Below, one piece after another: positions 1-64,000 of a stretch of DNA of 64,000 nt. Under the pieces are notes generated by a model. It was not told the origin of the DNA. It did no database searches and saw nothing but the letters and a program-made list of their open reading frames with translations. Origin of the DNA: a virus; IMG/VR virus record IMGVR_UViG_3300029374_000001, positions 192,001 to 256,000 of that record, one strand, 5' to 3'. The translations under genes and the position numbers were made by a program. Within the stretch, counting starts at the first letter, position 1; each line of letters begins with the position of its first letter.

Positions 1-516
1 CTTAGAATAAAATACAGCATAAATATATCTTAGGTCTGCTATAGTCAATACAGACTTAGTAGACGTACACAAAGTAAAGTTTACTCTGGATACTCTTTCT
101 ATATCATCCTTAATAGAATGGTTAGTAATCGCTAAGAATGTTAGAAGTTCATAATCAATATGCTTTAATGCTTTCAATTGATCAATCTCTTCTTTATTGA
201 TTAGCTCTCCCAGCATGAAGATCAAACCTTTGATATAATTATCGGGATGTAAAGATGTGATGGCATAGTATAACAATGAATCACAGCACATCTTTAAGAA
301 ATCATCTACATTGATTGTATATATCACTTGATAAAGTATAGAGATAAATCTAGAGTTCAATAAGAGCTGTGTATATCTATGTCTATTCTCATAGATCTCA
401 AAGATAATATCTCCATACTTTTGTTTCATTGTATAAAAGATTTCAGAATCAGAGGATTCATCAATATGATCTAAAAAATCTATAATTGATGAATCAATAT
501 AATCATTTGTAATCAT
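1..516 (-). CDS. Hypothetical protein, partial (5' end in window, continues past position 1)
   Basis: ATG at 516..514 with AGGAGG 8 nt upstream (RC of 521-535). Reading frame stays open to the window edge. I checked every + frame-1 triplet 1-516 for RC stops by hand and found none. Translation begins MITNDYIDSSIIDFLDH. Confidence 0.5.
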   Translation of the reverse strand, partial: MITNDYIDSSIIDFLDHIDESSDSEIFYTMKQKYGDIIFEIYENRHRYTQLLLNSRFISILYQVIYTINVDDFLKMCCDSLLYYAITSLHPDNYIKGLIFMLGELINKEEIDQLKALKHIDYELLTFLAITNHSIKDDIERVSRVNFTLCTSTKSVLTIADLRYIYAVFYSK

Positions 517-543
517 ATTAACGTAACCTCCTTTCCCTAACAA

Positions 544-1710
544 TTAGAATTCTGGATCTACTGTAATGGTTTTGGTAAATTTGCCTTTTTCCGTTTTTAC
601 TGTATCTCCAGTAAGTTCACTAAAGAAATCATCTTTAGCCAATCTGACATCTTCTGTAGATTTCTTACTACGAAGCGTATCAAATCCCGTAGAGTCTGTA
701 ACAAATTCTTTAGAGAAGAAATCATCTTTAGATTTATCTACAGAATCAGAATTCTTAACAAATTCTTCATAAGCATTCTCAATATCTTCAATAGGCATTT
801 TTAATCCGCTAATGATAAACTGAAGATAGTTGTGATCATGAAGTTTCTGAATATGAGAGAATGCTTCGAAGGGAAGACCAAATCTTTCTTTCAGAACTTC
901 ATTATTATAGTCTACATAATCTGCTTCTTTATCTGAGATATTCAGAATAGTTCCTCTACGTTTACAGGTAGGTTCTACATTTAATGATTTGGAATCATCT
1001 ATAGCTTCAATCAATTTGGTATTATAAGAATCTACATTCTTTACTTTTCCCAAATCTACGTCTTCTATAACCATGAATCCAGGGGTGTTTACGAGCTTCA
1101 ATAAATCGGATTCGTCGATATTTTGACTTGACTCGGTAATAGTACCACCCAACAGTATTCTGATGCTCTGACAGAACTTTTTGTTTGCCATCTGTTCTGC
1201 TTTAGTTCTATTTCCATGAGCTTCATCTAAGAACTTAGCATTGGAAATAGATTCTACTGTATAATCGGAATCCAGCTCTTTAAACAAATCTACTGTATTC
1301 TTGATTCCTCTGACATCAGAGTTGAATCCGGTAAATACAAAAATATGAACATGGGTCTTATATACAGAACTAATATATTTAGCTAAGATTGGAGTAGCTC
1401 CGGATCCAGTACCACCTTCTGCTGATGTGACAATAATAGTCATGGCATCGTCTGGATCTGCCGGATAATCAAAATCTCCAGATTTTAAATTAGAAATCAT
1501 AATATCTCTGGCCACTGCTCGTTCTTTAGCACAGCCTTTATAATCTCCAACCAGTTCTACAGCATTTTCTCTATATTCGGTCGGAATATCTTTGAGTGTA
1601 GTATTGATTAGAATAATGGAGCTTGCTAATTCAGGAATCTCTTTCATCAATTCGATACCTGCTTTGTTGGCTCCTCCACCTAAGCAAAGTATTTTTGCTT
1701 TCAGTAACAT
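544..1710 (-). CDS. Tubulin/FtsZ-superfamily GTPase (phage PhuZ/TubZ-like)
   Basis: Gly-rich GTP loop 'LGGGANKAG' near the N-terminus. Signature T4-loop 'SAEGGTGSGATP' (tubulin/FtsZ GGGTG(S/T)G motif). Size ~388 aa. Acidic C-terminal tail with duplicated 'KDDFFS(K/E)E' motif, as in PhuZ/TubZ polymerisation tails. ATG at 1710 preferred over the track's TTG at 1713. Confidence 0.75.
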   Translation of the reverse strand: MLLKAKILCLGGGANKAGIELMKEIPELASSIILINTTLKDIPTEYRENAVELVGDYKGCAKERAVARDIMISNLKSGDFDYPADPDDAMTIIVTSAEGGTGSGATPILAKYISSVYKTHVHIFVFTGFNSDVRGIKNTVDLFKELDSDYTVESISNAKFLDEAHGNRTKAEQMANKKFCQSIRILLGGTITESSQNIDESDLLKLVNTPGFMVIEDVDLGKVKNVDSYNTKLIEAIDDSKSLNVEPTCKRRGTILNISDKEADYVDYNNEVLKERFGLPFEAFSHIQKLHDHNYLQFIISGLKMPIEDIENAYEEFVKNSDSVDKSKDDFFSKEFVTDSTGFDTLRSKKSTEDVRLAKDDFFSELTGDTVKTEKGKFTKTITVDPEF

Positions 1711-2159
1711 CAATAATCATCTCCTTCATCGTCATAATAATTTTCATCATTGGTAGCAAGACACCCCTCAGTATCTTTGAGAAAGATATTAAACATTGCT
1801 TTATATTGCAGTTTATCTCTCTTAGATGCTTTGGTGAATTGACCTTTGATTGATTTGGTTTTTAGATAGGTATTTCGGTATATATTGACCCCATTGTGTA
1901 AACCGTAATACTCTATTTTTAAAGTGTTCTTCCCTAAATTGATAAGTAAAGTGGGAAGATGATCTTTTGTATTACCGTATACATATTTCTTAGGGCTTGT
2001 TTCCATATTTATTTGAAATTGGAAATTGTCTTGATTGGTAAAGTATAGAGGGTTTAGCTCGCCAACATTAATGTCGACTATATGTAAATATGGCATTCCA
2101 AATCCTACATCGATAGGCATTGATTTAGCCTTTTTATTCTTTATCTTTTTCTTATTCAT
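1710..2159 (-). CDS. Hypothetical protein (basic N-terminus)
   Basis: ORF-track frame. Start moved to the internal ATG (MNKKKIKNKK...), which has GGAGGG 7 nt upstream. The track start at 2174 lacks an SD. Confidence 0.5.
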   Translation of the reverse strand: MNKKKIKNKKAKSMPIDVGFGMPYLHIVDINVGELNPLYFTNQDNFQFQINMETSPKKYVYGNTKDHLPTLLINLGKNTLKIEYYGLHNGVNIYRNTYLKTKSIKGQFTKASKRDKLQYKAMFNIFLKDTEGCLATNDENYYDDEGDDY

Positions 2160-2174
2160 TTGTATACCCTCCAT

Positions 2175-2213
2175 AAAAATATAAAATCAAAACAGGTCTT
2201 ATGGCCTGTTTTG
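2175..2213 (-). terminator. Rho-independent terminator (11-bp stem incl. one G-U, loop TTAT, followed on the minus strand by a T-run)
   Basis: caaaacaggtc/ggcctgttttg inverted repeat at 2188-2213. Minus-strand downstream sequence is attttatattttt. Lies immediately 3' of the 2230..2976 gene. Confidence 0.5.
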
Positions 2214-2229
2214 ATTTATTTGTCGGATA

Positions 2230-2976
2230 CTACAATGCGTTAGTTGATCTATCCATAATATTGGATATTGCATATGGCCAATTTGGATCTGTTGCGTAAT
2301 TGGCATCTTTCATGGATTGCAACGTAGTATAACCATTATTATAGTAATGTTTTGCAATCCACTTGGCTCCATTAATAATTCCTTCTTCTATGGAGTCGCC
2401 CATAACAAAACCCCGACCAGGGTCTGCATCAATACAATTGATACCAAAATAATTGTGTTTAGTTCTGGCAATGTATGATGTTCCCCATGCGGATTCTATA
2501 GCAGCATGGGCTAGGATATAAATTGGGTTAAGTCCAGTTTCTTGAGAGGCCTTGATAAACACGTCTCCTTTGCCCTGAAAGTTGGATTGAACGCCCATAT
2601 GGAACACCCAATAGTCGATAATTTTATTCATATCCTTGGTTGTCAGTTTCATATCTACATTAGACAAATCGGAATAGTTATTATATCCCATATTTTTAAT
2701 GTAAGATACATTAGTTGCATGTTCTTCTAAAACTTTTTCCTGTTTTTGATCAATTTGTTTCTGGTTATCACGAATTTCGTATAACACATCTAGCACGTTT
2801 TCATTAGCTGTTTGTGCTTCGGTTAATTGTTTCTGCATGGCATTTACTTTAATGGAGACGTCCATTAGATTTCCCCATAATACAATATTTGACACACAAT
2901 AAACAATATACAAAAGTACGGCAATATACATCTTCTTAGCAATTCCCGTTCTTTTGGAGTTTTTCGTACAATACAT
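2230..2976 (-). CDS. Peptidoglycan hydrolase, GH73 (FlgJ/AcmA-type N-acetylglucosaminidase) with N-terminal transmembrane/signal-anchor and coiled-coil linker; endolysin candidate
   Basis: C-terminal domain 'YILAHAAIESAWGTSYIAR...NYFGINC...GY' matches the GH73 catalytic region (E-S-x-W-G ... FGI ... Y). Hydrophobic N-terminus IAVLLYIVYCVSNIVLWG. Start set at MYCTKN (AGGAG 9 nt upstream) rather than the track's 2985. Confidence 0.65.
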   Translation of the reverse strand: MYCTKNSKRTGIAKKMYIAVLLYIVYCVSNIVLWGNLMDVSIKVNAMQKQLTEAQTANENVLDVLYEIRDNQKQIDQKQEKVLEEHATNVSYIKNMGYNNYSDLSNVDMKLTTKDMNKIIDYWVFHMGVQSNFQGKGDVFIKASQETGLNPIYILAHAAIESAWGTSYIARTKHNYFGINCIDADPGRGFVMGDSIEEGIINGAKWIAKHYYNNGYTTLQSMKDANYATDPNWPYAISNIMDRSTNAL

Positions 2977-3118
2977 ACTTAGCATCTCCTTAAGAATTCG
3001 AATACGATAGTTGAAGTATATGTCAAAAAGAAAAGAGTTATACCCTTAGGTATAACTCGTTGTCTTTGTTAGTTTCCTTCATATAGAAGGTATAGAGATA
3101 AAATTAGAATAGACTCTC

Positions 3119-3244
3119 TTATTTCTTTTCTTTTTCTTTAGATTCTTGATAGGTCTTCTGATCTTTTTCAGATAGTTCTTCTACCATACCACCAAGATCG
3201 CCATCTTCGGTAATAACCGAGATCTTTTCTTCTTTATCACTCAT
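3119..3244 (-). CDS. Small acidic protein (41 aa), not in ORF track
   Basis: ATG at 3244 with AAAAAAGGAGG 9 nt upstream. Translation MSDKEEKISVITEDGDLGGMVEELSEKDQKTYQESKEKEKK, stop at 3119. Below the track's length cut-off. Confidence 0.3.
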   Translation of the reverse strand: MSDKEEKISVITEDGDLGGMVEELSEKDQKTYQESKEKEKK

Positions 3245-3297
3245 GATATAATACCTCCTTTTTTAATAATTGGATTACTCATAAGTTTTGAATTAAA

Positions 3298-3675
3298 TTA
3301 CTTTTTAGATTTCTTAGCCTTTTTGGCTACAGGTTTAGTTACTTTCTTCTTAGCGGCCGGTTTCTTTACAACTTTCTTTGCCGTTTTCTTGGGAATATAC
3401 GGCTTATTCAGAAGCAGTTTATCTTCCATATGCTTTATTCTGTATGCTTTACCCCAAGCAATAGCATCTTTCTTTTCTGCATTCTTAAGCACTTTGATAA
3501 CTCTTACTGACAGATATTTTTCAGTAATTGTTTTGTCATAAAACCGAAGAGTATTGGTATCTACGGTAAGCTGTCTAGCAACAAATGCTTCTCTGTCTAA
3601 GGATGAAGCAGTAATTACATACTTCTTCGTTTTTGTGTTCATTACTTTGTACACTCTGTAATCTTTTTTATCCAT
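3298..3675 (-). CDS. Lysine-rich DNA-binding-like protein (histone H1-like K/A/P tail)
   Basis: C-terminal tail KKTAKKVVKKPAAKKKVTKPVAKKAKKSKK. AAAGGAG 8 nt upstream of ATG. Confidence 0.5.
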   Translation of the reverse strand: MDKKDYRVYKVMNTKTKKYVITASSLDREAFVARQLTVDTNTLRFYDKTITEKYLSVRVIKVLKNAEKKDAIAWGKAYRIKHMEDKLLLNKPYIPKKTAKKVVKKPAAKKKVTKPVAKKAKKSKK

Positions 3676-3691
3676 GTTCTTTTCTCCTTTT

Positions 3692-3721
3692 GGAATAAAA
3701 CGTCGTACCTAAATTTGGTAC
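3692..3721 (-). terminator. Rho-independent terminator (gtacc-taaattt-ggtac) downstream of 3747..4487
   Basis: 5-bp GC-containing stem with 7-nt loop. Minus-strand T-run gacgttttattcc follows. Confidence 0.35.
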
Positions 3722-3746
3722 TCTTAATAATAATATATAACTCAAA

Positions 3747-4487
3747 TTAGCTTTCTCTATGAATCCTATTTTCTGTTCTCTTATCTACTGTATGTGGTAA
3801 ATAGTATCCTGTCATAATCAAATTGCTGGCTATACCAGCTCCAATCAAATAAGCATTGAATGTATTACGAGCAATAGAGTCTTGTTTAGAAACTTCTACA
3901 TCTTTTAAGGACACCATATTCTTTTCTGAAATGGTAGCATAAAAAGCATCTTTTGCTCTCATAGCATCTGCTCTATAAGTTGAAAACTCTCTCATTGTAT
4001 TGGGCAATCCCATTACAGCTAAGCATTCCATCTCTCTATCAGACATATTTCCATTCTTATCCTTATTGATCAGTCTACCATTCTTCATATTTCGTTCATC
4101 AATATTGATGGACATAGAGTTCTTCTTAGCTAAGAACTGCTTCATTTTCTTTATAGGAACATAGACAACCATAGCATCATAGTTAGTTTTAACTGGTCTG
4201 CCTTTATTGTCTGTGTATAAGAATGGCATATATAGTTTTTCCATTAGTGGTACATGAATGGTGTCTAAAGCTTTAGTAATCTGATCCATCTTTGGTTCGA
4301 TTTCAAATGTTCTCATTTGAAACTTCAATGGAAATTCTTGCTTAAAATACTCATAGAATTGATCATTGGTCATGCCTTTGAATTTATTCATATACCAGGT
4401 TTTATTCTGTTCTGTGGGGTCTAAAATATCCATTACTTTATAGATTAAGAGTTCTACTTCTTTACGTTGTTTGGATGTAATTGCCAT
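3747..4487 (-). CDS. Hypothetical protein
   Basis: Long ORF. Start set at MAITSKQRK (GAGAGGTG 5 nt upstream) instead of the track's 4502. Confidence 0.55.
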   Translation of the reverse strand: MAITSKQRKEVELLIYKVMDILDPTEQNKTWYMNKFKGMTNDQFYEYFKQEFPLKFQMRTFEIEPKMDQITKALDTIHVPLMEKLYMPFLYTDNKGRPVKTNYDAMVVYVPIKKMKQFLAKKNSMSINIDERNMKNGRLINKDKNGNMSDREMECLAVMGLPNTMREFSTYRADAMRAKDAFYATISEKNMVSLKDVEVSKQDSIARNTFNAYLIGAGIASNLIMTGYYLPHTVDKRTENRIHRES

Positions 4488-4564
4488 ATTAGCACCTCTC
4501 AAGCCTTATATAACTATTATGAGTATGTTTTTATTCTAGATTTAGGTATGGAAAATATTGAAAA

Positions 4565-4621
4565 ATACAAAAAATAATACATATAATTAAAGAGAAAGCT
4601 CACAGGAGGCAAGCTTTCTCT
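4565..4621 (-). terminator. Rho-independent terminator (10-bp stem agagaaagct/agctttctct) plus minus-strand T-run
   Basis: Hairpin 4591-4621. The minus strand continues ttaattatatgtattattttttgtattttt. Sits 3' of the small ORF 4669..4842. Confidence 0.45.
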
Positions 4622-4668
4622 TGGACATATAGCCGTAAGAGCCTTATCACAAGACTCTAAAAGAATCA

Positions 4669-4842
4669 TTACGATTCTAAGATGTAATCTTGTGTTTTCA
4701 CAAGATTGTTGAGAAATGCTATTTTCATTTTGTAATAGCATTCTTTGTTCTGATCTGTTATCGGGATTGACTCCAGATCAGATAGTGCTTTTCTAAGAGT
4801 ACTGATATACTCTTTAGCACTAATTGAATTATGCTTATTCAT
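4669..4842 (-). CDS. Small protein (57 aa), paralog of 49751..49930
   Basis: Not in track (<60 aa). ATG at 4842 with AAAAGGAGG 8 nt upstream. Translation MNKHNSISAKEYISTLRKALSDLESIPITDQNKECYYKMKIAFLNNLVKTQDYILES. Clearly homologous to the 49751..49930 product (HNSISA, KAL(S/F)DLE, NKE(C/Y)Y, FL(N/T)NLVK(T/I)QD). Supersedes the track ORF 4517..4741. Confidence 0.45.
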   Translation of the reverse strand: MNKHNSISAKEYISTLRKALSDLESIPITDQNKECYYKMKIAFLNNLVKTQDYILES

Positions 4843-4905
4843 AATCCAAGTCCTCCTTTTTATAGGGATAAGAGAATATAGTTCCAGCTATATTCTCTTT
4901 CATCT

Positions 4906-4972
4906 CTATAGTATATAAATAAAAAGAACTTAGATTACAAAAAATAAACACTGGCTCATATGAGCCAGTGTT
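4906..4972 (-). promoter_or_regulatory. Terminator-promoter module: perfect palindrome aacactggctcat|atgagccagtgtt (4947-4972), T-run, then sigma70-like TTGTAA-N17-TATATA (minus strand)
   Basis: Read on the minus strand, the order is hairpin, then tattttttg, then TTGTAA (RC of 4935-4940), then a 17-nt spacer, then TATATA (RC of 4912-4917). The same architecture recurs at 5395..5450, 9238..9304 and 49998..50064. Confidence 0.4.
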
Positions 4973-4977
4973 CCAAT

Positions 4978-5331
4978 TTAACCATTCGCGTCTGTAGCAT
5001 AATGTGCTATATAGACTCTATTCTTAGTAGAAGATCCTCCGACAAATCCGCGTACAGCATCTTTGATGATCTTCTCAACTTTGGCTTTTGTATCTTTACA
5101 ATACTTGCCAACAGATTTATACGTCGTGTTGAGAATAACAGGATCATTCCATTCATCGACTGGTATCGTCATGATTTTAATAGATACTCTTGATGGTTTC
5201 TCTTCATTGTAGCAGACTGAGGCCTGATATCTACCAATGAATTCGTCGTCGATGATCAGATTGAATCTGTACATGTACTGAGTCAATCCGTTTGGGAAAA
5301 CCGTCTCTGTGAATGGTCTCAAAATAATCAT
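4978..5331 (-). CDS. Hypothetical protein
   Basis: ORF with AGGAGG 7 nt upstream of ATG 5331. Confidence 0.55.
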   Translation of the reverse strand: MIILRPFTETVFPNGLTQYMYRFNLIIDDEFIGRYQASVCYNEEKPSRVSIKIMTIPVDEWNDPVILNTTYKSVGKYCKDTKAKVEKIIKDAVRGFVGGSSTKNRVYIAHYATDANG

Positions 5332-5394
5332 TATAGTCCTCCTTTTGACTAAAACAATTTAAGAAGTATTTGTACATTATACTTCTTTCCATCT

Positions 5395-5450
5395 ATATAA
5401 TATATAATCAAAAAAGAAATAGATTACAAAGAGCCATTATGGCTCTTTGT
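5395..5450 (-). promoter_or_regulatory. Terminator-promoter module (palindrome acaaagagccat|atggctctttgt, T-run, TTGTAA-N17-TATATA)
   Basis: Hairpin 5426-5450. Minus strand then reads aatctatttcttttttgattatatattatata. The -35 is the RC of 5424-5429 and the -10 is the RC of 5401-5406. Same consensus as three other sites. Confidence 0.4.
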
Positions 5451-5463
5451 AATTTTAAATGAA

Positions 5464-6519
5464 TTATTGAATATACTTAAACAGTTCATCTATACTGCTC
5501 ATAGAGAATCCTGCGGCATGAGGATGTCCTCCTCCACCCAGTTTTTCGCATAATTCATTTACTTCTACTCTATTTTCAGCACTATACATGCTGACTTTTA
5601 TATTTCCATACATATCCGGTCTATTGATCAGCATACAGAAATCGTACTTATTCAGATCGTCTCCAAATGCAATGGAATTGCCAAAACCGAACATATAGCA
5701 CACACGATAGATATGACCATCAATATGGAAAAGGCCTTTTCTATGAAAAGCTGCAAATTTGACTTTGTATTTTTGTTGTTGTAATTCATATAGTTCTTCT
5801 CCGACTTGTAAAGCTTCTTGCAAAAAATCCCTATTATATAATAGTTTATCCATAATATTAGAATTTACAAATAAACTGCTAGATTCCCAGCAATAGGTAT
5901 TCAAATAATCACAATTACGATAGTCGTTGATCTTACGATCCCAACGATCGTATTGGTCCACTAGGTCAATGGTCTTGGGATTGACCACATCAGAAATCTT
6001 TTTATTCTTATTCTTATAGTGGACATCTTTAAATAGATTATAGATATTCATAGCTCCACAACCCTTAACGTCAATATAAAATGCCAAATCGCCACGTTTC
6101 ATAATATCTTCATCACTGTCTATGAGATCTTTAAGAATCCCAATAGACGTCATATGATGATCGATAATCAGTATATTGCTGACTCTATGCAAAATATTCT
6201 TAATCTGGGATTCTGATAATGAAAGGTCAACGATGAATACTTCAGATCCTAACGGAATCTTATCAACCAAATCATATCCAGCTTGATAATTATATTCCAC
6301 ATAATGAATATCGATTTTTGGAGAATCAAATGTTTTCAATAATTCTCTAATCATTAGAGCAGAGAATATACCATCCATATCATTATGATGAACTATGGTT
6401 ATATTGACGGATGAACATTCTTCTGATTGAATGTTGTCTACGATAGAATGTATGATTGTTGGTGTTTGCTTAGACGCAATTAATTCTTTCTCTTTATATT
6501 CTACCAATTCTTCATTCAT
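5464..6519 (-). CDS. DHH/DHHA1-family phosphoesterase (NrnA-like nanoRNase / pAp phosphatase fold)
   Basis: Motifs 'VHHNDMDG' (I/II), 'IIDHHMTS' (DHH) and 'GGGGHPHAAGFSM' (DHHA1 GGGH). Start set at MNEELVEY (AAGGAGAATAAAG) rather than the track's 6537. Confidence 0.7.
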   Translation of the reverse strand: MNEELVEYKEKELIASKQTPTIIHSIVDNIQSEECSSVNITIVHHNDMDGIFSALMIRELLKTFDSPKIDIHYVEYNYQAGYDLVDKIPLGSEVFIVDLSLSESQIKNILHRVSNILIIDHHMTSIGILKDLIDSDEDIMKRGDLAFYIDVKGCGAMNIYNLFKDVHYKNKNKKISDVVNPKTIDLVDQYDRWDRKINDYRNCDYLNTYCWESSSLFVNSNIMDKLLYNRDFLQEALQVGEELYELQQQKYKVKFAAFHRKGLFHIDGHIYRVCYMFGFGNSIAFGDDLNKYDFCMLINRPDMYGNIKVSMYSAENRVEVNELCEKLGGGGHPHAAGFSMSSIDELFKYIQ

Positions 6520-6916
6520 CTTTATTCTCCTTATCACTCAGCTGTCTTTTCAATATACAATCCAATGTCGAATAATGAAAATCAAAAAATGATAAAATCA
6601 CAATCATACCTGCATTATTGAAAATAATAGATGCACTATCGGGTGTTAGTTGCCTAATAAATCCTTCTTCGAACATCATTTTCATAGTTATATTCGCAGT
6701 ATCTATCAAATATAAACATTTATCTACAAATTCTTCATATGTCAATGTCTTATTGATATTGGTAGGAAAAGTTTCTGATTCGATTATATTCAGATTTTTA
6801 TAATATGTATATATATCTTTAATAGTAAATATTTCGTTATTTAAGTCAATGGAATCAGAGTTATACAATCCTTTAATCACTTTGAGTAAATATTCAGTAT
6901 TATTATTTTCGCTCAT
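6512..6916 (-). CDS. Hypothetical protein (134 aa)
   Basis: Track ORF 6512..7117 trimmed to the internal ATG (MSENNNTEYLL), which has GGAGAGG upstream. The discarded 5' extension overlaps the previous gene's terminator hairpin. Confidence 0.5.
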   Translation of the reverse strand: MSENNNTEYLLKVIKGLYNSDSIDLNNEIFTIKDIYTYYKNLNIIESETFPTNINKTLTYEEFVDKCLYLIDTANITMKMMFEEGFIRQLTPDSASIIFNNAGMIVILSFFDFHYSTLDCILKRQLSDKENKDE

Positions 6917-6927
6917 ATTGTTATCCT

Positions 6928-6970
6928 CTCCAATATAAAAATAAAACAGGAGAGTTTGGTCTCCTGTTTT
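6928..6970 (-). terminator. Rho-independent terminator (aaaacaggag..ctcctgtttt, 10-bp stem) followed by atttttatatt on the minus strand
   Basis: Inverted repeat 6943-6970 immediately 3' of the 6975..7424 gene. Confidence 0.5.
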
Positions 6971-6974
6971 ACAA

Positions 6975-7424
6975 TTACTTATACTTGTCTTCATACTTTT
7001 GTTCTGGATTAATATCGTGCATAAGCTCAGCAATGAATACTGCCAATATACTATTAGCTCCCAGCCGAGTAAAGATTGTAGATGTAACGGGGTTGCCAGT
7101 CTTTTTAGCATACCCATTATTGGTCATCTGTTCAAGCATCTTCTTATTCTTTTTGAGATAATCTGTGAACAACTTCTGAAACTTTTCAAATGTGGATAGT
7201 TTCTCACCCAGTGTAGCATTCAATTCGGCACTCTGCTCTTTTACATCCCACTGATTGTATATGTTTCTGATAGTGAAAACATCATTATTCAGATTAACAA
7301 TATATACTGGTTCATCACTATGAAGAACGTTTGCATGATGATTGCAACAACTGCCGCAATGGCAGTTTCCTTCAATCTTATTGGTATGTAAGATTGTTCT
7401 TTGTCTTTTAATATATGGTCTCAT
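6975..7424 (-). CDS. Hypothetical protein with Cys/His cluster (CHCGSCCNHH)
   Basis: AGGTGA 6 nt upstream of ATG 7424. Possible small metal-binding site near the N-terminus. Confidence 0.5.
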   Translation of the reverse strand: MRPYIKRQRTILHTNKIEGNCHCGSCCNHHANVLHSDEPVYIVNLNNDVFTIRNIYNQWDVKEQSAELNATLGEKLSTFEKFQKLFTDYLKKNKKMLEQMTNNGYAKKTGNPVTSTIFTRLGANSILAVFIAELMHDINPEQKYEDKYK

Positions 7425-8101
7425 GTTCTATCACCTACTGCATCTTTCCATGGAGTATCAAAAAATCCATTAAATTCTTTATCATCCAAATCTCTAAATT
7501 CATAATACATTTTAACAGCAATATGATGAATACGTGAAGTTTCATCATTTAACGTAGAATATATATTCTGCTGCATAATGAACTTCAGCATATGGTAAAT
7601 TGTATATAAGGTATTCACCATAATTGTACGATCTACCGTCTCATCAGTTAAAGAATACTTATCCTCAACAATATCTTTCAATACAGATTCAAAGGATGGA
7701 GTTTCCTTAGATGTAAAGATTGTTCTCAGAGAAGCCAATGCTTTTTCTAGAATAGGATTATCATCCAGATAGTGCCCATTCAAATACCATTCTGGAACAA
7801 TATTAGCTAAGTATGCCTTAGAATATGCTGTATGCCAAATATAACGAGATAGCCGTTTATTTGATACAGCAACAGAGTTTGATTGTATAACATTGATAAC
7901 AAACTTCTCTTCTGTGTTTAATACAGGTCTATCCTTAACATTGTCTCTGATCATATATTCCAATATAGAAAATAGATAGGTCGGAGTAATAATACGCTCG
8001 ATAAACTTATCCATATTTCCTTTTTGACAATACACAACACCATCTCTATTCGTTACAATCTCTTTTAATTCTCTCATCTTCTCTTCATTGAAGTCAATCA
8101 T
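7421..8101 (-). CDS. Hypothetical protein
   Basis: ATG at 8101 overlaps the TGA of the upstream gene (ATGA coupling). Confidence 0.55.
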   Translation of the reverse strand: MIDFNEEKMRELKEIVTNRDGVVYCQKGNMDKFIERIITPTYLFSILEYMIRDNVKDRPVLNTEEKFVINVIQSNSVAVSNKRLSRYIWHTAYSKAYLANIVPEWYLNGHYLDDNPILEKALASLRTIFTSKETPSFESVLKDIVEDKYSLTDETVDRTIMVNTLYTIYHMLKFIMQQNIYSTLNDETSRIHHIAVKMYYEFRDLDDKEFNGFFDTPWKDAVGDRT

Positions 8102-9075
8102 TCTTCTGCTTCCTCCTTGGACTTAAATAATGTGGAATTCTTCACTTCTGCTAAAAGTAAAGAGAAATTGATCTTATTACGAAGTCCTTTGTTATATAGA
8201 TTTCCAATAGACTCTACACATGTCTCAATATTAACGAATGGCATCATAAAGCTATGCTTTTCATTCAATACTTTATAGAGACGATCCTTATCGATATTTG
8301 GTACATGCATCAGAATCCAAATGATCCCAGAGAAAAATGCGGTCTTAGTTCCTTTACCATTTATACCTCTATCATATTCGGACGATCTGGTCATATGCAA
8401 ATAAGTATGAGTTTCTTCCAGAATATTCTTAGCATAGTTGTACTGTTCTTCAGAAACTGTACAAGAGCCAGACTTAATACTACCCGTGGCACCATATCTG
8501 CTTTTATGATACAATCCCAATACTTGATAAATATTCTTAGCACCAAGATCCCAATATGTATCAAAGAGCTTCTTAATACGAATATAATTTTCATCTCCAA
8601 GCTCTGCATATGATGCAATATAATCGTATGGTTTCCAATTAGACGTAATGACATTCATAGCAATGCAATCATCTACATCTAATCCTGGCTGAATAATATA
8701 CTCTACCGGAAGATGAAGAGCTCGTAATGCTTGTAATCTACCCTGACCATCAATAACTTCCATGTTTTCATTAACAATCAGAGGGTTAGTAATATATCCA
8801 TGCTGTACAATAGAACGAGTAATCTTTAATACGCGTTCCGACAATACAGCACGATTTCCAACCAATACTTTGAAAATATTGTAATCTCTGGTGACATAAA
8901 TCTTCTTTTCAGATTCTGTCATGGTCTTAACAATTTCTTTAGCCTTTTTAATACGTTTGGACATATCGGCCATAGGTTTCTTCGGAATCTTATTTTGAGC
9001 TCTTAGTCCAATCAATACAGACTCCTTGATGTTTACATCTTCACTAAAACTTTCATTAACTAATTCTTTTTCCAT
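8098..9075 (-). CDS. ParB/Srx-fold (DGQHR-like) nuclease-domain protein
   Basis: 'NPLIVNENMEVIDGQGRLQALRAL' resembles the ParB N-terminal/DGQHR motif region. AAAGGAG 8 nt upstream. Confidence 0.45.
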   Translation of the reverse strand: MEKELVNESFSEDVNIKESVLIGLRAQNKIPKKPMADMSKRIKKAKEIVKTMTESEKKIYVTRDYNIFKVLVGNRAVLSERVLKITRSIVQHGYITNPLIVNENMEVIDGQGRLQALRALHLPVEYIIQPGLDVDDCIAMNVITSNWKPYDYIASYAELGDENYIRIKKLFDTYWDLGAKNIYQVLGLYHKSRYGATGSIKSGSCTVSEEQYNYAKNILEETHTYLHMTRSSEYDRGINGKGTKTAFFSGIIWILMHVPNIDKDRLYKVLNEKHSFMMPFVNIETCVESIGNLYNKGLRNKINFSLLLAEVKNSTLFKSKEEAEE

Positions 9076-9237
9076 TTTACATACTCCTTTGTTTTACTAT
9101 GCATATTTGGAAATTTGAATATATAATAACCTGGGTATATCCCAGGTAAATAGGGATAATCTTAACTATCCGCTTTCATGATATTCCATTACATTCATAA
9201 TACTTCCTCCTTTTGAAAATATAATAACTTCTCAGAT

Positions 9238-9304
9238 ATATAATATATAACTAAAAAAGAAATAGATCACAAAAGATTCAGAGATGGTCTATATAGACCA
9301 TCTC
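9238..9304 (-). promoter_or_regulatory. Terminator-promoter module (palindrome gagatggtctat|atagaccatctc, T-run, TTGTGA-N17-TATATA)
   Basis: Hairpin 9281-9304 immediately 3' of the topoisomerase gene. Minus strand then reads tgaatcttttgtgatctatttcttttttagttatatattatata. Confidence 0.4.
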
Positions 9305-9312
9305 CTTTACTT

Positions 9313-11664
9313 TTATTCAATATCTTTTAATAATTCAGATTTGTCCGAATCAATTCTCCTGATTTCTTCGATTTCCTTGATGATATCGTTGGTTGTATAT
9401 CGAATCAAAGTTCTATTGAATTCAGGATGTAGAGCGGATATTCCCAATTCAGGAGCATCCATTTCACCCAACCCTTTAAAGCGTTGTAAACCTTTTGGTG
9501 TATATCTGTTGAATTCCTCCATCAGTTTATACAGACTTACTTTAACATCATTCAGAATATATCCATTAGGATCAGAATGCATAATGAATCGAGCAATTCG
9601 TTCATTACAGTCATTCAACATATTCTGATTGAATACGGCTGTTTGTACTTTATCGTTAGCTAGGCCATCTACTACTAAGATATGGTTCTCTTCTCTGACC
9701 TGTAAATACTTATACTGCTTCTTCAATTCTTTCTTGATAGAAGATATAGGTAATTGGTTCAGAATTAGACTATATAAGAATTCTAATAGGTTTGGCTCTA
9801 TCGCATAGTTCTGAGACAGTACGTTCATATTGAAGAGATAATCGATATTATCATTCAATAGTTGTACAACCTTAGAAGTTGGTAAAACAGATCCTGTAGA
9901 ACTCTTAATTACATTATGCTTAGCAAACTTAGTGTATACATAACGGATAAAGTCAGAACGATCTGTAAAGAATTCTTTAGCTTCTCCATTAGGTCCTTTG
10001 ATAGCAAACAATGGTGGTACTGCTGCATAAACTCTACCAGCTTCCACCAATGGTCTATAATATACCAAGAACATTTTCAACAACAATGTTCTGATATGAA
10101 GCCCATCTACGTCAGCATCTCCGAGGAATATGATCTTATCAAATTTACATTTGGATACATCACAACGTCTGCCTTCTCCACAATCTAGAAGAGTATATAT
10201 TGCTTTACATTCTTCGTTATTAAAGAATTCCTTCTTAGAACGAGTCATTGCATTCGATACTTTTCCTCGGAGTGGCATAATGCCCTGCTTTGTAGGATCA
10301 CATGCTTCTCGGCATGGAGACATAGCTGAGTCACCTTCGACCAGAATAAGCTCTAAATTCTTCTTACCAGATGGCTTCTGATACTTGGATGGTAATCCAG
10401 TAAATACAGATACAGCTGTCTTAGTTAATTGGATCTTTTCGCTATTAGTTTTCATACGTAGATTGCCAACGTCTTTGAAATATTTACATAGACGTTGTAG
10501 ATCATTTGCATTCGAACGACTCCATTCATCCAATCCTCTATCTACGAGGTCTTTAATAAATGGTTTAATATCTTCATTCGATAATAATTCTTTTGCCTGA
10601 CCAGCAAAGATCGGTTCCAGATGCATAACGGATACAACCGCTTTTAATCCGGCTCTGATATCGCTGTTGATTGTCGTTATCTTAGATTTATTCCCAAGAT
10701 AAATCTTGTTCATATAATTTCTAAAATAATTTGATAATGCATCGACAAAAGCTTGCGCATGAGTACTACCTGCACTAATGGTAGGACACATATTGGCAAA
10801 TGAATATACCGTGTCTTGTTCATCAAGACCGTTGGCATCATACGTGAAACTAATATCAGCCCTCATGGTTCCATTATCATCACTTAGATGAATTGGATTC
10901 ATGACAGGCTTGAATTGACTATTCATAAGATAGGTATCAATCCCATACTCATTCACTCTACGGATATTGATTTCTTTCCCATCTTTCTTCACTCCTTTGA
11001 AGTTAATAATAGCTCCAATTTTGAGTAAAGGCAGAATAATATCGATTAGACCCAATACTTCTTCACAAGTAACAGTAATCTTTCCCATGATTCTTTCTAA
11101 TGGGGTGAAAGATACTTTGGTTCCTTGGAAGTTCTCCTTATTGGGATAAGGAGTTCCAGATTTGTTTTCCGCAATTCCTTCATGGAAACTCATAGATAAT
11201 CCCATAGGTTTTCCTGTAGAACTATATTGCTTACAAATTCTGGATAATACTATAAAATCTTCAGACAATGCATTGGTTACTTTAGCACCTACCCCATGTC
11301 TGCCCGAAGAATAATTTCCTGCTGTTTTTACATAGTTAGACGAAGTATGTTCTTCTGCATAGATACGATGCATATCTTTAAACGGAATTCCTCGCCCATT
11401 ATCTGTTACTACGAACTGATGATTATCTTCATAGAACTCTACCCATACTTCTGTACAAGGAGAGTCTATCTTTTGAAGTTCATCGGTTGCATTCTGTAAT
11501 AATTCCCGACAGCAATTGATAAAACCTTTATTTCCAATACTGCCGATATACATACCAGGAGCTTGCTGAACTGCTTTAGCAAACTCTTTGATTGTTTTAA
11601 TACTTTTAGAATATTCTTGAATGTTCTTCTTAAAGTCTGTCAATTCAATACTCCTTTCTCTCAT
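9313..11664 (-). CDS. Type IIA DNA topoisomerase, ATPase + TOPRIM subunit (GyrB/ParE-like; T4 gp39+gp60-like)
   Basis: GHKL ATPase motifs 'PGMYIGS', 'VVTDNGRGIP' and 'SSGRHGVGAKVTNALS'. TOPRIM 'LILVEGDSA' ... 'PLRGKVSNA'. Start is uncertain: ATG 11664 is given here, and the track uses TTG 11670. Confidence 0.75.
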   Translation of the reverse strand: MRERSIELTDFKKNIQEYSKSIKTIKEFAKAVQQAPGMYIGSIGNKGFINCCRELLQNATDELQKIDSPCTEVWVEFYEDNHQFVVTDNGRGIPFKDMHRIYAEEHTSSNYVKTAGNYSSGRHGVGAKVTNALSEDFIVLSRICKQYSSTGKPMGLSMSFHEGIAENKSGTPYPNKENFQGTKVSFTPLERIMGKITVTCEEVLGLIDIILPLLKIGAIINFKGVKKDGKEINIRRVNEYGIDTYLMNSQFKPVMNPIHLSDDNGTMRADISFTYDANGLDEQDTVYSFANMCPTISAGSTHAQAFVDALSNYFRNYMNKIYLGNKSKITTINSDIRAGLKAVVSVMHLEPIFAGQAKELLSNEDIKPFIKDLVDRGLDEWSRSNANDLQRLCKYFKDVGNLRMKTNSEKIQLTKTAVSVFTGLPSKYQKPSGKKNLELILVEGDSAMSPCREACDPTKQGIMPLRGKVSNAMTRSKKEFFNNEECKAIYTLLDCGEGRRCDVSKCKFDKIIFLGDADVDGLHIRTLLLKMFLVYYRPLVEAGRVYAAVPPLFAIKGPNGEAKEFFTDRSDFIRYVYTKFAKHNVIKSSTGSVLPTSKVVQLLNDNIDYLFNMNVLSQNYAIEPNLLEFLYSLILNQLPISSIKKELKKQYKYLQVREENHILVVDGLANDKVQTAVFNQNMLNDCNERIARFIMHSDPNGYILNDVKVSLYKLMEEFNRYTPKGLQRFKGLGEMDAPELGISALHPEFNRTLIRYTTNDIIKEIEEIRRIDSDKSELLKDIE

Positions 11665-11704
11665 TAACAATTTCTTATTAACAAGTTTCTAGTATCGTAG
11701 ACTT

Positions 11705-12136
11705 TTAGTTAGCATGTTTTAATCGTTCTTTGATTTCTTCCTCAGACATATTTTCTCCCAGATCATTATCGAACATAGAAGCAAAATCATTTTTGTGTTC
11801 TCGAACTTCTTTAAGTTTTGCTTCCATATCTTCCATAAAATCTGCTGGCAATGGTTGACCATCGGGCGTAGCGTCAATACCAGCTACGACAGTCTTAGTC
11901 GCCCTATGCACAATATCAAATCCTCCTATACGTCCACATAGATCTTTATGCATAATCAGAAGCATACTTGGATTTTTTATTGATGCATTGGCAATATCAT
12001 CAGGTATAAATACATTGACAAATTCTGCTATCATTTTAATTAGAGTTTCTTTATCGGCACAAGTCGCTATATCTAGATGAACAATTTCACCATTATCATC
12101 ACAGATATCATCTTTCTTTGACTTATCGTCATCCAT
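11705..12136 (-). CDS. Acidic hypothetical protein
   Basis: AAAGGAG 7 nt upstream. D/E-rich termini. Confidence 0.5.
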   Translation of the reverse strand: MDDDKSKKDDICDDNGEIVHLDIATCADKETLIKMIAEFVNVFIPDDIANASIKNPSMLLIMHKDLCGRIGGFDIVHRATKTVVAGIDATPDGQPLPADFMEDMEAKLKEVREHKNDFASMFDNDLGENMSEEEIKERLKHAN

Positions 12137-12257
12137 ATCGTTTACTCCTTTTTAAAAATTAATGAATCAAAGTCAAGGAAGAGCAGATTAGACTGCTCTT
12201 CCCATTCTTCGATTTGTGTATTTATAGTTGTGTATATTTAGAGGAAATTAATTAGAC

Positions 12258-13166
12258 TTATCCGACGTAAGTCTTGGTTTCTCCATTTTCAGGAGTTGCA
12301 ACTGTTACATTCTGTGTTGCAGTTGCAGGCTTCGGAACAGCTACAGCAGTATTTTCTACTACCTGACCACCAATGGGATTGGAAGCACCAGAGAATTGCT
12401 GTGCCTGATCTGCTCTATACTGCGGCATACCGGCCGGAGCATACTGAGGAGCAGGTGCCGGCTGCTGCGGATACTGCATCGGCGGCATAGGCTGCTGCTG
12501 AGGCATCTGGTTATACATCGGAGCCTGTGGCTGCATCTGCGGTGCAGGATACTGAGGTGCCATAGGAGCCGGATACTGCTGAGGCATCATCGGCTGCTGG
12601 AATCCTGCCGGATTAGCCATATAGGGATTCATACCGTTGCCGGAGAATACCTGGCTATACATACCGATGGTATTAAATCCATCATATCCACCCTGCATGT
12701 TCGGCTGAGCCTGCTGTGGTGCATAAGACTTAGCATAATCAGATGCAACTTTCCACATCTGAGGAATCTGACTCAGAACATAGAATGCCGGATAAATTCT
12801 CTTACCAGCTTCCGGATCGATACCACCATAATAGAACTTAATAGATTCTACGATGTCTTTCAGATCACTTATAGTCTGACTGATATCTGTTCCAGGTTCA
12901 ACTGGTTTAAAACGTTCACCACAAATAGTACATTCATACACACCGTCTCCGATATGACGAATTGTACCACGTCCATTGTCGTGGTGAACACACTTTGTCT
13001 TTAAGTTGTCAATAGGAGACATTGCTGTAAAGAACTCCTGTTTCTGCGGCGCTTTTTGCCGCAACAGTGCAATCTCTTCTGGGTTCAAAAGCTGATTGGT
13101 AGCGGGCGGTGTTGGAGCCTGCTGCGGATAAAATCCATACCCAGTCTGACCATAAAAATTCTCCAT
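12258..13166 (-). CDS. Zn-ribbon protein with long P/Q/M/Y-rich low-complexity C-terminal region
   Basis: C-x(n)-H...CTICGERF zinc-ribbon-like site. About 120 aa of PQQYPAPMAPQYPAPQMQPQAPMYNQMPQQQPMPP-type sequence. This is a locally GC-rich island, which explains the spurious + strand ORF 12396..13004. AAGGAGG 5 nt upstream. Confidence 0.55.
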   Translation of the reverse strand: MENFYGQTGYGFYPQQAPTPPATNQLLNPEEIALLRQKAPQKQEFFTAMSPIDNLKTKCVHHDNGRGTIRHIGDGVYECTICGERFKPVEPGTDISQTISDLKDIVESIKFYYGGIDPEAGKRIYPAFYVLSQIPQMWKVASDYAKSYAPQQAQPNMQGGYDGFNTIGMYSQVFSGNGMNPYMANPAGFQQPMMPQQYPAPMAPQYPAPQMQPQAPMYNQMPQQQPMPPMQYPQQPAPAPQYAPAGMPQYRADQAQQFSGASNPIGGQVVENTAVAVPKPATATQNVTVATPENGETKTYVG

Positions 13167-13268
13167 GTTTGTTTCCTCCTTAAAATAATTTTTAATCTCT
13201 CCATGGAAATATTAAAAGAGGCATAGAGCCTCATAGTAATATTATATAATTATAACAGTTTTTAAAAC

Positions 13269-13766
13269 TTACTTGTACGGGTTATCTATCGGTTTACCAT
13301 TTAAACCTTTATCGTACAGGTCCATGTCTGTAGCCGGACAAGTCTGGCTAACGTATTTATCAAAGATCTTTTTCTTTAATGCATTATTTAATCCTACCTG
13401 AGTAGCATCCACTCTGGCTTTAGCACCAGAATTTTGAATAGCATCAAACGAAGATTTCAGCGCATCTTTAGACAATAAGATCTTCATCTCCTGTATTTCT
13501 CCATAATCAAATGCAGACAATACAGCAGGTACAGATACATGATCTCGACCAATCATAGCCGGTGTCATGTTGCGAAGCTGGTTGTAATGATAATAGAAGC
13601 ATACTTCTTTAGCATCATCCCAAAACAGTTCACATTTACTGTCATCAATCCAGGCATCATTATCGAGTTTCAATACCATAGTAGGTACATGTTCTACCCC
13701 ATCAGATGTCTTGATCTTGATCTGTTCAAACACGTTACGAATAGCAATAACATACTGTTTATCCAT
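13269..13766 (-). CDS. Hypothetical protein
   Basis: AGAGGTGA 4 nt upstream of the ATG. Confidence 0.55.
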   Translation of the reverse strand: MDKQYVIAIRNVFEQIKIKTSDGVEHVPTMVLKLDNDAWIDDSKCELFWDDAKEVCFYYHYNQLRNMTPAMIGRDHVSVPAVLSAFDYGEIQEMKILLSKDALKSSFDAIQNSGAKARVDATQVGLNNALKKKIFDKYVSQTCPATDMDLYDKGLNGKPIDNPYK

Positions 13767-13848
13767 AGAATCTCACCTCTAATCACAAATAACAAACAAA
13801 TACCCAACTAGAATGCAAATTCTAATTACATATTTGTTGTATTTGTAA

Positions 13849-14319
13849 TTAAATTGTATTCTTGTATGAGTACTTCAACGCGTTGGGTAATACTGTAATG
13901 TTATTGAGATCACCAGTTTTATTTAATGCGTAAATGCGCTCATAAATGATTCTATATGCATGATAACTTTCATTGGCTTCTGCTCTAACCCTAAGTGAAT
14001 TCTCATCGCCAGGATAAGTGGTACAATAAAGATTTAAAGCAGATAAGATAGTAGACTTTCTTACATATTCTTCATCTACAACTTCAATTAGCCAGAAATT
14101 GAATTGTGGTGTAAAATATCGTCCATACTTATTGATATTTACATTCCCATAGGCAATATCTTTAATTAACCTATGCATATCTCTTTTTAATCTGGCAATA
14201 GCCGCTGGCTCTGTGATATACTGTAAGAAGTTTTCGCCATACCTCTGAATATATCCTTCGAAGAACTTAGATGCTTTCTGTTGTTTCTTAGGTCTTTTGA
14301 ATGATTTGGAATTATACAT
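13849..14319 (-). CDS. Hypothetical protein
   Basis: ORF with AAAGGAGA upstream. Confidence 0.5.
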   Translation of the reverse strand: MYNSKSFKRPKKQQKASKFFEGYIQRYGENFLQYITEPAAIARLKRDMHRLIKDIAYGNVNINKYGRYFTPQFNFWLIEVVDEEYVRKSTILSALNLYCTTYPGDENSLRVRAEANESYHAYRIIYERIYALNKTGDLNNITVLPNALKYSYKNTI

Positions 14320-14325
14320 TGAATA

Positions 14326-14835
14326 TCATTCTCCTTTCTTAATCATATATGTATATATAGCTTTGACTAACGATGCTGCTTGTTCATTGTATTTGGGCAA
14401 TAAATATGGATCATTCTGAAATTGATCGAAATTCTTTACCCAATATTTAATCAAACGTAATTCGAATTGAACTCGGTCTTTTGGTGGATCAAATATGGCT
14501 GTCAAATACATAAATTGCCATATTGGAGATCCCTCTTGACTTACTCGTATACATCTAGATACACTTTCTTCGAAAACTTTATCATTGTCTTTAGGTTTCC
14601 ATTCTATTTTTCCATGATCTTTATCATAGTCTGTTAATCGATATACATGATTTTTAATTTCAATAGTAATCAAATACGCATAGATCGCATATATTCTTTT
14701 ACCTTTGTTTTGTTTCGTTTTAACCTTAGGAGTATTGATCATCAATTCTTCTAAGGTTCCTGTATCTTCTGTGGAAAATGAATCTATCATAGAATCATAT
14801 ACAGCTCGTAGAAGAACTTGAGGTTGACTACTCAT
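14326..14835 (-). CDS. Hypothetical protein
   Basis: TAAGGAGA 6 nt upstream. Confidence 0.5.
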   Translation of the reverse strand: MSSQPQVLLRAVYDSMIDSFSTEDTGTLEELMINTPKVKTKQNKGKRIYAIYAYLITIEIKNHVYRLTDYDKDHGKIEWKPKDNDKVFEESVSRCIRVSQEGSPIWQFMYLTAIFDPPKDRVQFELRLIKYWVKNFDQFQNDPYLLPKYNEQAASLVKAIYTYMIKKGE

Positions 14836-14846
14836 CGTTATTCTCC

Positions 14847-15299
14847 TTAAATATTATGAGCCATATCTTTATCGTAGAATGTATCTAAATCGTCATCCGT
14901 ATATAAATGATGCTTTTCACAATACTCATTATATGCAGGATCTTCAGATATTAGATCAATCAGATCTTCATAGTTTCCTACATTAGGAAGTACAAAGTCT
15001 TCTGGCTTGGTTTCAAATACATACCTCATGAAGGAATAGAAACTAATTCCATTCTGAGGCGTAACTTTTTCGCTAATAATGGTCGACTTAAACCAATCAA
15101 TCGTACCATATTCTTCATAGAATACATAGATTCTATCTAATGCAGCTGCTCGTCCATCAACAATATCAAAGATTTGAATAGGTTCCCCCTTAGTCTCTTC
15201 TGTATAAACAAGCAGCAAATAACGTAATTCTTTTTCTTCTTGTTCCTGGTCTTCAACTGTCATTGCATTAACCAGGTTCTTTCTAAATATCATACTCAT
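14847..15299 (-). CDS. Hypothetical protein (150 aa)
   Basis: Track ORF trimmed to MSMIFRKN, which has AGGAGG 9 nt upstream. The discarded extension overlaps a terminator hairpin. Confidence 0.5.
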   Translation of the reverse strand: MSMIFRKNLVNAMTVEDQEQEEKELRYLLLVYTEETKGEPIQIFDIVDGRAAALDRIYVFYEEYGTIDWFKSTIISEKVTPQNGISFYSFMRYVFETKPEDFVLPNVGNYEDLIDLISEDPAYNEYCEKHHLYTDDDLDTFYDKDMAHNI

Positions 15300-15321
15300 A
15301 AAAAATATCCTCCTTTTGAAA

Positions 15322-15362
15322 TAAAAATATTCATGAGGTAACAATACCTCATGAATATAATA
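15322..15362 (-). terminator. Rho-independent terminator (attcatgaggta..tacctcatgaat) followed by atttttatttc
   Basis: Hairpin 15333-15360, 3' of the helicase gene 15389..16588. Confidence 0.45.
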
Positions 15363-15388
15363 TATCATTTCAACTAAATTTATAGAAA

Positions 15389-16588
15389 TTACCAATACTG
15401 TTTTCTGCTTCTAAGTACAAATGTACAATGTTTAGCAAATCGAGTGATACCTGTATAGTCTAAATGTTTCATAATATCGCCTCCCAGCCATTCTGAGATG
15501 TATATTCCATCATTATACTGGGAACCCTGTGATAAATGCGTTGTGATACAATAGGCAAGCTCAAACCGCTCTCCTCTCGTATATTTAGAGTTGCGTAAAA
15601 CGTCTTTTTTCTCTTTGGATGCATTGAAGTATTCAAAAGAACATTTTAGATCTATAAAGGTTCTATTAAAAGCAAATGGTTTAAAATTAATTTTAAACCA
15701 TGACCGATCTTTGGATATAGAAGCTACTGTAGGATAATTAACCACTGTACCGGTTAATCCATTTGCTAAACTGATTCCGTCTAAATCATATCTCCAATTG
15801 TTTTTTCTACATATGACTTTCTCTCCATGTTCTGGAATTTTTCGTTTAGGATCTATTCCTCTTAATTGTCTCATTTTTGTATTGTATTTATCTCTGGTAA
15901 CATTCTTACCACAGAGTATCATATCTGCATTCATCAGCATATCGTCTGTTAAGTCTTCTTGCTCTATGATATCTACGTTATCATATGTACCAGGATATAA
16001 TTCTTCTCCATTTAGAATCTTATGAGCAATCTGCACAATACCAGAATCTTTATCTTGTCTCATAATCTGAGTCAATTTAAAGATATCCTTTTCTATTAAG
16101 AATGCAGGATTATCTCCAACTGGTGGTAGTTGGTTAAGATCTCCACAACAAAGAATCTTTACACCTTTATCCAATAGCTTTTGTTTTAAGCTCATAGGAA
16201 CAAAGCTGGCTTCGTCGATACAGATTAACTTTACATCTGGTGGTAATTGTTTATCTACAAAGATAAGTTTTGTTTTATATCTATTCAGATAAGCGTCATA
16301 TTGTTCAGTGTCTCTAACAAATACAGGCTTAAATATCCATGAATGAATGGTTCTTGAATTGGTTAATCCCTTAGAACGCAATACCAAAGCAGCCGTACCA
16401 GTGTAGCACATAGGAGCTACTTCCCATTCATGCAATCCCAGTCGTCTGATTACTTCTGACATAACAACGGTTTTACCGCAACCCGCTTCTCCGGTATAGC
16501 TGGAGATGGGTTCTTTAGAATTCCAGAACCAATCAATAATACGATTGACCAGTTCTTCTTGTTGCTCGGTTAAGACGACATCATTCAT
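15389..16588 (-). CDS. Superfamily 1 helicase, Dda/RecD-like (AAA_30/UvrD_C_2 type)
   Basis: Walker A 'GEAGCGKT'. Walker B 'ICIDEASFV'. Motif VI-like 'ITTHLSQGSQYN'. Start set at MNDVVLTEQQ, where ATG overlaps the upstream TGA (GATGAATGATG). The track's 16642 start is rejected. Confidence 0.7.
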   Translation of the reverse strand: MNDVVLTEQQEELVNRIIDWFWNSKEPISSYTGEAGCGKTVVMSEVIRRLGLHEWEVAPMCYTGTAALVLRSKGLTNSRTIHSWIFKPVFVRDTEQYDAYLNRYKTKLIFVDKQLPPDVKLICIDEASFVPMSLKQKLLDKGVKILCCGDLNQLPPVGDNPAFLIEKDIFKLTQIMRQDKDSGIVQIAHKILNGEELYPGTYDNVDIIEQEDLTDDMLMNADMILCGKNVTRDKYNTKMRQLRGIDPKRKIPEHGEKVICRKNNWRYDLDGISLANGLTGTVVNYPTVASISKDRSWFKINFKPFAFNRTFIDLKCSFEYFNASKEKKDVLRNSKYTRGERFELAYCITTHLSQGSQYNDGIYISEWLGGDIMKHLDYTGITRFAKHCTFVLRSRKQYW

Positions 16589-17177
16589 CTTCTTTCTTCT
16601 TTCTGGGAACTTTAGGTCTCTTACTGAAATCAAACTTATCATAAGATTCCATATCCATTCGTCTTAGTTGATCATATTCAATAATCAAACCGTCATCCAA
16701 CATCAGAATCAAATCCATATATTTCAGACAGTCTCTATTATAAATATGACCATCTAATTCTGGCTTATTGAAATAAGCAATGAATGCATATCCCGGATCA
16801 TTCATCTTTCTATTGCTAATGCCCATAGATAAGACTTCATTATTCGTATCTATTCCTAATTGGTGAACCATAAACCATCCTAAGCATTGCTGCATAAGAG
16901 CCATATTATTATATGGGTCAAACAACTTAGTATCTTCTGCACGTGTTTCTGCTAAATCACAATATGGCTTCTTAAATGGCACATATTTAAATCCATCGAA
17001 TACAAAAGCCAATGGTTTCTGAGATTGGTAGTCTATAATATCTGGACAATATAAATATCCCGTTTGTTCGTCGATCTCTAGCCCTATTCGTTGGAATACA
17101 AAGTTAGAGAATTTCATTGCATTTTCTAATTTCACTTTTTCATAATACTCTTTGTTTAGTTCGTCGCGTACTGACAT
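16581..17177 (-). CDS. Hypothetical protein
   Basis: AAGGAGAG 6 nt upstream. Confidence 0.5.
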   Translation of the reverse strand: MSVRDELNKEYYEKVKLENAMKFSNFVFQRIGLEIDEQTGYLYCPDIIDYQSQKPLAFVFDGFKYVPFKKPYCDLAETRAEDTKLFDPYNNMALMQQCLGWFMVHQLGIDTNNEVLSMGISNRKMNDPGYAFIAYFNKPELDGHIYNRDCLKYMDLILMLDDGLIIEYDQLRRMDMESYDKFDFSKRPKVPRKKKEDE

Positions 17178-17265
17178 ACTAATCTCTCCTTAGTTTAACA
17201 ATACTATAATTGAACTTACTATAGATATAATATATATTTTCTTAACGATTTGGGGGTAAATACAT

Positions 17266-17613
17266 ATGGACGACTCCAGTGGAGTATCTACAACTGCCAT
17301 AGCCATATTGTTGGATACTTGTAATAAATATGAATGTGGTAAATTCCCATTCAGACTTAGTTCATTGGTTGGACTGAAAGATAATACAACGACAATTGCT
17401 CATGCCAGCTTATCTAAGAAAAATTTATTGAATAAAAATAAAGGCAGCATACCGATTGGAAATGTAAATACGGCATCAACCATTATGCTGGAAATACCTA
17501 CAGACGTAGCCAGAAAATATCCGGTCAAATTTATTCCCCCTGGAACAAGATTTATCGTTACATTTAATAGTGGTGATATTACTAAACCAGTTATTGTAGG
17601 AGGTGAATTCTAA
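17266..17613 (+). CDS. Hypothetical protein
   Basis: Plus-strand ORF in a divergent intergenic context. GGGGGT upstream. Confidence 0.45.
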   Translation: MDDSSGVSTTAIAILLDTCNKYECGKFPFRLSSLVGLKDNTTTIAHASLSKKNLLNKNKGSIPIGNVNTASTIMLEIPTDVARKYPVKFIPPGTRFIVTFNSGDITKPVIVGGEF

Positions 17614-18080
17614 TGCCATTGGTCCCAAGTGCTTCTGGAGTAATTACAGATGGGCAATCTAATCCTATCTACTCTCATACATTGGATGAATTTATTATGG
17701 CTGGTAAGAACGCTAACAATAGAATTCCATCCTTTGATAAACTCAGCTATCAGATGACACAAGCCAATATCAAGTACATCGTAAAGAATGTGCTCGATGA
17801 TTACTTAGTAGAATTGAAACGACTGTGTATCTATATCAAATTATCAAAAGAAGAGCTCAAAAAGTATAATTACAATCCCAAACGTCTTTGTGCAGATATA
17901 TATGGGAATACAGAAATGTATTATTTGATTTTATTATTGAACGGTATATGCGATGTCAAAGAATTTCATGATATGAACCCGATTCGAATGCTGCCTATTG
18001 GGGTACTAAATGATGCATTGTCTGCCATTCAGATTAATGAATTGCCCAGTATTAACAGATATAATTCTATTCACACATAA
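17613..18080 (+). CDS. Hypothetical protein
   Basis: AGGAGGTGA 6 nt upstream. ATG overlaps the previous stop. Confidence 0.5.
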   Translation: MPLVPSASGVITDGQSNPIYSHTLDEFIMAGKNANNRIPSFDKLSYQMTQANIKYIVKNVLDDYLVELKRLCIYIKLSKEELKKYNYNPKRLCADIYGNTEMYYLILLLNGICDVKEFHDMNPIRMLPIGVLNDALSAIQINELPSINRYNSIHT

Positions 18081-18095
18081 AAAATAAAAAAGAAT

Positions 18096-18119
18096 ACGTG
18101 AGTCGATATCGACTCACGT
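18096..18119. terminator. Perfect 24-bp palindrome acgtgagtcgat|atcgactcacgt between convergent genes (bidirectional terminator candidate)
   Basis: Exact inverted repeat with an A-run on the + side (a T-run on the minus strand). It overlaps the last two codons and stop of the 18114..19916 gene. Confidence 0.45.
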
Positions 18120-19916
18120 AGTACTTATTGTGACATATTTGCTTAGGTCATCTAATTGTAATACTACACCATAAGATGATAAGAACTTTCTTAGATTTTC
18201 TACTCGAACTTCTTCTGGAGTAGATTCTTCATCGAATAGTGTAACCGCATCTACCAATTTACCAGCACTCTTTAATCCAGTTGCATAATTACCACCACTG
18301 AATCCAATATCTGCTAAAGACTTCTCTTTGATCTTCTGTGTTGCTTCATCTTTAGAGATATAGGTAACTGCTGAATTAGTAAACGTTGATGTATGTGGAT
18401 TAGAAGTCAATGACCGAACTCCTAATGTAGGTTTATTATAATCTTCTTGTAATTTGATCGGGCATTCTATTGAATAAGGTTGATAGAATGTATTGAATGT
18501 CGTATTTCCACCATATCTTCTCTTAACTGCTTTGAACCCCAAATATTTAATTTTCTTCTCTTGATCCATCCAGAATGGTACTAAGAATATTGAATAATCT
18601 AAGTTTTCATTAATCAGTCCAGACTCACCAATATAATAACTGTCAATGCTGGACATAACCTTATCATATTCTCCCGTATCTCTCTTAGGAATAATATCCT
18701 TAGACCCTTCTCTATTCAATTGTGATGCAGTAATGAATGAGAGTTGATAATCAATTGCAATTGCTCTAAATTCATTACTGATAACCCCTAATTTTAATCT
18801 TTCGTCATCTTCTCTAATTGAGGGCATAATACGTTTCATATAGTCTTGAATGACTGCAATTGTTTCATATCCCTCATCGGCAAATTGATCGATCTTATCT
18901 CTGATATACTGTGTAGTAACAGAATATACAGACTTATATATATATACAAACTTAATTCCATCTGGATCATTGAAAATGGAATTGTTCCACATATCTAAGA
19001 TCTGTTCTGCTGTATATCGTTGATCTCTAATATCAATATTATACCCAGCCATATTTAACAACAATTGCATATCTTCTTGCAATCTGTTTTCCATACTGAA
19101 GTATAACAATAAAGGTTTCTTAGTTTTATCTCTACAGATATAACCTTTATTATGCTTTAAGATATTGATAGCGATTTCTTTAAGAGTTGTCGATTTACCT
19201 TCCCCAGGTAATGCGAAGAAACAATATTCTCGAGATTGTTCAAAGCCTCCTCTCAATAATTCATTCAGCATAGTAATGCCCGTTTTTAATACATGAGAGG
19301 GTTCTCGGATTTCTTTGATACATTCTAATAGCTTAATATTTCGAACTTCATCATTCAATCCGATTTCGTTTTCTTCTTCGACTACTTTATGCTGAATTAA
19401 AGCCTTATGCGTTTCTGAGATTTCATCTCTTAATGCGTCAATATTTTGATCCATATTTTGTGTATTGGAAATCATAATATTGATGGCTAAGTCTTTCATT
19501 TTCTCAGCATGGTCGAATATATATAAATTATCCGCATACTTAGGGATAACTGTACTTTCAATATAATTAACGTCGTTGCTATTCAATTCTCTGAAAGAAT
19601 TGAAATCAATATCGGGATACTTATTTCCAGAAGCTCCCAATACTTCTTCTAAAACTAATTGTTTATTATTGATTCTGTGGTTAATCTTAGTATTAACGAT
19701 ATCTCTGCAAAGCAATAATCTTTCTTTGCTTGCAGGATCCGATTCATATTCTGTTTCATCTATATTCTCTACAATATTTCGTAGAGCAACTAAAGCGGAT
19801 GGTCTAATATGTTCATTTTCACTCAACGCATAAGTACAAAACCCATCTAACGTTGATAAGGATAATTTCAGAACTGTTTTACCATCCTTTTTGAATAGTT
19901 TCTTTTTCTCCTTCAA
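18114..19916 (-). CDS. DnaB-family (RecA-fold) replicative helicase
   Basis: Walker A 'LPGEGKSTT'. Motif H4 'SFITASQLNREG' (the DnaB 'SQLNR' signature). 600 aa. Apparent TTG start with GGGAGAGGA about 10 nt upstream. Confidence 0.6.
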   Translation of the reverse strand: MKEKKKLFKKDGKTVLKLSLSTLDGFCTYALSENEHIRPSALVALRNIVENIDETEYESDPASKERLLLCRDIVNTKINHRINNKQLVLEEVLGASGNKYPDIDFNSFRELNSNDVNYIESTVIPKYADNLYIFDHAEKMKDLAINIMISNTQNMDQNIDALRDEISETHKALIQHKVVEEENEIGLNDEVRNIKLLECIKEIREPSHVLKTGITMLNELLRGGFEQSREYCFFALPGEGKSTTLKEIAINILKHNKGYICRDKTKKPLLLYFSMENRLQEDMQLLLNMAGYNIDIRDQRYTAEQILDMWNNSIFNDPDGIKFVYIYKSVYSVTTQYIRDKIDQFADEGYETIAVIQDYMKRIMPSIREDDERLKLGVISNEFRAIAIDYQLSFITASQLNREGSKDIIPKRDTGEYDKVMSSIDSYYIGESGLINENLDYSIFLVPFWMDQEKKIKYLGFKAVKRRYGGNTTFNTFYQPYSIECPIKLQEDYNKPTLGVRSLTSNPHTSTFTNSAVTYISKDEATQKIKEKSLADIGFSGGNYATGLKSAGKLVDAVTLFDEESTPEEVRVENLRKFLSSYGVVLQLDDLSKYVTISTT

Positions 19917-19955
19917 AGATAATCATCCTCTCCCAAATGTTAATTTGGTGTTGTA

Positions 19956-21086
19956 CTATAAATCATTTAGAATATCTACCAAATCTTTAGGAGTAATAAA
20001 GACTGTATTCATACATTGATTAATATACCGAGTGAGTTTTACTTCAGGAGATATATTTGGATCAAAGATGTAATTATATTCTTCATACTTCTCTTTGGCT
20101 TCTTCCATGGATTTGACTACAGTTTCATCTTTCGCTTTATTTAGAATGGATACATTCTTATTATTGCGATAGAATGTCTGTAGCGCATTGATAGTATCTG
20201 GATTGTTTTGAGTGATTTCTAAACGAATGAATTTAATTTGTTCATTTCGTACTCTATCCTCAATATAATCGATAATCTTCTTAGGATCTTTATGAATCAT
20301 ATCATCTAAATTCATAGTGATATATTTATCAGATATAATAGGCTCAAAGTCTAATGCATATCGATGAGTCGTTATATCTTGTAACAGAATATAAAATCCT
20401 TTTTCACCCTCATCTCCAAATGTCCACCGATAAGGTGAACCACAATAATAGAAATGAGAATCAAAACAAGCTGCTTGATGTACATGACCTGATATAATAG
20501 GACCCAAACAATATTGGAAATCTTCCATACAAAATACTGGTTCTCTTTGAGAATCTAAATCTGGAGAATTCTTTCCAAAGATAGCTCCTACATAAGTTCC
20601 ATGCATATAACAAGCATCATATAATCCAGAATTCCTTAAGAATCCATTATAGAATTCTTTTCCTTTACCATATAATTCTGGAATACATAGAATCTTCTTT
20701 CCTTTGACATATTCAAACTTCACATTTTCTATGATACGAATATCGGTATTAGATGATCTTTCTGCTAAAGGATAAAACAGTTTGATCTGATCCGCATCAT
20801 GAGAATATGTCCCAGCAATAATCATCAGAGTAGCATGTTTCTCTTCACATACTCTGATTAAGTCAGTAATAAAATAACAAGCTACAGATACAGCATCCGA
20901 GTTTGCCATAAATTTATGATGAAATATATCTCCGTTGACAGAAACTATATCCAGAATAGGCATAGCTTCTAGTTTAGATATATACTGCTCTTTTAAAATT
21001 TTGTATTGATATTTTGGATCTAATGCTCCAAAATGTAGATCGGCTATATGAGCCTCAATAAACATTCCATTTGGATTTAAACTCAT
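19956..21086 (-). CDS. Mre11/SbcD-like calcineurin-fold nuclease (T4 gp47 analogue)
   Basis: Phosphoesterase motifs 'ADLHFG', 'NGDIFH', 'AGTYSHD', 'MHGT' and 'SGHVHQ'. GGGAGG 6 nt upstream. Confidence 0.75.
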   Translation of the reverse strand: MSLNPNGMFIEAHIADLHFGALDPKYQYKILKEQYISKLEAMPILDIVSVNGDIFHHKFMANSDAVSVACYFITDLIRVCEEKHATLMIIAGTYSHDADQIKLFYPLAERSSNTDIRIIENVKFEYVKGKKILCIPELYGKGKEFYNGFLRNSGLYDACYMHGTYVGAIFGKNSPDLDSQREPVFCMEDFQYCLGPIISGHVHQAACFDSHFYYCGSPYRWTFGDEGEKGFYILLQDITTHRYALDFEPIISDKYITMNLDDMIHKDPKKIIDYIEDRVRNEQIKFIRLEITQNNPDTINALQTFYRNNKNVSILNKAKDETVVKSMEEAKEKYEEYNYIFDPNISPEVKLTRYINQCMNTVFITPKDLVDILNDL

Positions 21087-21195
21087 AGTTTTCCTCCCTA
21101 GATTTGGTTATGTTTTTGTTTATTAATGATTGTATTTCTAATATATAATATATCCTTGTAAATCTTTTAACTTAGTAAATAATATCCACTGGAGA

Positions 21196-21789
21196 TTACT
21201 CTCCAGTGGAATTCTTATTGGGTTTCTTAAACATCACTTGGTCAATTATTTCTGTATATACATACCACACATGATCTATGATTTCCTCTTTAAGCAATTC
21301 GATAATATCTTTTTTATACTTCATCAAAACAGATGGAGTATCTACTCGCATATACGTATCGGTACCCTCTCCAAATGAGCATACCAAATTGGTTAAGCAA
21401 GGAGATGTATTGATATTCAAATCGATACGAATACACATATGATTATCTCTGGAGCTCAATTGACATATGATGACAGTATTGTTATCTACCAAAGCATCTT
21501 TTTTAATAGTATAAATAAACTGGTTGGGTCTATTAGGATCATCATAAAACTTAGATATACCGGTTAATTGATTGACCGGTATCCGATGTGCATTATCCAT
21601 AAACATAATGAATTCGTAGATAAGCTCTTCTATAGAATCTATATGGAATATAATATCTAATAATTTCTGTCTCATTAACCAATAGAGGATTGGTCTAAGT
21701 ATATAATAAAAAGGTTTGCTCCATATATGTGTGATCATATAGTTTAGAGGGTATGTACATTTAACATATAAATCCATAAATGCCGTCAT
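21196..21789 (-). CDS. Hypothetical protein
   Basis: ORF. Start overlaps the upstream stop. Confidence 0.5.
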   Translation of the reverse strand: MTAFMDLYVKCTYPLNYMITHIWSKPFYYILRPILYWLMRQKLLDIIFHIDSIEELIYEFIMFMDNAHRIPVNQLTGISKFYDDPNRPNQFIYTIKKDALVDNNTVIICQLSSRDNHMCIRIDLNINTSPCLTNLVCSFGEGTDTYMRVDTPSVLMKYKKDIIELLKEEIIDHVWYVYTEIIDQVMFKKPNKNSTGE

Positions 21790-22541
21790 ACAATATCATC
21801 CCCATTACACATCGTTTTATATTCGTATTCTGAAGTAGACAATCTAAAATAAGAGTTCAATAATGAGAAGAATGTATCGGAAGCGTGTTGCATAAATTGA
21901 GCTCCATTAGGCGTATGCAGATCAATGTAATTGGATTCATAAGACCCATCAGTTTTAGATAGTCTTAAGATCATACAACTATCAATATCATATCCATAAT
22001 TCAAATTGATCAGATATCGATAAGCTGCTAATTGATAGAAATATTCTGGTTTGATTGCATTGGATGTTTTAAAATCCACCAGCATCTTTTCTCCATTGAT
22101 ATCCAAGAGAAGATCATAGGTTCCACCATACCATGGGCATGCCATTTTTTGTTCTTCTCCAATAACTTTGACCGTATACATTTCTTTTAATGAATCCCAC
22201 CAAGAATGGAAGGCAGCAATACAACTTTCAGATTCTTTGAGTTCTGTAATATCCTTAATATCATTTTGGATATAGTTCTCTATATAATTATGGGTTTCTG
22301 TTCCTATAGCGGCAGCAGCATTAAGAGCTTTATGATAACCAATATGCTTAAATCCTAAGCTATTGGCCCATGATGCAATTCCTGGTCTACCAATTGTTTT
22401 GTCTAATATAGAAGTTACTCTCGGCACGTTGACTCCATTGTATGTATATCTATCTGGTGCTTTTATTCCCTTAATATCTTTTAACGTAGGATAATCTTTA
22501 GAAATGAGATCTAATAATTGATCGGTTGTTTTGGTGTCCAT
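21786..22541 (-). CDS. PD-(D/E)XK nuclease (RecB/Cas4/YqaJ-like)
   Basis: 'GTYDLLLDINGEKMLVDFKTS' (D...E-x-K) plus the 'QLAAYRY' QxxxY motif. Start set at MDTKTTD (AAGGAGG 6 nt upstream). Confidence 0.55.
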   Translation of the reverse strand: MDTKTTDQLLDLISKDYPTLKDIKGIKAPDRYTYNGVNVPRVTSILDKTIGRPGIASWANSLGFKHIGYHKALNAAAAIGTETHNYIENYIQNDIKDITELKESESCIAAFHSWWDSLKEMYTVKVIGEEQKMACPWYGGTYDLLLDINGEKMLVDFKTSNAIKPEYFYQLAAYRYLINLNYGYDIDSCMILRLSKTDGSYESNYIDLHTPNGAQFMQHASDTFFSLLNSYFRLSTSEYEYKTMCNGDDIV

Positions 22542-22670
22542 AATAATCCTCCTTAAAACTCTTATGATAATGTATTTATACAAATAGATTGCTAATTAAT
22601 CTGGAAAACATACTAATAACTATTGAGTTTGTACAGAAACTAACTTAAATAAGAAAGGAAGACTGAAATT

Positions 22671-23618
22671 ATGTCAGACGTAAAATCTACAGCATCCCCA
22701 ATTACCAGTTGCTTTATATACAACAAGATGGCTGGATATACTAAGATTATGACTGATGCGATTATGCATGCAGAGAGAATCAATAAAAATACAGAAGCAT
22801 TTGTAGAAGATGTAGCCTTAGAAGTTAAGAGAGCCAATGTTCCTACAAACACTCTTAAGATTTTGAATTCTAAGAATACTCATTTGATTTGGCCTAAAGA
22901 TTCACTTCCCAGACCAATCAAAGTATTTGCAGCTAAAGATCTGAAAGGCAATAAAAAGATCAACGTATTTATTGATTGCACCAATGTTATTAAAACTGGT
23001 GCTAATGGAAGATATAAAGTTAATACGAATGTATTACTGGCTTATATTTATTCTGCAAAACTGAATATGATGTATTATGGTATTCCTGGCGTATTCTCTA
23101 AGAGATCTGCAGATACTACATTATATACAAGAGCTTATGCAAAACTCTTTACACATATTATAGACTATATCGGAAATATCTCTGTTATTCCAGATAATAG
23201 AGAAAAGATGATGTATATGGCTTCTAAGTTCTTCTTAAATTCTATATTAGCTATTTCCGATGAAGATAAGATTGAATCCATTGCAGTTAAAGCTGCTGGG
23301 ATTACTCAGTCTCAAGCCAATATATTTAGCATCCGTACAGAAGGATTAGATTTTGATTCTTTACCTGGATTTGTAGATACAGTTAAAGAAGTATTTAAAC
23401 TGGATAAGCTGACTATTGGTTTAGTTCTGGAAAAATGGATGTTCTTATATGGAGCTGGATCTATTTTGGGAATCGAATTCTTGCCATCATTCCTGACAAT
23501 GGTTACAGATGCATATTGCGGAGTTTATCTCAATAACCAGAAAACAATTGAGAAGATTCTGAATAAAGACTTAGTAGAAATGGGCAAGATTCTAATCTAC
23601 GAAAATACTAATATTTAA
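22671..23618 (+). CDS. Hypothetical protein (first gene of the plus-strand structural block)
   Basis: ORF followed by a small hairpin and T-run before the next gene. Confidence 0.5.
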   Translation: MSDVKSTASPITSCFIYNKMAGYTKIMTDAIMHAERINKNTEAFVEDVALEVKRANVPTNTLKILNSKNTHLIWPKDSLPRPIKVFAAKDLKGNKKINVFIDCTNVIKTGANGRYKVNTNVLLAYIYSAKLNMMYYGIPGVFSKRSADTTLYTRAYAKLFTHIIDYIGNISVIPDNREKMMYMASKFFLNSILAISDEDKIESIAVKAAGITQSQANIFSIRTEGLDFDSLPGFVDTVKEVFKLDKLTIGLVLEKWMFLYGAGSILGIEFLPSFLTMVTDAYCGVYLNNQKTIEKILNKDLVEMGKILIYENTNI

Positions 23619-23684
23619 TTTGATCATAAATAATTGGGTGAAGGTTAATGCCTTCATCCATTATTTTTAAGAAGGTGAGAATTA

Positions 23685-26600
23685 ATGGATTATGACGTTC
23701 TGATTAATTTACGATTCAGAAAGAATGAAGGATCAACAGATTTAGCAAAAACAACATGGAATTCCATGGTCATTCATAAAAACGTGCGAACAGAATCTAT
23801 CGATTATTCTGCGGCCGGAAGATTTACTGGGGAATGTGCATATTTTGATGGGGAAATTTCTCAGTTAAAGAAAATGAATGGTGGAAAGTTTACCATTAAT
23901 GGAACCACAGATATGACGATATCGGTATGGTTTAATAGTGATCCGACAGAATCCAATCTGAATCAATATTTTATCAATGGGAATAGTCTGAATAAGACAG
24001 ATAACAATTCCTTCTATATGAAGTATGATGACGTTCATCATACATTAAAATTAGTATTGGTAGATAGAGCGCATAGAAAAATAGAATCGAATGATATTTC
24101 CGCTTTATATAAGAAGAATGAATGGAATCATATTGCCGCTATCAGAAGTAATGGACAGACAGGATTGTATCTGAATGGGCAGTTAGTATCTACATTAAAT
24201 GGAGCTTCTGCTATCTATGAGTTTACTTCTTCTGTATGTATGGTTGGTAAAGGATATGATGAAGATCATTTGATCTTTGGAACAATGAAGGGATATCTGG
24301 ATGATTTAGTTGTTATGAGACATGCTCTGACAATTAATGCAGATAGTACAATTGATGTTCCTACCGACTATTTGATGAATATTATTGATCCTGCTTTAAC
24401 CGAAGAATCTCCAGAAAACATATGGACAGAAGATGAACGAGAATATTCCAGATATGATGATATTGTAAATACTATCGAATGGAAACGATTCAATACTAAA
24501 AGAGCCATTTATTATAGACAACATGGATTGATTCCTTATCGCTTAAATGAAGTTTATGAACCAATTGATACCAATATTCCCGACTGGATTAGACCTGTTA
24601 TACATGGAGCCTATTCTGTACTGGATAAGGTCTCTTATAATTCTGGAGATCTATATGCCAGCAATAAGAATAAGAATGATTCTATTCCAGGAACCAATAA
24701 AGATTGGACACAGATCGATTGGGCTTCTAACAATCACCCGACGTGGTCTCTAAGAAAAGCAATGTACAAATATATGCAGAAATGTATATATAAGAAGAGA
24801 GTTTATCAATCTCAGATTAACTATAACAAGGATGTACCTTGCTATTGGTTAAAAGTAGATGAAACTGAAGTGGATGTTCCTGAAGATACTCCAAAATGGA
24901 CTGACTACGATGTCTATAAAGAAAATGATTTGGTCAGATATAATGATATTGCTTATCAATCTACTATAGCTAATAATATTAATCATACTCCTGGAGATAT
25001 CTCTAAATGGAAAGAAGTTGGAGGAAGTCTGAGTTCTTTAGAAGACTGGTCTGAACCCAATCCATTTATGAAAGGTGATATTGTTAAACAAGATGGTGTA
25101 CTATACTATTCTAACGTAGATGATAATATATTTGAACCTAAGACTCATATCGTACAATGGACTCCATTCTTAGCCTGGAAGATGTGTACTTATACTAATA
25201 CATATCAAAAGGGAGATAAAGTAGATTATAATGGACAGACTTTTGTTTGTACTCAAAACGAATCTCATTTAGCCCCTGACGAATATAGAAGCAGATTCTT
25301 CTATAAATCTTTGGTTAATAATAATAAAGCCATTCCTGGAGCATCTTCTTCTTGGAAGAGAATCTATGAGTCCGATTTAACCGTAGATCAGATACAGAGA
25401 GCTTCTGAACATAAGAAAGGTGTTTCTTATAATAAAAATACATTGGTTAAAGTGACTGATGGAGATTGGTATCTGACAACCAATGCAGATATATATGCTA
25501 AAGACGGGGTCTTTGTTGTTAATAGAGACTATAATGCAATTGGTATTAGACTCTATAGTGCAGTAGATAATTTCTTCTTAAGCAATAATATCAATAGACA
25601 GAAGTTCAATATGAATTATCTGACAGCATATAAGACCAAATGGATTGGTGGATATATGCTGATGATCAATGGAAAATTTATTCCGTGGGAAGATATTAAT
25701 GTTGTACGATCTGATCGATATGTAACTTTGTTTGTATCTAAGCTGCCTAGACAAACTCAGATAAAAAAAGTAGATTTAATTCATATTCCATTTAGAGTAA
25801 CATATTCTGATCATGGATTTATTCCTGAGAAGGGTATTAAGTTATTTGGGTTTGAGAAAAATAAATCTTGTGGGAATGATTATATTATATCCACGACTAA
25901 TACCAATGTAAGATGCTTGGAATATTCTGGAACTAGATTTGATAATTTGTATTTAGATACAAATCTAACTCATAAGATTACCAAAGCCAATATCTATGTA
26001 TTCAAAGAAGATGGAACTCTAATTGATCAGGATAAATATACCATATCTGCCGCCAATATATTCAATATGACAACAGATGGTAAAACGAAATATAGAGTCA
26101 TCGTTATTTGGTATATCAATGAAAATCAGTCTGAAGATAATTTGTCTTTGATTCCAAATATGGAAGATGTCAGAAAATATGTTATCTATCCAGATACAGA
26201 TCAAGATAAAGCTCCTATCAGTTTACAATATTTAAAGACTGAATTTGATTTTGGTCATGTACATCAGAAAACCTTTGATGATAATATCGATACTTCTATG
26301 GGATATATCTTTGGATATAATAAGAACAAATACGATGAGGTTTATGAACACGTTAGACCAGTTAATATGGAAGAATACTCAGAAGAAACTATGAATTGTT
26401 TAAAGAGAACAATCAAAATTCTTTTGACAGAAAATGATCTAGACGTATTACTACATTCCTATGTAATGGTCAATGATTATACGTTGGTAGAATTGACTGA
26501 GCAGAATAAAAATAAGTTTTTGAATAAAACGATCTTTATGAAGCTTAGAAAAGAAATTCCTATTCGTATTACTTCATCAAATGTAAATAAACTGATTGGT

Positions 26601-29015
26601 AGTACAATTAAAGATGATACGTCTAAGTATGCTGTACAACTAACCAACGTTAATAAAGATAAATATATTGGCAAAGATGTTATTCTGAAAGGAATGAGCG
26701 TATTTAAGAATAATACATTCGTTACTGATCATATTATCATGAGTAGAGATATTTATGATAAGATGGATTATAAGAATAATACGCATGTCATTCTCTTTAA
26801 ACGTGGTATGCTTCCTAAATGGTATAATACTATTAAATATACCAATGATCAGTTTTATTTCAAAGATTTACCTAGATCTGGTGATAATAAAGTTACTTTT
26901 GTTCATACAGAAAATCAGACTATTTTTGCAGAGTGTAATGGTATGGTATACGATAGTAGAACGAATCCTGGCGGATTTATGACGGAAGATGGATCTGAAA
27001 TTAAAGTATGGGTTGTAGCTGATCCTGGATATTTTGCTGGCGAACCAAATATGACAGATGGTATTATTTATGAAAATACAAGTCTGTCTGCTACAGATGC
27101 TATTCCAATGATTAGAACAGTTAGAATTATTCCATCTGCCCATCAGACAATTCGTGTAACGATAGTAGGTAATGATATGAAGCCTGGTTCGGTTAGTCCT
27201 GGAACAGAATATATATGTAAAGATACAGAAGTATCGTTTACTGTTCCATATGCTACAAAGATTAAAGCATCCATTAGTGCGGATACTGGATATGATGTAG
27301 GTAAATTGAACTTAACCGAAGTAACTGTTAAAGCAGATACTACGATTAGAGCATCGGTAGCAAATCTTCATATATACAATATCGTATTACGCAATCTGGA
27401 TCCTGTCAATCAGGATTTCAAAGCAGTATGCAATGGTAAAACATATACCACTACATTTACTGGAACATATAGTCAGACATATACGTTATCTGCCACATCT
27501 AAGAAAAAAGGATATTCTCCTGGACGTATCACAGATCCTGGAAATGGAGTTATTACAAAAGATACTGTATGTACGGTCGGAGCAGTTATTCTTAAGGAAT
27601 ATACCATAAAGATTTTGCCCACTGATAATCAACTCTTAGAAGTTATTTATAAAGGCAAGACGTATTATGAACGAGACTCTTTCCATGTAAATTATGGAGA
27701 TACGTATAATGTCTCTGTAACTTCGGATAATGGATATAATGCAGGTAAACCTAAAGCATCCGATAATGGTTTAGGAAGTATTCATGTACAGAATGACAAT
27801 GAAAAGCAACGTCAAATCTTAACAGCTACTGGTACTGTAGGAGATAACGGAGAAATTGTTATTAGTGCAGAACCCGCTGTAAGAAAGATGTATACAATCA
27901 ATATTCAACAGTCCGATCATCAGACGATTGAAGTTGTCTATAATGGACAGCCACATACCAATACATTTGAAGTTCCATATGGAGCTGAAATTACTACAAG
28001 AATTGTCAATGTAGAAACTGGTTATAATGCTGGTAAAGTTAATATTGATAAGACAACTGTTACATCTAATATTACAATTATGGCTACACCGGCCGTACTT
28101 AACTGGTATACAGTTCATATCATTCAATCAGCACATCAGACTGTATTTGTAGAATCTGATGGTGCGGATCATACTTCAGATTATGGTATACGTGCTGGAA
28201 CACAATGGTATGCTCGAGTTATTCCAGAACAGGGATATCTCTCGCCTGGCTTAAATGGTCCATCTTCTGGAGTTATATCTTCAGATATAACAGTTTCTGC
28301 ACAAGAGGCTCAGATTGCTCCAAACAATAAGACTTTCCATATGCTCAAAGCTCGATATGATCGTGGAGCTGGATATTGTAGTTTCTATACTGACGATAGA
28401 TTAGAATATGGCGGAAGTATGATGGATGAAGTTGGATGGGTCGAACCTAATAGAATTTTGGAAAGTAATGGTTATAAAGTTTGTATAGAAGCATTTTATA
28501 GTAGAATGTACAACGGCTGGCGTCCGCCGAATGAATATAATTTATACCCGCAAGAATATAAAAAAACTGGAAAGCATAAATATACTGGAGGCTGGTGGGT
28601 ATATCGAACATATTTCAATATATCTAATGAAGACGGTGGTAAAGATGCATACCGAGTACAAAAAGTTAAAATTCATGCAGTTACTCCATTATCATCTTAT
28701 AATCATACAGATTTTAGCGATATTGTTATGGATAAATACTATGTGGATAAATTTAATAGAGAATGTGATCCGCTATATGATGAAGATAGAGTATATCATC
28801 GATTAGATCCTGCTTATCTTCGTACAGAGCGCGGCGGATATTGGGGCAAAATTTTCTATTATGATACGATTATTAAATTTGCTGGTTGGCCAGATCCATC
28901 GTCAAGAGATCCTTCAAAATATAGAGAAAATGGATTTAACTTATGGGGAATCGAGGGCATGAATCGCGATACCCTAATAGATACTCAATTTACATTTGAA
29001 TTATTTGGTATTTAG
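23685..29015 (+). CDS. Giant tail fibre/adhesin: LamG/ConA-like lectin domain + three CBM5/12-like repeats + tandem Ig-like modules
   Basis: N-terminal region (residues ~60-215) has a LamG/pentraxin-like pattern, including 'GYLDDLVV'. Three W-x-Y-x-GD-V-x-Y-N-G-Y repeats, characteristic of CBM5/12, at nt ~24890-25270. At least five ~90-aa repeats of the form 'YT[IV]x[IV]xQSxHQT[IV]xV...GYNAGK'. AAGGTGAG SD. Confidence 0.7.
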   Translation: MDYDVLINLRFRKNEGSTDLAKTTWNSMVIHKNVRTESIDYSAAGRFTGECAYFDGEISQLKKMNGGKFTINGTTDMTISVWFNSDPTESNLNQYFINGNSLNKTDNNSFYMKYDDVHHTLKLVLVDRAHRKIESNDISALYKKNEWNHIAAIRSNGQTGLYLNGQLVSTLNGASAIYEFTSSVCMVGKGYDEDHLIFGTMKGYLDDLVVMRHALTINADSTIDVPTDYLMNIIDPALTEESPENIWTEDEREYSRYDDIVNTIEWKRFNTKRAIYYRQHGLIPYRLNEVYEPIDTNIPDWIRPVIHGAYSVLDKVSYNSGDLYASNKNKNDSIPGTNKDWTQIDWASNNHPTWSLRKAMYKYMQKCIYKKRVYQSQINYNKDVPCYWLKVDETEVDVPEDTPKWTDYDVYKENDLVRYNDIAYQSTIANNINHTPGDISKWKEVGGSLSSLEDWSEPNPFMKGDIVKQDGVLYYSNVDDNIFEPKTHIVQWTPFLAWKMCTYTNTYQKGDKVDYNGQTFVCTQNESHLAPDEYRSRFFYKSLVNNNKAIPGASSSWKRIYESDLTVDQIQRASEHKKGVSYNKNTLVKVTDGDWYLTTNADIYAKDGVFVVNRDYNAIGIRLYSAVDNFFLSNNINRQKFNMNYLTAYKTKWIGGYMLMINGKFIPWEDINVVRSDRYVTLFVSKLPRQTQIKKVDLIHIPFRVTYSDHGFIPEKGIKLFGFEKNKSCGNDYIISTTNTNVRCLEYSGTRFDNLYLDTNLTHKITKANIYVFKEDGTLIDQDKYTISAANIFNMTTDGKTKYRVIVIWYINENQSEDNLSLIPNMEDVRKYVIYPDTDQDKAPISLQYLKTEFDFGHVHQKTFDDNIDTSMGYIFGYNKNKYDEVYEHVRPVNMEEYSEETMNCLKRTIKILLTENDLDVLLHSYVMVNDYTLVELTEQNKNKFLNKTIFMKLRKEIPIRITSSNVNKLIGSTIKDDTSKYAVQLTNVNKDKYIGKDVILKGMSVFKNNTFVTDHIIMSRDIYDKMDYKNNTHVILFKRGMLPKWYNTIKYTNDQFYFKDLPRSGDNKVTFVHTENQTIFAECNGMVYDSRTNPGGFMTEDGSEIKVWVVADPGYFAGEPNMTDGIIYENTSLSATDAIPMIRTVRIIPSAHQTIRVTIVGNDMKPGSVSPGTEYICKDTEVSFTVPYATKIKASISADTGYDVGKLNLTEVTVKADTTIRASVANLHIYNIVLRNLDPVNQDFKAVCNGKTYTTTFTGTYSQTYTLSATSKKKGYSPGRITDPGNGVITKDTVCTVGAVILKEYTIKILPTDNQLLEVIYKGKTYYERDSFHVNYGDTYNVSVTSDNGYNAGKPKASDNGLGSIHVQNDNEKQRQILTATGTVGDNGEIVISAEPAVRKMYTINIQQSDHQTIEVVYNGQPHTNTFEVPYGAEITTRIVNVETGYNAGKVNIDKTTVTSNITIMATPAVLNWYTVHIIQSAHQTVFVESDGADHTSDYGIRAGTQWYARVIPEQGYLSPGLNGPSSGVISSDITVSAQEAQIAPNNKTFHMLKARYDRGAGYCSFYTDDRLEYGGSMMDEVGWVEPNRILESNGYKVCIEAFYSRMYNGWRPPNEYNLYPQEYKKTGKHKYTGGWWVYRTYFNISNEDGGKDAYRVQKVKIHAVTPLSSYNHTDFSDIVMDKYYVDKFNRECDPLYDEDRVYHRLDPAYLRTERGGYWGKIFYYDTIIKFAGWPDPSSRDPSKYRENGFNLWGIEGMNRDTLIDTQFTFELFGI

Positions 29016-29030
29016 GAGGTAGAAATATAA

Positions 29031-32000
29031 ATGTCAGATAAAACTTACAATTACTCTACCACTAATATCAAGGGGTATGAGGTTTGTTATTTCAGAAATA
29101 TCTGCAACGAAATTATTCCTTATCCTGTAGATGGGTTAGATTATCTGCCTATAGATAATGGATACTATTACATTGCACAAGAAGATATTATTCTTTATAC
29201 TACGGTTAAGGGCGAATATAATCTTTGCCCTATACCGTATACTATAGATGCTATTAATAATAAAATCATTCCTAAGAATCCTAAATATAAGAAGCATAAA
29301 TTGTATTATGGATCTCGTAATCAGTTTATCTATAAACGAATTCCTATTATGACAAAGACGATGTCTTTACCATTACCCTATGCTTTCCGTTCTGGATACA
29401 ATCCAAACAATTATTTCATATTCTTAAATGGAAGACTATTAAACTCTGTATTCTATAAGATTATGATTCCTTCTTTAGATAATAATTTGATTGATCAGAA
29501 GGCTATCTATTTTACATCTGAATTAACCCCTCAGGATACATTAGATGTCTTCTATATTTCGAATAACTCATTTAATCGTATGAATGGTTCTGGTGACCTA
29601 GTTGTCAAACCATTCAAGATTAAAGCTACAGAACCTATACAAAGAAAGTTCTTAATTCCTGCTCCATATAAAGAATATCCTGTTCATGATTATAATTCAT
29701 TTATAGTTATTGCTCATGGAATTAGAATGTCTACTGATAAATATCATATCGTTAACGAAGATGATAAGTATTATATTGAATTCCCTGATGCGGATGATTA
29801 TCTGATTTATGATGATGATTTGGTATTCTTGTTTCCGTATTATAGAGCAGATTGGGAAACAACAGACGCTTTGTCTAAATCTAATACGTTAAACTTCATT
29901 ACAACGTATAAGAAGATGCCTATCGATACAGTAGAAATGACATTTGATGTTACTTCATTAGGAGATATTGTCAGCAATAATTCGGTCTATGTATTTACAG
30001 GCACAAAGTTATTAAACTCTAATGAGTATACGTTTACTGCTCCTAATAAAATTCATTTTCGTCATGTAGTTCCTGCGAATACAGAAGTTGCATTGGTTAT
30101 AGAAACAGATAGAGATAAGATTGAAGATAATAATGCATTTGTTAATTATGTCAATCTCCCAGTAGTGACTGATGGACAATGGGCATTGCAATTACCATTC
30201 TCTGATAATCCGAAGTCATATATCTTCTTTAGAAAAGGAGAATTGATTCCTCAGTCTCATTACTCTATCGTAAATAATCAATTCATTTTAGGAAGAAACT
30301 ATAACAACTTACATGCTGGAGAAACTATAACTGCTATTTATACTACAGACGGTTCTGATAACTTCAATAATGTAAACTTCCATTCTTATGAATTGGTAGC
30401 TAAAGAAGACGATCAGATTCAAATCCCCAATGAAGTAAGTTTGAGATATTCTACTTCTAATATTTTTGTCTTTATTAATAATGGATTTGTATCTCCTGCT
30501 CATTATAGTATAGCTGGGAATACCCTGAAGTTTAAAGAGAAGAATATCTTAACTAAGAATGATGATATCAATATCTTCTTATTATATAAGACGATTAATT
30601 CTCTCAGAGTACCCTATAAAGTTTCTGATAAAGATCGTATACAGTTTGTAGAGCGTCATCAAGTAGCAGAAGAGGACAATCAAAAGACATTTGAAATTCC
30701 TTATCCCGATAAAGAATTGACTGGATATTCAGATGCTCCATATATGATCTTCTTAAGAGGATTATTTGTTCCGGAATCTCAATATACCCAGACAGAAAAT
30801 AAAGATACGGATAAAAAATACATTACCTTTATAGATGATCTGGATAGTATTAAACAAGGAGATCAGATTGATTTTGTATTCTGTTATACTCCAGGATATA
30901 CAACGATCACTAAGAAGGAATACAATACTGAATTAACCTATGAAGAAACTTCTTCTATTAAACTTCCCTATGTATATATAGAACCGATCAATTTATCCGA
31001 ACGAGTTATGCTATTCTATGGTGGATCTTATATAGATGCTTCCAGATATACAATAGATAGAAATACTCGTATCGTAAAATTCAAAGACTTACCTTATGAA
31101 AAAGATAAGAAAAGAACTATAACGGCCGTATTCTTCTATACTGGAAATACCAATATAGGTACTGTAGGGTATATTCCTCAGTCTGGTTATATTTATTTTG
31201 ATGACCATCAGATTGATCGTAATCTAAATAAAGAAATGCTAATGATCTTTGTTAATGGTTTATTGGTTCCTAAATCCAATGTATTTGATATATCTAATTC
31301 TGTTAAGAAAGTAACCAGAAATCTAAAGACAAGATATGATCTGAATATCATTAATTGTTCTCCATTGGTTACAGAATTTAAGAAGCTGTATGATCCTAAG
31401 AATAATGCGTTGCATTATACGGTAAAAGTCGTACAGACTCCTAATCAGAAAATTACTATATCCAGCACATTATCTGGTAAGAAATATCATACTTCTTTCG
31501 TAGCACAAGAAAAAGATAGTCTATATATGACTATAGAAGCAGATACAGGATATAAACCTGGTAAAACTATGATTAATGGAACTCCGGGATATTATTATAG
31601 TAATTTAAATAAAGATTTGGTTGTTACGGCCACACCAGCTACATCAGTACAAATGTATACGGTAACTGTAGAACAGACTCCAAATCAGATTATTTCTGTT
31701 ACATGTAATGGAAATGTATATGTAGATTCATTTAAAGCGCCTGCTGGATCTAAATTTACTGTTAAAGTAAGTGGATCCAGAGATGGATATATTCCTGGTA
31801 ATCCGAATATAAAATCTGGAACGGTCAATGGTAATATAACCATCAAAGCCAATCCGGCTACAGTTAAGACCTTTACAATAAAGATCTTAGATCTGAATTT
31901 GGATAAACAGAGAGTATATTTATCTATTACAGATCCCGGAGGCCACACCAACGAATTTAATGCTCCATGTACCGTAGAGGGCGTTAAATATGGATCTCAG

Positions 32001-32657
32001 TTTAAATTTACGGCTGATGTTACTGATTCTACCTATCAAGTATGTAAATATATTGGTCCATTCATGATCAATAAGATTTATCATGCAGATTATAGATATC
32101 CATTAGATAACTTAGTTGCAGAGCCAGCCAAGAAGAGTATCAAACGACATATTAAACTCTATCCAGCAGTTAATGAAACATTATTTATGAATACTTGGTC
32201 TCAGTATGATGATACTAATAAGATTAGACACGAAGCCAAAGCTGATACAGATGTGTTGGAATTTGATGTATCGGATGGAGATTGCTATGAATTAGGATCT
32301 GTGGCGGATTACGGTTACGTTGCCGGTAATATAACCTGTTCTACTGGAGAATTAACTGGTATTGTAGAGTCTGATATTACAGCAGCTATAGAAGAGGCAG
32401 TAACGTTTGTTCCTATGATGATTGTTACCAGAGATACACATACATCCAGCCAATATGTTATCCAAGTATCATTTGGAGACGGATATCAAGATGTGAATGA
32501 AGGTATTTATAGTATACGTCCAGGAACAACTTATATTTGTCGAGCTATTTTACATAATGAAGTCGTATTTACTAAGAATGGTATTATGCCAGATTATAAC
32601 GTAATAGCAACAATTAAACCGGATGGCACAATTACAGTAGAGAAAGGAGTTGAATAA
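29031..32657 (+). CDS. Tail fibre/large structural protein with the same Ig-like modules near the C-terminus
   Basis: 1208 aa. AGGAGG SD. Repeats 'YTVKVVQTPNQKITIS..GYKPGK' and 'YTVTVEQTPNQIISV..GYIPGN'. Confidence 0.65.
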   Translation: MSDKTYNYSTTNIKGYEVCYFRNICNEIIPYPVDGLDYLPIDNGYYYIAQEDIILYTTVKGEYNLCPIPYTIDAINNKIIPKNPKYKKHKLYYGSRNQFIYKRIPIMTKTMSLPLPYAFRSGYNPNNYFIFLNGRLLNSVFYKIMIPSLDNNLIDQKAIYFTSELTPQDTLDVFYISNNSFNRMNGSGDLVVKPFKIKATEPIQRKFLIPAPYKEYPVHDYNSFIVIAHGIRMSTDKYHIVNEDDKYYIEFPDADDYLIYDDDLVFLFPYYRADWETTDALSKSNTLNFITTYKKMPIDTVEMTFDVTSLGDIVSNNSVYVFTGTKLLNSNEYTFTAPNKIHFRHVVPANTEVALVIETDRDKIEDNNAFVNYVNLPVVTDGQWALQLPFSDNPKSYIFFRKGELIPQSHYSIVNNQFILGRNYNNLHAGETITAIYTTDGSDNFNNVNFHSYELVAKEDDQIQIPNEVSLRYSTSNIFVFINNGFVSPAHYSIAGNTLKFKEKNILTKNDDINIFLLYKTINSLRVPYKVSDKDRIQFVERHQVAEEDNQKTFEIPYPDKELTGYSDAPYMIFLRGLFVPESQYTQTENKDTDKKYITFIDDLDSIKQGDQIDFVFCYTPGYTTITKKEYNTELTYEETSSIKLPYVYIEPINLSERVMLFYGGSYIDASRYTIDRNTRIVKFKDLPYEKDKKRTITAVFFYTGNTNIGTVGYIPQSGYIYFDDHQIDRNLNKEMLMIFVNGLLVPKSNVFDISNSVKKVTRNLKTRYDLNIINCSPLVTEFKKLYDPKNNALHYTVKVVQTPNQKITISSTLSGKKYHTSFVAQEKDSLYMTIEADTGYKPGKTMINGTPGYYYSNLNKDLVVTATPATSVQMYTVTVEQTPNQIISVTCNGNVYVDSFKAPAGSKFTVKVSGSRDGYIPGNPNIKSGTVNGNITIKANPATVKTFTIKILDLNLDKQRVYLSITDPGGHTNEFNAPCTVEGVKYGSQFKFTADVTDSTYQVCKYIGPFMINKIYHADYRYPLDNLVAEPAKKSIKRHIKLYPAVNETLFMNTWSQYDDTNKIRHEAKADTDVLEFDVSDGDCYELGSVADYGYVAGNITCSTGELTGIVESDITAAIEEAVTFVPMMIVTRDTHTSSQYVIQVSFGDGYQDVNEGIYSIRPGTTYICRAILHNEVVFTKNGIMPDYNVIATIKPDGTITVEKGVE

Positions 32658-32659
32658 GA

Positions 32660-34429
32660 GTGGGTAAGAAGTATACAAAATATGACAATATCTATGATGA
32701 TAATGAAAGAATCTATAATGATGGAGAAATCTATACAGTAGATAAAGAACATAATAAATCCGATGATCCCAAATATAAAAAATTTACTATCACTATTGTT
32801 CAACCTAACGACGCTGTAATAGAAGTAGTTACTAAAGGAAAGGAGACGGTAGTTCATACAACTACCTTCTCTGCTCCTTATGATACACGATATACAGTTC
32901 GGTTTAAAGATAATAAGAATCCTTCTGGTTTATATCTGAATTGTACAAATAATGGTAAGCTAGCCAGAGATATTACTATCAAAGCATTCACTCCAGAAGA
33001 CAAAGATAAACAAGTCTTAATGACTATAATGCAAACCGATAACCAAACTATTGTTGCTTATGGTATCACTAAGAATGCGGAAGGTAAATGGGTATATTCT
33101 GGAGAAAATTATACAGAATCATTCTTTGCTTATATTGGAAGCAAATGGAGATTTGCTGTTATTCCTAATAAAGATATAGGAGATTATTATCTCAATATCA
33201 TTCAATCTGATCATCAGACAATTACAGTCAGAGCAATGACCGGATATCATGATTATAGAGCTGGGGTATTGGTTTCTTATCCTCATGATGATAAACATGC
33301 TCCCTATACAGAAAATGATAATGATAAATATGAATATACAGCAACCTTCCAAAATTGTAGAATATTTTCTACATTAGCATTTGATAATGAAGACTTAGGA
33401 ACGATTAATCATCGGTTAGAAATTAGACACGTTCCCTATCTGAATATAACGGTAACTGATATGTATGGACGAATCTATACTAAGAGTTGTTATATGAGGG
33501 AAGGAATGACATATACCGCTAAGGTTACATCTGCTGATCGTCATTATATCTATTCCAAAGTAATTATCAATGGCGTTGTACAATCCAGCAATGAAGCCAC
33601 CGATGTATTGAATACAGATACAATCATTACGGCTTTACCAGCAGTTCCTGTATCTACGTATGTAAAATTTACTCCTCAAGTGTTTGATACGTCAATTCAA
33701 TCCAGATTAAATTATGATACCATACTTCATATGGCGATAGGAGATACTAAAGATTCATTAACTCCTTTAGATATCTATAATTACAAAAAAGTTAAAATCA
33801 ATGCTAATCCTGCTAAGTTTGGAGCGGACGATATCAAAACAGATGATCTGTATGTATCTAGGTTATCTGGTGATCATACAGGAGATACAGTTTATCCAAT
33901 TAAGTTTTCTCCCACAAAAGAATATAGTACAGGAGAAACGTATGCTGTAGAACCTAGAATTTATCATTGGTATGATAAAGAATATCACGCTGGATATATG
34001 TTGGAAATGCAGAATAAAATTTCCAATAGAGATATCAGAATCTATGGAACTGATGACACGGTTAAGTTAAGATTGATGACTTATAGCTTCGATGCAGATT
34101 CCGATATTAATGATGGTAAATTGGATATAACAGAAGATACTATTGGAAGATGGATGATTGCCTTTGATGATGTAACCAATAATGGCAATGATCCAACTGA
34201 TCTTATTAATGAAATCATTATTTATTTTTATGATGATTTAGGTCATAGAATCATTGGTAAGATTGGTAACTTTAATTATTATTCGACGTTTGCGGTCTAT
34301 AATGATGATAAAACAAATTGTCTGATATATACAAAGAAGACTCTGCATGGGCCTACAGATTCAATGTATATTAATCTACTACAACACATTAATAAACCAA
34401 TGATCGTTAGAATTGGACTTTATAAATGA
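32660..34429 (+). CDS. Tail fibre protein with N-terminal Ig-like modules
   Basis: GTG start 3 nt after the previous stop. Modules 'FTITIVQPNDAVIEVV', 'LMTIMQTDNQTIVAY' and 'YLNIIQSDHQTITV'. Confidence 0.6.
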   Translation: MGKKYTKYDNIYDDNERIYNDGEIYTVDKEHNKSDDPKYKKFTITIVQPNDAVIEVVTKGKETVVHTTTFSAPYDTRYTVRFKDNKNPSGLYLNCTNNGKLARDITIKAFTPEDKDKQVLMTIMQTDNQTIVAYGITKNAEGKWVYSGENYTESFFAYIGSKWRFAVIPNKDIGDYYLNIIQSDHQTITVRAMTGYHDYRAGVLVSYPHDDKHAPYTENDNDKYEYTATFQNCRIFSTLAFDNEDLGTINHRLEIRHVPYLNITVTDMYGRIYTKSCYMREGMTYTAKVTSADRHYIYSKVIINGVVQSSNEATDVLNTDTIITALPAVPVSTYVKFTPQVFDTSIQSRLNYDTILHMAIGDTKDSLTPLDIYNYKKVKINANPAKFGADDIKTDDLYVSRLSGDHTGDTVYPIKFSPTKEYSTGETYAVEPRIYHWYDKEYHAGYMLEMQNKISNRDIRIYGTDDTVKLRLMTYSFDADSDINDGKLDITEDTIGRWMIAFDDVTNNGNDPTDLINEIIIYFYDDLGHRIIGKIGNFNYYSTFAVYNDDKTNCLIYTKKTLHGPTDSMYINLLQHINKPMIVRIGLYK

Positions 34430-34442
34430 GGTGACGTAATCG

Positions 34443-36509
34443 ATGGCAAATGATAACTTATATTATGATAATGGCAATAAACTGGATCAATTATTGACTG
34501 AGAGTAATCTGAAAGACCATAATAATGATTCAGACGCACATAAATCTTTATTTGCCCAATATACAAAGAATAATCCGGTAGGCATTCATGGAGCTATGCA
34601 TAAATTAGGTGTTAACTTTAAGCCTACGGATGAATCTACATTGGGCTTTGCTAAGTTGGGTAATTTCTGTTGCACATATACAACTCATAACTGTTTTACC
34701 AATCAGCCGTCTCAGTTTGGACAATTGCTTAGTTATCCGACAGACGTAGATCCTGCTAAGAGTAATGATATCCGAGTAACCCAGATATGGTTTGATGGAT
34801 ATAATGGAGATGTCTTTACACGTACTGGAACTAAGAATAATCCAATTAAAGATTTAGTGTTCAGTAGATTCTATCTAGTTACAGATGAATTCAATCGATC
34901 TGGTACAGAATTTCCAATGGCTGGATTGATTCCTGGTATGTTGTATTATAGAACTGACGAACAGAAGCTGTATATATTACAGAAGATGCCGGCCGTATGG
35001 AAAGAAGTCATTGATACATCTTTGACCTCTGGTGTAGCATCTTCTTTATCTCATGCTTGGTGGAAATTAGATAATACCAATGACGATAAGTCTGTTTATA
35101 GATTTAAGAAGAATGAAGATTTAAATACATATACAACTCCTGGTTGTTATGCATCCATTGGTTCTGCATATTCTGCTACTTTGAAACATTGCCCCTATAC
35201 AGCTGGTAACTTTAGATTGGTCGTACAGGAAAATGTTAAAGGTTGGGGTATGCAATTCTTATATGCCGGCAACCAGAATGAATTATACACCAGAGGATTT
35301 TCTAAATCTCCAGATGGTACTACATATGTATTTACCAACTGGGATAAACAGATGAAATACTCTGATACAATTTCTCATGCTGTTATAGCAGATGCTGATA
35401 AATATGGTAAGCAGATTGATAAAACATATGTAAAGCTAATTGGTGGTGTAATGGAAGGTGCATTGGATGTCAGAGATCGTTTAGGATTATATGATTCCGA
35501 AATGACCTTTGGTAATCCTCCGGCAGTAAGTACTTTCAATAATTTATTCTTCTATGATAGAAATATGAATCCGATGGAAGTTATATCTTCTCGATACGAC
35601 CCAGATGGTTCTCATTATATATGCTTTGGGTCGTATAAGTCTAAAGACGATAATACATTGAATTTACTCTCTCTTGGTTGGAGTGCCTCTGGTACTCCCC
35701 AAGCATTGCTGAAATCTGATATAATATTTAATGGCAATATTAATTGTGATAGAGATATTACGGCTCAGACATTCCATGGAACGATTGATAAAGCGGAAAA
35801 GATTGAAACAACAGCCCCTGTAAATTCTGCCGTTGATTTAATTAGAGCGGGAATGGCTGGTACTGATGCATTCAGAATTAGAATTGGTGATTCTGGTAGT
35901 GATACTGGATGGGCAGAAATAGCTACATCAGATGATGGTAATGAGCCAATTTACGTTCGCCAATATACAAAAGCGACCGCAGCTCCCAATGGATCATTCT
36001 CTACTGTAAAACGCTCTGCCACACTCTTGGATGCTAATGGGGATACTGTATTCCCTGGTGTACTGACTGCACAGAAATGCGTCAATGCTATCTATAATGA
36101 CTATGCAGAATTCTTTGAAAGAGGAGAAGATACAGAAGCAGGAGATATTATTGCGTTAGATTTAACTTCTGATGAAGAAAAATATATTAAGGCAACTAAA
36201 GATTCTTCTGTTGTAGTTGGTGTACACTCTGATGAGTTTGCTTATGTTATTGGTGGTATGACTCCAGATGATACAAGAGATATTGTATCCTTTAATATGG
36301 AGAAGTATATTCCAGTTGCATTAATGGGTCGTGTTCATGTTAAAGTTGCCGGAGAAGTTCATAAGGGAGATAAGATCATTCCTTCCGATTTGGCTGGTGT
36401 CGGCAAAATCGCAAAGCCAGGCGATGATATAACCCATTATGTAGGAATTTGCTTAGAAGATAACAAAGATACAGAAATTAGAAAAGTTAGAATGCTTGTT
36501 AGGAGATAA
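34443..36509 (+). CDS. Tail fibre/spike protein (688 aa)
   Basis: GAGGTGA SD. C-terminal ~120 aa 'GDIIALD..VVGVHSDEF..GRVHVKVAGEVHKGDKI' resembles the conserved C-terminal beta-rich domain seen in many fibre/spike proteins. That similarity is from memory and unverified. Confidence 0.55.
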   Translation: MANDNLYYDNGNKLDQLLTESNLKDHNNDSDAHKSLFAQYTKNNPVGIHGAMHKLGVNFKPTDESTLGFAKLGNFCCTYTTHNCFTNQPSQFGQLLSYPTDVDPAKSNDIRVTQIWFDGYNGDVFTRTGTKNNPIKDLVFSRFYLVTDEFNRSGTEFPMAGLIPGMLYYRTDEQKLYILQKMPAVWKEVIDTSLTSGVASSLSHAWWKLDNTNDDKSVYRFKKNEDLNTYTTPGCYASIGSAYSATLKHCPYTAGNFRLVVQENVKGWGMQFLYAGNQNELYTRGFSKSPDGTTYVFTNWDKQMKYSDTISHAVIADADKYGKQIDKTYVKLIGGVMEGALDVRDRLGLYDSEMTFGNPPAVSTFNNLFFYDRNMNPMEVISSRYDPDGSHYICFGSYKSKDDNTLNLLSLGWSASGTPQALLKSDIIFNGNINCDRDITAQTFHGTIDKAEKIETTAPVNSAVDLIRAGMAGTDAFRIRIGDSGSDTGWAEIATSDDGNEPIYVRQYTKATAAPNGSFSTVKRSATLLDANGDTVFPGVLTAQKCVNAIYNDYAEFFERGEDTEAGDIIALDLTSDEEKYIKATKDSSVVVGVHSDEFAYVIGGMTPDDTRDIVSFNMEKYIPVALMGRVHVKVAGEVHKGDKIIPSDLAGVGKIAKPGDDITHYVGICLEDNKDTEIRKVRMLVRR

Positions 36510-36514
36510 TATAA

Positions 36515-37627
36515 ATGGGTAAGTTTTTAAAAAGACAAACCAAAACCATTTTTATTATGCTTGGGAATGGATGTAACTTATCCTGTATATATTGCTTACA
36601 GCATCCACTGGTTCATAAGCCACTGTCTAATAAGATCAATCCAGATATTTATGAGTTTATCAAAGAATGTAACGAAGAGAACGGGAAAGATCATCCCGTT
36701 CATCTTCAATTCTTTGGTGGAGAACCATTGGTATATTATCCTAATATAGAAGAAATCGTAGAAGCGACTAAAGATATAGGATGTACATATTCTGTTATTA
36801 CTAATGGGAAATTGATGAACGATCATATGGTTGAATTTTTTAATAAGAATAACTTTTGGGTAACTATCTCTTGGGATGGGCCTAATGTTATGAAAACCAG
36901 AGGATTTGATGCATTTGATTCGTCCTCCCCATTAAGACGTAGACTATTGCGTTTAGACCATCTATCTATTTCTGCGGTTATGTCATCTAAAGCATATCCA
37001 AAAGAAATTTTAGAAGGTATGCAAGAGATCTCCAACCAATATTATAAACTCAAAGGATATCAAGTAGGAATCAATATTGATCAGATCTTTGATACAGGAA
37101 TAACAAACAAAGAAATTCTGGATGTAGACTATCAAAGAGTCAGAGATGAAATAGAAGAGATGGGAAAAGAATTCTTATTAGATACAATCAACTCCAAATA
37201 TTCCAGAGAATCCTATACAAAGACAATGTTTATTCAAGATCTCTATAACCATATCAATCAATTCTACGGTAAACAAAATGGTGTATGGAATAAATATTAC
37301 TGCAATTGTGGTAATGGATATGCTATATTGAATATGGATTTAGAAGGAAATCTGTATACTTGTCATAATACTTCTACTAAGGTTGGGACAATATATACTC
37401 CCTATTTCCAATATCTGAATGAGGTGTTGAAAACAGATTATACAGACCATATGAGATCTACTTGTAAAGATTGTGTTGCTTTGGCATTCTGTAATGGTGG
37501 ATGTAAGTTAGTTTCTGAGCAAGCCAGAGAAGAAACATATTGCAAATTAAAAAAAGCTGTATTTGAGCCTATGTTGAATTTAATACAAGAATATGGGAAA
37601 ATGGTAGGTGAGTCAAAAAATGCCTAA
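36515..37627 (+). CDS. Radical SAM enzyme with C-terminal SPASM domain (peptide-maturase type)
   Basis: 'GCNLSCIYC' (Cx3Cx2C). 'FFGGEPL'. C-terminal 'CNCGNG..C..CKDCVALAFCNGGC' (Cx2Cx5Cx3C SPASM signature). AGGAGA SD. Confidence 0.8.
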   Translation: MGKFLKRQTKTIFIMLGNGCNLSCIYCLQHPLVHKPLSNKINPDIYEFIKECNEENGKDHPVHLQFFGGEPLVYYPNIEEIVEATKDIGCTYSVITNGKLMNDHMVEFFNKNNFWVTISWDGPNVMKTRGFDAFDSSSPLRRRLLRLDHLSISAVMSSKAYPKEILEGMQEISNQYYKLKGYQVGINIDQIFDTGITNKEILDVDYQRVRDEIEEMGKEFLLDTINSKYSRESYTKTMFIQDLYNHINQFYGKQNGVWNKYYCNCGNGYAILNMDLEGNLYTCHNTSTKVGTIYTPYFQYLNEVLKTDYTDHMRSTCKDCVALAFCNGGCKLVSEQAREETYCKLKKAVFEPMLNLIQEYGKMVGESKNA

Positions 37628-37901
37628 AAATGGAAATATACCTCAAACAGTATTCTCTAATGGAAATCAAGGAGATATTGTTAAGAAAGCATCTATACAG
37701 GAAATACGGAATGCATTAGATGCTTTGAACAATACATATGCTGCCAATGTAGATAATTGTGGAAATTGTACTTTTTGTCAAACCTGCCAGACTCAATCTT
37801 GTCAAGGATGCCAAGTGTGCCAATCTTGCCAGACAGTACATTGGATAGAGCAATGCCCATCTAAAGATTGTAATTGTGTAGATGACGCTGGTTCGGGTTA
37901 A
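37620..37901 (+). CDS. Precursor-like peptide A: leader + (CQx)n cysteine triplet-repeat core
   Basis: Core 'CGNCTFCQTCQTQSCQGCQVCQSCQT...QCPSKDCNCVDDAGSG'. Leader helix 'KASIQEIRNALDALNNTYAAN'. ATG 37620 with GGTAGGTGAG 7 nt upstream (the track's GTG is at 37608). Overlaps the rSAM gene's stop. Confidence 0.6.
   Translation: MPKNGNIPQTVFSNGNQGDIVKKASIQEIRNALDALNNTYAANVDNCGNCTFCQTCQTQSCQGCQVCQSCQTVHWIEQCPSKDCNCVDDAGSG
37757..37836 (+). repeat. Coding (TGY-CAR-NNN)n cysteine-glutamine triplet repeat, peptide A
   Basis: Seven to eight consecutive Cys-Gln-x triplets with synonymous codon variation (tgt/tgc, caa/cag). The repeat is therefore maintained at the protein level. Confidence 0.6.
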
Positions 37902-37912
37902 GAGGTGATATT

Positions 37913-38269
37913 ATGGGATATACAGATCCAGATTTAACTGGTAAACCAATAAAACGACAGCATTTAGAAGAACTCAAAACGGCTATAACTACATTAAGTT
38001 CATCTAAAAAAGTTTCTGTACCGATTAATATCTCTTCTTCTGATAAAGTAACCTCTGCAAATGTAAAAGCATTGCAGAATGCAATTCATAGTTTACAAAC
38101 CAAGTTCTCCAATAATTGCTGTCAAGCCAATTGCTGTCAGACTTGCCAGGTTTGTCAAGGATGTCAAACCTGCCAGGGTTGTCAGACATGTCAAAGTTGC
38201 CAAACCAATAAAGAATGTTATAATCCAAACTGCGATTGCAACTGTGGAGATGATGGAGGAGGAGGTTAA
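37913..38269 (+). CDS. Precursor-like peptide B: leader + (CQx)n cysteine triplet-repeat core
   Basis: Core 'CCQANCCQTCQVCQGCQTCQGCQTCQSCQT..ECYNPNCDCNCGDDGGGG'. Leader carries two copies of an L-x-x-L/I-x-x-A-I-x-x-L helix motif. AAGAGGTGA 4 nt upstream. Confidence 0.6.
   Translation: MGYTDPDLTGKPIKRQHLEELKTAITTLSSSKKVSVPINISSSDKVTSANVKALQNAIHSLQTKFSNNCCQANCCQTCQVCQGCQTCQGCQTCQSCQTNKECYNPNCDCNCGDDGGGG
38117..38205 (+). repeat. Coding (TGY-CAR-NNN)n cysteine-glutamine triplet repeat, peptide B
   Basis: Ten Cys-Gln-x triplets with variable third residue (A/T/V/G/S). Confidence 0.6.
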
Positions 38270-38649
38270 TGATGATTATTTCTGGACAAATTTTAACAAT
38301 AGATGGACCGAAAGATCTGAAAGATGTTACCAAGTTGGATTGGGTTCTCTCGGGTACTATTCCTACCAGAATTATAGATATACAGAAAACAACTGTTAAG
38401 ACATATAAAACGTTCTCTACTGTTCCCACTCTATGGGTTGGTAAAGATACAAAAATGAAGACCATACATGGGTTGATGAATATGAAAAATAAAGATGAAG
38501 CTGATTTAACCAGACCATATACAACAGATATTCATGTAGCGGCTTCTATTAAAAAATCTGATGAAGAATTAACTGGGTATATCTTTAAATTAGCCAATGG
38601 AAGTCATACCATCGTTGTAGAGAACTGTGAGGTTGAATGCGATGCTTAA
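38269..38649 (+). CDS. Hypothetical protein in rSAM cassette
   Basis: ATGATG directly after GGAGGAGGAGGTTAA of the previous gene. Confidence 0.5.
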   Translation: MMIISGQILTIDGPKDLKDVTKLDWVLSGTIPTRIIDIQKTTVKTYKTFSTVPTLWVGKDTKMKTIHGLMNMKNKDEADLTRPYTTDIHVAASIKKSDEELTGYIFKLANGSHTIVVENCEVECDA

Positions 38650-39478
38650 GATATTATTTAATAAAGATAGCACAGATACTCATTTGAAATATAATATGGA
38701 TTTATTAGGAACCTTTCTTTCTCTACGCTGCGAAAATACGGATCCTGCTTATTTAGCTTCTGGTAGAGATGGAGTAGAAGTATTGGATTCTTATACTTCC
38801 TATGTATTTGTAAACAATCCAAATTCTATTGTAAAGAACTTTAGAGTTCCTACTAAGTCCGCTTATAAGTTTTTAAATATGAATCGTCTTGGCGTAGCTA
38901 TTCGAATGGATTATTCTGATATGGCACAATTATTCTCTAATGGAGATACTATGTGCCAGATAGATACCGGAATGATTTCCAGTACAGAGAAAGATATTAT
39001 CATTAGATTCTTTGTAGGAACAAAAGCTAACTTTAATATCCAAACAGATATGGATGTAGAGTATGGTGAGTTCAGTTCTGCAGATTTGCCTTCCCAAAGT
39101 CATCCAAGAGCGACACTTTGGGATAGCTATTCTTTGAAAATAGACGATATTGAGTATAAGGCCGATAGGTATGGGAATGGTGTACAAGGAACGTTCCAAA
39201 CGCCCATTTCTTATAAAAACGTACCGATTGAATTAACTATTCAAAAGTATAAAGGAAACTTCTCTGCAACTAAATTAACCAGAGATATAGATTGTGAAGA
39301 TGTATTAATAGATTGCTCTTGTGGTGTATTGGATACTAAGAGAGTTTCTTTAAATAAAGGAATAGCTAAAGTCCATTTATATCCATTTGACTACTCTGGT
39401 AAAGTAAAAATTAAGTTGGGCAGAAAATGGTATGAAGTATGGAATGAATATAATTTAATCTTAGAGAAGAAGCCATGA
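38642..39478 (+). CDS. Hypothetical protein in rSAM cassette
   Basis: Start set at ATG 38642 (GTGAGG 9 nt upstream) rather than the track's GTG 38627. Confidence 0.5.
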   Translation: MLKILFNKDSTDTHLKYNMDLLGTFLSLRCENTDPAYLASGRDGVEVLDSYTSYVFVNNPNSIVKNFRVPTKSAYKFLNMNRLGVAIRMDYSDMAQLFSNGDTMCQIDTGMISSTEKDIIIRFFVGTKANFNIQTDMDVEYGEFSSADLPSQSHPRATLWDSYSLKIDDIEYKADRYGNGVQGTFQTPISYKNVPIELTIQKYKGNFSATKLTRDIDCEDVLIDCSCGVLDTKRVSLNKGIAKVHLYPFDYSGKVKIKLGRKWYEVWNEYNLILEKKP

Positions 39479-40449
39479 AATCTATCAGCATATATTTAGG
39501 CAGTAAGTGTAACATGAATTGTTCTTATTGCCATAGAATAGAATCTGAAGAAGAAAACCATATTTCAGATGAGCTCATTGCTCATCTGAAGTCTATGGGC
39601 AAAATTCATATTAGTTTTTTTGGTGGAGAACCTACTCTATATATGGATGATATCAAAAGAGTAGTAGAAGCTATGCCAGAAAATTCATATAGAATTACAA
39701 CCAATGGAATTCTCTTTGATAAATATAGAGAATTCTTTTTAAAATATAATTTCAAAGTGGCATTTTCTTATGATGGAAATAATGCATTACGTTCTAAAGA
39801 TATTTTAGATCATCCAATAGAATATCCATTTGTTAATATCTCTTGTACTCTCTTTCATGGAAATACAGATTTAGAATATATTATGCATCAATTTAATGAG
39901 AAAGAGAAAGTCATATCAGTCAGACTTTCTTTATATCCTCATATCATGCATATGACTTCAGAGTCTAATAAACCATATGCATTAACCAGAGAAGATTATA
40001 CTTCTTTGATTGAACAAATCAAAACCTATGTATCCAAATATGTTATAGATTTTGAGAAATATGGTATTATGAATTATAGAATTAATGGACTATTCATATT
40101 GGTTAATTCTTTATTGAATAATAACTATGAATATGGTGAAACCTATTGTGTTCATCGTAATATAAAGAAAATAGATACATCTGGAAAAATGTATACTTGT
40201 TTATATATGAGAGATGATCAACTATTTCCAGATACATGGCAACAAGATTTAGCCAATGTCATTGATAAGACCTTTACAGATTGTAAAACATGTTCTTATT
40301 ATAGATATTGTGGTTCTGCTTGTGTTAAATCTAAAGAACATGAGTTAGAATGTTATTTCTATAAGAGACTCATTATTTGGGGATTACAATTTAGAAACCA
40401 TCATAAAGAAGCTTTTCAAGAATTATCTAAGATCATTAGGAGGAAATAA
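39475..40449 (+). CDS. Second radical SAM/SPASM enzyme
   Basis: 'KCNMNCSYC' (Cx3Cx2C). 'FFGGEPTL'. C-terminal 'C..CKTCSYYRYCGSAC' (Cx2Cx5Cx3C). ATGA overlap with the upstream gene. Confidence 0.8.
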   Translation: MKSISIYLGSKCNMNCSYCHRIESEEENHISDELIAHLKSMGKIHISFFGGEPTLYMDDIKRVVEAMPENSYRITTNGILFDKYREFFLKYNFKVAFSYDGNNALRSKDILDHPIEYPFVNISCTLFHGNTDLEYIMHQFNEKEKVISVRLSLYPHIMHMTSESNKPYALTREDYTSLIEQIKTYVSKYVIDFEKYGIMNYRINGLFILVNSLLNNNYEYGETYCVHRNIKKIDTSGKMYTCLYMRDDQLFPDTWQQDLANVIDKTFTDCKTCSYYRYCGSACVKSKEHELECYFYKRLIIWGLQFRNHHKEAFQELSKIIRRK

Positions 40450-41132
40450 TGCATTTATTTGTATTTGATGATGCTGTCAGAAAAACAGATCTGAAAGAGA
40501 ATATCAAACTGAATATATATGATGATCATATTTTTCATTTCTTCCATAATGATCACAAGTTAATTATAGATACAGATTTATTAAGAGATGGATCCAGTAC
40601 AATAGTTCTATATAGTCAAGCAACAGACAATACTTATGTATTATATGACTTTAGAGAATTATTAGAGATTTTAGATATGACTCCAAAAGAAATGCTGACC
40701 AATCTCAATCAAAAAGGATTCATGCAAATTGATAAATGTAATAACAATACATTTATTAAAGTTTTCTTGCTTAGAGGAGAAACAGAGCTATCTAGCGATA
40801 CTCATAACTTTGCTTCCTATAAGCATTATACCATAGATTATATTCATCCGTTGGATTGGAAATATAGCTGGACAATTCATGATGCAAAAGCTGTGTTGTC
40901 TGAAGACTATAAAAAAGTAACCATATCTTTCAATATGAAACGTTCTGATTTCTGGATAAAAGATTTATATATCTCTCATGCTGGTCAGACAGAAAAAATA
41001 AAAGAGGGATACAATGAAGTTACTTTTACTTATATAGAAACAGAAGATGTTTATTTTGGAAATCCTAATTGTCATTATAAAGGAAGATGTTTGAATCTGA
41101 CCAGATTACTCTATGAAACCAACCTAAAGTGA
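40449..41132 (+). CDS. Hypothetical protein (last gene of cassette)
   Basis: AGGAGG 5 nt upstream. ATG overlaps the rSAM stop. Confidence 0.5.
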   Translation: MHLFVFDDAVRKTDLKENIKLNIYDDHIFHFFHNDHKLIIDTDLLRDGSSTIVLYSQATDNTYVLYDFRELLEILDMTPKEMLTNLNQKGFMQIDKCNNNTFIKVFLLRGETELSSDTHNFASYKHYTIDYIHPLDWKYSWTIHDAKAVLSEDYKKVTISFNMKRSDFWIKDLYISHAGQTEKIKEGYNEVTFTYIETEDVYFGNPNCHYKGRCLNLTRLLYETNLK

Positions 41133-41214
41133 GATATTCCTATAAAGGAATATCTCTTTTATTCCAGTCAACATTTCAGTAAATTCATGAATTTATATAG
41201 AGAGGGTGAATAAC

Positions 41215-42945
41215 GTGCCAGATGATCCTATTCATACTACCGTCATACGAAAAGCCAGATTTAGAACGGTTAAAGATGGTATCGAACAAATTATTCATTA
41301 TGAAACAGATGTAGATAGTATAGTAGACTTAAAGAAAAAGTTAAATGGTATTATTACATCTCAAATAGATAAAGATGCAATTACACAGGCTATTATAGAT
41401 GATATTAATAATGGTGGGCATTTAGACTTACATTTGGAGAGATATGCTTTATTAGATTCTCCTGTATTTATTAATCAACCCAAAGCTCCTACACCAGCAG
41501 TTACCGATAATAGCACCAGACTCGCTACAACAGCATTTGTTAAAACATATGTGCCAACAGCTATTGACGCTAAGCTGATCGATTATCAGACCAATATCGT
41601 TAACAATACAGCATTGACCGGTACACCTACGGCTCCCACTGCTGCGGTAGGAACATCAACAACGCAGATTGCTACGACTGAATTTGTTCATAATCAGATT
41701 ACATCCAATCTGAATGATTATGCCAAATTGAATTCTCCTGTATTTACAGGAACTCCTAAAGCTCCTACGGCTGCCGCTACATCTAATGATACAACAATTG
41801 CTACAACAGCATTTGTTAAACATGCATTGGATAACGCGCATATTTCATTGACTTTTGATAATACGCCTATTGGTGGGTCTGTAAACCCCATCACTTCAGA
41901 TGGTATTTTTAAAGCGATTAAAGCGGCTAAAGATTCTTTTGCCACTGTGGCCACTACAGGAAATTATAATGATTTAATCAATAAACCAGGAATAGCTACT
42001 TCTTCTACAGAAGGTTTTGTTAAGATCTATAATTCTACAGGAACCAATGTAGATGGTACAATGACGCAATTGTCTATCTCCAATGCATTAGATCAAAAAA
42101 TGGATAAGGCTACATTATCTACGGTAGCTACTACAGGTAAATTTACTGATCTGAATGATATTCCAACAGCCACCGATACCATTAAAGGGATTACTAAATT
42201 ATATAGTAATACAGGTACTCATAGTGATGGAGCTATATCTCAAGCCGCATTTACTGCTGCTATGGATAACTACTTAAAGTTATCTGGTGGTAAAATGACT
42301 GGTATTATAGACATGGATACCTATAATATCGAAATGCTTTCTAATAGCACTAATGGTATTAAATGGTATAAGATGGTTGGAGGAAATAAAACATATGATG
42401 GTCAATTGACTCCAAATAACTATACAGGTACAGCGGCTAAAGCTATAGCGGATAAAAATGGTAATGCAATTGATACATACTATGCTACAAAAGCAGAATT
42501 GTCTGTTATTCCTAAATTCCAAATTTTGATTGTCAATGCTCTTCCAACAACAGATATATCCAAAACAACCATCTACTTAGTAAAAGATCCTAGTGGTCAT
42601 GAAGGAGATCTGTTTAAAGAATATATCTATACATCAGAAGATAAATGGGAATTAATTAGTTCTCCAAAAATTAATTTGGATGGGTATGTACTAAAAGCAG
42701 AATTAGACAGCAAATTATTATTAAAGGCTGATTTAAATTCTCCTATGTTTACTGGTACACCATCTGCTCCTACAGCCAGTATAGATACATATACTGATCA
42801 GTTGGCCACCACCAAATGGGTAACTGATAAAATTGGTTCTCATAAAGTAACCCAGATTACTGAACCAGGAGATGATTCTTTACAAGAATCTATTAAGATG
42901 CATCAATTATGGGTAGATATAACTGGAGATAGTGATATACCGTAA
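41215..42945 (+). CDS. Tail fibre protein with classical fibre repeats
   Basis: Four 'S/T-x-x-(L/I)ATTAFV(K/H)' repeats (RLATTAFVK, QIATTEFVH, TIATTAFVK, QLATTKWVT), as in many tail-fibre shafts. GTG 41215 with GAGAGGGTGA 5 nt upstream (the track's GTG is at 41206). Confidence 0.65.
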   Translation: MPDDPIHTTVIRKARFRTVKDGIEQIIHYETDVDSIVDLKKKLNGIITSQIDKDAITQAIIDDINNGGHLDLHLERYALLDSPVFINQPKAPTPAVTDNSTRLATTAFVKTYVPTAIDAKLIDYQTNIVNNTALTGTPTAPTAAVGTSTTQIATTEFVHNQITSNLNDYAKLNSPVFTGTPKAPTAAATSNDTTIATTAFVKHALDNAHISLTFDNTPIGGSVNPITSDGIFKAIKAAKDSFATVATTGNYNDLINKPGIATSSTEGFVKIYNSTGTNVDGTMTQLSISNALDQKMDKATLSTVATTGKFTDLNDIPTATDTIKGITKLYSNTGTHSDGAISQAAFTAAMDNYLKLSGGKMTGIIDMDTYNIEMLSNSTNGIKWYKMVGGNKTYDGQLTPNNYTGTAAKAIADKNGNAIDTYYATKAELSVIPKFQILIVNALPTTDISKTTIYLVKDPSGHEGDLFKEYIYTSEDKWELISSPKINLDGYVLKAELDSKLLLKADLNSPMFTGTPSAPTASIDTYTDQLATTKWVTDKIGSHKVTQITEPGDDSLQESIKMHQLWVDITGDSDIP

Positions 42946-42958
42946 TATATAGTAGTGT

Positions 42959-42993
42959 AAGAGAGGTCTTCTATAGACCTCTCTTATTTTTAT
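42959..42993 (+). terminator. Rho-independent terminator (aagagaggtct..agacctctctt + ATTTTTAT)
   Basis: 11-bp stem, followed by a T-run, directly after the fibre gene. Confidence 0.55.
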
Positions 42994-43016
42994 AATTAGG
43001 AGGACTAACAATTGAA

Positions 43017-43628
43017 ATGGATAAATTTAAAGAATATATTAAGCTCAATGATCGTAGTCTGTGGTATCTTGTCCTCGGTATCGTTATCATATGCGGAATC
43101 ATTGGATACTACATCTTCCACTACAACGACCATGGAACTGGTGAACAAATTAGAGATACAATACAACAATCAAAGTCAGAAAATGCTAAAACTAAAGACG
43201 CAGTACGAAGAGCTACAGACTCAGTTCGATCTGCTTCAAAAACAGCTGGAGGCATCTCAGATACAAATACGGAATTACAAAGACAACAACGTAAATCAGC
43301 AGAAACAATACAATCTGCTGCAGACCAATTACGAGATGCTCAAAGCACAGCTAAAGACCTCGAAAGAACTCTCTCAGAAGCAGAATCAACAACTGCAGAA
43401 CTTGACAGGACTTTTGAACAGCTTAAAGTATTACAATCAGACGGAACAAAATCTATCGACGCAGCAGAGTCAGCAAATCATTCAGCTTATGACACAGCTC
43501 ATGGAATCCGAGAGAAACTTAATGGAAGCCAACAACAGTTTAGAGAATATGAAGAAGCTGATCGAGAAATTAGAAACACAATTCAACGATTACGAGAAGT
43601 GGGTCAAGAGAACGGAACGCAGACATAA
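43017..43628 (+). CDS. Membrane-anchored coiled-coil protein (N-terminal TM helix); alternative overlapping frame 43012..43692 also fully open
   Basis: The 43017 frame has AT-rich third positions like the rest of the genome, with AGGAGG 13 nt upstream. The alternative TTG-initiated frame has GC-rich third positions. It does, however, encode a signal peptide, a Q/L coiled coil and a C-terminal TM, and it ends 1 nt before the next gene. Confidence 0.45.
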   Translation: MDKFKEYIKLNDRSLWYLVLGIVIICGIIGYYIFHYNDHGTGEQIRDTIQQSKSENAKTKDAVRRATDSVRSASKTAGGISDTNTELQRQQRKSAETIQSAADQLRDAQSTAKDLERTLSEAESTTAELDRTFEQLKVLQSDGTKSIDAAESANHSAYDTAHGIREKLNGSQQQFREYEEADREIRNTIQRLREVGQENGTQT

Positions 43629-43693
43629 ATACCAAAAGATTCTTATTGGTATGATAGCTACCGGGGCTGGTTATTCATTGGGGAATATGTAAT

Positions 43694-44185
43694 ATGGGTA
43701 CAATTATAAAGACACACAAAAAAGAAATCAAGTTTACTGTTAAGGGGAATATGATTATTAAGCCAGTTATTAAACCAATCATTCCTGGGGTATTTAAATG
43801 GCCTATTATAGAAAAGAATGGTAAACAATATCTTTCTAAATCATTTACCTTTGTTGTTCCTAAAGGAATAGAATATTTGAAGATTATTGTTCCACAGTAT
43901 AATGGAGAGCCATTGGCTAAGTTTAGAATGTTAAATGCTATTAATGGCAAAACTTGGTTATATTGTACAGACAATGCCAGTTTGAGTTCTGTGGTTCATG
44001 TATCTCATTATACACCTACTACAGATGACACCAGAGTGCCATACAGTCTAGTATTAAATGATGCTCATATAGAAACAGATCCTATGAAAGGACGTATAGA
44101 ATTACGATATTCTAAAGAAATCAATATGCAATACATGAATGATAATGTAACTCATATTGTAGAAGATATAGTAATAAAAAATTAA
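43694..44185 (+). CDS. Hypothetical protein
   Basis: ORF with GGGGAA 8 nt upstream. Confidence 0.5.
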   Translation: MGTIIKTHKKEIKFTVKGNMIIKPVIKPIIPGVFKWPIIEKNGKQYLSKSFTFVVPKGIEYLKIIVPQYNGEPLAKFRMLNAINGKTWLYCTDNASLSSVVHVSHYTPTTDDTRVPYSLVLNDAHIETDPMKGRIELRYSKEINMQYMNDNVTHIVEDIVIKN

Positions 44186-44198
44186 AAAAAAATAAATG

Positions 44199-44226
44199 TA
44201 TCAGAGACTCATATGAGTCTCTGATA
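44199..44226. terminator. Perfect 28-bp palindrome tatcagagactcat|atgagtctctgata between convergent genes
   Basis: Exact inverted repeat. An A-run on the + side upstream gives a T-run on the minus strand. Member of the CTCATATGAG-centred palindrome family. Confidence 0.5.
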
Positions 44227-44267
44227 ACTTTCTATTTGTCATATAATCAGAATAAATAGGAATATTT

Positions 44268-44882
44268 CTATAATTCGGGGAGTAAATGTGAGCCAGCATA
44301 TCCAATCTTCATCAACATATACTTTAATAAATCATCGTTAATAATATCAAGAATCGGATAACTATTATAGTTGTCTTTATCTATTATATTTAGAGGTCTT
44401 ATCTTTTTATCAGAAGATTTATCACGATTATCGTAATAGTAATGGAGTGTTATAATGATTGTTAGCTTCTGTACACAACTAATAAGTTTTTGTGTATATT
44501 CAATAATGCAATATTTTATTTCTTTTTTATTAATATCCCACACAGAATCCGACTCATCGGTATATAAATCATCTATGTATCCATCAATAGCTGGATAAAC
44601 ATCGAAAAGTGGAAAATTTCCTAATTTATACATAGTATTATACAATATAAAGATTATAATACTTTTATCCAAAGAATTCATATCCAATTTACATTTATGC
44701 ACTAAGTACGAATAAGTATTTATAATGATACGGTTATCATTATCTATATCCGAATCATATTGTGATGATTTATTGGTAATTAGAATACATAAAAGTATAT
44801 GTGCTATATTCATCAGATATTTATCTTCATTATTTAATAATTCTGGACGTTTAAATAGAAATGTATATTTCTCAATATTCAT
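44268..44882 (-). CDS. Hypothetical protein
   Basis: Start moved to MNIEKY (AAGGA 8 nt upstream). The track's ATG 44891 abuts the SD. Confidence 0.5.
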   Translation of the reverse strand: MNIEKYTFLFKRPELLNNEDKYLMNIAHILLCILITNKSSQYDSDIDNDNRIIINTYSYLVHKCKLDMNSLDKSIIIFILYNTMYKLGNFPLFDVYPAIDGYIDDLYTDESDSVWDINKKEIKYCIIEYTQKLISCVQKLTIIITLHYYYDNRDKSSDKKIRPLNIIDKDNYNSYPILDIINDDLLKYMLMKIGYAGSHLLPEL

Positions 44883-44914
44883 ATTATCCATCCTTTTGAA
44901 ACATAATTAAAAAT

Positions 44915-44944
44915 ATATCAGAGACTCATATGAGTCTCTGATAT
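44915..44944 (-). terminator. Perfect 30-bp palindrome atatcagagactcat|atgagtctctgatat (second copy)
   Basis: Same arms as 44199..44226. Lies 3' of 44978..45301. Confidence 0.45.
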
Positions 44945-44977
44945 TATATGTAACTTATCTTTCAATCCATAGTTATA

Positions 44978-45301
44978 TTACCTTTTTACATATACTTCTT
45001 TATATTGCCTTCCGAATTGCATACATTCATCATAGGTGTCCATAAAGATATCAATAATATGCGGTGCTCCAGAACGATCATTAACCACATATTCTATTCC
45101 ATCGATAACCAGGATACTTCCTATAGCAAAATCGTTGGCGGCAACCCCGCCGACATATGGCCATTCGCCAGATGCTGTCGGATTGCCAGTATGAGTATAG
45201 GCAGTTACTTCCATAGTAACCCATTCTGCTTGTACATTTCCAGTACCTAAGAAAAACATACCCATCATTGCTGCTAATGCTACTATTAATTTCTTAATCA
45301 T
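44978..45301 (-). CDS. Secreted 3D-domain protein (MltA/YuiC-like cell-wall-binding/lytic domain)
   Basis: Signal peptide MIKKLIVALAAMMGMFFLGTGNVQA. 'VTAYTHTGNPTASGEWPYVGGVAANDFAIGS..IDIFMDT' matches the 3D-domain layout, including the three conserved Asp. Confidence 0.6.
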   Translation of the reverse strand: MIKKLIVALAAMMGMFFLGTGNVQAEWVTMEVTAYTHTGNPTASGEWPYVGGVAANDFAIGSILVIDGIEYVVNDRSGAPHIIDIFMDTYDECMQFGRQYKEVYVKR

Positions 45302-45396
45302 TACATCATCTTCCTTTCATACTATATAATACAAAGTGTGAAATGCTGGGTTAGTGTATTGTCTAAGGTGGTAATATATATTATGACCACGTATTT

Positions 45397-46143
45397 TCAT
45401 ACGTCTGGGCTCGTATCGGATGATTTATTTTTCATATTTTTAATACGTAAGAGAGCCTCACGATGCCTTTTACAACAGTTACATTTTGGAGTTGCGTCAA
45501 TTCCATATATATCTACATTACAGTTATTCCTAGCTTCACAGTATGTTACTTTATCATATAAATCATTCTTCTGAAGATATAAGATGATGTCTTCTTTAGA
45601 AGTATTTTCTAACGGAAATTCTATATCAGTATCTTTTATTCCATATATCTTAAAAATATTAGAATAGATATCTAATAGCTCTTTTCTGTATCGTATTGCA
45701 TCATCACCATCGATATATCCCATGAATATCTGTATTTTGCTAGGTGGTATTATGAGCAGTGTACTGGCTATAGATAATATCCACATTACTGGTAAAACAA
45801 AATAACTACCATAAGTGAGCTCTTGATCGGTATATGTCTCATCTAGTTCGCTATTCAACTTAATAAAATATATACGGAATCCTTTATTTTTGTATATATC
45901 CATAATATCCGAAATGCTATCACACTCTCGAGTAAGCGTATTAGGTTGTCTAAAGGATGCCATATGATGATATACTAAAAATATTTCGCATTCATCTTTA
46001 AGATGATTCTTTTCGATCTCTTTACAAAGAATATCAAGGATGGTTGTGCTATCACAACCACCCGAGAAAGATATAACAAACGATCGTTTTCCTTGCTTCA
46101 ATGTATTAGCAATTCTTTTTTGACCTAAAAACACAGTAGACAT
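45397..46143 (-). CDS. PP-loop ATP pyrophosphatase, QueC-like (7-cyano-7-deazaguanine synthase-like)
   Basis: 'ISFSGGCDSTTIL' SGGxDS PP-loop. C-terminal Cys cluster 'C..C...CNCC' resembling the QueC Zn site. TAAGGAG 5 nt upstream. Confidence 0.5.
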   Translation of the reverse strand: MSTVFLGQKRIANTLKQGKRSFVISFSGGCDSTTILDILCKEIEKNHLKDECEIFLVYHHMASFRQPNTLTRECDSISDIMDIYKNKGFRIYFIKLNSELDETYTDQELTYGSYFVLPVMWILSIASTLLIIPPSKIQIFMGYIDGDDAIRYRKELLDIYSNIFKIYGIKDTDIEFPLENTSKEDIILYLQKNDLYDKVTYCEARNNCNVDIYGIDATPKCNCCKRHREALLRIKNMKNKSSDTSPDV

Positions 46144-46145
46144 TT

Positions 46146-47009
46146 TTACTCCTTAGTTTCAAAATCGTTATTTTCTGCCTGTATTGCATCGCTAAGAAAT
46201 TTGCGATCTATAGCATCGTTATAATCAGTATGATAGCTAATCAATATACTCATTAAATATCTGAGTTTCTCTTTATATTTATAAGAGAGCGGGCTAACAG
46301 AAATGATACGTGATGCGTCTAGATCACAATAATCATTAATTGTCTCTTTATTGATAAATAGAACCGTAAATACTAAAGATAAATATTTCATTCTATCTAT
46401 AATATCTTCACTATTATGAATAATATCATTAATAATGCGATCTTTATCTACATCATTAGCTGCAATATTATATTCAAATATAACTGCAGATATCGCATTT
46501 TGTGTTACTGGATAATACGGCATCCACGGACAATTAATCATATCAAGAACCTTCATAATTATTGCATTTAATATTCCACGATCTTCATTTGTTAAAGTTA
46601 TCTCGCAGAGTTCTTTAAAGTATATATCTTTAATAGTATAATATATTTTATTATACTTGCTATATTCATTATCGATACGTTCTTCATAATTTTCAAGAAT
46701 AAAACAATTGATAATATATGCCACATTTAATAACATCTTTTCTTTTATCGATCTATATTTTTCATTATCAAAGACGGTATGATAGAGTTTGACTGTGTTA
46801 TCATTATCGTTTTTGATATCTGTAATATTTTGATCATTATTAATCGGTTCATCTTCTTTAGAATCTGCTGTAAAGCTATTAGTCATTTCGTTCACCAAAT
46901 CATCATAAATCGCTTTGTCGGCTGCTTTTGGATCCATTCCTTTTGTAAGAGCATCTGCAACCATGTGTATAAATTCGCTGTTTAGTTTCTTTCTTTCTAC
47001 TGGATCCAT
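46146..47009 (-). CDS. Hypothetical protein, paralog family member 1
   Basis: Shares 'K(E/Q)(K/N)MLLNVAYII(N/D)C(F/C)ILE' and overall layout with 47011..48024. AGGAGG upstream. Confidence 0.55.
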   Translation of the reverse strand: MDPVERKKLNSEFIHMVADALTKGMDPKAADKAIYDDLVNEMTNSFTADSKEDEPINNDQNITDIKNDNDNTVKLYHTVFDNEKYRSIKEKMLLNVAYIINCFILENYEERIDNEYSKYNKIYYTIKDIYFKELCEITLTNEDRGILNAIIMKVLDMINCPWMPYYPVTQNAISAVIFEYNIAANDVDKDRIINDIIHNSEDIIDRMKYLSLVFTVLFINKETINDYCDLDASRIISVSPLSYKYKEKLRYLMSILISYHTDYNDAIDRKFLSDAIQAENNDFETKE

Positions 47010-47010
47010 T

Positions 47011-48024
47011 TTATTTATCCTCCTTCATAATATTCTTTAACTGATTTATTAAAAATCCAAATTTACATTCATAGTCAAATGAACATGGATTGATAGTGAT
47101 AATACGTGTTGCCGGTATATCATAACCTTCATTGCTTAAAAATTCATTGATATAATTATCGGTTGTCAAAATATTATCATCATTATTACGAAGCTCTTTA
47201 AATACTGGTATAAATGATTTCATTTTATCCATAATATCTTTGATATTATTTAAAACAGATTCTACAATATGATCTAAATATTCATCATCGTCATCAGGTA
47301 TAATATCTGTCCAAAATTTTATCGCTGAAGGTAATGACCTAGTCCATTCTGGTATTGTATTATTTATAAATAAACCGTCTATATTTAAATAGCGATTTGC
47401 TAATTTTTTATTTAAACTATTAAGAATAATAAGAATCATTTTAACAATAATTCTTCTATCATCTCTGGATAACTCTATATGACAGATTTGATTAAAATAA
47501 ACATCCAAAATATTATGATAAATTACATCAAATAAATCAAAATGGGTTGTATTGCAGCTTTCAAGAATACAACAGTCAATAATATATGCAACGTTTAACA
47601 ACATATTTTGTTTAATTTCTTCTGTTTCAGCACGATCAAAGACCGTTTTGTATAATTTATCAGCAGCCTTATTTATAACATTTTTATTATTTTCTACAGA
47701 ATTTTCATATATTTCAGCTTTACCATTTTCACCAATTTTAATATTGAGATAAGGCACCAAACTAATTTGGTCAACAATTTTGTTAAAAACGTAAATAAGA
47801 TCATCCTTATTATGACACTTATCTATTACAGAATCAAATTCTTCTTTAAATAATTTTGTACTATGTTCAGGATTCTTTTCAATTAAAATCTCACGAAGAT
47901 TCTTAGTGAATTTATCCATAAAAAGATCAATTTCATTATCGGTAGTTCCTGGTATATTTTTCATTTGCGAAACCATTGAGTCGTATGTTTTGTTTGCTAA
48001 TATTTTTATTTCTAGTTCAGTCAT
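47011..48024 (-). CDS. Hypothetical protein, paralog family member 2
   Basis: The N-terminus 'MTELEIKILANKTYDSM' resembles that of 48085..48483 ('MNKLEVEKIANKIYKTIM'). Confidence 0.55.
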   Translation of the reverse strand: MTELEIKILANKTYDSMVSQMKNIPGTTDNEIDLFMDKFTKNLREILIEKNPEHSTKLFKEEFDSVIDKCHNKDDLIYVFNKIVDQISLVPYLNIKIGENGKAEIYENSVENNKNVINKAADKLYKTVFDRAETEEIKQNMLLNVAYIIDCCILESCNTTHFDLFDVIYHNILDVYFNQICHIELSRDDRRIIVKMILIILNSLNKKLANRYLNIDGLFINNTIPEWTRSLPSAIKFWTDIIPDDDDEYLDHIVESVLNNIKDIMDKMKSFIPVFKELRNNDDNILTTDNYINEFLSNEGYDIPATRIITINPCSFDYECKFGFLINQLKNIMKEDK

Positions 48025-48084
48025 ACATATCTTCTCCTTTTGTAAAATATAAACGAACTTCTTTATATCTTCTTGATTTATAAT

Positions 48085-48483
48085 TTATCTTTCTATCCTA
48101 TCGCTCATCAAGTCTAGATATTTTTTCATTAATTTGTCTTTAACCGGATAGCATTGCCAAACTTCTACTTCTCCATCATCATTTACTCGAATTTCAAGAT
48201 CTGATATCTTATCTATTCTCTTTGCAATTTCATAGAAAGCATAGATAAGATCGTTTGGATCGGTACATTTACTCATTACAGAGTCAAATGCAATTGTAAA
48301 CTCTGTTATTTTACCAGCCTCATTGGGCTGATGATTACTTGATAATTTTAAAAGATATTCGGATACCTCGTTAATAAATGTATCAACCACTTCATCACTT
48401 ATATTCGAATATTCATCTTTACAACGAGACATTATTGTTTTATAAATTTTATTTGCTATTTTTTCTACTTCTAATTTGTTCAT
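48085..48483 (-). CDS. Hypothetical protein, paralog family member 3 (short)
   Basis: Upstream region 'ctccttttgtaaaatataaa(c/t)gaa' is near-identical to that of 47011..48024, so the duplication includes the 5' UTR. Confidence 0.5.
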   Translation of the reverse strand: MNKLEVEKIANKIYKTIMSRCKDEYSNISDEVVDTFINEVSEYLLKLSSNHQPNEAGKITEFTIAFDSVMSKCTDPNDLIYAFYEIAKRIDKISDLEIRVNDDGEVEVWQCYPVKDKLMKKYLDLMSDRIER

Positions 48484-48614
48484 TCTAATCTCTCCTTTTG
48501 TAAAATATAAATGAATTTCTCATATTTATAATATATAATCAAAAAAAAAATAAAAACTTAATTTTATTATAATATCTATATAATAATCGTATTGTATTTT
48601 ATAGGAGGAATCTT

Positions 48615-48923
48615 ATGAAGAAAATTTTTATTTCACAGTCGATGAAAGATAAGTCCCAGGAGCAAATTGTTAATGCCCGCAACGAGGCTGTAGCCGCCAT
48701 TAGAGAAAAGTACAATGATGATGTGACAATATTAGATTCTTATAAACCAGAGTTTAAAGATCTACCTCCTATTGCTTGTTTAGGAGAAAGTCTTAAGATT
48801 ATGGCAGAAGCCGATGTAGTCGTATTCATTGGAGACTGGGCATCTGCTAGAGGATGTAAAATTGAACACGAAGTAGCTGATAAATATGGTAAGACTATCG
48901 TAGATATGAATACGATAAAATAA
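48615..48923 (+). CDS. Small Rossmann-like protein, DUF4406/nucleoside 2-deoxyribosyltransferase-like
   Basis: 'KIFISQSMKD..EADVVVFIGDWASARGCKIEHEVA..YGKTI' fits the N-deoxyribosyltransferase-like fold pattern. Recognition is from memory. AGGAGG SD. Confidence 0.4.
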   Translation: MKKIFISQSMKDKSQEQIVNARNEAVAAIREKYNDDVTILDSYKPEFKDLPPIACLGESLKIMAEADVVVFIGDWASARGCKIEHEVADKYGKTIVDMNTIK

Positions 48924-48936
48924 ATAAAAAATAATA

Positions 48937-48960
48937 TCGGTGGACTATATAGTCCACCGA
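48937..48960. terminator. Perfect 24-bp palindrome tcggtggactat|atagtccaccga between convergent genes
   Basis: Exact inverted repeat flanked by A/T runs. Confidence 0.45.
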
Positions 48961-48966
48961 CAATTC

Positions 48967-49599
48967 TTATGTTTCTGTTAAAATATAGTACGTATACCAT
49001 ATATTGGCACATATGATAGAAATCATAAATGCTGTAGAAGCAATCATACTATTATAATCACTGGCGGTATATAGACTAACCATCGTATATATCCAGTATA
49101 TAATAGTAAATAGTGCGGTCACTACACCCACTCCAAATAGACACAATTTTGGTTTATTCCATTGGATCATGGGTCTAATATGCGGCTGCTTCTTGGTTCC
49201 CGCTTTTGTATCTAAGAAATAGATTCTTCCAGTTTTGAAGTTCATTTTAGCTTCAAAGTCAATCGTATCTAATACTCTAATATTTGTAATTTTACGATCT
49301 GGAAGATCTAAACATGTATCAATCAATCGATATGCGTAGTCTATATCTTGAGCGTGCCGATTAGCATCAGAATCGATATAGTCTGCATAAATGATCGTAT
49401 CAATCAAATGCTCATCTTCTCCTTCTCCATACCAATATTGTTGATCCAATTCAAATGCGGTGAATCGGAATAATTGACCTATATTAATATTTGTATAGGC
49501 CTTTAGTGGGAATATGTACAATATTGAATCACTCAGATAAAATTCGCCATCAATCTTGTTGGTAATTCTGTCAACAATCTTATAGTTTTTAGCATCCAT
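48967..49599 (-). CDS. Hypothetical protein with C-terminal transmembrane segments
   Basis: AGGAGG upstream. Hydrophobic stretches 'LCLFGVGVVTALFTIIYWIY' and 'IASTAFMISIICANIWY'. Confidence 0.5.
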   Translation of the reverse strand: MDAKNYKIVDRITNKIDGEFYLSDSILYIFPLKAYTNINIGQLFRFTAFELDQQYWYGEGEDEHLIDTIIYADYIDSDANRHAQDIDYAYRLIDTCLDLPDRKITNIRVLDTIDFEAKMNFKTGRIYFLDTKAGTKKQPHIRPMIQWNKPKLCLFGVGVVTALFTIIYWIYTMVSLYTASDYNSMIASTAFMISIICANIWYTYYILTET

Positions 49600-49750
49600 T
49601 TTTTTAGTCCTCCTTTTGAACTATAAATAAAATTGATATATAAATAAGCCTCCGGAGATTTTAACAATGTATATAACTATTGTATAAAGGTCTCCGGAGG
49701 ACGGATCTTTAAATTGCTGTAGGAGTCTTTATCAAGACTCCATATCTTAA

Positions 49751-49930
49751 TTAAGACTGAGATATAATGATATCTTGAATCTTAACAAGATTAGTAAGGA
49801 ATGTTTCCTTTAGGGTGTGGTAGTATTCCTTATTCGCTTCATTAATCGGAAAGTTATTTTCCAGATCAAACAAAGCTTTCTTGTACATCTGTCGAGTATC
49901 TTCGGCAGATATAGAATTATGAATCTCCAT
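49751..49930 (-). CDS. Small protein (59 aa), paralog of 4669..4842
   Basis: Start set at MEIHNSISAED (AAAAAGGAGGAC upstream, the same 5' UTR as the 4842 gene). The track's GTG start at 49978 is rejected. Confidence 0.45.
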   Translation of the reverse strand: MEIHNSISAEDTRQMYKKALFDLENNFPINEANKEYYHTLKETFLTNLVKIQDIIISQS

Positions 49931-49997
49931 AATTTCTAAGTCCTCCTTTTTATAGATTTGGAGAAGGTATAGATCCACCTATATCTTCTCTCATCTC

Positions 49998-50064
49998 TAT
50001 AATATATAAATAAAAAGAACTTAGATTACAAAAAAGAATCAGAGACTCTTATGAGTCTCTGATA
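49998..50064 (-). promoter_or_regulatory. Terminator-promoter module (palindrome atcagagactc-ttat-gagtctctgat, T-run, TTGTAA-N17-TATATA)
   Basis: Sequence 49940-50035 is near-identical to 4853-4945. Its palindrome arms match those of 44199..44226. Confidence 0.4.
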
Positions 50065-50392
50065 TATAATTATATACACTTAAACATTATAATAATCATA
50101 GCATTATCCGCTATGTATAAGATATCCCATCAGGGTTGAAGTCATACAGTTTTTGCTTCTATTTGGTAACGCATCTTTCTTATACCGTACAGGACTTTAT
50201 CCAAAATCATATCTTGCTGATGGCACGATCTTATATACTTGTCTGTAGATGCATATACAGATGAGTCTTAATTAGAGAAGGATGATAACTCTATATACAC
50301 TCTTCCACTTATACTATTATTGGCTCTGTTATATACAAATTTGAGAGTTATAGATTTGGCTATTATCTTTCTCTTACTTAAGCAAAAGAATT

Positions 50393-50476
50393 CCCATAGA
50401 CTCATATGAGTCTATGGGATATATTGTCATACAAGGTGTTCTCAGAGAGTGCAACTATTATAAAACTCTCTGAGAA
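50393..50476 (-). terminator. Two stem-loops 3' of the 50518..52101 gene: palindrome cccatagactcat|atgagtctatggg (50393-50418) and 12-bp stem gttctcagagag..ctctctgagaac (50437-50476)
   Basis: Inverted repeats seen directly. The first is a variant of the CTCATATGAG family. Confidence 0.4.
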
Positions 50477-50517
50477 CTATCGTTATGGGGTTCCGCGCCC
50501 TACTATAATGTTAGAAC

Positions 50518-52101
50518 TTACTTGTTCTGTTCAGTAAACATAAGATCAATCTGTGGATACATTGGATCTAAGATCTTAATTAATGCTTTATATGGATCTA
50601 GTTCTTCTGTTAATATCATTTCTACAATTGTTTTAGAAAAGCCAGATACAAGCACCAAACCATTGGAATTACGTGTCATTGGGATGGTACCAGTACGAGA
50701 ATTGACGTTCCAGAAGATAAGCCGTGGTATAGTATAGCCATGTGCTTTATAACGCTCAGAAATCATATCAAACAATGCTTGATCTGTAGAACCATCCATA
50801 GCCATATCAAATTCCATATCTGATATAATAATCAGATTCTTTGGAAGATCTTCTTGAGATAGATTATTATTAATTGCAGTATTCAATACTAAATTAAATA
50901 CAGATTCAATATCCGTATTGGAGCAATCATCATAGTGAGCCAGAGCAATCAGTTTATCATATAAAGTATGATACATATTCAGATCTACAATATACGGTCT
51001 CATGCTAAATGAAATAAACTTATTCTTAAACGCTTTGGATTTAATATGCTCTGCGCAATACAATGTAATAGAATCTGCTACATTTTGTGCGGTCAATGAA
51101 TCATTAATAGCGCATCTCATACTACCAGATCCATCTCGAATAACCAATGTGTCTTCTAATAAAGATCCAGGAGGAGTCTGATGCTTCCAAAGTTCTTCTA
51201 ATGTATCATCTTTTTCAGCAAATCCGCCATTCCAGTATTTACGTACAATATCATACAAGAAGAGACTATTGGCATTGATCTTGGCTTTACCTTGTTTTAA
51301 ATCTTCTAAATATTGTCTTCTTCTATTTTCATCATGACGTAAGAAAGCACCATTGTATATCAAATTAGCTTTAGATGGTACATGTTCATAATTGATATTG
51401 TACCATTGGTTATCAGACATTTTAACTTCCAATACATCGAGATACTTTCTTAATTGAGACAAGAGTTTTCTATATTGTTTATCTGTATACTTACAGAAGC
51501 TTGGTAAAGCTTTCTTCAATTCTCTTGCTCTTTTACGAGTATACACAGAAGATGTATTCATAGAAGGAATCCATTTAGCCAACAAACTAATTGGTTTATT
51601 TTCCTTCATATTTTTAATATCTATTTTTAACTGTGAATTAATGGTTAATTTGCATAAAGTTTTGACTTTACTATTGGATGTGGTAAAATAAAGATCAATT
51701 ATATCATCCCACCTACCAATATCTTGAATAATCATAGATAAGAGTATATTCATGGTTGCATCCGGATCTATATCGGACAGATGTGCTAATAAACAACGGA
51801 AAGCATCTCTTTCTCCTAGTCCATGTTTGATATCTCTTAAATATAATAACCATTTGATCGTTCTAATTTTATCTTCATGATAAGATAAATCAAATTGTAT
51901 ACACATTGATTTGAGCGTATTATAATCGATTTGATCATTATTGTAATTTTTAATTTGCTTTCTAAATTCAGAGAATGCCCTTCTCAACATAGGTACAGAG
52001 AAATTTAAATCAACTAATGCATGACCAGTACTTTCATAACCAATAGCACCATTCTCTGTTTTTGTGAGCACATTGGCTCTCATCATGTTCATAAAATCCA
52101 T
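50518..52101 (-). CDS. DUF2828-like protein with C-terminal vWA (MIDAS) domain; TROVE/Ro60-like architecture
   Basis: 'LVIRDGSGSMR' D-x-S-x-S MIDAS motif plus 'LIIISDMEFD'. N-terminal 'TENGAIGYESTGHALVDLNF' resembles DUF2828 N-termini (from memory). AGGAGG 8 nt upstream. Confidence 0.5.
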   Translation of the reverse strand: MDFMNMMRANVLTKTENGAIGYESTGHALVDLNFSVPMLRRAFSEFRKQIKNYNNDQIDYNTLKSMCIQFDLSYHEDKIRTIKWLLYLRDIKHGLGERDAFRCLLAHLSDIDPDATMNILLSMIIQDIGRWDDIIDLYFTTSNSKVKTLCKLTINSQLKIDIKNMKENKPISLLAKWIPSMNTSSVYTRKRARELKKALPSFCKYTDKQYRKLLSQLRKYLDVLEVKMSDNQWYNINYEHVPSKANLIYNGAFLRHDENRRRQYLEDLKQGKAKINANSLFLYDIVRKYWNGGFAEKDDTLEELWKHQTPPGSLLEDTLVIRDGSGSMRCAINDSLTAQNVADSITLYCAEHIKSKAFKNKFISFSMRPYIVDLNMYHTLYDKLIALAHYDDCSNTDIESVFNLVLNTAINNNLSQEDLPKNLIIISDMEFDMAMDGSTDQALFDMISERYKAHGYTIPRLIFWNVNSRTGTIPMTRNSNGLVLVSGFSKTIVEMILTEELDPYKALIKILDPMYPQIDLMFTEQNK

Positions 52102-52155
52102 TTTTATTACCTCCTAAGTGTCTCTACACACCTAATAAAAAATAAAAATATATGA

Positions 52156-52392
52156 TTATTGTATAATACGAGATCTATGTAAAAATTGGAAGAAATGTTC
52201 TACATCTAATCTGGATGCGATATTGTATATTTTAGAATTTACAAGCTGTTTACTTTTATCTGAACTGATATAGTAAACACCGATACATATATTATACTTA
52301 TTTTTATAAATCCAATAGGATGTATTGTCTACATCAAAATGATATGTTTTTCCATCTACCAATCCATTGAGTATATCTTCTTTAGTCATCAT
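52156..52392 (-). CDS. Hypothetical small protein
   Basis: ORF with a weak GGGTG SD. Confidence 0.4.
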   Translation of the reverse strand: MMTKEDILNGLVDGKTYHFDVDNTSYWIYKNKYNICIGVYYISSDKSKQLVNSKIYNIASRLDVEHFFQFLHRSRIIQ

Positions 52393-52784
52393 ATCACACC
52401 CATATAGAATAAAGAATCATCTAAACCAATAATGGTTTAGATCGAATTATACAATAAAAAATAAAATAAAATCATAGAACTCATTCCTAAGATCCAAATT
52501 TATTACAAGACCCTATCTAGGTCTTAGGAATTGTTGAGTTCTTGACTCAGCTATCAGACTCCTAAAGATTGCGCTATCTTAAGGGAAATAGACGCTGAAA
52601 CGCTTCAAGGCGTATGTTCGTTTTGTAAGTTTTGGTTTGCTGTGTGGGCCTTTTTAAGAGACCGTACCTCTACAGTACGGCGTGTGTAGAGAAACTAGAC
52701 GCATCTATATCCAATTTATAGTGAGTAAAATTGCTGTAAGCGCCTACGAACTTCTCTATCATCAATATACTGTTATAGAATTAA

Positions 52785-53837
52785 TTAAATATTACAAACA
52801 ATCTCATCAATTCTGTCTTTAGATACTCCAAAATCCTTTTCACCTTTATAATTGTTTCTATGAATATAGATAGGAATATTTAAGACCAATAGTTTCTGAA
52901 TATAATGAGACAATTCTTCATTGCTTACATCTTTGTCCGGATAATAATGAATTTCTATATTTTCCAATCCATAAGATTCTATTAACGTTCGAACTACGTT
53001 AAAGTACCCTTTGCCATTAGAAGCAATATAAATATTATTTTGTCTATTCTGATTTCTTAAATGATAAAAGATCGATAATATATCAAAGCATCCTTCTGCT
53101 ACATGAACTTTAATTGGATCTTTAGACAATACATCAATCTGTGTAGGAATACAATAATTGCGAATATGCTTCAGATTCTTATTAAACAATTCATAATTAT
53201 AATATCGAGACTTAATATATGACTTAGACTCTTCTGTATTTCTCATAATTAAATAAGAGTTGTCCAGAGATAGAAAGCCTACAAAATATGTATGAATATC
53301 TTCTACAATTCCTGGTAAAGCAGTAGAGGATAGTTGATTCATTTGTAATAATTCTTTTAAATTGAATACAATCTTATTCTTCTGTGCTTCTTCTATAGAC
53401 ATAGACAAACCTAAACGTTGGTTGATATAATCTAATTTCTTTTTGGCTAATTCTATATCTAATATCTGATAATTATAGTTGACAGATCTGGATATCTTAT
53501 GATAGCCTATTCTCATCTTAGAGAAATTTACTTTTCCGGTAATAGATTCTGCAATAATCTGTAAGTCTTCTATATCTTTCTGTGTAATCTTTTGGTCTGG
53601 GATAATAGTCCGAATAATATCTGGAGTAAATAATCCTTTAGCCTCACATTTAAAGCAATGATATAATGGGGCTTCTGTTTCTGAGCCTAACTTAATATAG
53701 AAATGAGCTTTATGAGAGGCACTGCTGTCTCCACAGAATGGACAACGTATAATAGCTTCTCCATTTCTAATAGTCATCTCATCTTTAAAATGTCTTTCTA
53801 ATAATGACTGCAATACATAGGTTGCTTGGTCTTTCAT
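52785..53837 (-). CDS. DnaG-like primase (zinc ribbon + TOPRIM)
   Basis: Zn-ribbon 'CPFCGD..H..H...CFKCEAKG'. TOPRIM 'VHVAEGCFDILS' and 'YYPDKD'. Start set at MKDQATY (AGGAGGTGA 8 nt upstream). Confidence 0.65.
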   Translation of the reverse strand: MKDQATYVLQSLLERHFKDEMTIRNGEAIIRCPFCGDSSASHKAHFYIKLGSETEAPLYHCFKCEAKGLFTPDIIRTIIPDQKITQKDIEDLQIIAESITGKVNFSKMRIGYHKISRSVNYNYQILDIELAKKKLDYINQRLGLSMSIEEAQKNKIVFNLKELLQMNQLSSTALPGIVEDIHTYFVGFLSLDNSYLIMRNTEESKSYIKSRYYNYELFNKNLKHIRNYCIPTQIDVLSKDPIKVHVAEGCFDILSIFYHLRNQNRQNNIYIASNGKGYFNVVRTLIESYGLENIEIHYYPDKDVSNEELSHYIQKLLVLNIPIYIHRNNYKGEKDFGVSKDRIDEIVCNI

Positions 53838-53899
53838 ATCTCTGTTCACCTCCTAACTATAAAAAATATATGGTAGAGCGATATCGCTCTACCATATTG

Positions 53900-55495
53900 T
53901 CAGATCATCATTACATATTGAAGAACTTCTTCACATAGTTTTTCTGGTAATGGTTGTATCGGAATTACCTGTCCGTGTTCTTCTCTGTTTCTATAATTGA
54001 TATAAGTAAACTTAGAAGATAATATCTTAGAGATTAAAGCAAATATTCCTTCATCTTGAATCTTCTTATTACCATATTTAGCAACAACTTTTGGATAAGA
54101 TTCAGATATCCCAATACGCTGGGTAATCTTTCGATTGACATTCTTTCTACTAACCAATCGTTCGACTTTTCCAGCAATAATATAAGGAAGCAACGATTGA
54201 CCATTGCTGAGCAGCATCTTCTTAACTGCCAGCATACAAATAACATAATCTCTATTAGAAATCATTCTAGCTGCTTGAATATCTTTGAATTCTTTAAAGA
54301 ATGGATACATCACCAAGTTAAATTGAAACTGGTTCTTAATTGGCTTTCCTTCTTTAGATAATTCATGCATATAGAATACAATCTCTCCTTCATCAAAAGG
54401 ACCATACTTTCGTTTAATCGTTTCCATTGTATGTCTGCAATTGACGTTGGATTGTATAACCATAGATTCATCAATCTTAGCAATATGTGCTTCAAACTTA
54501 TCCGCTTCACTATTGTTATCTTCATCTCTTTCTGAAGATGATACGGATGCCATCTGGAATTCATAAGGTGCATCAACAACCTTATATTTAACTTCTCTTC
54601 CTATAGCATCATAGTTAAAACAAACAATGTTTTTATTGAATGTATATTTTGGGAAAACTTGGATAATCAAATCTTCTATCGTATTCATAGAATGAGAGGT
54701 TGGATTACGACCTCTGATATCCTGCATATCCCATAATACTTTATTGCTATTGACAGACTTCTGTACGTTTGTCATTGTGGTCTCGTACAATTTAGCAATA
54801 ATGTCTATATTATAAACTCTCTTGATTTCCTGCATGATATAATCATAGCAAGTCAGCAAGATATTTTTGATTTCGATATTATCATACCGTTTAGACCATA
54901 CGAAATGCATAATCAATGGAATAATACAATTTTGAATAAATGAGATTTCCATTAAGATCTCAGCATGTTCATCTGTATATTCCAAACAAGGATTCTTAGT
55001 ATTGGAATAAGATAAATGAACCATATAGTTATCTTTTACCAATTTACGAATATTGGCATGTAGTGTTGGATTGGCATGTTCATCATAAGAGATAATAAAC
55101 CGAATCAGATCATTAATAAAATTCTGTTCGGTGTATGTATCTTCCATATAATCGATGAAGTACTTAATCTGTCCATAGATACCCACTAATTCATGGTTCG
55201 TATCATAGAATTTTTCAAAATAATTTAAATATTGTGTACAATGATTTCTAAACCCTACGACCACTTTACCATTCTTAATTTGTGTTTTAGAGTTGTATCC
55301 TCTTTTAGCACTCATCATAAAAAATGACATTAATGATCCAGGTTCATTTCCATAAGCAATCGCACATTCGTTACATTGAATGGCATTACCAATAATTTTA
55401 AATATCTCCTCCTCTTCAGATTGAGGCATCCAATCATCAATTGGGATTATGCCTCTTTTTATGACTTCCTCAACAAATTCGTTTTCGTTCGGCAT
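53900..55495 (-). CDS. Hypothetical protein (531 aa)
   Basis: Start set at MPNENEF (AGGAGG 7 nt upstream). Confidence 0.55.
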   Translation of the reverse strand: MPNENEFVEEVIKRGIIPIDDWMPQSEEEEIFKIIGNAIQCNECAIAYGNEPGSLMSFFMMSAKRGYNSKTQIKNGKVVVGFRNHCTQYLNYFEKFYDTNHELVGIYGQIKYFIDYMEDTYTEQNFINDLIRFIISYDEHANPTLHANIRKLVKDNYMVHLSYSNTKNPCLEYTDEHAEILMEISFIQNCIIPLIMHFVWSKRYDNIEIKNILLTCYDYIMQEIKRVYNIDIIAKLYETTMTNVQKSVNSNKVLWDMQDIRGRNPTSHSMNTIEDLIIQVFPKYTFNKNIVCFNYDAIGREVKYKVVDAPYEFQMASVSSSERDEDNNSEADKFEAHIAKIDESMVIQSNVNCRHTMETIKRKYGPFDEGEIVFYMHELSKEGKPIKNQFQFNLVMYPFFKEFKDIQAARMISNRDYVICMLAVKKMLLSNGQSLLPYIIAGKVERLVSRKNVNRKITQRIGISESYPKVVAKYGNKKIQDEGIFALISKILSSKFTYINYRNREEHGQVIPIQPLPEKLCEEVLQYVMMI

Positions 55496-55557
55496 CAATT
55501 TTCCTCCTTTTGAAAATAGATACACTTAACTCTCGTCTATATAATATACATTTAAAT

Positions 55558-56361
55558 TTATTTTTTGCGTCCAATGCGTTTTATAACAGAGGCGGTTCTG
55601 ACAGATTTAATAGCAGATTTGATTCTTCCAACTTTAGATGCTTTAGCCGCTGTCTTAACGATCTTTACATTATCAGAAGCATACCCTGTTAAATCTTTAA
55701 CAATCGCTTTGTCTTGCCTCTCCTGCTCTTTGATCTTCTTTTGGATCTCTTTAACTCGTTTGATATCCCCCAATTTGGTTTCAGAGTCCGCAATCATTTT
55801 CAAGACATTGGCTTTGTTTAGTGGTTTAGCAGTCTTCCAAGCTTCTTCAGCAAAAAACAATCTTCTCAGTTTCATGAAGTAATAAGCAAAGTACAAAGAC
55901 TTCACATATCCCGTTTGCATTCTAGGATTACGTATAACTGGTTTATCTGTTAATGCTTTTCTGTTCATTTTCTTTTCTAACCAATCTATGGTTAGTCCAG
56001 AATGCTTAAATGTATATGCATAGGTAAAAATAAAAGCTGGATCGTTGGAGAAGAATCTGACGTTGTACATATTCAGATTGGATAACATAACATCTGGCTT
56101 ATCTGTACTGAATTCTATAACGACGTCATAATAAATTCCTTTTGTATTTTCAGAAGGAACCATCAGATGAGCATAGTATCGATTAGATTCTCTCGTATCT
56201 TTATATAAATAATATGCCATCTCTCCTGCTTCTCTAACCATGACGGTATCGAAGCGTCTTTTATAATCTGCTTTGATTAACTTCATTTGCGCATTGGTAG
56301 ATACGCCTTTGATAATTCCCGGGTTGTCTATATAGTTAGAATATGTTGTCTTAATAATCAT
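55558..56361 (-). CDS. Hypothetical protein with basic K-rich C-terminus
   Basis: AGGAGA 7 nt upstream. C-terminal 'KTAAKASKVGRIKSAIKSVRTASVIKRIGRKK'. Confidence 0.5.
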   Translation of the reverse strand: MIIKTTYSNYIDNPGIIKGVSTNAQMKLIKADYKRRFDTVMVREAGEMAYYLYKDTRESNRYYAHLMVPSENTKGIYYDVVIEFSTDKPDVMLSNLNMYNVRFFSNDPAFIFTYAYTFKHSGLTIDWLEKKMNRKALTDKPVIRNPRMQTGYVKSLYFAYYFMKLRRLFFAEEAWKTAKPLNKANVLKMIADSETKLGDIKRVKEIQKKIKEQERQDKAIVKDLTGYASDNVKIVKTAAKASKVGRIKSAIKSVRTASVIKRIGRKK

Positions 56362-56461
56362 AAAAGAATCTCCTATAAAGAAAGAAGGAGGTCTAAGGCT
56401 AATAAAAGCCTTAGACCAACATATATGATTATTAGTAAGTTATGTATAAAATCAAAAATGA

Positions 56462-58282
56462 TTAGTTATCAAAATCATATGTATTAAATGCCGGATCTGG
56501 CAAGAGATACTGGTTGGTCTTAAACATCAGTCCAATAATAGTAACAATAGCATCCAGAATAACAATATCGGATTGAATAGAAGATAATACTTTTCTATCA
56601 TATTCTCCTGTTCTTAAATTCAATGGGCAGTTATATTTCAAAGAATCATTAACGATTTCATTGAGTCTTGATTCAGATACTGTATTATCCTTGTTGTAAA
56701 TCAATTGGAACAGGGACTTATAGGCATCCAGTATTAAGCGAATAGCGTCTTTTGTAAGGTCTTCCGCATAGGGGTACTGACTATAGTCAATAGCGTGCTC
56801 TTTACCCATAATTTCCACCATTAACTGGCAGCATGCTTTCAACGCTTCGAAGTTTGCTCCATAGCCTACACCATATTCTGCAGCAGATCTACAATTCAAT
56901 ACAGCATCTTCTACCAAGTCTTTCTTAGCATCTCTATCTGTATAAGAAATACCACCAATCAAGTAGTCAACCATATTACATTCTAATGTCTGAATACGTC
57001 TCTTCAGTTTATAGATTTCGGTAACGTCTTTTTTAGTTTCTTCATATTTCTGTAATTCAGACTTTAATGATTTAACCAAGTTTTCATACATAGAAGACTT
57101 AGATCCATCTTTGTTATACATCATAGCTGGATTGATAATCTTTGTCATCTTAGCATCGGAGATAACCTGTTCGGCACTACCAGCAAAAGAGTGTACATTC
57201 TTCGGAGTAGCAGCAATACCCTTTTCAATATCAATCTTTTGAATATTGGGGTCGATATATTTCTTAATTGTCTTAGCTCCAGACAATTTAGCCAAATCAT
57301 ACAGATAATCTAACCGAGTAATATTAGTAACCATAAGCAGTTTAGGTCTCTGTTCCGGCGGATAGTTTCCAATAGTCTGCAATACCTGGTCTAATTCGGA
57401 ACGTACATCTTCACTATACTTAGGAGCTAATATAACAGTAGGAACTTCTCCAGGCATACTAAGAGCGTCTTTCTTACCATCTCTCATTGCTTCATTGCGT
57501 GTAGCCAATGGCATAATGATATTTTCTGTAACAATTGTTCCCAGCAGAGCCATCATTTCTGGCGTATCAATAGGATCTTCAAAGATATAAATCTTAGGAT
57601 CTCTAATTACACAAGTAGAGTCTTTTGCATTGTTAATAAAGTTTGCATTGAAGTATCCTACATCAAAAGTAAATCCATCATAAGATTTCAGAATATTATC
57701 TGTGGTATTGGAAATGCCTACATCGATATAGACAGAGTTACCATAGTCTTCATAGATCTTCTTAATATTCTGGGCAATCTCTTCATCACCATCTGTAGAT
57801 GTATAAGCAATATTATAGATGTCTTCTAAGGTAACTTTACGTCCATCTTTTTCTATGATTTCATAGATTCTTTCCGCAACGTTTTCTACTTTCTTCAGAA
57901 TTTCTTTTTCAGAAACATTGTATTCTTTACAATAATTATTCAATTTATGGAACAGTTTATAAGACAGAATAACAGAAGAGGTAGTACCATCTCCTACCGT
58001 CTTTACCGTATTTCTGGTTACATTTCTCAGATCATCCACAATAGACATTTCGATGGGTTTATTAAACTTAACGGCCCCTAAGATCTTATGCCCATCTTTG
58101 GTATAATCTGTACGTCCACTATCTTTCTTATCTACTACAGATCTCATTTCTGTGGTAGAGCCATCCGGTCCATAAGAGTTCTGTAATACATTAGCAATTG
58201 TTGCTAATGTCTCATCTTGCACTTCTCTCAAAATGCTCTTGGAAACCACATTGTTTATTGCCTTTGCTCTAATTGTGCCCAT
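56462..58282 (-). CDS. Chaperonin Cpn60/TCP-1 family (group-II-like), phage-encoded
   Basis: N-terminal equatorial-domain motifs 'GPDGSTTEMRS', 'TKDGHKIL' and 'VGDGTTSSVIL' (the GDGTT(S/T) ATP-binding loop). 606 aa. GGAGGA 4 nt upstream. Confidence 0.6.
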   Translation of the reverse strand: MGTIRAKAINNVVSKSILREVQDETLATIANVLQNSYGPDGSTTEMRSVVDKKDSGRTDYTKDGHKILGAVKFNKPIEMSIVDDLRNVTRNTVKTVGDGTTSSVILSYKLFHKLNNYCKEYNVSEKEILKKVENVAERIYEIIEKDGRKVTLEDIYNIAYTSTDGDEEIAQNIKKIYEDYGNSVYIDVGISNTTDNILKSYDGFTFDVGYFNANFINNAKDSTCVIRDPKIYIFEDPIDTPEMMALLGTIVTENIIMPLATRNEAMRDGKKDALSMPGEVPTVILAPKYSEDVRSELDQVLQTIGNYPPEQRPKLLMVTNITRLDYLYDLAKLSGAKTIKKYIDPNIQKIDIEKGIAATPKNVHSFAGSAEQVISDAKMTKIINPAMMYNKDGSKSSMYENLVKSLKSELQKYEETKKDVTEIYKLKRRIQTLECNMVDYLIGGISYTDRDAKKDLVEDAVLNCRSAAEYGVGYGANFEALKACCQLMVEIMGKEHAIDYSQYPYAEDLTKDAIRLILDAYKSLFQLIYNKDNTVSESRLNEIVNDSLKYNCPLNLRTGEYDRKVLSSIQSDIVILDAIVTIIGLMFKTNQYLLPDPAFNTYDFDN

Positions 58283-58974
58283 AATAAATCCTCCACTTTT
58301 GGTACTGATAAATCCACATATGGATCAATCAGCTTAATAATATTTGTTTCTGCATACAATAATACTTCAGGACAAACTTCATATGCCGTATCTGTCTTTT
58401 TCATATTATACATTGTATTCAGACTATAAATATGTTTTTTATCTACATGCTGATATGTAGGAATATCCTGTAGATATTTAATATATAAGCCATCATACAT
58501 ACTCATATCTGTTTCATTCAATCTGGTACGATACTTATTATGACTTAATTTATTGATCTTGCTAACTTCTTTCTCATTCTTACAGTTGATTGTAATATTG
58601 ACCAATCCATGACTATCATATGCAGATTGAACAAAAACAGCAATATCTGTAGGTCGTACCATATCATAAATTTCTTGTCCATAACTGTTCATCAAATCTT
58701 GATAGATTTCATCATAAGAGTTTTTATATTGATCTTTGATAATAATAGACAATGGGTTTCTTTCTGATCTGAATAATAGCAAGTTTTTTAAACCAGATAT
58801 GGTTTCTGCTGCTGCAATCTCTGGCCTAATTAATTGATCTTCCTTTAAATGAGTCAAGACAAACCCAACAATAGCTAAATCTAAATCCATCAATACTTCA
58901 AACTCCATAAGACCGGATGTATTATTTATGCCTATTCCAGTATCTATTGGTTTGAATTGTGCTGTATTTTCCAT
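58255..58974 (-). CDS. Hypothetical protein
   Basis: ORF. The 3' end overlaps the chaperonin start by 28 nt. Confidence 0.5.
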   Translation of the reverse strand: MENTAQFKPIDTGIGINNTSGLMEFEVLMDLDLAIVGFVLTHLKEDQLIRPEIAAAETISGLKNLLLFRSERNPLSIIIKDQYKNSYDEIYQDLMNSYGQEIYDMVRPTDIAVFVQSAYDSHGLVNITINCKNEKEVSKINKLSHNKYRTRLNETDMSMYDGLYIKYLQDIPTYQHVDKKHIYSLNTMYNMKKTDTAYEVCPEVLLYAETNIIKLIDPYVDLSVPKVEDLLWAQLEQRQ

Positions 58975-58980
58975 ATATAC

Positions 58981-59014
58981 CTCAAAAAAAAAAGAAGAGA
59001 CGCGAATCTCTTCT
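58981..59014 (-). terminator. Strong rho-independent terminator (aagaagagac-gcga-atctcttctt + T10)
   Basis: 10-bp stem followed by tttttttttt on the minus strand, 3' of 59025..59867. Confidence 0.55.
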
Positions 59015-59024
59015 TTATCTTCTA

Positions 59025-59867
59025 TTAAAAATCATTGAATGCATTTTTAATATCTTCTGACGGTTCATTATCCGTAGGATTATCTTCTTCATCAAATAAG
59101 TTCTGCATATATTGATCTTGTGTTGTAGCAGGATTTGCTTTCTTATTAATCTTCTTCCAGGCTGGTTCTGCTCCTACACGAGTAATGATATTATCGATCC
59201 CATTTCTAATTCTTTGAGATTCTTTATTTGTCGCATCCATGTAAGAGTATGCCATCGCATTGGTCATAGATAATACAAACTGATCCAATTGATCAATAAT
59301 CATATCTAATTCAATATCCTGGAAAGCATGTGTATTCTGCTGATAATTTATAACTCCGTCTGTAATTCCTACCTGAGAAATCATAGGATAATAATCCGTA
59401 TTCAACTGATAAGCAGCTTCTGCTTCTACAGAATTTTCTTTATTGAATCGAATGATTCGTAATGCAGAATGATATTTTTCTTTATTGAACGATTTGCCAT
59501 TATTTATTGTAATCAATGATTTCCCACAAATAACACCAAGCCCATCATTAGATTCTGGATTCTCCTTATATCTTTTTAGAATATCAGAGAACATCTTTGC
59601 CTTATGAGGATTGAAATAGATCGCTGTGCTGCTCTTAATATCCCAATCATATTTCCCAACAGAAATATTTGTTCTGGGAACAATATAGAACTTTAACATT
59701 CCATTCCACATAGCCGTCATTAATGCGGATTGCGTAATTGCATCAGGATCTGTATTATAAAATTTTAACCCACCTAATGTGGGTCGATATTCTTGTGATT
59801 GTTTTTGATAAGATGAGTATTTTTTGGTTTCTAAGCTATTGAATGATTTAGCTTGATTTAAAGGCAT
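59025..59867 (-). CDS. Hypothetical protein
   Basis: AGGAGG 8 nt upstream. Confidence 0.55.
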   Translation of the reverse strand: MPLNQAKSFNSLETKKYSSYQKQSQEYRPTLGGLKFYNTDPDAITQSALMTAMWNGMLKFYIVPRTNISVGKYDWDIKSSTAIYFNPHKAKMFSDILKRYKENPESNDGLGVICGKSLITINNGKSFNKEKYHSALRIIRFNKENSVEAEAAYQLNTDYYPMISQVGITDGVINYQQNTHAFQDIELDMIIDQLDQFVLSMTNAMAYSYMDATNKESQRIRNGIDNIITRVGAEPAWKKINKKANPATTQDQYMQNLFDEEDNPTDNEPSEDIKNAFNDF

Positions 59868-60005
59868 TTTGGTTTCCTCCTCTTACTTTAACTGTTAGAG
59901 TACATATCATAATCAACAATAGAAGCCCCAATACCTGTAATAGGTATTGGGAGCTATCTATCACCATCATATCATTAATATATTATATAACCAAAATAAT
60001 TTAAA

Positions 60006-60404
60006 TCATTTCTTACCTATATCATCCTGATCACTATAGGGTTTTGCTTGAATAATAATATTATTCCGTTTCATGTAAGACTTCATAATACTATCATTCT
60101 CTGAAATCTTTTTGTTCAACATCTTTTCTCCATTAATACAGAGACCTAAGATGAATGTAACAAATGAAATGGCAGGCTCTCCAATGATTGTAGCACCAAG
60201 TTTAATAAACTTGTCTATATCAGGATGGTTATGTACTATCGCTTGAATCATTAAAAATGTAAACGCAGCAATAAACGGGAGAATTGCCATCACAATATAG
60301 ATGGCCACCACCATTTTAATTGGATTCTTAAATGTAAGAATCGTAGCTCCAAGAGTATCAGTATACCTGGATAAACTTCTTAAGATAGAAGTGTACTTAT
60401 CCAT
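60006..60404 (-). CDS. Small integral membrane protein
   Basis: Three hydrophobic helices ('VVAIYIVMAILPFIAAFTFLMI', 'AISFVTFILGLCI'). Confidence 0.5.
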   Translation of the reverse strand: MDKYTSILRSLSRYTDTLGATILTFKNPIKMVVAIYIVMAILPFIAAFTFLMIQAIVHNHPDIDKFIKLGATIIGEPAISFVTFILGLCINGEKMLNKKISENDSIMKSYMKRNNIIIQAKPYSDQDDIGKK

Positions 60405-60406
60405 GT

Positions 60407-61570
60407 TTAATCATCTCCATAATTAATAAGAAGAGTTCTTGGAGATTTTAACTTCTGAGAAGAAATAGTATATCTCAGTTTATCGTACTTTTGGTAGAGA
60501 TCTTGTAATTGCTTTACAGTCTGTACACTCAATCCATCTTCCGTGGTGATATAATCATCAATCACAGACATTCTAGAATTGATCTTATGCAAAAGCATAA
60601 TAGCCAAAGCACGATCATCATCCATATTGTTCACTTCAAACTGAATGGTATAATAATCATCAAAGTAAGCCTTAACGCCATTAGCTTTAAAACGCTCTAA
60701 TGCATTACTGCTGGCTTTCTTGTTCTTATCAAAGAACCGCATAATCGATGCGGATGCTTCAGTAATCAGTGAATGGTCATCGATTCGTTTCAATCTACGG
60801 ATAATCTTATCCATCTCTAACTGTTCGTATCGAGAACCACTGATATCAATCCCTTTCTGGAGGGTATGAATAGCCTGAATACGATACTTCAAAATATTCT
60901 TATACAATCTAAGTACCCATTTAATAATAATAGACTTAGAGTCTACCATTGTACCATAGGTATTCGACTGTCCTTCCAGTTTCGTAATAGCTGATTTTAA
61001 GAAACTAGTTAAATCATATGCTTCATCAAGCTGGAATGGAATCATATACTCATTATGGAAAATAGATACTGAACGTCTGGCAGCTTCTTTAATACCAAAT
61101 CCCAATAATTCTATATAACTGATATAATCAGACAATCTTATTGTGGTATTAGAATATGTCAGATAAGAATTGATCAAGTATCTTGCATTACGAATAGGTG
61201 TTTCATTGGTAACCAATACACCTACTTCATGAATCAGCAAAGATACAATCTCATCCGTATCCAATTCATGAATGGGAGAATACAATTTGGAATCCAGTTC
61301 AACTTTATAAGATTTAATTCTATATTCATCATCAGAAGTCATAATCTCAGTGACCTGCTGTGCAGACAGCACTGGCATAACAATAATTCCGAAAAACTGT
61401 TTGTCCGTATTCAATGTATACGTTACATCACTACATACAGCATCGGGAAACAATTTATTCAACGTCTCTTTGATAGCGTTTAATACGGTTGTATCTCCCG
61501 GTCTCATTTTCAGATTAATGATATCGCCATTCAGATCACCAATATATCCAAAGATTTGATCTTTATTCAA
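60407..61570 (-). CDS. Hypothetical protein
   Basis: Apparent TTG start with AGGAGG 11 nt upstream. The first in-frame ATG is 20 codons in, so the start is uncertain. Confidence 0.5.
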   Translation of the reverse strand: MNKDQIFGYIGDLNGDIINLKMRPGDTTVLNAIKETLNKLFPDAVCSDVTYTLNTDKQFFGIIVMPVLSAQQVTEIMTSDDEYRIKSYKVELDSKLYSPIHELDTDEIVSLLIHEVGVLVTNETPIRNARYLINSYLTYSNTTIRLSDYISYIELLGFGIKEAARRSVSIFHNEYMIPFQLDEAYDLTSFLKSAITKLEGQSNTYGTMVDSKSIIIKWVLRLYKNILKYRIQAIHTLQKGIDISGSRYEQLEMDKIIRRLKRIDDHSLITEASASIMRFFDKNKKASSNALERFKANGVKAYFDDYYTIQFEVNNMDDDRALAIMLLHKINSRMSVIDDYITTEDGLSVQTVKQLQDLYQKYDKLRYTISSQKLKSPRTLLINYGDD

Positions 61571-61595
61571 GATTAAGTTGTCCTCCTTTCATCAG

Positions 61596-61638
61596 AAATA
61601 TAAAAAGCCAGGGGTAGCCATATAGACTACCCCTAGCC
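61596..61638 (-). terminator. Rho-independent terminator (ggctaggggtag..ctacccctggc + tttttatattt) 3' of the capsid-like gene
   Basis: GC-rich 11-bp stem followed by a T-run on the minus strand. Confidence 0.5.
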
Positions 61639-61665
61639 AATTAAATCTGTAATATGATTCAGCTA

Positions 61666-63717
61666 TTAGGGAATGTTGTTCAGTTTAGCCGGAATCTTGA
61701 TATGACCCTTAGTCGGGCTGCCATCTGCGGCATCAATTACGCCGTTAACTTCAGAGCTGTACTGTTCAGTATTAGCTGTGTTGTCGTTCATAGCGTTGAT
61801 TCCGATGTAATCATTGTCGCTTGCCATAGCTACGTTCTCCCTGAGGCCAGACGGATTCAGGATACGAATACGGCCCTGTACAGGCTGATACTGCAGGAAC
61901 AACCAACGTTCGAAGCAGGTCATAGCCGGGGTCTCGTACTGTACCGTATCACGAATTTCGCTGGAAATATACATCTGATAATCAATAACCTTGTAGGTAA
62001 TACGCATGCTATTTCTAGGAATGAGCAGTACAATCAGGTTATTGTTATTTCTCATCTTCTGAGAGGAGATGAAGTTGTAAACACGATGTTCGCTTGTTAC
62101 AACAGTCCGTTTGAAATCAAGTTCAACCGGTCCGATGTTGGACGGTGTCTGATAAGTGTAGGACTGCGGCGAAATACGACGGATGAGGTCCGGACGTCCG
62201 AATACTGCAACTGTCATATTTTCATCATTGAGAACCTGGAGCATACGGGTTACGTACTGATCAAGGTTATCCATGAACATAACTTTACGCCATTCAACCG
62301 GGTTGTTGTTGTAGTTGAGAGGCGGAGCGAAGTCGAAAGCACCAGAAACTTTAGCTACATCAGGCATTGTGAGGAAGCTATCGTTCAGGTTCTGGAGAAT
62401 GGAGTCATCCTTCCAGTGGAGCAGGCCAAGTCTCATCATGGACATAAGCTTTGTTACCTGGTTTACGTCGTAGAGAGCCTGGATATCTTTAACTTCTTCC
62501 GGAGATACTGTGCAGGTGATGTGCGGAGCTTCCGGAATTTCGTAGAAGTTAGTCATTGCAGACCATTTGAATTTAACGGTCGGGAACTGAGCTGTAGATA
62601 CGTCAACAACTGCATGAATAATAACGCCTTCTACAAAGCCAGCATTACCTGTAACAATAACCGCACCAGTATCAGCATTGATAGCCGGAGCACTCATGAG
62701 CATAATCTTGTTGCCCTGAGAAGCGTTACCCATCAGGTTAATGGTAACTTTTACAGAAGTAGTAGCAGTAGCCGGTACAGAGAGAGCAATTCTCTTGTTG
62801 AGAACGCGATCCATAGCACCATAGCCAGGGTTGAACATACCGTCAACGTCGAATACCAGTTTCTTACCAGCACCAACATCAGCAGTTTCAGCTACTTTGA
62901 ATTTACGATTTGCATCATCATAAATCAGGTCGCCTTCAGCAGCATAACCTGTAACAATGATTCTCTTAACCATGGTCTTCATGGAGAGAGTTGTGTTTCT
63001 GAGGATACGATCCGGAACCTGATCAGCAGTGAATGCGTCATGAACGAGGTTTCCGTTCAGAGCGTCACCACGAGCACCGTTACCACCGAGGGAAGCAGCA
63101 GAACCGATAATTTCTTTCGGAGCTACATCGCCAGCCAGTGCACCTGCAGCAGTAGCAGCAACAAAGAAATCAACAGACGGAATAGAAGCATCGACTGCCG
63201 GTTTAATCTTGTTCTGTTCTGCAAAGATGTCGAATTCGTTACCATCAACATCTACCATGGTACGAGTTTCCATGGTCAGTGTGAACTTCGGAGAACGTGC
63301 AACGTCTTTCGGCATAACCTGATCAAATACAGCGTTCATCAGGATGTTTTTATGCATCGGGAGAGCCATACCGATTACAGGGTTATAAGCACCGAGTGTA
63401 GTGGATTCCTGCTGGATCTGTGCTACGTCGTTTTCGAACAATGCTTCCATGTTGTCAACATGTTCAGCTACAGCATCAGCGCTCTGGAATCTCGGATCAT
63501 TCTGATCGAAGGAGTCTTCTACGAAGGACTTCTTCATTTCGTTTTTAGCAAGATCGCTTGTGAAGAATTCGCCAGGATTTCTGAAGATATCATAGCCAGC
63601 TTCCTGATGAACACCTCTTGCAACGTCAAGGAACTGTTCTGCAACAGCATGCATCGGATCGGATGCATATCCGCGGAGATCGAGTTTCTTGTTATCAATT
63701 GAGCTAAGAATAGCCAT
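61666..63717 (-). CDS. Major virion structural protein, probable major capsid protein (683 aa)
   Basis: Strong AAGGAGGAAAG SD, then 5 nt, then ATG. Markedly GC-rich third positions (ctg/aac/gtt/ggc), unlike the rest of the genome, consistent with a very highly expressed gene. Flanked by a strong terminator. Size is in the range of jumbo-phage MCPs. The fully overlapping + strand ORF 61654..63702 is C/H/R/S-rich and judged an antisense artefact. No fold-level evidence is available. Confidence 0.5.
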   Translation of the reverse strand: MAILSSIDNKKLDLRGYASDPMHAVAEQFLDVARGVHQEAGYDIFRNPGEFFTSDLAKNEMKKSFVEDSFDQNDPRFQSADAVAEHVDNMEALFENDVAQIQQESTTLGAYNPVIGMALPMHKNILMNAVFDQVMPKDVARSPKFTLTMETRTMVDVDGNEFDIFAEQNKIKPAVDASIPSVDFFVAATAAGALAGDVAPKEIIGSAASLGGNGARGDALNGNLVHDAFTADQVPDRILRNTTLSMKTMVKRIIVTGYAAEGDLIYDDANRKFKVAETADVGAGKKLVFDVDGMFNPGYGAMDRVLNKRIALSVPATATTSVKVTINLMGNASQGNKIMLMSAPAINADTGAVIVTGNAGFVEGVIIHAVVDVSTAQFPTVKFKWSAMTNFYEIPEAPHITCTVSPEEVKDIQALYDVNQVTKLMSMMRLGLLHWKDDSILQNLNDSFLTMPDVAKVSGAFDFAPPLNYNNNPVEWRKVMFMDNLDQYVTRMLQVLNDENMTVAVFGRPDLIRRISPQSYTYQTPSNIGPVELDFKRTVVTSEHRVYNFISSQKMRNNNNLIVLLIPRNSMRITYKVIDYQMYISSEIRDTVQYETPAMTCFERWLFLQYQPVQGRIRILNPSGLRENVAMASDNDYIGINAMNDNTANTEQYSSEVNGVIDAADGSPTKGHIKIPAKLNNIP

Positions 63718-64000
63718 TATTAACTTTCCTCCTTTAATCTAAACCTGATTGAGATCTCTAACCAGGTTTTTATAAAGTTTTATTCGTTAGTTTCACACAC
63801 ATTTCTTATTATCTTTTTATTAAACAATCTGATATTTCTTTAGACTTTCGTTAAAAGAATCAGAACGAATCTTTTAACCCTCTTAAGATCGAAAAGAGAA
63901 TTTGTGATTCCATTCCTCTGCTTTTAATATAGACCTGTATACTTCCTATTATTGTTTGATTGTAGAAGTATACACAGGTATGTTCCAATATATTACTAAG

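Follow-up and report, generated by a model that had tools for sequence, protein, structure and literature searches.

Putative cysteine-repeat fibre proteins encoded with two radical-SAM/SPASM enzymes in a phage tail-fibre operon: a candidate fibre cross-linking module

Radical-SAM/SPASM enzymes with two auxiliary clusters adjoin Cys-rich repeat substrates in several described systems, including PapB/freyrasin, CteB-SCIFF and NxxcB. Another radical-SAM/SPASM enzyme, QhpD, acts in the maturation of the gamma-subunit (QhpC) of quinohemoprotein amine dehydrogenase, and its substrate, a small protein that receives Cys-to-Asp/Glu thioethers, is kept as a structural subunit of a larger complex and not secreted as a peptide. 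Covalent side-chain cross-links also stabilise extracellular assemblies, as in the HK97-type capsid chainmail and the isopeptide and thioester bonds of Gram-positive pilins, which form autocatalytically. Finally, some phage fibres have a helper at or just after the fibre C-terminus that is exchanged along with the fibre, either a self-cleaving intramolecular chaperone (Peptidase_S74, Peptidase_G2) or an assembly chaperone encoded separately (Tfa, T4 gp38/gp57).

The phage locus described here resembles the PapB and CteB systems in its gene neighbourhood, but has no protease or exporter, and its putative substrates are fibre-type proteins, of which some reach 300-980 aa or carry fused, folded domains. 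As with QhpD/QhpC, the substrate would be a small structural protein, although here it is repetitive, and is found in a phage setting with no dehydrogenase context. The fibre helpers are matched in position, but here the helper set includes two radical-SAM enzymes along with the Hint-derived protein, and we found no description of a fibre with such a set. There is no sequence relationship to the HK97 chainmail or pilin systems, and, unlike in those autocatalytic cases, dedicated radical enzymes would install the links. The reading that we favour, with a probability of roughly 0.6, is that of a mobile host-range module whose two SPASM enzymes would cross-link the Cys-repeat fibre proteins, in all probability by way of Cys-to-Gln/Asn/Asp thioethers, a chemistry that is inferred. 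This suggests that these phages would chemically cross-link their host-recognition fibres, which has not been described before; an earlier note on this DNA had named no known phage structural module of this composition, and our literature search likewise found no published description.

The window is a stretch of 64,000 nucleotides from a viral record, and the cassette occupies positions 36515-41132 on its plus strand, where the seven ORFs proposed earlier were all found, translationally coupled within a tail-fibre operon. The features are as follows.

34443..36509, plus strand: tail-fibre protein, 688 aa; C-terminal ~160 aa (about 36024-36509) chaperone-like (Peptidase_G2/IMC-like)
36515..37627, plus strand: radical-SAM/SPASM enzyme 1 (rSAM1), 370 aa; PF04055, TIGR04085 and motifs
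37620..37901, plus strand: protein A, 93 aa; other possible start GTG 37608
37913..38269, plus strand: protein B, 118 aa
38269..38649, plus strand: free-standing Hint-like protein, 126 aa
38642..39478, plus strand: Ig-like beta-sandwich protein, 278 aa (283 aa from GTG 38627)
39475..40449, plus strand: radical-SAM/SPASM enzyme 2 (rSAM2), 324 aa; PF04055 and SPASM cysteines
40449..41132, plus strand: protein with two beta-sandwich domains, 227 aa
41131..41156, plus strand: terminator-like hairpin followed by a T-run, closing the transcription unit of the cassette
41206..42945, plus strand: second tail-fibre gene, 579 aa; PHROG tail-fibre matches, best 8.7e-33
42957-42987: terminator-like hairpin of the second tail-fibre gene

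The rSAM1 and A genes overlap by 8 nt (ATG 37620) or 20 nt (GTG 37608), A and B are separated by an 11-nt gap, and B shares TAATG with the 126-aa gene, which overlaps the next gene by 8 nt (ATG 38642) or 23 nt (GTG 38627); the last two junctions are overlaps of 4 nt (283-aa/rSAM2) and 1 nt (rSAM2/227-aa). Purifying selection acts on each of the seven genes (dN/dS 0.05-0.13), and no promoter signal proper to the cassette genes was seen. Tail-fibre genes lie on both sides, in agreement with the earlier placement inside a tail-fibre operon, which needs correcting in that the hairpin at 41131-41156 ends the cassette. The second fibre gene has only generic fibre repeats in common with related prophage modules, and is context outside the mobile module.

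Both enzymes contain the three motifs by which they were originally assigned to the radical-SAM/SPASM family, and their auxiliary-cluster cysteines are complete. In rSAM1 these are C20x3C24x2C27, GGEP (68-71), C263x14Gx4C283, C317x2Cx5Cx3C330 and C343; in rSAM2 they are C12x3C16x2C19, GGEP (50-53), C225x11Gx4C242, C270x2Cx5Cx3C283 and C293. The profile search that had been proposed as a check gave Radical_SAM (PF04055) matches for both (6.8e-12 and 3.4e-10, respectively) and a SPASM (TIGR04085) match above cutoff for rSAM1 (37.2 bits; cutoff 27). rSAM2 is a paralogue of rSAM1 and can be aligned with it from end to end, the SPASM cysteines among the aligned residues (26% identity, E 7e-19). PapB is the top NCBIfam match of both (1.7e-27 for rSAM1; 4.3e-18 for rSAM2), with scores far short of the family cutoff (96.5 against 340 bits), and the QhpD profile matches rSAM1 at 86.8 bits (1.2e-24; cutoff 453). 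The top PDB match of rSAM1 is CteB (5wgg), in an alignment beginning at CteB residue 95, and rSAM1 has no N-terminal RRE, which, together with the low scores, sets it apart from the PapB and CteB systems. The closest characterised relatives, namely PapB, QhpD and CteB (which matures SCIFF), are maturases that form thioethers in peptides or proteins. Both enzymes stay below the cutoffs of all characterised families, so the chemistry could differ (formylglycine, epimerisation or C-C links).

Protein A begins with MPKNGNIPQT, and its helix motif (37689-37748) is followed by NVDNCGNC, Cys-Gln-x (CQx) runs at 37776-37793 and 37800-37835, and the tail CNCVDDAGSG. Protein B has a longer N-terminal region, and its helix motif (38057-38116) leads through NNCCQANCCQ into eight CQx triplets (38135-38206) and the tail CDCNCGDDGGGG. 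The earlier note had counted 8-10 consecutive triplets in each, which holds for B (eight, plus one isolated CQA) and not for A (six, in runs of two and four). Its version of the shared motif, A-x-x-[IV], has one x too many after the first A, and should read A-x-[IV]-x-x-[IL]-x-N-A-[LI]-x-x-L-x-x-x-[YF]-[AS]-x-N. The B/A family comprises 66 clusters in a set of 5.8 billion proteins and 187 representatives in a set of 1.84 billion (E<=1e-3). Across the family the repeat Cys and Gln are invariant and the third position is variable. Gln occupies +1 in 73% of triplets, with E/N/D and a few others in the remainder, and +2 is mostly T/S/G. Since both Cys (TGT/TGC) and Gln (CAA/CAG) codons are mixed, the repeat is maintained at the protein level, and it is not a product of chance; dN/dS is 0.12 for A and 0.08 for B. 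A and B have cores of similar length, but the two lengths do not correlate robustly, a point against the cross-linking reading. In the conserved tail, C-x-C-x-D-D, the putative acidic acceptors stand 3-4 residues C-terminal to the donor Cys, an arrangement like that in PapB, which needs an acidic acceptor C-terminal to the donor Cys (PMC12373016). The putative acceptor within the repeat differs from that of the PapB and CteB systems in being mainly Gln. We know of no case in which Gln is established as a thioether acceptor in the closest enzymes.

The relationships of the enzymes also lend themselves to a different account, in which metal ions or disulfides hold the Cys-repeat fibre parts together, and the radical-SAM enzymes perform formylglycine formation from Cys (anSME-like), epimerisation or C-C cross-linking, or act on another substrate. 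Thus, the anaerobic sulfatase maturase profile spans nearly all of rSAM1 (17-358 versus 8-358 of 363, E 3.6e-18), the top PDB match of rSAM2 is the Lys-Trp C-C cross-linker SuiB, and no family cutoff is reached; T4 fibres, moreover, have metal sites on the three-fold axis. We nevertheless regard this account as unlikely, given that A and B have no CxPxR sulfatase motif, that their conserved core is devoid of Trp, and that Cys and Gln (or Asn/Asp) are the sole invariant repeat residues, as would fit a donor/acceptor pair. Disulfides would also probably be unreliable in strictly anaerobic gut hosts.

The cassette recurs in the same gene order, 3' of a tail fibre, in many unrelated siphovirus-type prophages, whose identifiable hosts are all Negativicutes (Megasphaera, Acidaminococcus, Phascolarctobacterium, Dialister, Succiniclasticum and Selenomonadaceae); none was found in deposited phage genomes. 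Gene content could be judged in 24 sufficiently long loci, and in every one of them rSAM1 and rSAM2 occur together with the 278-aa and 227-aa proteins. In 21 of these the A and B pair has rSAM1 on one side and the Hint-like gene on the other, and an A-type orthologous group is kept in all canonical loci. The fibre upstream invariably bears a homologous chaperone-like C-terminal domain: the C-terminal 160 aa of the window fibre are 45-50% identical to those of the fibre directly 5' of rSAM1 in five loci (L004, L007, L009, L011 and L013), and the same C-terminus precedes rSAM1 in L014, L019-L024, L029 and L031-L034. The Pfam match of the window fibre to Peptidase_G2 is weak (E 1.1e-3), and the likeness to the G2 chaperones is in keeping with a helper domain at the fibre end. 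In the siphoviral prophages, holin and endolysin genes follow the cassette. One variant, L014, has three extra radical-SAM enzymes and a ThiF-like enzyme.

In the three remaining judged loci (L026, L027 and L030) the A and B pair is replaced, upstream of the same enzymes, by true tail fibres ending in LLQQLVNxSHT...NCNCDCDC(G/S)DD, namely one of 324 aa, another of 463 aa that is collagen-like (GXY), and proteins of 212/213 aa. The prophages also have a third protein with the same NC tail (207-213 aa), which is missing from the window phage, a point against the cross-linking reading. Other relatives are fused to folded domains, which we read as a Peptidase_S74-type chaperone in P0276 (from the motif SSDARLK), as discoidin-like N-terminal domains in P0274, P0300 and P0314, and as LamG-like domains in P0321. 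In P0235, P0242, P0266 and P0315 the Cys run leads straight into a fused Hint domain that starts with CF..GT.V. Five fused domains were compared with Pfam Hom_end_hint, and three of them match it (best E 7e-13), including that of gp28 from Achromobacter phage JWF.

These relatives bear on the idea that A and B are classical phage or prophage RiPP precursors (a ranthipeptide- or sactipeptide-type bacteriocin or signal), modified by the radical-SAM enzymes, carried as a moron and freed at lysis. Small Cys-rich proteins whose N-terminal helix is conserved and whose repeat core varies, next to two SPASM enzymes that best match RiPP maturases, would suit such an origin, as would the prophage fibre-lysis gene gap, which is a classic moron site, and the RiPP-like enrichment of L014. 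We find it improbable, however, because the cassette has neither an RRE nor a leader peptidase, and no gene for export, immunity or regulation, the genes are coupled by translation within a structural operon with no promoter signal of their own, and the fibre C-terminal domain travels along with the cassette. The earlier framing of a helical leader and core also needs revision, since the same helix and NCxCxC-DD tail are also seen within full-length fibres that accompany these enzymes; with the lectin-like, S74 and Hint fusions, this makes mini tail-fibre proteins a better description of A and B than cleaved precursors. The comparative evidence (fusions, shared tails and synteny) thus favours the fibre-component option that the earlier note had offered. 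That the cassette came from a host RiPP island and is now a passenger in decay or without function, a view to which only its patchy distribution lends anything, is already contradicted by intact frames in more than 20 loci, by the dN/dS values, and by its setting in the fetched loci, where it is confined to the tail modules of phages or prophages and in no case forms an island by itself.

According to the cross-linking reading, A and B would be substrates of the enzymes and components of the virion, namely small structural fibre-type proteins, each made up, from the N-terminus onwards, of a docking region, an amphipathic helix, a (Cys-Gln-x)n shaft and a C-terminal N-C-x-C-x-C-(G/S)-D-D knot. 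The two SPASM enzymes would act at a late stage of infection, in the host's anaerobic cytoplasm, taking hydrogen from acceptor residues (Gln in the shaft, Asn/Asp in the knot), to whose carbon the cysteine sulfur would be joined. The resulting redox-insensitive thioether staples, whether intra- or inter-chain, would rigidify the fibre and lock it covalently.

The 126-aa protein has the same slot as the fused Hint domains, and its proposed role is that of a separate fibre-assembly chaperone descended from a C-terminal autoprocessing domain, replacing the self-cleaving Hint, S74 or G2-type domain of the fused relatives. The Hint assignment is weak: among PDB entries, a profile of seven orthologues matches the gp41-1 intein at E 2.7e-4 and, at E 0.04, a bacterial intein-like domain, the L007 orthologue has a weak precomputed match to Pfam Hint_2, and hhalign matches the protein weakly to the fused domains (probability 28%). 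Whereas the fused relatives carry a true, Cys-starting Hint, the free-standing protein has Met at the place of the nucleophilic Cys1, and lacks the conserved block-B His and the terminal Asn, so that it cannot be an active intein. The 278-aa and 227-aa proteins have Ig-like or beta-sandwich folds, and may be adaptors or additional structural parts; no protease, transporter or RRE fold was found among the accessory proteins.

Two more distant phages are independent recurrences of a Cys-repeat tail protein with a radical-SAM enzyme. The metagenomic contig L039 encodes tail proteins of 666 and 980 aa and five small proteins of (C-[DQNE]-x)n, adjoining a 561-aa radical-SAM enzyme. In phage JWF, between the central fibre J and the endolysin, the tail fibre gp28 contains NCNCDCNCNCSC ahead of its Hint domain, and is followed on its 3' side by a 241-aa protein and a radical-SAM/SPASM enzyme; the Cys run that is paired with the enzyme is here of the type (N/D-C).

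The cassette at 36515-41132 (+) consists of seven co-directional ORFs, which code for two radical-SAM/SPASM enzymes (rSAM1 and rSAM2), two small proteins with Cys-Gln-x repeats (A and B), and three accessory proteins, of which one is Hint-like, one Ig-like and one a beta-sandwich protein.

Features of the cassette, from 5' to 3'
36515-41132, plus strand: the whole cassette
First gene in the ORF list, plus strand: rSAM1, 370 aa
ATG at 37620, plus strand: protein A, 93 aa (97 aa from the GTG at 37608)
After A, plus strand: protein B, 118 aa
After B, plus strand: Hint-like protein, 126 aa
ATG at 38642, plus strand: Ig-like protein, 278 aa (283 aa from the GTG at 38627)
Sixth gene, plus strand: rSAM2, 324 aa
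Last gene, plus strand: beta-sandwich protein, 227 aa
41131-41156: terminator-like hairpin, which closes the unit

Each junction between the seven genes is either an overlap or a gap of at most 11 nt. The cassette lies within the sole plus-strand block of the window (22.6-44.2 kb), with a 688-aa fibre 5' and a 579-aa fibre 3' of it, and the block also codes for a 1776-aa LamG/CBM protein and two further large proteins. The earlier note had described both this tight coupling and the position inside a tail-fibre region, and both descriptions stand. GC skew and gene orientation flip together across the window (1-64000): the skew turns positive in the fibre block, and the other genes are on the minus strand. 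Promoter-like sites are no commoner than in shuffled sequence. The phage has T4-like replication genes and a G+C content of about 32%, no tRNA genes were found in the 64-kb window, and no DNA-level relative is present among deposited phage genomes. Close syntenic relatives (L001-L003) occur in human-associated metagenomes.

By sequence comparison, the Cys-repeat proteins are a real family. B alone retrieves 66 clusters, and in a set of 1.84 billion proteins a profile of A and B together finds 187 representatives (E<=1e-3). The alignments resolve two orthologous types, A (consensus M-A-x-N-G-x-I...NVDNCGNC...) and B (M-A-Y-T-D...FSxNCCQxNCCQTCQ...), and each canonical locus has one of each. Common to both types are a helix motif, a shaft of CQx repeats in which C and Q never vary, and a C-terminal NCxCxC-(G/S)-DD tail, which we call the NC tail or knot. 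The dominant Cys-Cys spacing in the family is 3, the +1 residue is Gln in 73% of triplets and the +2 residue is mostly T, S or G; Cys and Gln codons are mixed within the repeat. Neither A nor B matches a Pfam or NCBIfam family, the SCIFF and Cys-rich RiPP precursor profiles included. A match of A to a PHROG "tail fiber protein" (phrog_36260, E 0.004) was given no weight, as only 2 of 11 A-type proteins matched.

On sequence grounds, A and B are better read as fibre proteins than as RiPP precursors, because of their fusions, their replacement by fibres, a third protein with the same tail, independent recurrences and the folds of the accessory proteins. Among single relatives, P0235, P0242, P0266 and P0315 are of B type, and their Cys run leads straight into a true Hint domain starting CF..GT.V; Pfam Hom_end_hint matches three of five fused Hint domains tested (gp28 of phage JWF, described below, included), with a best E of 7e-13. 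The C-terminus of P0276, from its SSDARLK motif, we take to be a Peptidase_S74-type intramolecular chaperone, and we read the N-terminal domains of P0274, P0300 and P0314 as discoidin-like and the C-terminal domains of P0321 as LamG-like. In three loci (L026, L027 and L030) the A/B pair is absent, and fibres ending ...LLQQLVNxSHT...NCNCDCDC(G/S)DD stand 5' of the same enzymes, Hint-like, 278-aa and 227-aa proteins. These replacements comprise a 324-aa fibre, a 463-aa fibre with collagen-like GXY repeats, and 212/213-aa proteins.

Siphoviral prophages have a third NC-tail protein of 207-213 aa after the Tal-like gene (L004 6190-6813, with equivalents in L007, L009, L011, L013, L019, L020, L024 and L034), which ends ...GTYTLRxVIQHLxNxS...NCNCDC(G/S)DD. 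Each such prophage therefore has this Cys knot on three different chains, and the window phage has A and B only.

The theme recurs independently in two further loci. In Achromobacter phage JWF (L015, NC_029075; 3670-7592), the gp28 tail fibre ends in a NCNCDCNCNCSC run and then a fused Hint domain, and is followed by a 241-aa protein and an rSAM/SPASM enzyme, all between the central fibre J and the endolysin. The annotation of gp28 is only "Hom_end-associated Hint family protein", and its rSAM/SPASM gene is annotated elsewhere as an anaerobic sulfatase maturase; as a cultured phage, JWF is a tractable model for the rSAM-fibre idea. A far more extreme form is found in L039 (ENA ERZ23499107 scaffold_801; 4076-12747), where (C-[DQNE]-x)n occupies the C-terminal part (as much as ~400 aa) of two tail proteins of 666 and 980 aa, and nearly the whole of five small proteins of 93-252 aa. 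A 561-aa rSAM, whose N-terminus has repeated CxNCYTCE motifs, adjoins these Cys-repeat proteins.

Other phage rSAM genes were rejected as members of this system. That of Campylobacter phage F379 has a nucleotide/replication gene setting and no Cys-rich ORF, and the three rSAMs of Ralstonia phage RP12, although clustered close to virion genes, come without a Cys-repeat ORF. In MT835472 (L018, a 91-kb contig deposited as a human faecal "Bacteriophage sp.", 7450-8993), a SCIFF-like peptide, MKHIKTLNTRKLQNTVKKGGCGECQTSCQSACKTSCTVGNQTCEHCK, stands directly 5' of the rSAM; this is a classical RiPP pair of SCIFF type, unrelated to the fibre module, with a true SCIFF-like precursor, whereas A and B match no precursor family. 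Also set aside was the T7-like Providencia phage PSTNGR1 (L040), whose 317-aa protein (4551-5504), after large tail-region genes, has a C-terminal half that is a Hint domain (WSVS|CFTEDCLVLMADG...). Since this case lacks both a Cys run and an rSAM, the processing of tail-associated proteins by Hint domains extends beyond the link with rSAM, and such autoprocessing seems commoner than annotated.

The structure models of two accessory proteins show Ig-like beta-sandwiches for the 278-aa protein (a confident model, pLDDT 91.9), and two beta-sandwiches for the 227-aa protein (pLDDT 94.2), which has weak similarity to SPP1 gp22. Sequence-profile searches of the PDB with these two proteins gave no match, nor did hhalign of the 278-aa profile against the rSAM-adjacent proteins of RP12 and JWF. 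The 126-aa profile matches the gp41-1 intein (E 2.7e-4) and a BIL domain (E 0.04) in the PDB, Pfam Hint_2 weakly flags one orthologue, and hhalign against the fused Hint domains gives a probability of only 28%. An active Hint domain or intein has a Cys, Ser or Thr nucleophile at position 1, a block-B Thr-x-x-His and, for splicing, a C-terminal Asn. All seven 126-aa orthologues start M(M)I[IV], and their His is unconserved and their C-termini variable. The protein is probably Hint-derived, and lacks the nucleophile.

Both enzymes belong to the radical SAM superfamily (PF04055, 46.3 bits for rSAM1 and 40.8 for rSAM2; cutoff 29.5), with CX3CX2C and GGEP motifs at residues 20-27 and 68-71 of rSAM1 and 12-19 and 50-53 of rSAM2. 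A SPASM domain is defined by seven C-terminal Cys (CX9-15GX4C, CX2CX5CX3C, C) for two auxiliary 4Fe-4S clusters. The full pattern is present in both enzymes, which are paralogues with 26% identity over their full length, and their mutual alignment runs through it. TIGR04085 scores 37.2 bits for rSAM1 (cutoff 27); no SPASM profile match is listed for rSAM2, whose assignment is based on motif and alignment. Profile searches thus agree with the rSAM/SPASM identity first proposed from motifs, through PF04055 for both enzymes and TIGR04085 for rSAM1.

The best profile matches of both enzymes are PapB, nif11-rSAM, QhpD and the SCIFF maturase, all far under the family cutoffs: 96.5 and 65.6 bits for PapB (NF047865, equivalog cutoff 340), and, for rSAM1, 86.8 bits for QhpD (TIGR03906, cutoff 453), for which the window also has no QhpC/dehydrogenase context. 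The closest solved structure to rSAM1 is CteB, and because the alignment begins at CteB residue 95, the RRE (RiPP recognition element) is missing in rSAM1. Only about 10 residues precede the rSAM core in rSAM1, rSAM2 begins at the core (its closest solved structure, SuiB, is a weak match), and Pfam finds no PqqD-like match in any of the seven cassette proteins. PapB/CteB-type RiPP maturases have a leader-binding N-terminal RRE, whereas rSAM1 and rSAM2 do not. The sactipeptide/ranthipeptide-type architecture previously ascribed to them holds for the motifs and for thioether maturases as best matches, but not for family scores or the RRE.

Within the repeat, just two kinds of residue never vary: the thiol donor Cys, and a residue whose side chain has a carbonyl, which is Gln in the shaft and Asn or Asp in the knot. 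Among known maturases, QhpD forms bonds from a Cys sulfur to Asp and Glu at their beta or gamma carbons, and NxxcB makes a Cys-Asn link. PapB likewise couples a Cys sulfur to the beta or gamma carbon of an Asp or Glu, and requires the acidic acceptor to be C-terminal to the donor Cys (PMC12373016). The conserved C-x-C-x-D-D tail, with CX3D and CX2D spacings, fits this orientation rule. Because of these invariant donor and acceptor residues, the chemistry of the known relatives and the fit of the tail, we propose that A and B may carry Cys thioether staples, possibly between the chains of a trimer, which would provide a reduction-proof lock useful to phages of strict anaerobes. A and B, plus the third NC-tail protein in prophages, may form a covalently stapled heterotrimer. 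The core lengths of A and B, compared as a test of an in-register heteromer, differ by a mean of 0.6 aa and are not significantly correlated (Spearman rho 0.19; the loci are non-independent). The putatively Hint-derived protein would be a detached form of the self-cleaving C-terminal chaperone of the fused relatives, and the 278-aa and 227-aa proteins could be adaptors or structural parts. A scheme with one enzyme for the shaft and the other for the knot is not supported, because loci without a CQ shaft still retain both rSAMs.

Taken as a whole, our tentative reading, to which we give a probability of roughly 0.45, is that part of the tail fibres in phages whose hosts are anaerobic diderm Firmicutes, and independently in some other phages, is a novel (C-[QDEN]-x)n repeat with an NCxCxC-DD knot cap, welded through C-S bonds by dedicated rSAM/SPASM enzymes. 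This would be the first virion structural protein whose radical cross-links are installed by an enzyme. Since neither enzyme reaches a family cutoff, other chemistry (formylglycine or C-C links), with fibres stabilised by metal or disulfides, has to be weighed, and we consider it unlikely. The anaerobic sulfatase maturase family (TIGR03942) scores 65.8 bits against a cutoff of 349, and the sulfatase-type motif C/S-x-P/A-x-R is absent from A and B.

Somewhat less likely still is a RiPP released on lysis, for which the main support is the variant cassette of L014 (Logan SRR30124066_5952; 1-8631), with its five rSAMs and a ThiF-like enzyme. Against it, the non-rSAM proteins of our cassette are Hint-like, Ig-like and beta-sandwich proteins, and Pfam and NCBIfam find there none of the protease, exporter or immunity genes that a classical RiPP cluster would lead one to expect, and no RRE. 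The earlier note had left the (CQx)n products as either fibre parts or a phage-delivered RiPP; fusions and replacements favour the former, and these absences count against the latter. The L014 variant follows the same fibre C-terminal domain and codes for five radical-SAM proteins, one ThiF/E1-like protein and a pair of paralogues (about 260-277 aa), with no homologues of the Hint-like, 278-aa and 227-aa proteins. Its A and B end ...SH rather than ...DD(G/S), a sequence difference that hints at a different C-terminal processing route.

A dead passenger, raised earlier as a non-functional moron, is excluded by dN/dS values of 0.05-0.13 (window versus L001) across all seven genes. A minus-strand ORF at 38025-38465 (146 aa), which runs across B and the 126-aa gene, was taken as spurious because it is antisense to two genes under purifying selection.

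The preferred reading, of a fibre module, also agrees with the distribution of the cassette. The same genes, in the same order, occur in siphovirus-type prophages, 3' of the tape-measure, Dit, Tal and fibre genes and 5' of holin/endolysin. A scan with the 278-aa profile, using one genome per species, found 19 loci, and the identifiable hosts are all Negativicutes (Acidaminococcus, Phascolarctobacterium, Succiniclasticum, Dialister, Megasphaera and Selenomonadaceae). Cultured strains that carry it include Megasphaera sueciensis TMW 2.2488 (NZ_CP116939, 345689-358504), Acidaminococcus massiliensis Marseille-P2828 (NZ_LT608315, 1436808-1449629), A. fermentans WCA-389-WT-5B and Phascolarctobacterium faecium. 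A 45-kb "Ruminococcus" MAG contig, which we suspect to be a mis-binned phage contig, has one more locus. The fibre directly 5' of the prophage cassettes always ends in a domain of ~160 aa that is 45-50% identical to that of window 36024-36509. Because the window and the prophage tail have nothing else in common, the exchanged unit is the fibre C-terminus plus the seven genes. Host-range cassettes, which consist of a fibre tip plus chaperone, move as such exchange units, and the unit in the window behaves alike. The cassette's place in the distal-tail block, its exchange together with a fibre C-terminus and the fusion of its homologues to fibre domains are traits of a phage tail fibre or receptor-binding module. 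When 50,697 deposited phage genomes were searched, neither the cassette (megablast) nor B, the 278-aa and the 227-aa proteins (tblastn) had any match, and rSAM1 (tblastn) had only relatives of <27% identity, among them the rSAMs of F379, RP12 and MT835472.

The kind of enzyme is known; what is new is its putative use on the fibre proteins of virions, together with the repeat and the putatively Hint-derived helper. A full-text literature search found no paper that connects tail fibres with rSAM/SPASM enzymes or reports fibre repeats of Cys triplets, in agreement with the earlier suggestion that no phage structural module of such composition had been described, and none of the five non-rSAM proteins of the cassette is described by a Pfam, NCBIfam or PHROG family. 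If the fibres are rSAM-cross-linked, this would be a new class of post-translational modification in virus assembly, which would link RiPP-type chemistry to virus morphogenesis, explain disulfide-free stabilisation of extracellular fibres in phages of strict anaerobes, and define a new fibrous protein repeat. The many phage "radical SAM" genes that still lack an explanation would also gain a testable role, and there would be SPASM enzymes, leader-independent or guided internally, with folded proteins as substrates, a property of interest in protein stapling. In addition, the module is a marker of gut Negativicutes phages, of which hardly any have been cultured.

Several other ORFs of the window deserve mention. 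Just 3' of the second fibre gene, 43012-43692 (+, 226 aa from TTG) and 43017-43628 (+, 203 aa from ATG) overlap almost totally in different frames, with a hydrophobic start and then low-complexity or coiled-coil-like sequence; gene callers on relatives retain the 203/206-aa frame. At 61654-63717, antiparallel ORFs of 682 and 683 aa, neither with a Pfam match, occupy the same DNA, which has a G+C of 0.43 versus about 0.32 elsewhere. Finally, 56462-58282 (-) codes for a Cpn60/TCP-1-family chaperonin-like protein, with a Pfam match (E 2.5e-16) in the N-terminal half only.

What the first reader, a model, noticed from the sequence alone, without database searches (positions are those of the whole stretch)
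37757..38205. Cysteine-glutamine triplet repeat (CQx)n: a collagen-like periodicity built from Cys
Peptide A contains CQT-CQT-QS-CQG-CQV-CQS-CQT. Peptide B contains CC-QAN-CC-QT-CQV-CQG-CQT-CQG-CQT-CQS-CQT. Codons are varied synonymously (tgt/tgc, caa/cag), so selection acts on the peptide and not on a DNA repeat. A strict 3-residue Cys period would place every Cys in register for serial Cys-to-residue(+1/+2) thioether rings, as in sacti/ranthipeptides, or for a metal-binding ladder. Two paralogous substrates with different leaders sit next to two enzymes, which suggests one enzyme per substrate or two successive chemistries.
Basis: seen in the sequence. Interest (0 to 1): 0.7.

Follow-up and report, generated by a model that had tools for sequence, protein, structure and literature searches.

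The report
Radical-SAM-matured Cys-Gln phage fibre proteins
Two small cysteine-glutamine-repeat proteins sit inside the tail-fibre operon of a large gut phage and always travel with their own radical SAM enzymes, which suggests a phage fibre part that is chemically cross-linked after translation, something not described before.

Summary
Peptide A (37620-37901) carries (CQx)2+(CQx)4 and peptide B (37913-38269) carries (CQx)8, with mixed synonymous codons. At least 164 protein clusters share the motif.

The conserved unit is the dipeptide Cys-Gln, not a strict period of three. Cys-Cys spacings of 2, 4, 5 and 6 are also common. The repeats end in a CxCxC motif whose middle residue is Asn or Asp.

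The two genes lie in an eight-gene cassette within a tail-fibre operon: fibre, rSAM/SPASM 1, A, B, a Hint-like protein without its catalytic Cys, an Ig-like 280-aa protein, rSAM/SPASM 2, and a 220-aa protein. The cassette recurs in phages and prophages of Negativicutes. rSAM1 was found upstream in 43 of 43 evaluable loci.

In relatives the same module is fused to the ends of lectin-like and tail-fibre-like proteins. It is also found followed by self-cleaving Hint or peptidase-S74 chaperone domains.

My best reading is a structural fibre module cross-linked by PapB/CteB/QhpD-like thioether chemistry, not a secreted RiPP. The chemistry is inferred and not shown. I found no literature on the system.

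The parts
34443..36509 (+). Fibre protein (688 aa). Its last ~140 residues (..NAIYNDYAEFFERGEDTEAGDIIALD..VRMLVRR) form the conserved first element of the cassette, a phi29 gp12-type autochaperone-like domain.
   Evidence: The C-terminal domain is conserved in all cassette copies (alignment A7; tblastn). There are weak matches to Peptidase_G2 IMC, to pre-neck appendage phrog_4775 and to PDB 3gqh.
36515..37627 (+). rSAM1: radical SAM/SPASM enzyme (370 aa). It is the universal partner of the two peptides.
   Evidence: Pfam Radical_SAM and NCBIfam SPASM domain. Best families are PapB 1.7e-27, Nif11-type maturase and QhpD, all far below their cut-offs. Best PDB match is CteB 5wgg. Invariant CX3CX2C plus exactly 7 SPASM Cys. 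Present upstream in 43 of 43 loci.
37620..37901 (+). Peptide A (93 aa). It has an N-terminal helical part ending ..ALNNTYAANVDNCGNC, then CQ repeats (37776-37835) and a CNC..DD end.
   Evidence: An A-type ORF lies upstream of B in 41 of 43 loci. An SD-like AGGTGAG lies 7 nt before the ATG (read).
37913..38269 (+). Peptide B (118 aa). A two-helix N-terminal domain ends in the heptad-like motif NVKALQNAIHSLQTKFS. This is followed by NNCCQANCCQ, (CQx)8 at 38135-38206, and the end CDCNCGDDGGGG.
   Evidence: In the AlphaFold2 model, helices 15-31 and 48-66 have pLDDT 74-84 and residues 68-118 are below 50.
38269..38649 (+). Hint-like protein (126 aa) with Met where the catalytic Cys1 would be. It is the free-standing counterpart of the self-cleaving Hint domain that is fused to the peptide in relatives.
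   Evidence: The orthologue profile hits the bacterial intein-like domain 2lwy (E 0.0046) and the gp41-1 intein. Orthologues score 27.2 and 21.7 bits on Pfam Hint_2, starting at profile position 8. Fused forms are P0078, P0089, P0116, P0117, P0140, P0158 and P0193.
38642..39478 (+). p280 (278 aa from ATG 38642; the mechanical ORF starts at GTG 38627). It is an all-beta protein built of Ig-like sandwiches and is the most conserved cassette member.
39475..40449 (+). rSAM2: second radical SAM/SPASM enzyme (324 aa), a paralogue of rSAM1.
   Evidence: 26% identity to rSAM1, E 2e-18. Invariant 3+7 Cys. Present in 28 of 30 evaluable loci.
40449..41132 (+). p220 (227 aa), a conserved cassette protein with no detectable relatives.
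   Evidence: Alignment A4. No Pfam, NCBIfam, PHROG or PDB match. Co-occurs.
41131..41156 (+). Terminator-like hairpin that closes the operon directly after p220.
   Evidence: It is the only + strand terminator-like site between 28000 and 41156.

Best explanation
Peptides A and B are not precursors of a diffusible natural product. They are small subunits of the phage's tail-fibre or receptor-binding apparatus.

**Anatomy of each peptide**
- A short helical N-terminal domain ends in a heptad-like helix (LQxAIxxLExxFS in B, ELRxAIxxLxxY..NVDNCG in A).
- A C-terminal region follows that consists almost entirely of Cys-Gln dipeptides separated by one to four small residues.
- The region is closed by a C-(N/D)-C-(N/D)-C motif.

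**Proposed mechanism**
1. The peptides are made from the late tail-fibre operon together with two dedicated radical SAM/SPASM enzymes.
2. rSAM1 is always present. rSAM2 is present in this cassette type.
3. These enzymes abstract a hydrogen from a side-chain or alpha carbon of the Gln, Asn or Asp next to a Cys. They then join it to a Cys sulfur held on the open iron of the first auxiliary cluster, as in CteB, PapB, QhpD and NxxcB.
4. Repeating this at every CQ unit gives a ladder of thioether bridges, within or between chains. The result would be a stiff fibre segment resistant to reduction and proteases.
5. Such a segment would suit a virion released into a strictly anaerobic, reducing gut, where disulfides cannot hold.
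6. The Hint-like protein descends from a cis-acting self-cleaving domain. I infer that it now acts in trans as an assembly chaperone for the C-terminal end.
7. p280 (Ig-like) and p220 would be structural partners.

**Shown:** the sequence features, the operon position, the obligate gene linkage, the domain fusions and the enzyme class.

**Inferred:** virion incorporation, the thioether chemistry, the acceptor atom, and the division of labour between the two enzymes.
For: 1. **Operon context.**
   - The genes overlap or abut from the fibre gene to p220.
   - The first + strand terminator-like site comes right after p220.
   - The flanking genes are LamG/CBM and tail-fibre proteins.
2. **The same cassette in prophages.** It sits between TMP-Dit-Tal and holin/amidase in Megasphaera, Acidaminococcus and other Negativicutes prophages.
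3. **Linkage.**
   - rSAM1 is present in 43 of 43 loci.
   - An A-type ORF is present in 41 of 43.
   - Hint-like, p280 and rSAM2 are present in 28 of 30.
   - Other architectures still have one to five rSAM genes next to the module.
4. **Fusions that place the module in fibre proteins.**
   - P0113 is the module plus Peptidase_S74 intramolecular chaperone (53.6 bits against a cut-off of 22). It also matches more than 20 tail-fibre PHROGs.
   - In L073 a 530-aa double-LamG protein ends in an A-type module. P0137 has a 'hinge connector of long tail fiber' N-terminus (8.5e-13) and ends in a B-type module.
   - P0099 has an F5/8-type-C-like or 'tail protein' N-terminus.
5. **Fusions to a full Hint domain.**
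   - The Hint Cys1 follows the CxCxC end directly.
   - The same CDCNCSC+Hint unit ends a 480-aa fibre-like protein of Achromobacter phage 2-1, two genes upstream of the closest INPHARED relative of rSAM1.
6. **Enzyme class.**
   - Both enzymes have CX3CX2C plus exactly seven invariant SPASM Cys. CteB, whose first auxiliary cluster has an open site that binds a substrate Cys, is the best PDB match (PMC8326336).
   - Best family matches are PapB, QhpD and the SCIFF maturase.
7. **Residues paired with Cys.**
   - These are the known acceptor types or their amides.
   - Gln follows Cys in about 80% of repeat units, and Glu is the commonest replacement.
   - Asn or Asp sits in 243 of about 310 CxC sites.
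   - QhpD links Cys to Asp and Glu, freyrasin Cys to Asp, and NxxcA Cys to Asn (PMC8326336).
8. **No RiPP export or processing genes.** No protease, exporter, immunity gene or RRE is in the cassette.
9. **Hosts.** 11 of 12 genome hits are strict anaerobes of the Negativicutes.
Against: - There is no direct evidence that the proteins are in virions, and none for any modification.
- Gln has not been reported as a thioether acceptor. To my knowledge PapB needs a carboxylate.
- AlphaFold2 gives no structure for the Cys-rich half (pLDDT below 50). A trimeric or cross-linked fibre is therefore an inference from the fusions.
- The peptides resemble long-leader RiPP precursors in layout: a structured N-terminal domain and a modified C-terminal core.
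- Cys at CxxC and CxC spacing is also what a metal or Fe-S binding protein would show.
- No cultured, proteomically characterised phage carries the cassette.
- The N-terminal position of lectin-like domains in the fused forms is the reverse of the usual fibre polarity.
Confidence: 0.55

Rival explanations
1. Metal or iron-sulfur ladder. The Cys-rich tails of a trimeric fibre coordinate a column of metal ions or clusters, as the His-x-His needle of the T4 long tail fibre binds iron. The radical SAM enzymes would do something else, or only a minor modification.
For: - CxxC and CxC spacings dominate.
- The module precedes trimer-specific chaperone domains in relatives.
- AlphaFold2 cannot fold the region as an apo monomer.
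- The T4 gp37 iron needle is an established precedent (my own knowledge).
Against: - It does not explain why one to five radical SAM genes accompany the module in every architecture.
- It does not explain why the residue after Cys is Gln or Glu in about 85% of units, and Asn or Asp in CxC.
- The variable spacer length is awkward for a regular metal column.
Confidence: 0.18
2. Diffusible RiPP. A and B are long-leader precursors of a ranthipeptide- or sactipeptide-like toxin or signal, carried by phages as cargo genes and released at lysis.
For: - The layout is a structured N-terminal domain plus a Cys-rich C-terminal core next to SPASM maturases.
- Two paralogous precursors with two maturases recall two-component sactibiotics such as thuricin CD (PMC12093266, title and abstract listed).
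Against: - The cassette has no leader peptidase, transporter, immunity gene or RRE.
- The genes are embedded in the tail-fibre operon and translationally coupled to it, not placed at a cargo-gene position.
- The same module is fused to 200-430-aa tail-fibre or lectin domains and to the S74 fibre chaperone.
- p280 is an Ig-like structural protein.
Confidence: 0.1
3. The context is as in the best explanation (a structural fibre module with obligate radical SAM maturation) but the chemistry differs. Candidates are epimerisation to D-residues, Cys oxidation to formylglycine as by anSME, carbon-carbon or ether cross-links, or modification of the C-terminal CxCxC motif only.
For: - All family scores are far below curated cut-offs, so the reaction cannot be read from homology.
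- The Achromobacter phage relative has the enzyme and the CxCxC+Hint unit but no CQ repeats.
- Variant cassettes add ThiF, PP-loop-like and further rSAM genes.
Against: - The closest characterised enzymes are mostly thioether synthases.
- The peptides have almost no aromatic residues for cyclophane-type links (composition).
- The anSME motif CxPxR is absent from the peptides (read).
Confidence: 0.15

Closest known systems
Ranthipeptides and SCIFF peptides with their SPASM maturases (PapB/freyrasin, CteB/CteA, NxxcB/NxxcA)
   Same: - A radical SAM/SPASM enzyme is encoded next to a Cys-rich substrate with repeated donor-acceptor motifs. Freyrasin has six Cys-X3-Asp units.
- PapB is the best NCBIfam match of rSAM1 and CteB the best PDB match.
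- rSAM1 has no N-terminal RRE. Its match to the 330-position PapB profile starts at profile position 3.
   Different: - Scores are far below family cut-offs (96.5 against 340 bits).
- The substrates are 93-134-aa proteins with 11-22 Cys and a CQ motif not known as an acceptor.
- There is no protease or exporter.
- The genes lie inside a phage tail-fibre operon, and the module is fused to fibre domains in relatives.
QhpD/QhpC of quinohemoprotein amine dehydrogenase
   Same: - A SPASM radical SAM enzyme installs several Cys-Asp and Cys-Glu thioethers in a ~100-aa protein. That protein is not cleaved into a peptide product and stays as a subunit of a protein complex (PMC8326336).
- QhpD is the third-best family hit of rSAM1 (1.2e-24).
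- This is the nearest precedent for what I propose here.
   Different: - There are no QhpA or QhpB partners and no quinone cofactor context.
- The substrate sequence is different.
- The setting is a viral structural module.
Phage tail fibres and spikes with C-terminal self-cleaving chaperones (peptidase S74 of endosialidase and T5 pb1; phi29 gp12 autochaperone)
   Same: - A family member (P0113) has the CQ module directly followed by an S74 domain.
- The fibre gene that opens the cassette ends in a gp12-like autochaperone-like domain.
- In other members a Hint domain occupies the same terminal position.
   Different: - No known S74 or gp12 fibre has a Cys-Gln repeat or an associated radical SAM enzyme.
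- In the window the chaperone-like Hint protein is a separate gene without its nucleophile.
T4 gp37 needle domain (His-x-His iron-binding fibre tip)
   Same: A short repeated ligand-type motif near the distal end of a trimeric fibre. It is the model for the metal-ladder rival.
   Different: His is replaced here by Cys-Gln, no radical SAM enzyme is involved in T4, and there is no sequence similarity. This is recalled knowledge and was not tested here.
Hedgehog/Hint and bacterial intein-like autoprocessing domains
   Same: - Fused relatives carry a full Hint domain whose Cys1 follows the CxCxC end.
- The window's 126-aa protein has the fold signature.
   Different: - The window protein lacks Cys1 and is a separate polypeptide, so it cannot make the thioester.
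- This Hint subfamily has its own C-terminal DYxxxNWxG tail.

Membership tests
Radical SAM/SPASM peptide or protein maturases (superfamily level) | CX3CX2C radical SAM motif plus the seven-Cys SPASM motif (CX9-15GX4C ... CX2CX5CX3C ... C) | tested here: met
   Pfam Radical_SAM and NCBIfam TIGR04085 SPASM domain at 37.2 bits against a cut-off of 27. Invariant 3+7 Cys in orthologue alignments of rSAM1 and rSAM2.
PapB-type ranthipeptide maturase (NF047865) | Score above the curated equivalog cut-off (340 bits) | tested here: not met
   rSAM1 scores 96.5 bits and rSAM2 65.6 bits.
Ranthipeptide/sactipeptide RiPP cluster | Short precursor with leader and Cys-containing core encoded next to the maturase | tested here: inconclusive
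   The layout fits. However, the 'precursors' are 93-134-aa proteins, and in relatives the module is the C-terminus of 230-530-aa proteins.
Ranthipeptide/sactipeptide RiPP cluster | RiPP recognition element (PqqD-like) in the maturase or as a separate protein | tested here: not met
   The rSAM1 cluster motif starts at residue 20 and that of rSAM2 at residue 12. There is no PqqD or RRE hit in any cassette protein. Some PapB-like enzymes also lack one.
Ranthipeptide/sactipeptide RiPP cluster | Leader peptidase and/or exporter in the cluster | tested here: not met
   No protease or transporter family appears among the eight cassette proteins. The neighbours are tail-fibre proteins, and in prophages holin and amidase.
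Ranthipeptide/sactipeptide RiPP cluster | Thioether (S-C alpha, beta or gamma) bonds in the product | not testable with these tools
   This needs mass spectrometry and NMR of the modified protein.
SCIFF, CcpA, Cys-every-fifth and other curated Cys-rich precursor families (NCBIfam) | Match to the curated precursor model | tested here: not met
   Neither peptide hits any NCBIfam family at E<=1, and there are no Pfam hits above noise.
Anaerobic sulfatase-maturating enzyme system | Equivalog score, and a substrate C/S-x-P-x-R motif | tested here: not met
   65.8 bits against a cut-off of 349. There is no CxPxR in peptide A or B (sequences).
QhpD/QhpC system | Equivalog score for QhpD, with neighbouring qhpA/qhpB genes | tested here: not met
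   86.8 bits against a cut-off of 453. There are no dehydrogenase genes in the operon.
Phage tail-fibre proteins with peptidase-S74 intramolecular chaperone | S74 domain at the C-terminus of the fibre polypeptide | tested here: met
   This is met for the family member P0113 (53.6 bits, cut-off 22). The window's own peptides end without it, so here it is evidence of context, not of membership.
Hint (Hedgehog/intein) autoprocessing domain | Hint fold with an N-terminal nucleophile (Cys, Ser or Thr) at position 1 | tested here: not met
   The fold signal is weak but consistent (2lwy E 0.0046; Hint_2 at 27.2 bits against a cut-off of 28.4 in an orthologue). Position 1 is Met in all five split orthologues. 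Fused relatives do have Cys1.
Collagen-like triple helix | Uninterrupted three-residue period with the smallest residue at every third position | tested here: not met
   Cys-Cys spacings of 2, 4, 5 and 6 are frequent in the family. Cys, not Gly, is the periodic residue.
Virion structural protein | Detected in purified particles | not testable with these tools
   No cultured phage in INPHARED carries the cassette.

The most novel reading that the evidence does not exclude
This would be the first virion component built by radical chemistry. It would be a family of phage fibre or receptor-binding proteins whose Cys-Gln C-terminal module is turned by dedicated radical SAM/SPASM enzymes into a multiply thioether-bridged rod, possibly with bridges between chains. 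Gln would be a new acceptor residue. The C-terminus would be further activated for cleavage or ligation by interchangeable devices: a Hint thioester, an S74 protease, or a ThiF-type adenylase. In effect, phages of strict anaerobes would use RiPP-type enzymology as a substitute for disulfide bonds.
Probability: 0.4. Interest if true: 0.9.

Novelty: new variant of a known kind. Interest (0 to 1): 0.75.

Why it matters
**For phage biology.** Enzymatic post-translational cross-linking of tail fibres by radical SAM enzymes is not part of current knowledge of phage assembly. HK97-type capsid isopeptides are autocatalytic. This finding would add a new assembly principle and would explain at least one subset of the many unexplained radical SAM genes in phage genomes (phrog_1802).

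**For RiPP enzymology.** It offers a new, highly repetitive substrate with up to 23 CQ units, and SPASM enzymes that appear to lack an RRE. It may also offer a new acceptor residue and protein-sized substrates. All of these are attractive for peptide and protein stapling.

**For gut microbiology.** It marks a widespread receptor-binding module of phages of Megasphaera, Acidaminococcus, Dialister and their relatives.

**Testability.** The system can be tested directly with sequenced strains that carry the prophage.

Tried and rejected
- **Collagen-like or strict period-3 reading.** Rejected, because the spacing varies across 205 relatives.
- **DNA-repeat artefact.** Rejected. The copies are 62-80% identical, with mixed synonymous codons.
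- **Searches of cultured and deposited phages** with the locus DNA, peptides A and B, and p280 found nothing. Only distant rSAM relatives appeared.
- **Other phage rSAM loci.** Ralstonia RP31, Campylobacter F379 and two human-gut contigs were screened for Cys-rich neighbours. None was found. The link is therefore not general to all phrog_1802 enzymes. Only Achromobacter phage 2-1/JWF shares it.
- **Pfam, NCBIfam and PHROG scans of the peptides** gave essentially nothing. There was one weak 'tail fiber' PHROG hit for A (E 0.0045), and phrog_15341 was hit by 7 of 68 members.
- **AlphaFold2 of peptide B** gave no usable model of the Cys-rich half.
- **Profile searches of p280 and p220 against PDB sequences** found nothing. 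The AFDB50 fold library was unavailable.
- **A -1 frameshift fusing peptide B to the Hint-like ORF.** Considered and rejected. There is no slippery heptamer, and the fusion would still lack Cys1 (read).
- **Viral-contig scans with the fused forms** P0089, P0099 and P0137 gave no useful loci. Several fused forms lie on contigs too short for context.
- **The Saprospiraceae genome hit** is a chance match in a non-coding frame.
- **Six literature searches**, including one for sequence strings such as CQTCQ and CCQANCCQ, found no description of the system.
Full report
**1. The observation**

The region was read directly and its ORFs listed.

- Peptide A runs from ATG 37620 to 37901 (93 aa). The mechanical ORF starts at GTG 37608, but an SD-like AGGTGAG precedes the ATG.
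- Peptide B runs from 37913 to 38269 (118 aa).
- A script places CQTCQT at 37776-37793 and CQGCQVCQSCQT at 37800-37835 in A. In B it finds an unbroken (CQx)8 at 38135-38206, preceded by NNCCQANCCQ.
- No other frame of the window contains a (CQx)n run.
- Cys codons split 14 TGT to 12 TGC. Gln codons split 14 CAA to 9 CAG.
- At DNA level the copies are only 62-80% alike.
- With Cys at 1.5% and Gln at 3.0% in the window's long ORFs, the run cannot be chance.

**2. Conservation**

- A word-indexed search with B found 66 relatives of 99-146 aa.
- A profile search of 1.84 billion representatives found 164 clusters at E<=1e-3 and 52 at E<=1e-10.
- Alignments show an N-terminal helical part ending in LQxAIxxLExxFSxNCCQxNCCQ (B type) or ELRxAIxxLxxYxxNVDNCG (A type). 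CQ units follow, then a C-(N/D)-C-(N/D)-C end, often followed by DD(G/S).
- In the 81%-identical P0002 all x positions differ from the window while all C and Q are kept.
- The period is not conserved. Spacing 3 is the mode (1095 cases), but 5 (395), 2 (319), 4 (300), 1 (259) and 6 (114) are common.
- The conserved unit is the dipeptide. Q is the second residue in 870 of about 1085 C?xC sites, and E is the commonest replacement (44). N or D fills 243 of about 310 CxC sites.

**3. The neighbourhood in the window**

- Upstream of A is a radical SAM/SPASM enzyme, rSAM1 (36515-37627).
- Downstream of B are, in order:
  - a 126-aa protein (38269-38649);
  - p280 (38642-39478);
  - a second radical SAM/SPASM enzyme, rSAM2 (39475-40449);
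  - p220 (40449-41132).
- All of these genes overlap or abut.
- The first terminator-like hairpin on the + strand after position 28000 is at 41131-41156, directly after p220.
- Upstream genes are very large fibre-like proteins. The 1776-aa protein has a LamG domain plus a weak CBM_5_12 match, and 1208-, 589- and 688-aa proteins follow. Downstream is a 579-aa protein that matches 15 PHROGs, 9 of them annotated tail fibre.
- The rest of the window encodes gyrase B-like, DnaB-like and chaperonin-like proteins. Near-identical IMG/VR contigs reach 216-261 kb. The source is therefore a very large phage.

**4. The enzymes**

- rSAM1 best matches PapB (1.7e-27), a Nif11-type maturase, QhpD, anSME and the SCIFF maturase. 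All are far below the curated cut-offs.
- Its best solved relative is CteB (5wgg, 5.8e-11), followed by an unnamed radical SAM protein (8vpo) and then anSME.
- rSAM2 is a paralogue, 26% identical with E 2e-18.
- Orthologue alignments show three invariant Cys of the CX3CX2C motif and exactly seven invariant SPASM Cys in each enzyme.
- A second Cys, two residues before the first SPASM Cys in the window's rSAM1, is absent in the Acidaminococcus-type orthologue.
- Seven Cys for two auxiliary clusters is the CteB situation. There, one iron is free and binds a substrate Cys (PMC8326336). That the same holds here is my inference.
- Neither enzyme has room for an N-terminal RRE.

**5. Synteny**

- The same eight genes occur in the same order in prophages of Megasphaera (L007-L009), of Acidaminococcus type (L010-L012) and of two further genomes (L015, L018). 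In each case they lie between TMP-Dit-Tal-like genes and holin/amidase.
- A degenerate DNA pattern for NCCQxNCCQxCQ found 47 IMG/VR stretches.
- tblastn with cassette proteins found rSAM1 about 1.6 kb upstream in all 43 loci with enough flank. It was complete in 38 and cut by the contig end in 5.
- It found Hint-like, p280 and rSAM2 downstream in 28 of 30 loci.
- An A-type ORF lies upstream of B in 41 of 43 loci.
- Many loci are near-duplicates, but identities to the queries range from about 50% to 100%, so several lineages are represented.
- The same pattern in one genome per species hit 12 genomes. Eleven are Negativicutes and one is a chance match.

**6. Other architectures**

- L057-type loci keep the fibre autochaperone, rSAM1, A and B. 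They then carry a PP-loop-like protein (my reading of a TGGLDST motif; NCBIfam gave no hit), a trans-sulfuration-family PLP enzyme and a GltP/DctA-like symporter.
- L017 has five rSAM genes and a ThiF-like gene around A and B.
- L073 has the following:
  - a 530-aa double-LamG protein ending in an A-type module;
  - a 322-aa protein with a long-tail-fibre hinge-connector-like N-terminus ending in a B-type module;
  - ThiF, an rSAM1 orthologue and two further rSAM genes, one of which (604 aa) has two radical SAM domains.
- L087 and L088/L089 also show fused forms with adjacent rSAM genes.
- In no locus with enough context is the module without a radical SAM gene.

**7. Fusions that reveal the role**

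- P0113 is the module followed by a peptidase-S74 intramolecular chaperone (53.6 bits, cut-off 22). It also matches more than 20 tail-fibre PHROGs. This domain is specific to trimeric tail fibres and spikes.
- Seven members (P0078, P0089, P0116, P0117, P0140, P0158, P0193) continue from the CxCxC end directly into a Hint domain that starts with Cys-Phe-x-x-(Gly/Asp)-Thr.
- The window's 126-aa protein is the free-standing remnant of that domain. The orthologue profile hits a bacterial intein-like domain (E 0.0046). Two orthologues score just under the Hint_2 cut-off, starting at profile position 8. Met occupies position 1.
- The unit 'CDCNCSC + Hint' also ends a 480-aa fibre-like protein of Achromobacter phage 2-1/JWF. 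It is 31% identical over 182 residues to P0116, E 6e-26.
- Two genes downstream of that fibre lies the closest INPHARED relative of rSAM1, 27% identical over 345 residues, E 1e-22. The link between this enzyme family and a Cys-rich fibre end therefore extends beyond Negativicutes phages.

**8. Structure predictions**

- Peptide B: two helices at 15-31 and 48-66 with pLDDT 74-84, and no model for residues 68-118.
- The helix before the Cys region has hydrophobic residues at V51, L54, I58, L61 and F65. This is a 3-4 heptad pattern, read from the sequence, and fits a short coiled coil.

**9. Interpretation**

I draw three conclusions from the evidence above.

- The CQ module is a C-terminal building block of phage fibre or receptor-binding proteins. 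In the window it is present as two small stand-alone subunits.
- It always travels with at least one SPASM radical SAM enzyme, so it is almost certainly that enzyme's substrate.
- The most economical chemistry is thioether formation.
  - The enzymes resemble thioether synthases.
  - Every Cys is paired with Gln/Glu or Asn/Asp.
  - The known acceptors for QhpD, PapB and NxxcB are Asp, Glu and Asn (PMC8326336).

I also note that the hosts are strict anaerobes, in which radical SAM enzymes work and disulfides do not persist. That last point is inference.

The chemistry, the acceptor atom, virion incorporation and the roles of rSAM2, the Hint-like protein, p280 and p220 remain unproven.

**10. Rivals**

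- A metal or Fe-S ladder fits the Cys spacing. It explains neither the obligate enzymes nor the conserved Gln.
- A diffusible RiPP fits the leader-core layout. It conflicts with the operon position, the absence of protease, exporter and RRE, and the fusions to fibre domains.
- A different radical reaction on the same proteins cannot be excluded, because all family scores are low.

**11. Novelty**

Neither peptide matches any Pfam or NCBIfam model. No cultured phage carries the cassette. Six full-text searches, one of them for sequence strings, found nothing.

The enzyme-substrate logic is that of ranthipeptides and of QhpD/QhpC. The substrate family, the CQ motif, the phage structural setting and the interchangeable C-terminal devices (Hint, S74, ThiF) are new. 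I rate it a new variant of a known kind, with a substantial chance that it represents a new principle of virion assembly.

Noticed in passing
L013:2682-6185 (Achromobacter phage 2-1, OQ974181.1; the same in phage JWF): A 480-aa fibre-like protein ends ..KPRANCNCDCNCSC and runs straight into a Hint domain (CFPAGTMVLMADG..). Two genes downstream lies the closest INPHARED relative of rSAM1. The link between a Cys-rich fibre end, a Hint domain and a SPASM enzyme therefore also exists in a phage of an aerobic proteobacterium, without CQ repeats.
   Followed up: partly
L017:488-7748 and L073:545-8563: Variant cassettes surround the A/B modules with three to five radical SAM genes plus a ThiF-like (E1-type adenylase) gene and have no Hint-like gene. 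The B-type proteins in these loci (P0045, P0137), and A in L017, end in -Ser-His instead of -GDDGG, and 16 family members in all end in -SH. Hint (thioester) and ThiF (adenylate) both activate a C-terminal carboxylate, which hints at C-terminal ligation or cyclisation.
   Followed up: partly
L057:7506-10653 and L087:2647-4982: In two independent architectures the CQ genes sit next to a trans-sulfuration-family PLP enzyme (cystathionine synthase/lyase or sulfhydrylase family) and a GltP/DctA/SstT-like amino-acid symporter. These are possibly phage auxiliary genes that supply Cys, and Glx or Ser, for proteins that are 23% Cys and 16% Gln in the Cys-rich part.
   Followed up: partly
window 38255-38272: The Gly codons that end peptide B (GGAGGAGGAGGT) form a strong Shine-Dalgarno-like run immediately before the overlapping start (TAATG) of the Hint-like gene. 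The C-terminal Gly tail and the next gene's ribosome-binding site share the same bases.
   Followed up: no
window 44199-44226 and 44915-44944: The same 28-nt perfect palindrome, TATCAGAGACTCATATGAGTCTCTGATA, occurs on both sides of the minus-strand 207-aa ORF at 44268-44891. It was scored as a terminator-like hairpin at the first site on both strands and at the second site on the minus strand. The gene is thus bracketed by identical palindromes.
   Followed up: no
window 9313-11670 (-), 18114-19916 (-), 50518-52101 (-), 56462-58282 (-): Genes typical of very large phages: a GyrB-like topoisomerase subunit, a divergent DnaB-like helicase, a DUF2828/DUF7788 protein, and a Cpn60/TCP-1-like chaperonin. 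No tRNA genes were found in the 64 kb window.
   Followed up: partly
window 61654-63717: Two ORFs of about 682 aa cover almost the same stretch on opposite strands (61654-63702 + and 61666-63717 -). The minus-strand product had no Pfam match, and it is unresolved which one is real.
   Followed up: no
P0110 (173 aa, metagenome protein): The N-terminal 117 residues of a p280 homologue run into an A-type Cys-Gln tail (..RDIINCGFTNYCQSCQTTTCQ..). This is either a natural recombinant within the cassette or an assembly chimera.
   Followed up: no
window 45397-46143 (-): A 248-aa PP-loop ATPase-like protein (SGGCDS motif; weak QueC and ATP_bind_3 hits) lies a few kb from the cassette. A 310-aa protein with a PP-loop-like TGGLDST motif directly follows peptide B in L057-type loci. 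Whether the two are related was not tested.
   Followed up: no
L014:994-6104 (Ralstonia phage RP31) and L070 (Campylobacter phage F379): Other phage relatives of rSAM1 occur as rows of three radical SAM genes plus a possible fourth (RP31), or next to QueE-like genes (F379). No Cys-rich neighbour was found, so their substrates remain unknown.
   Followed up: partly
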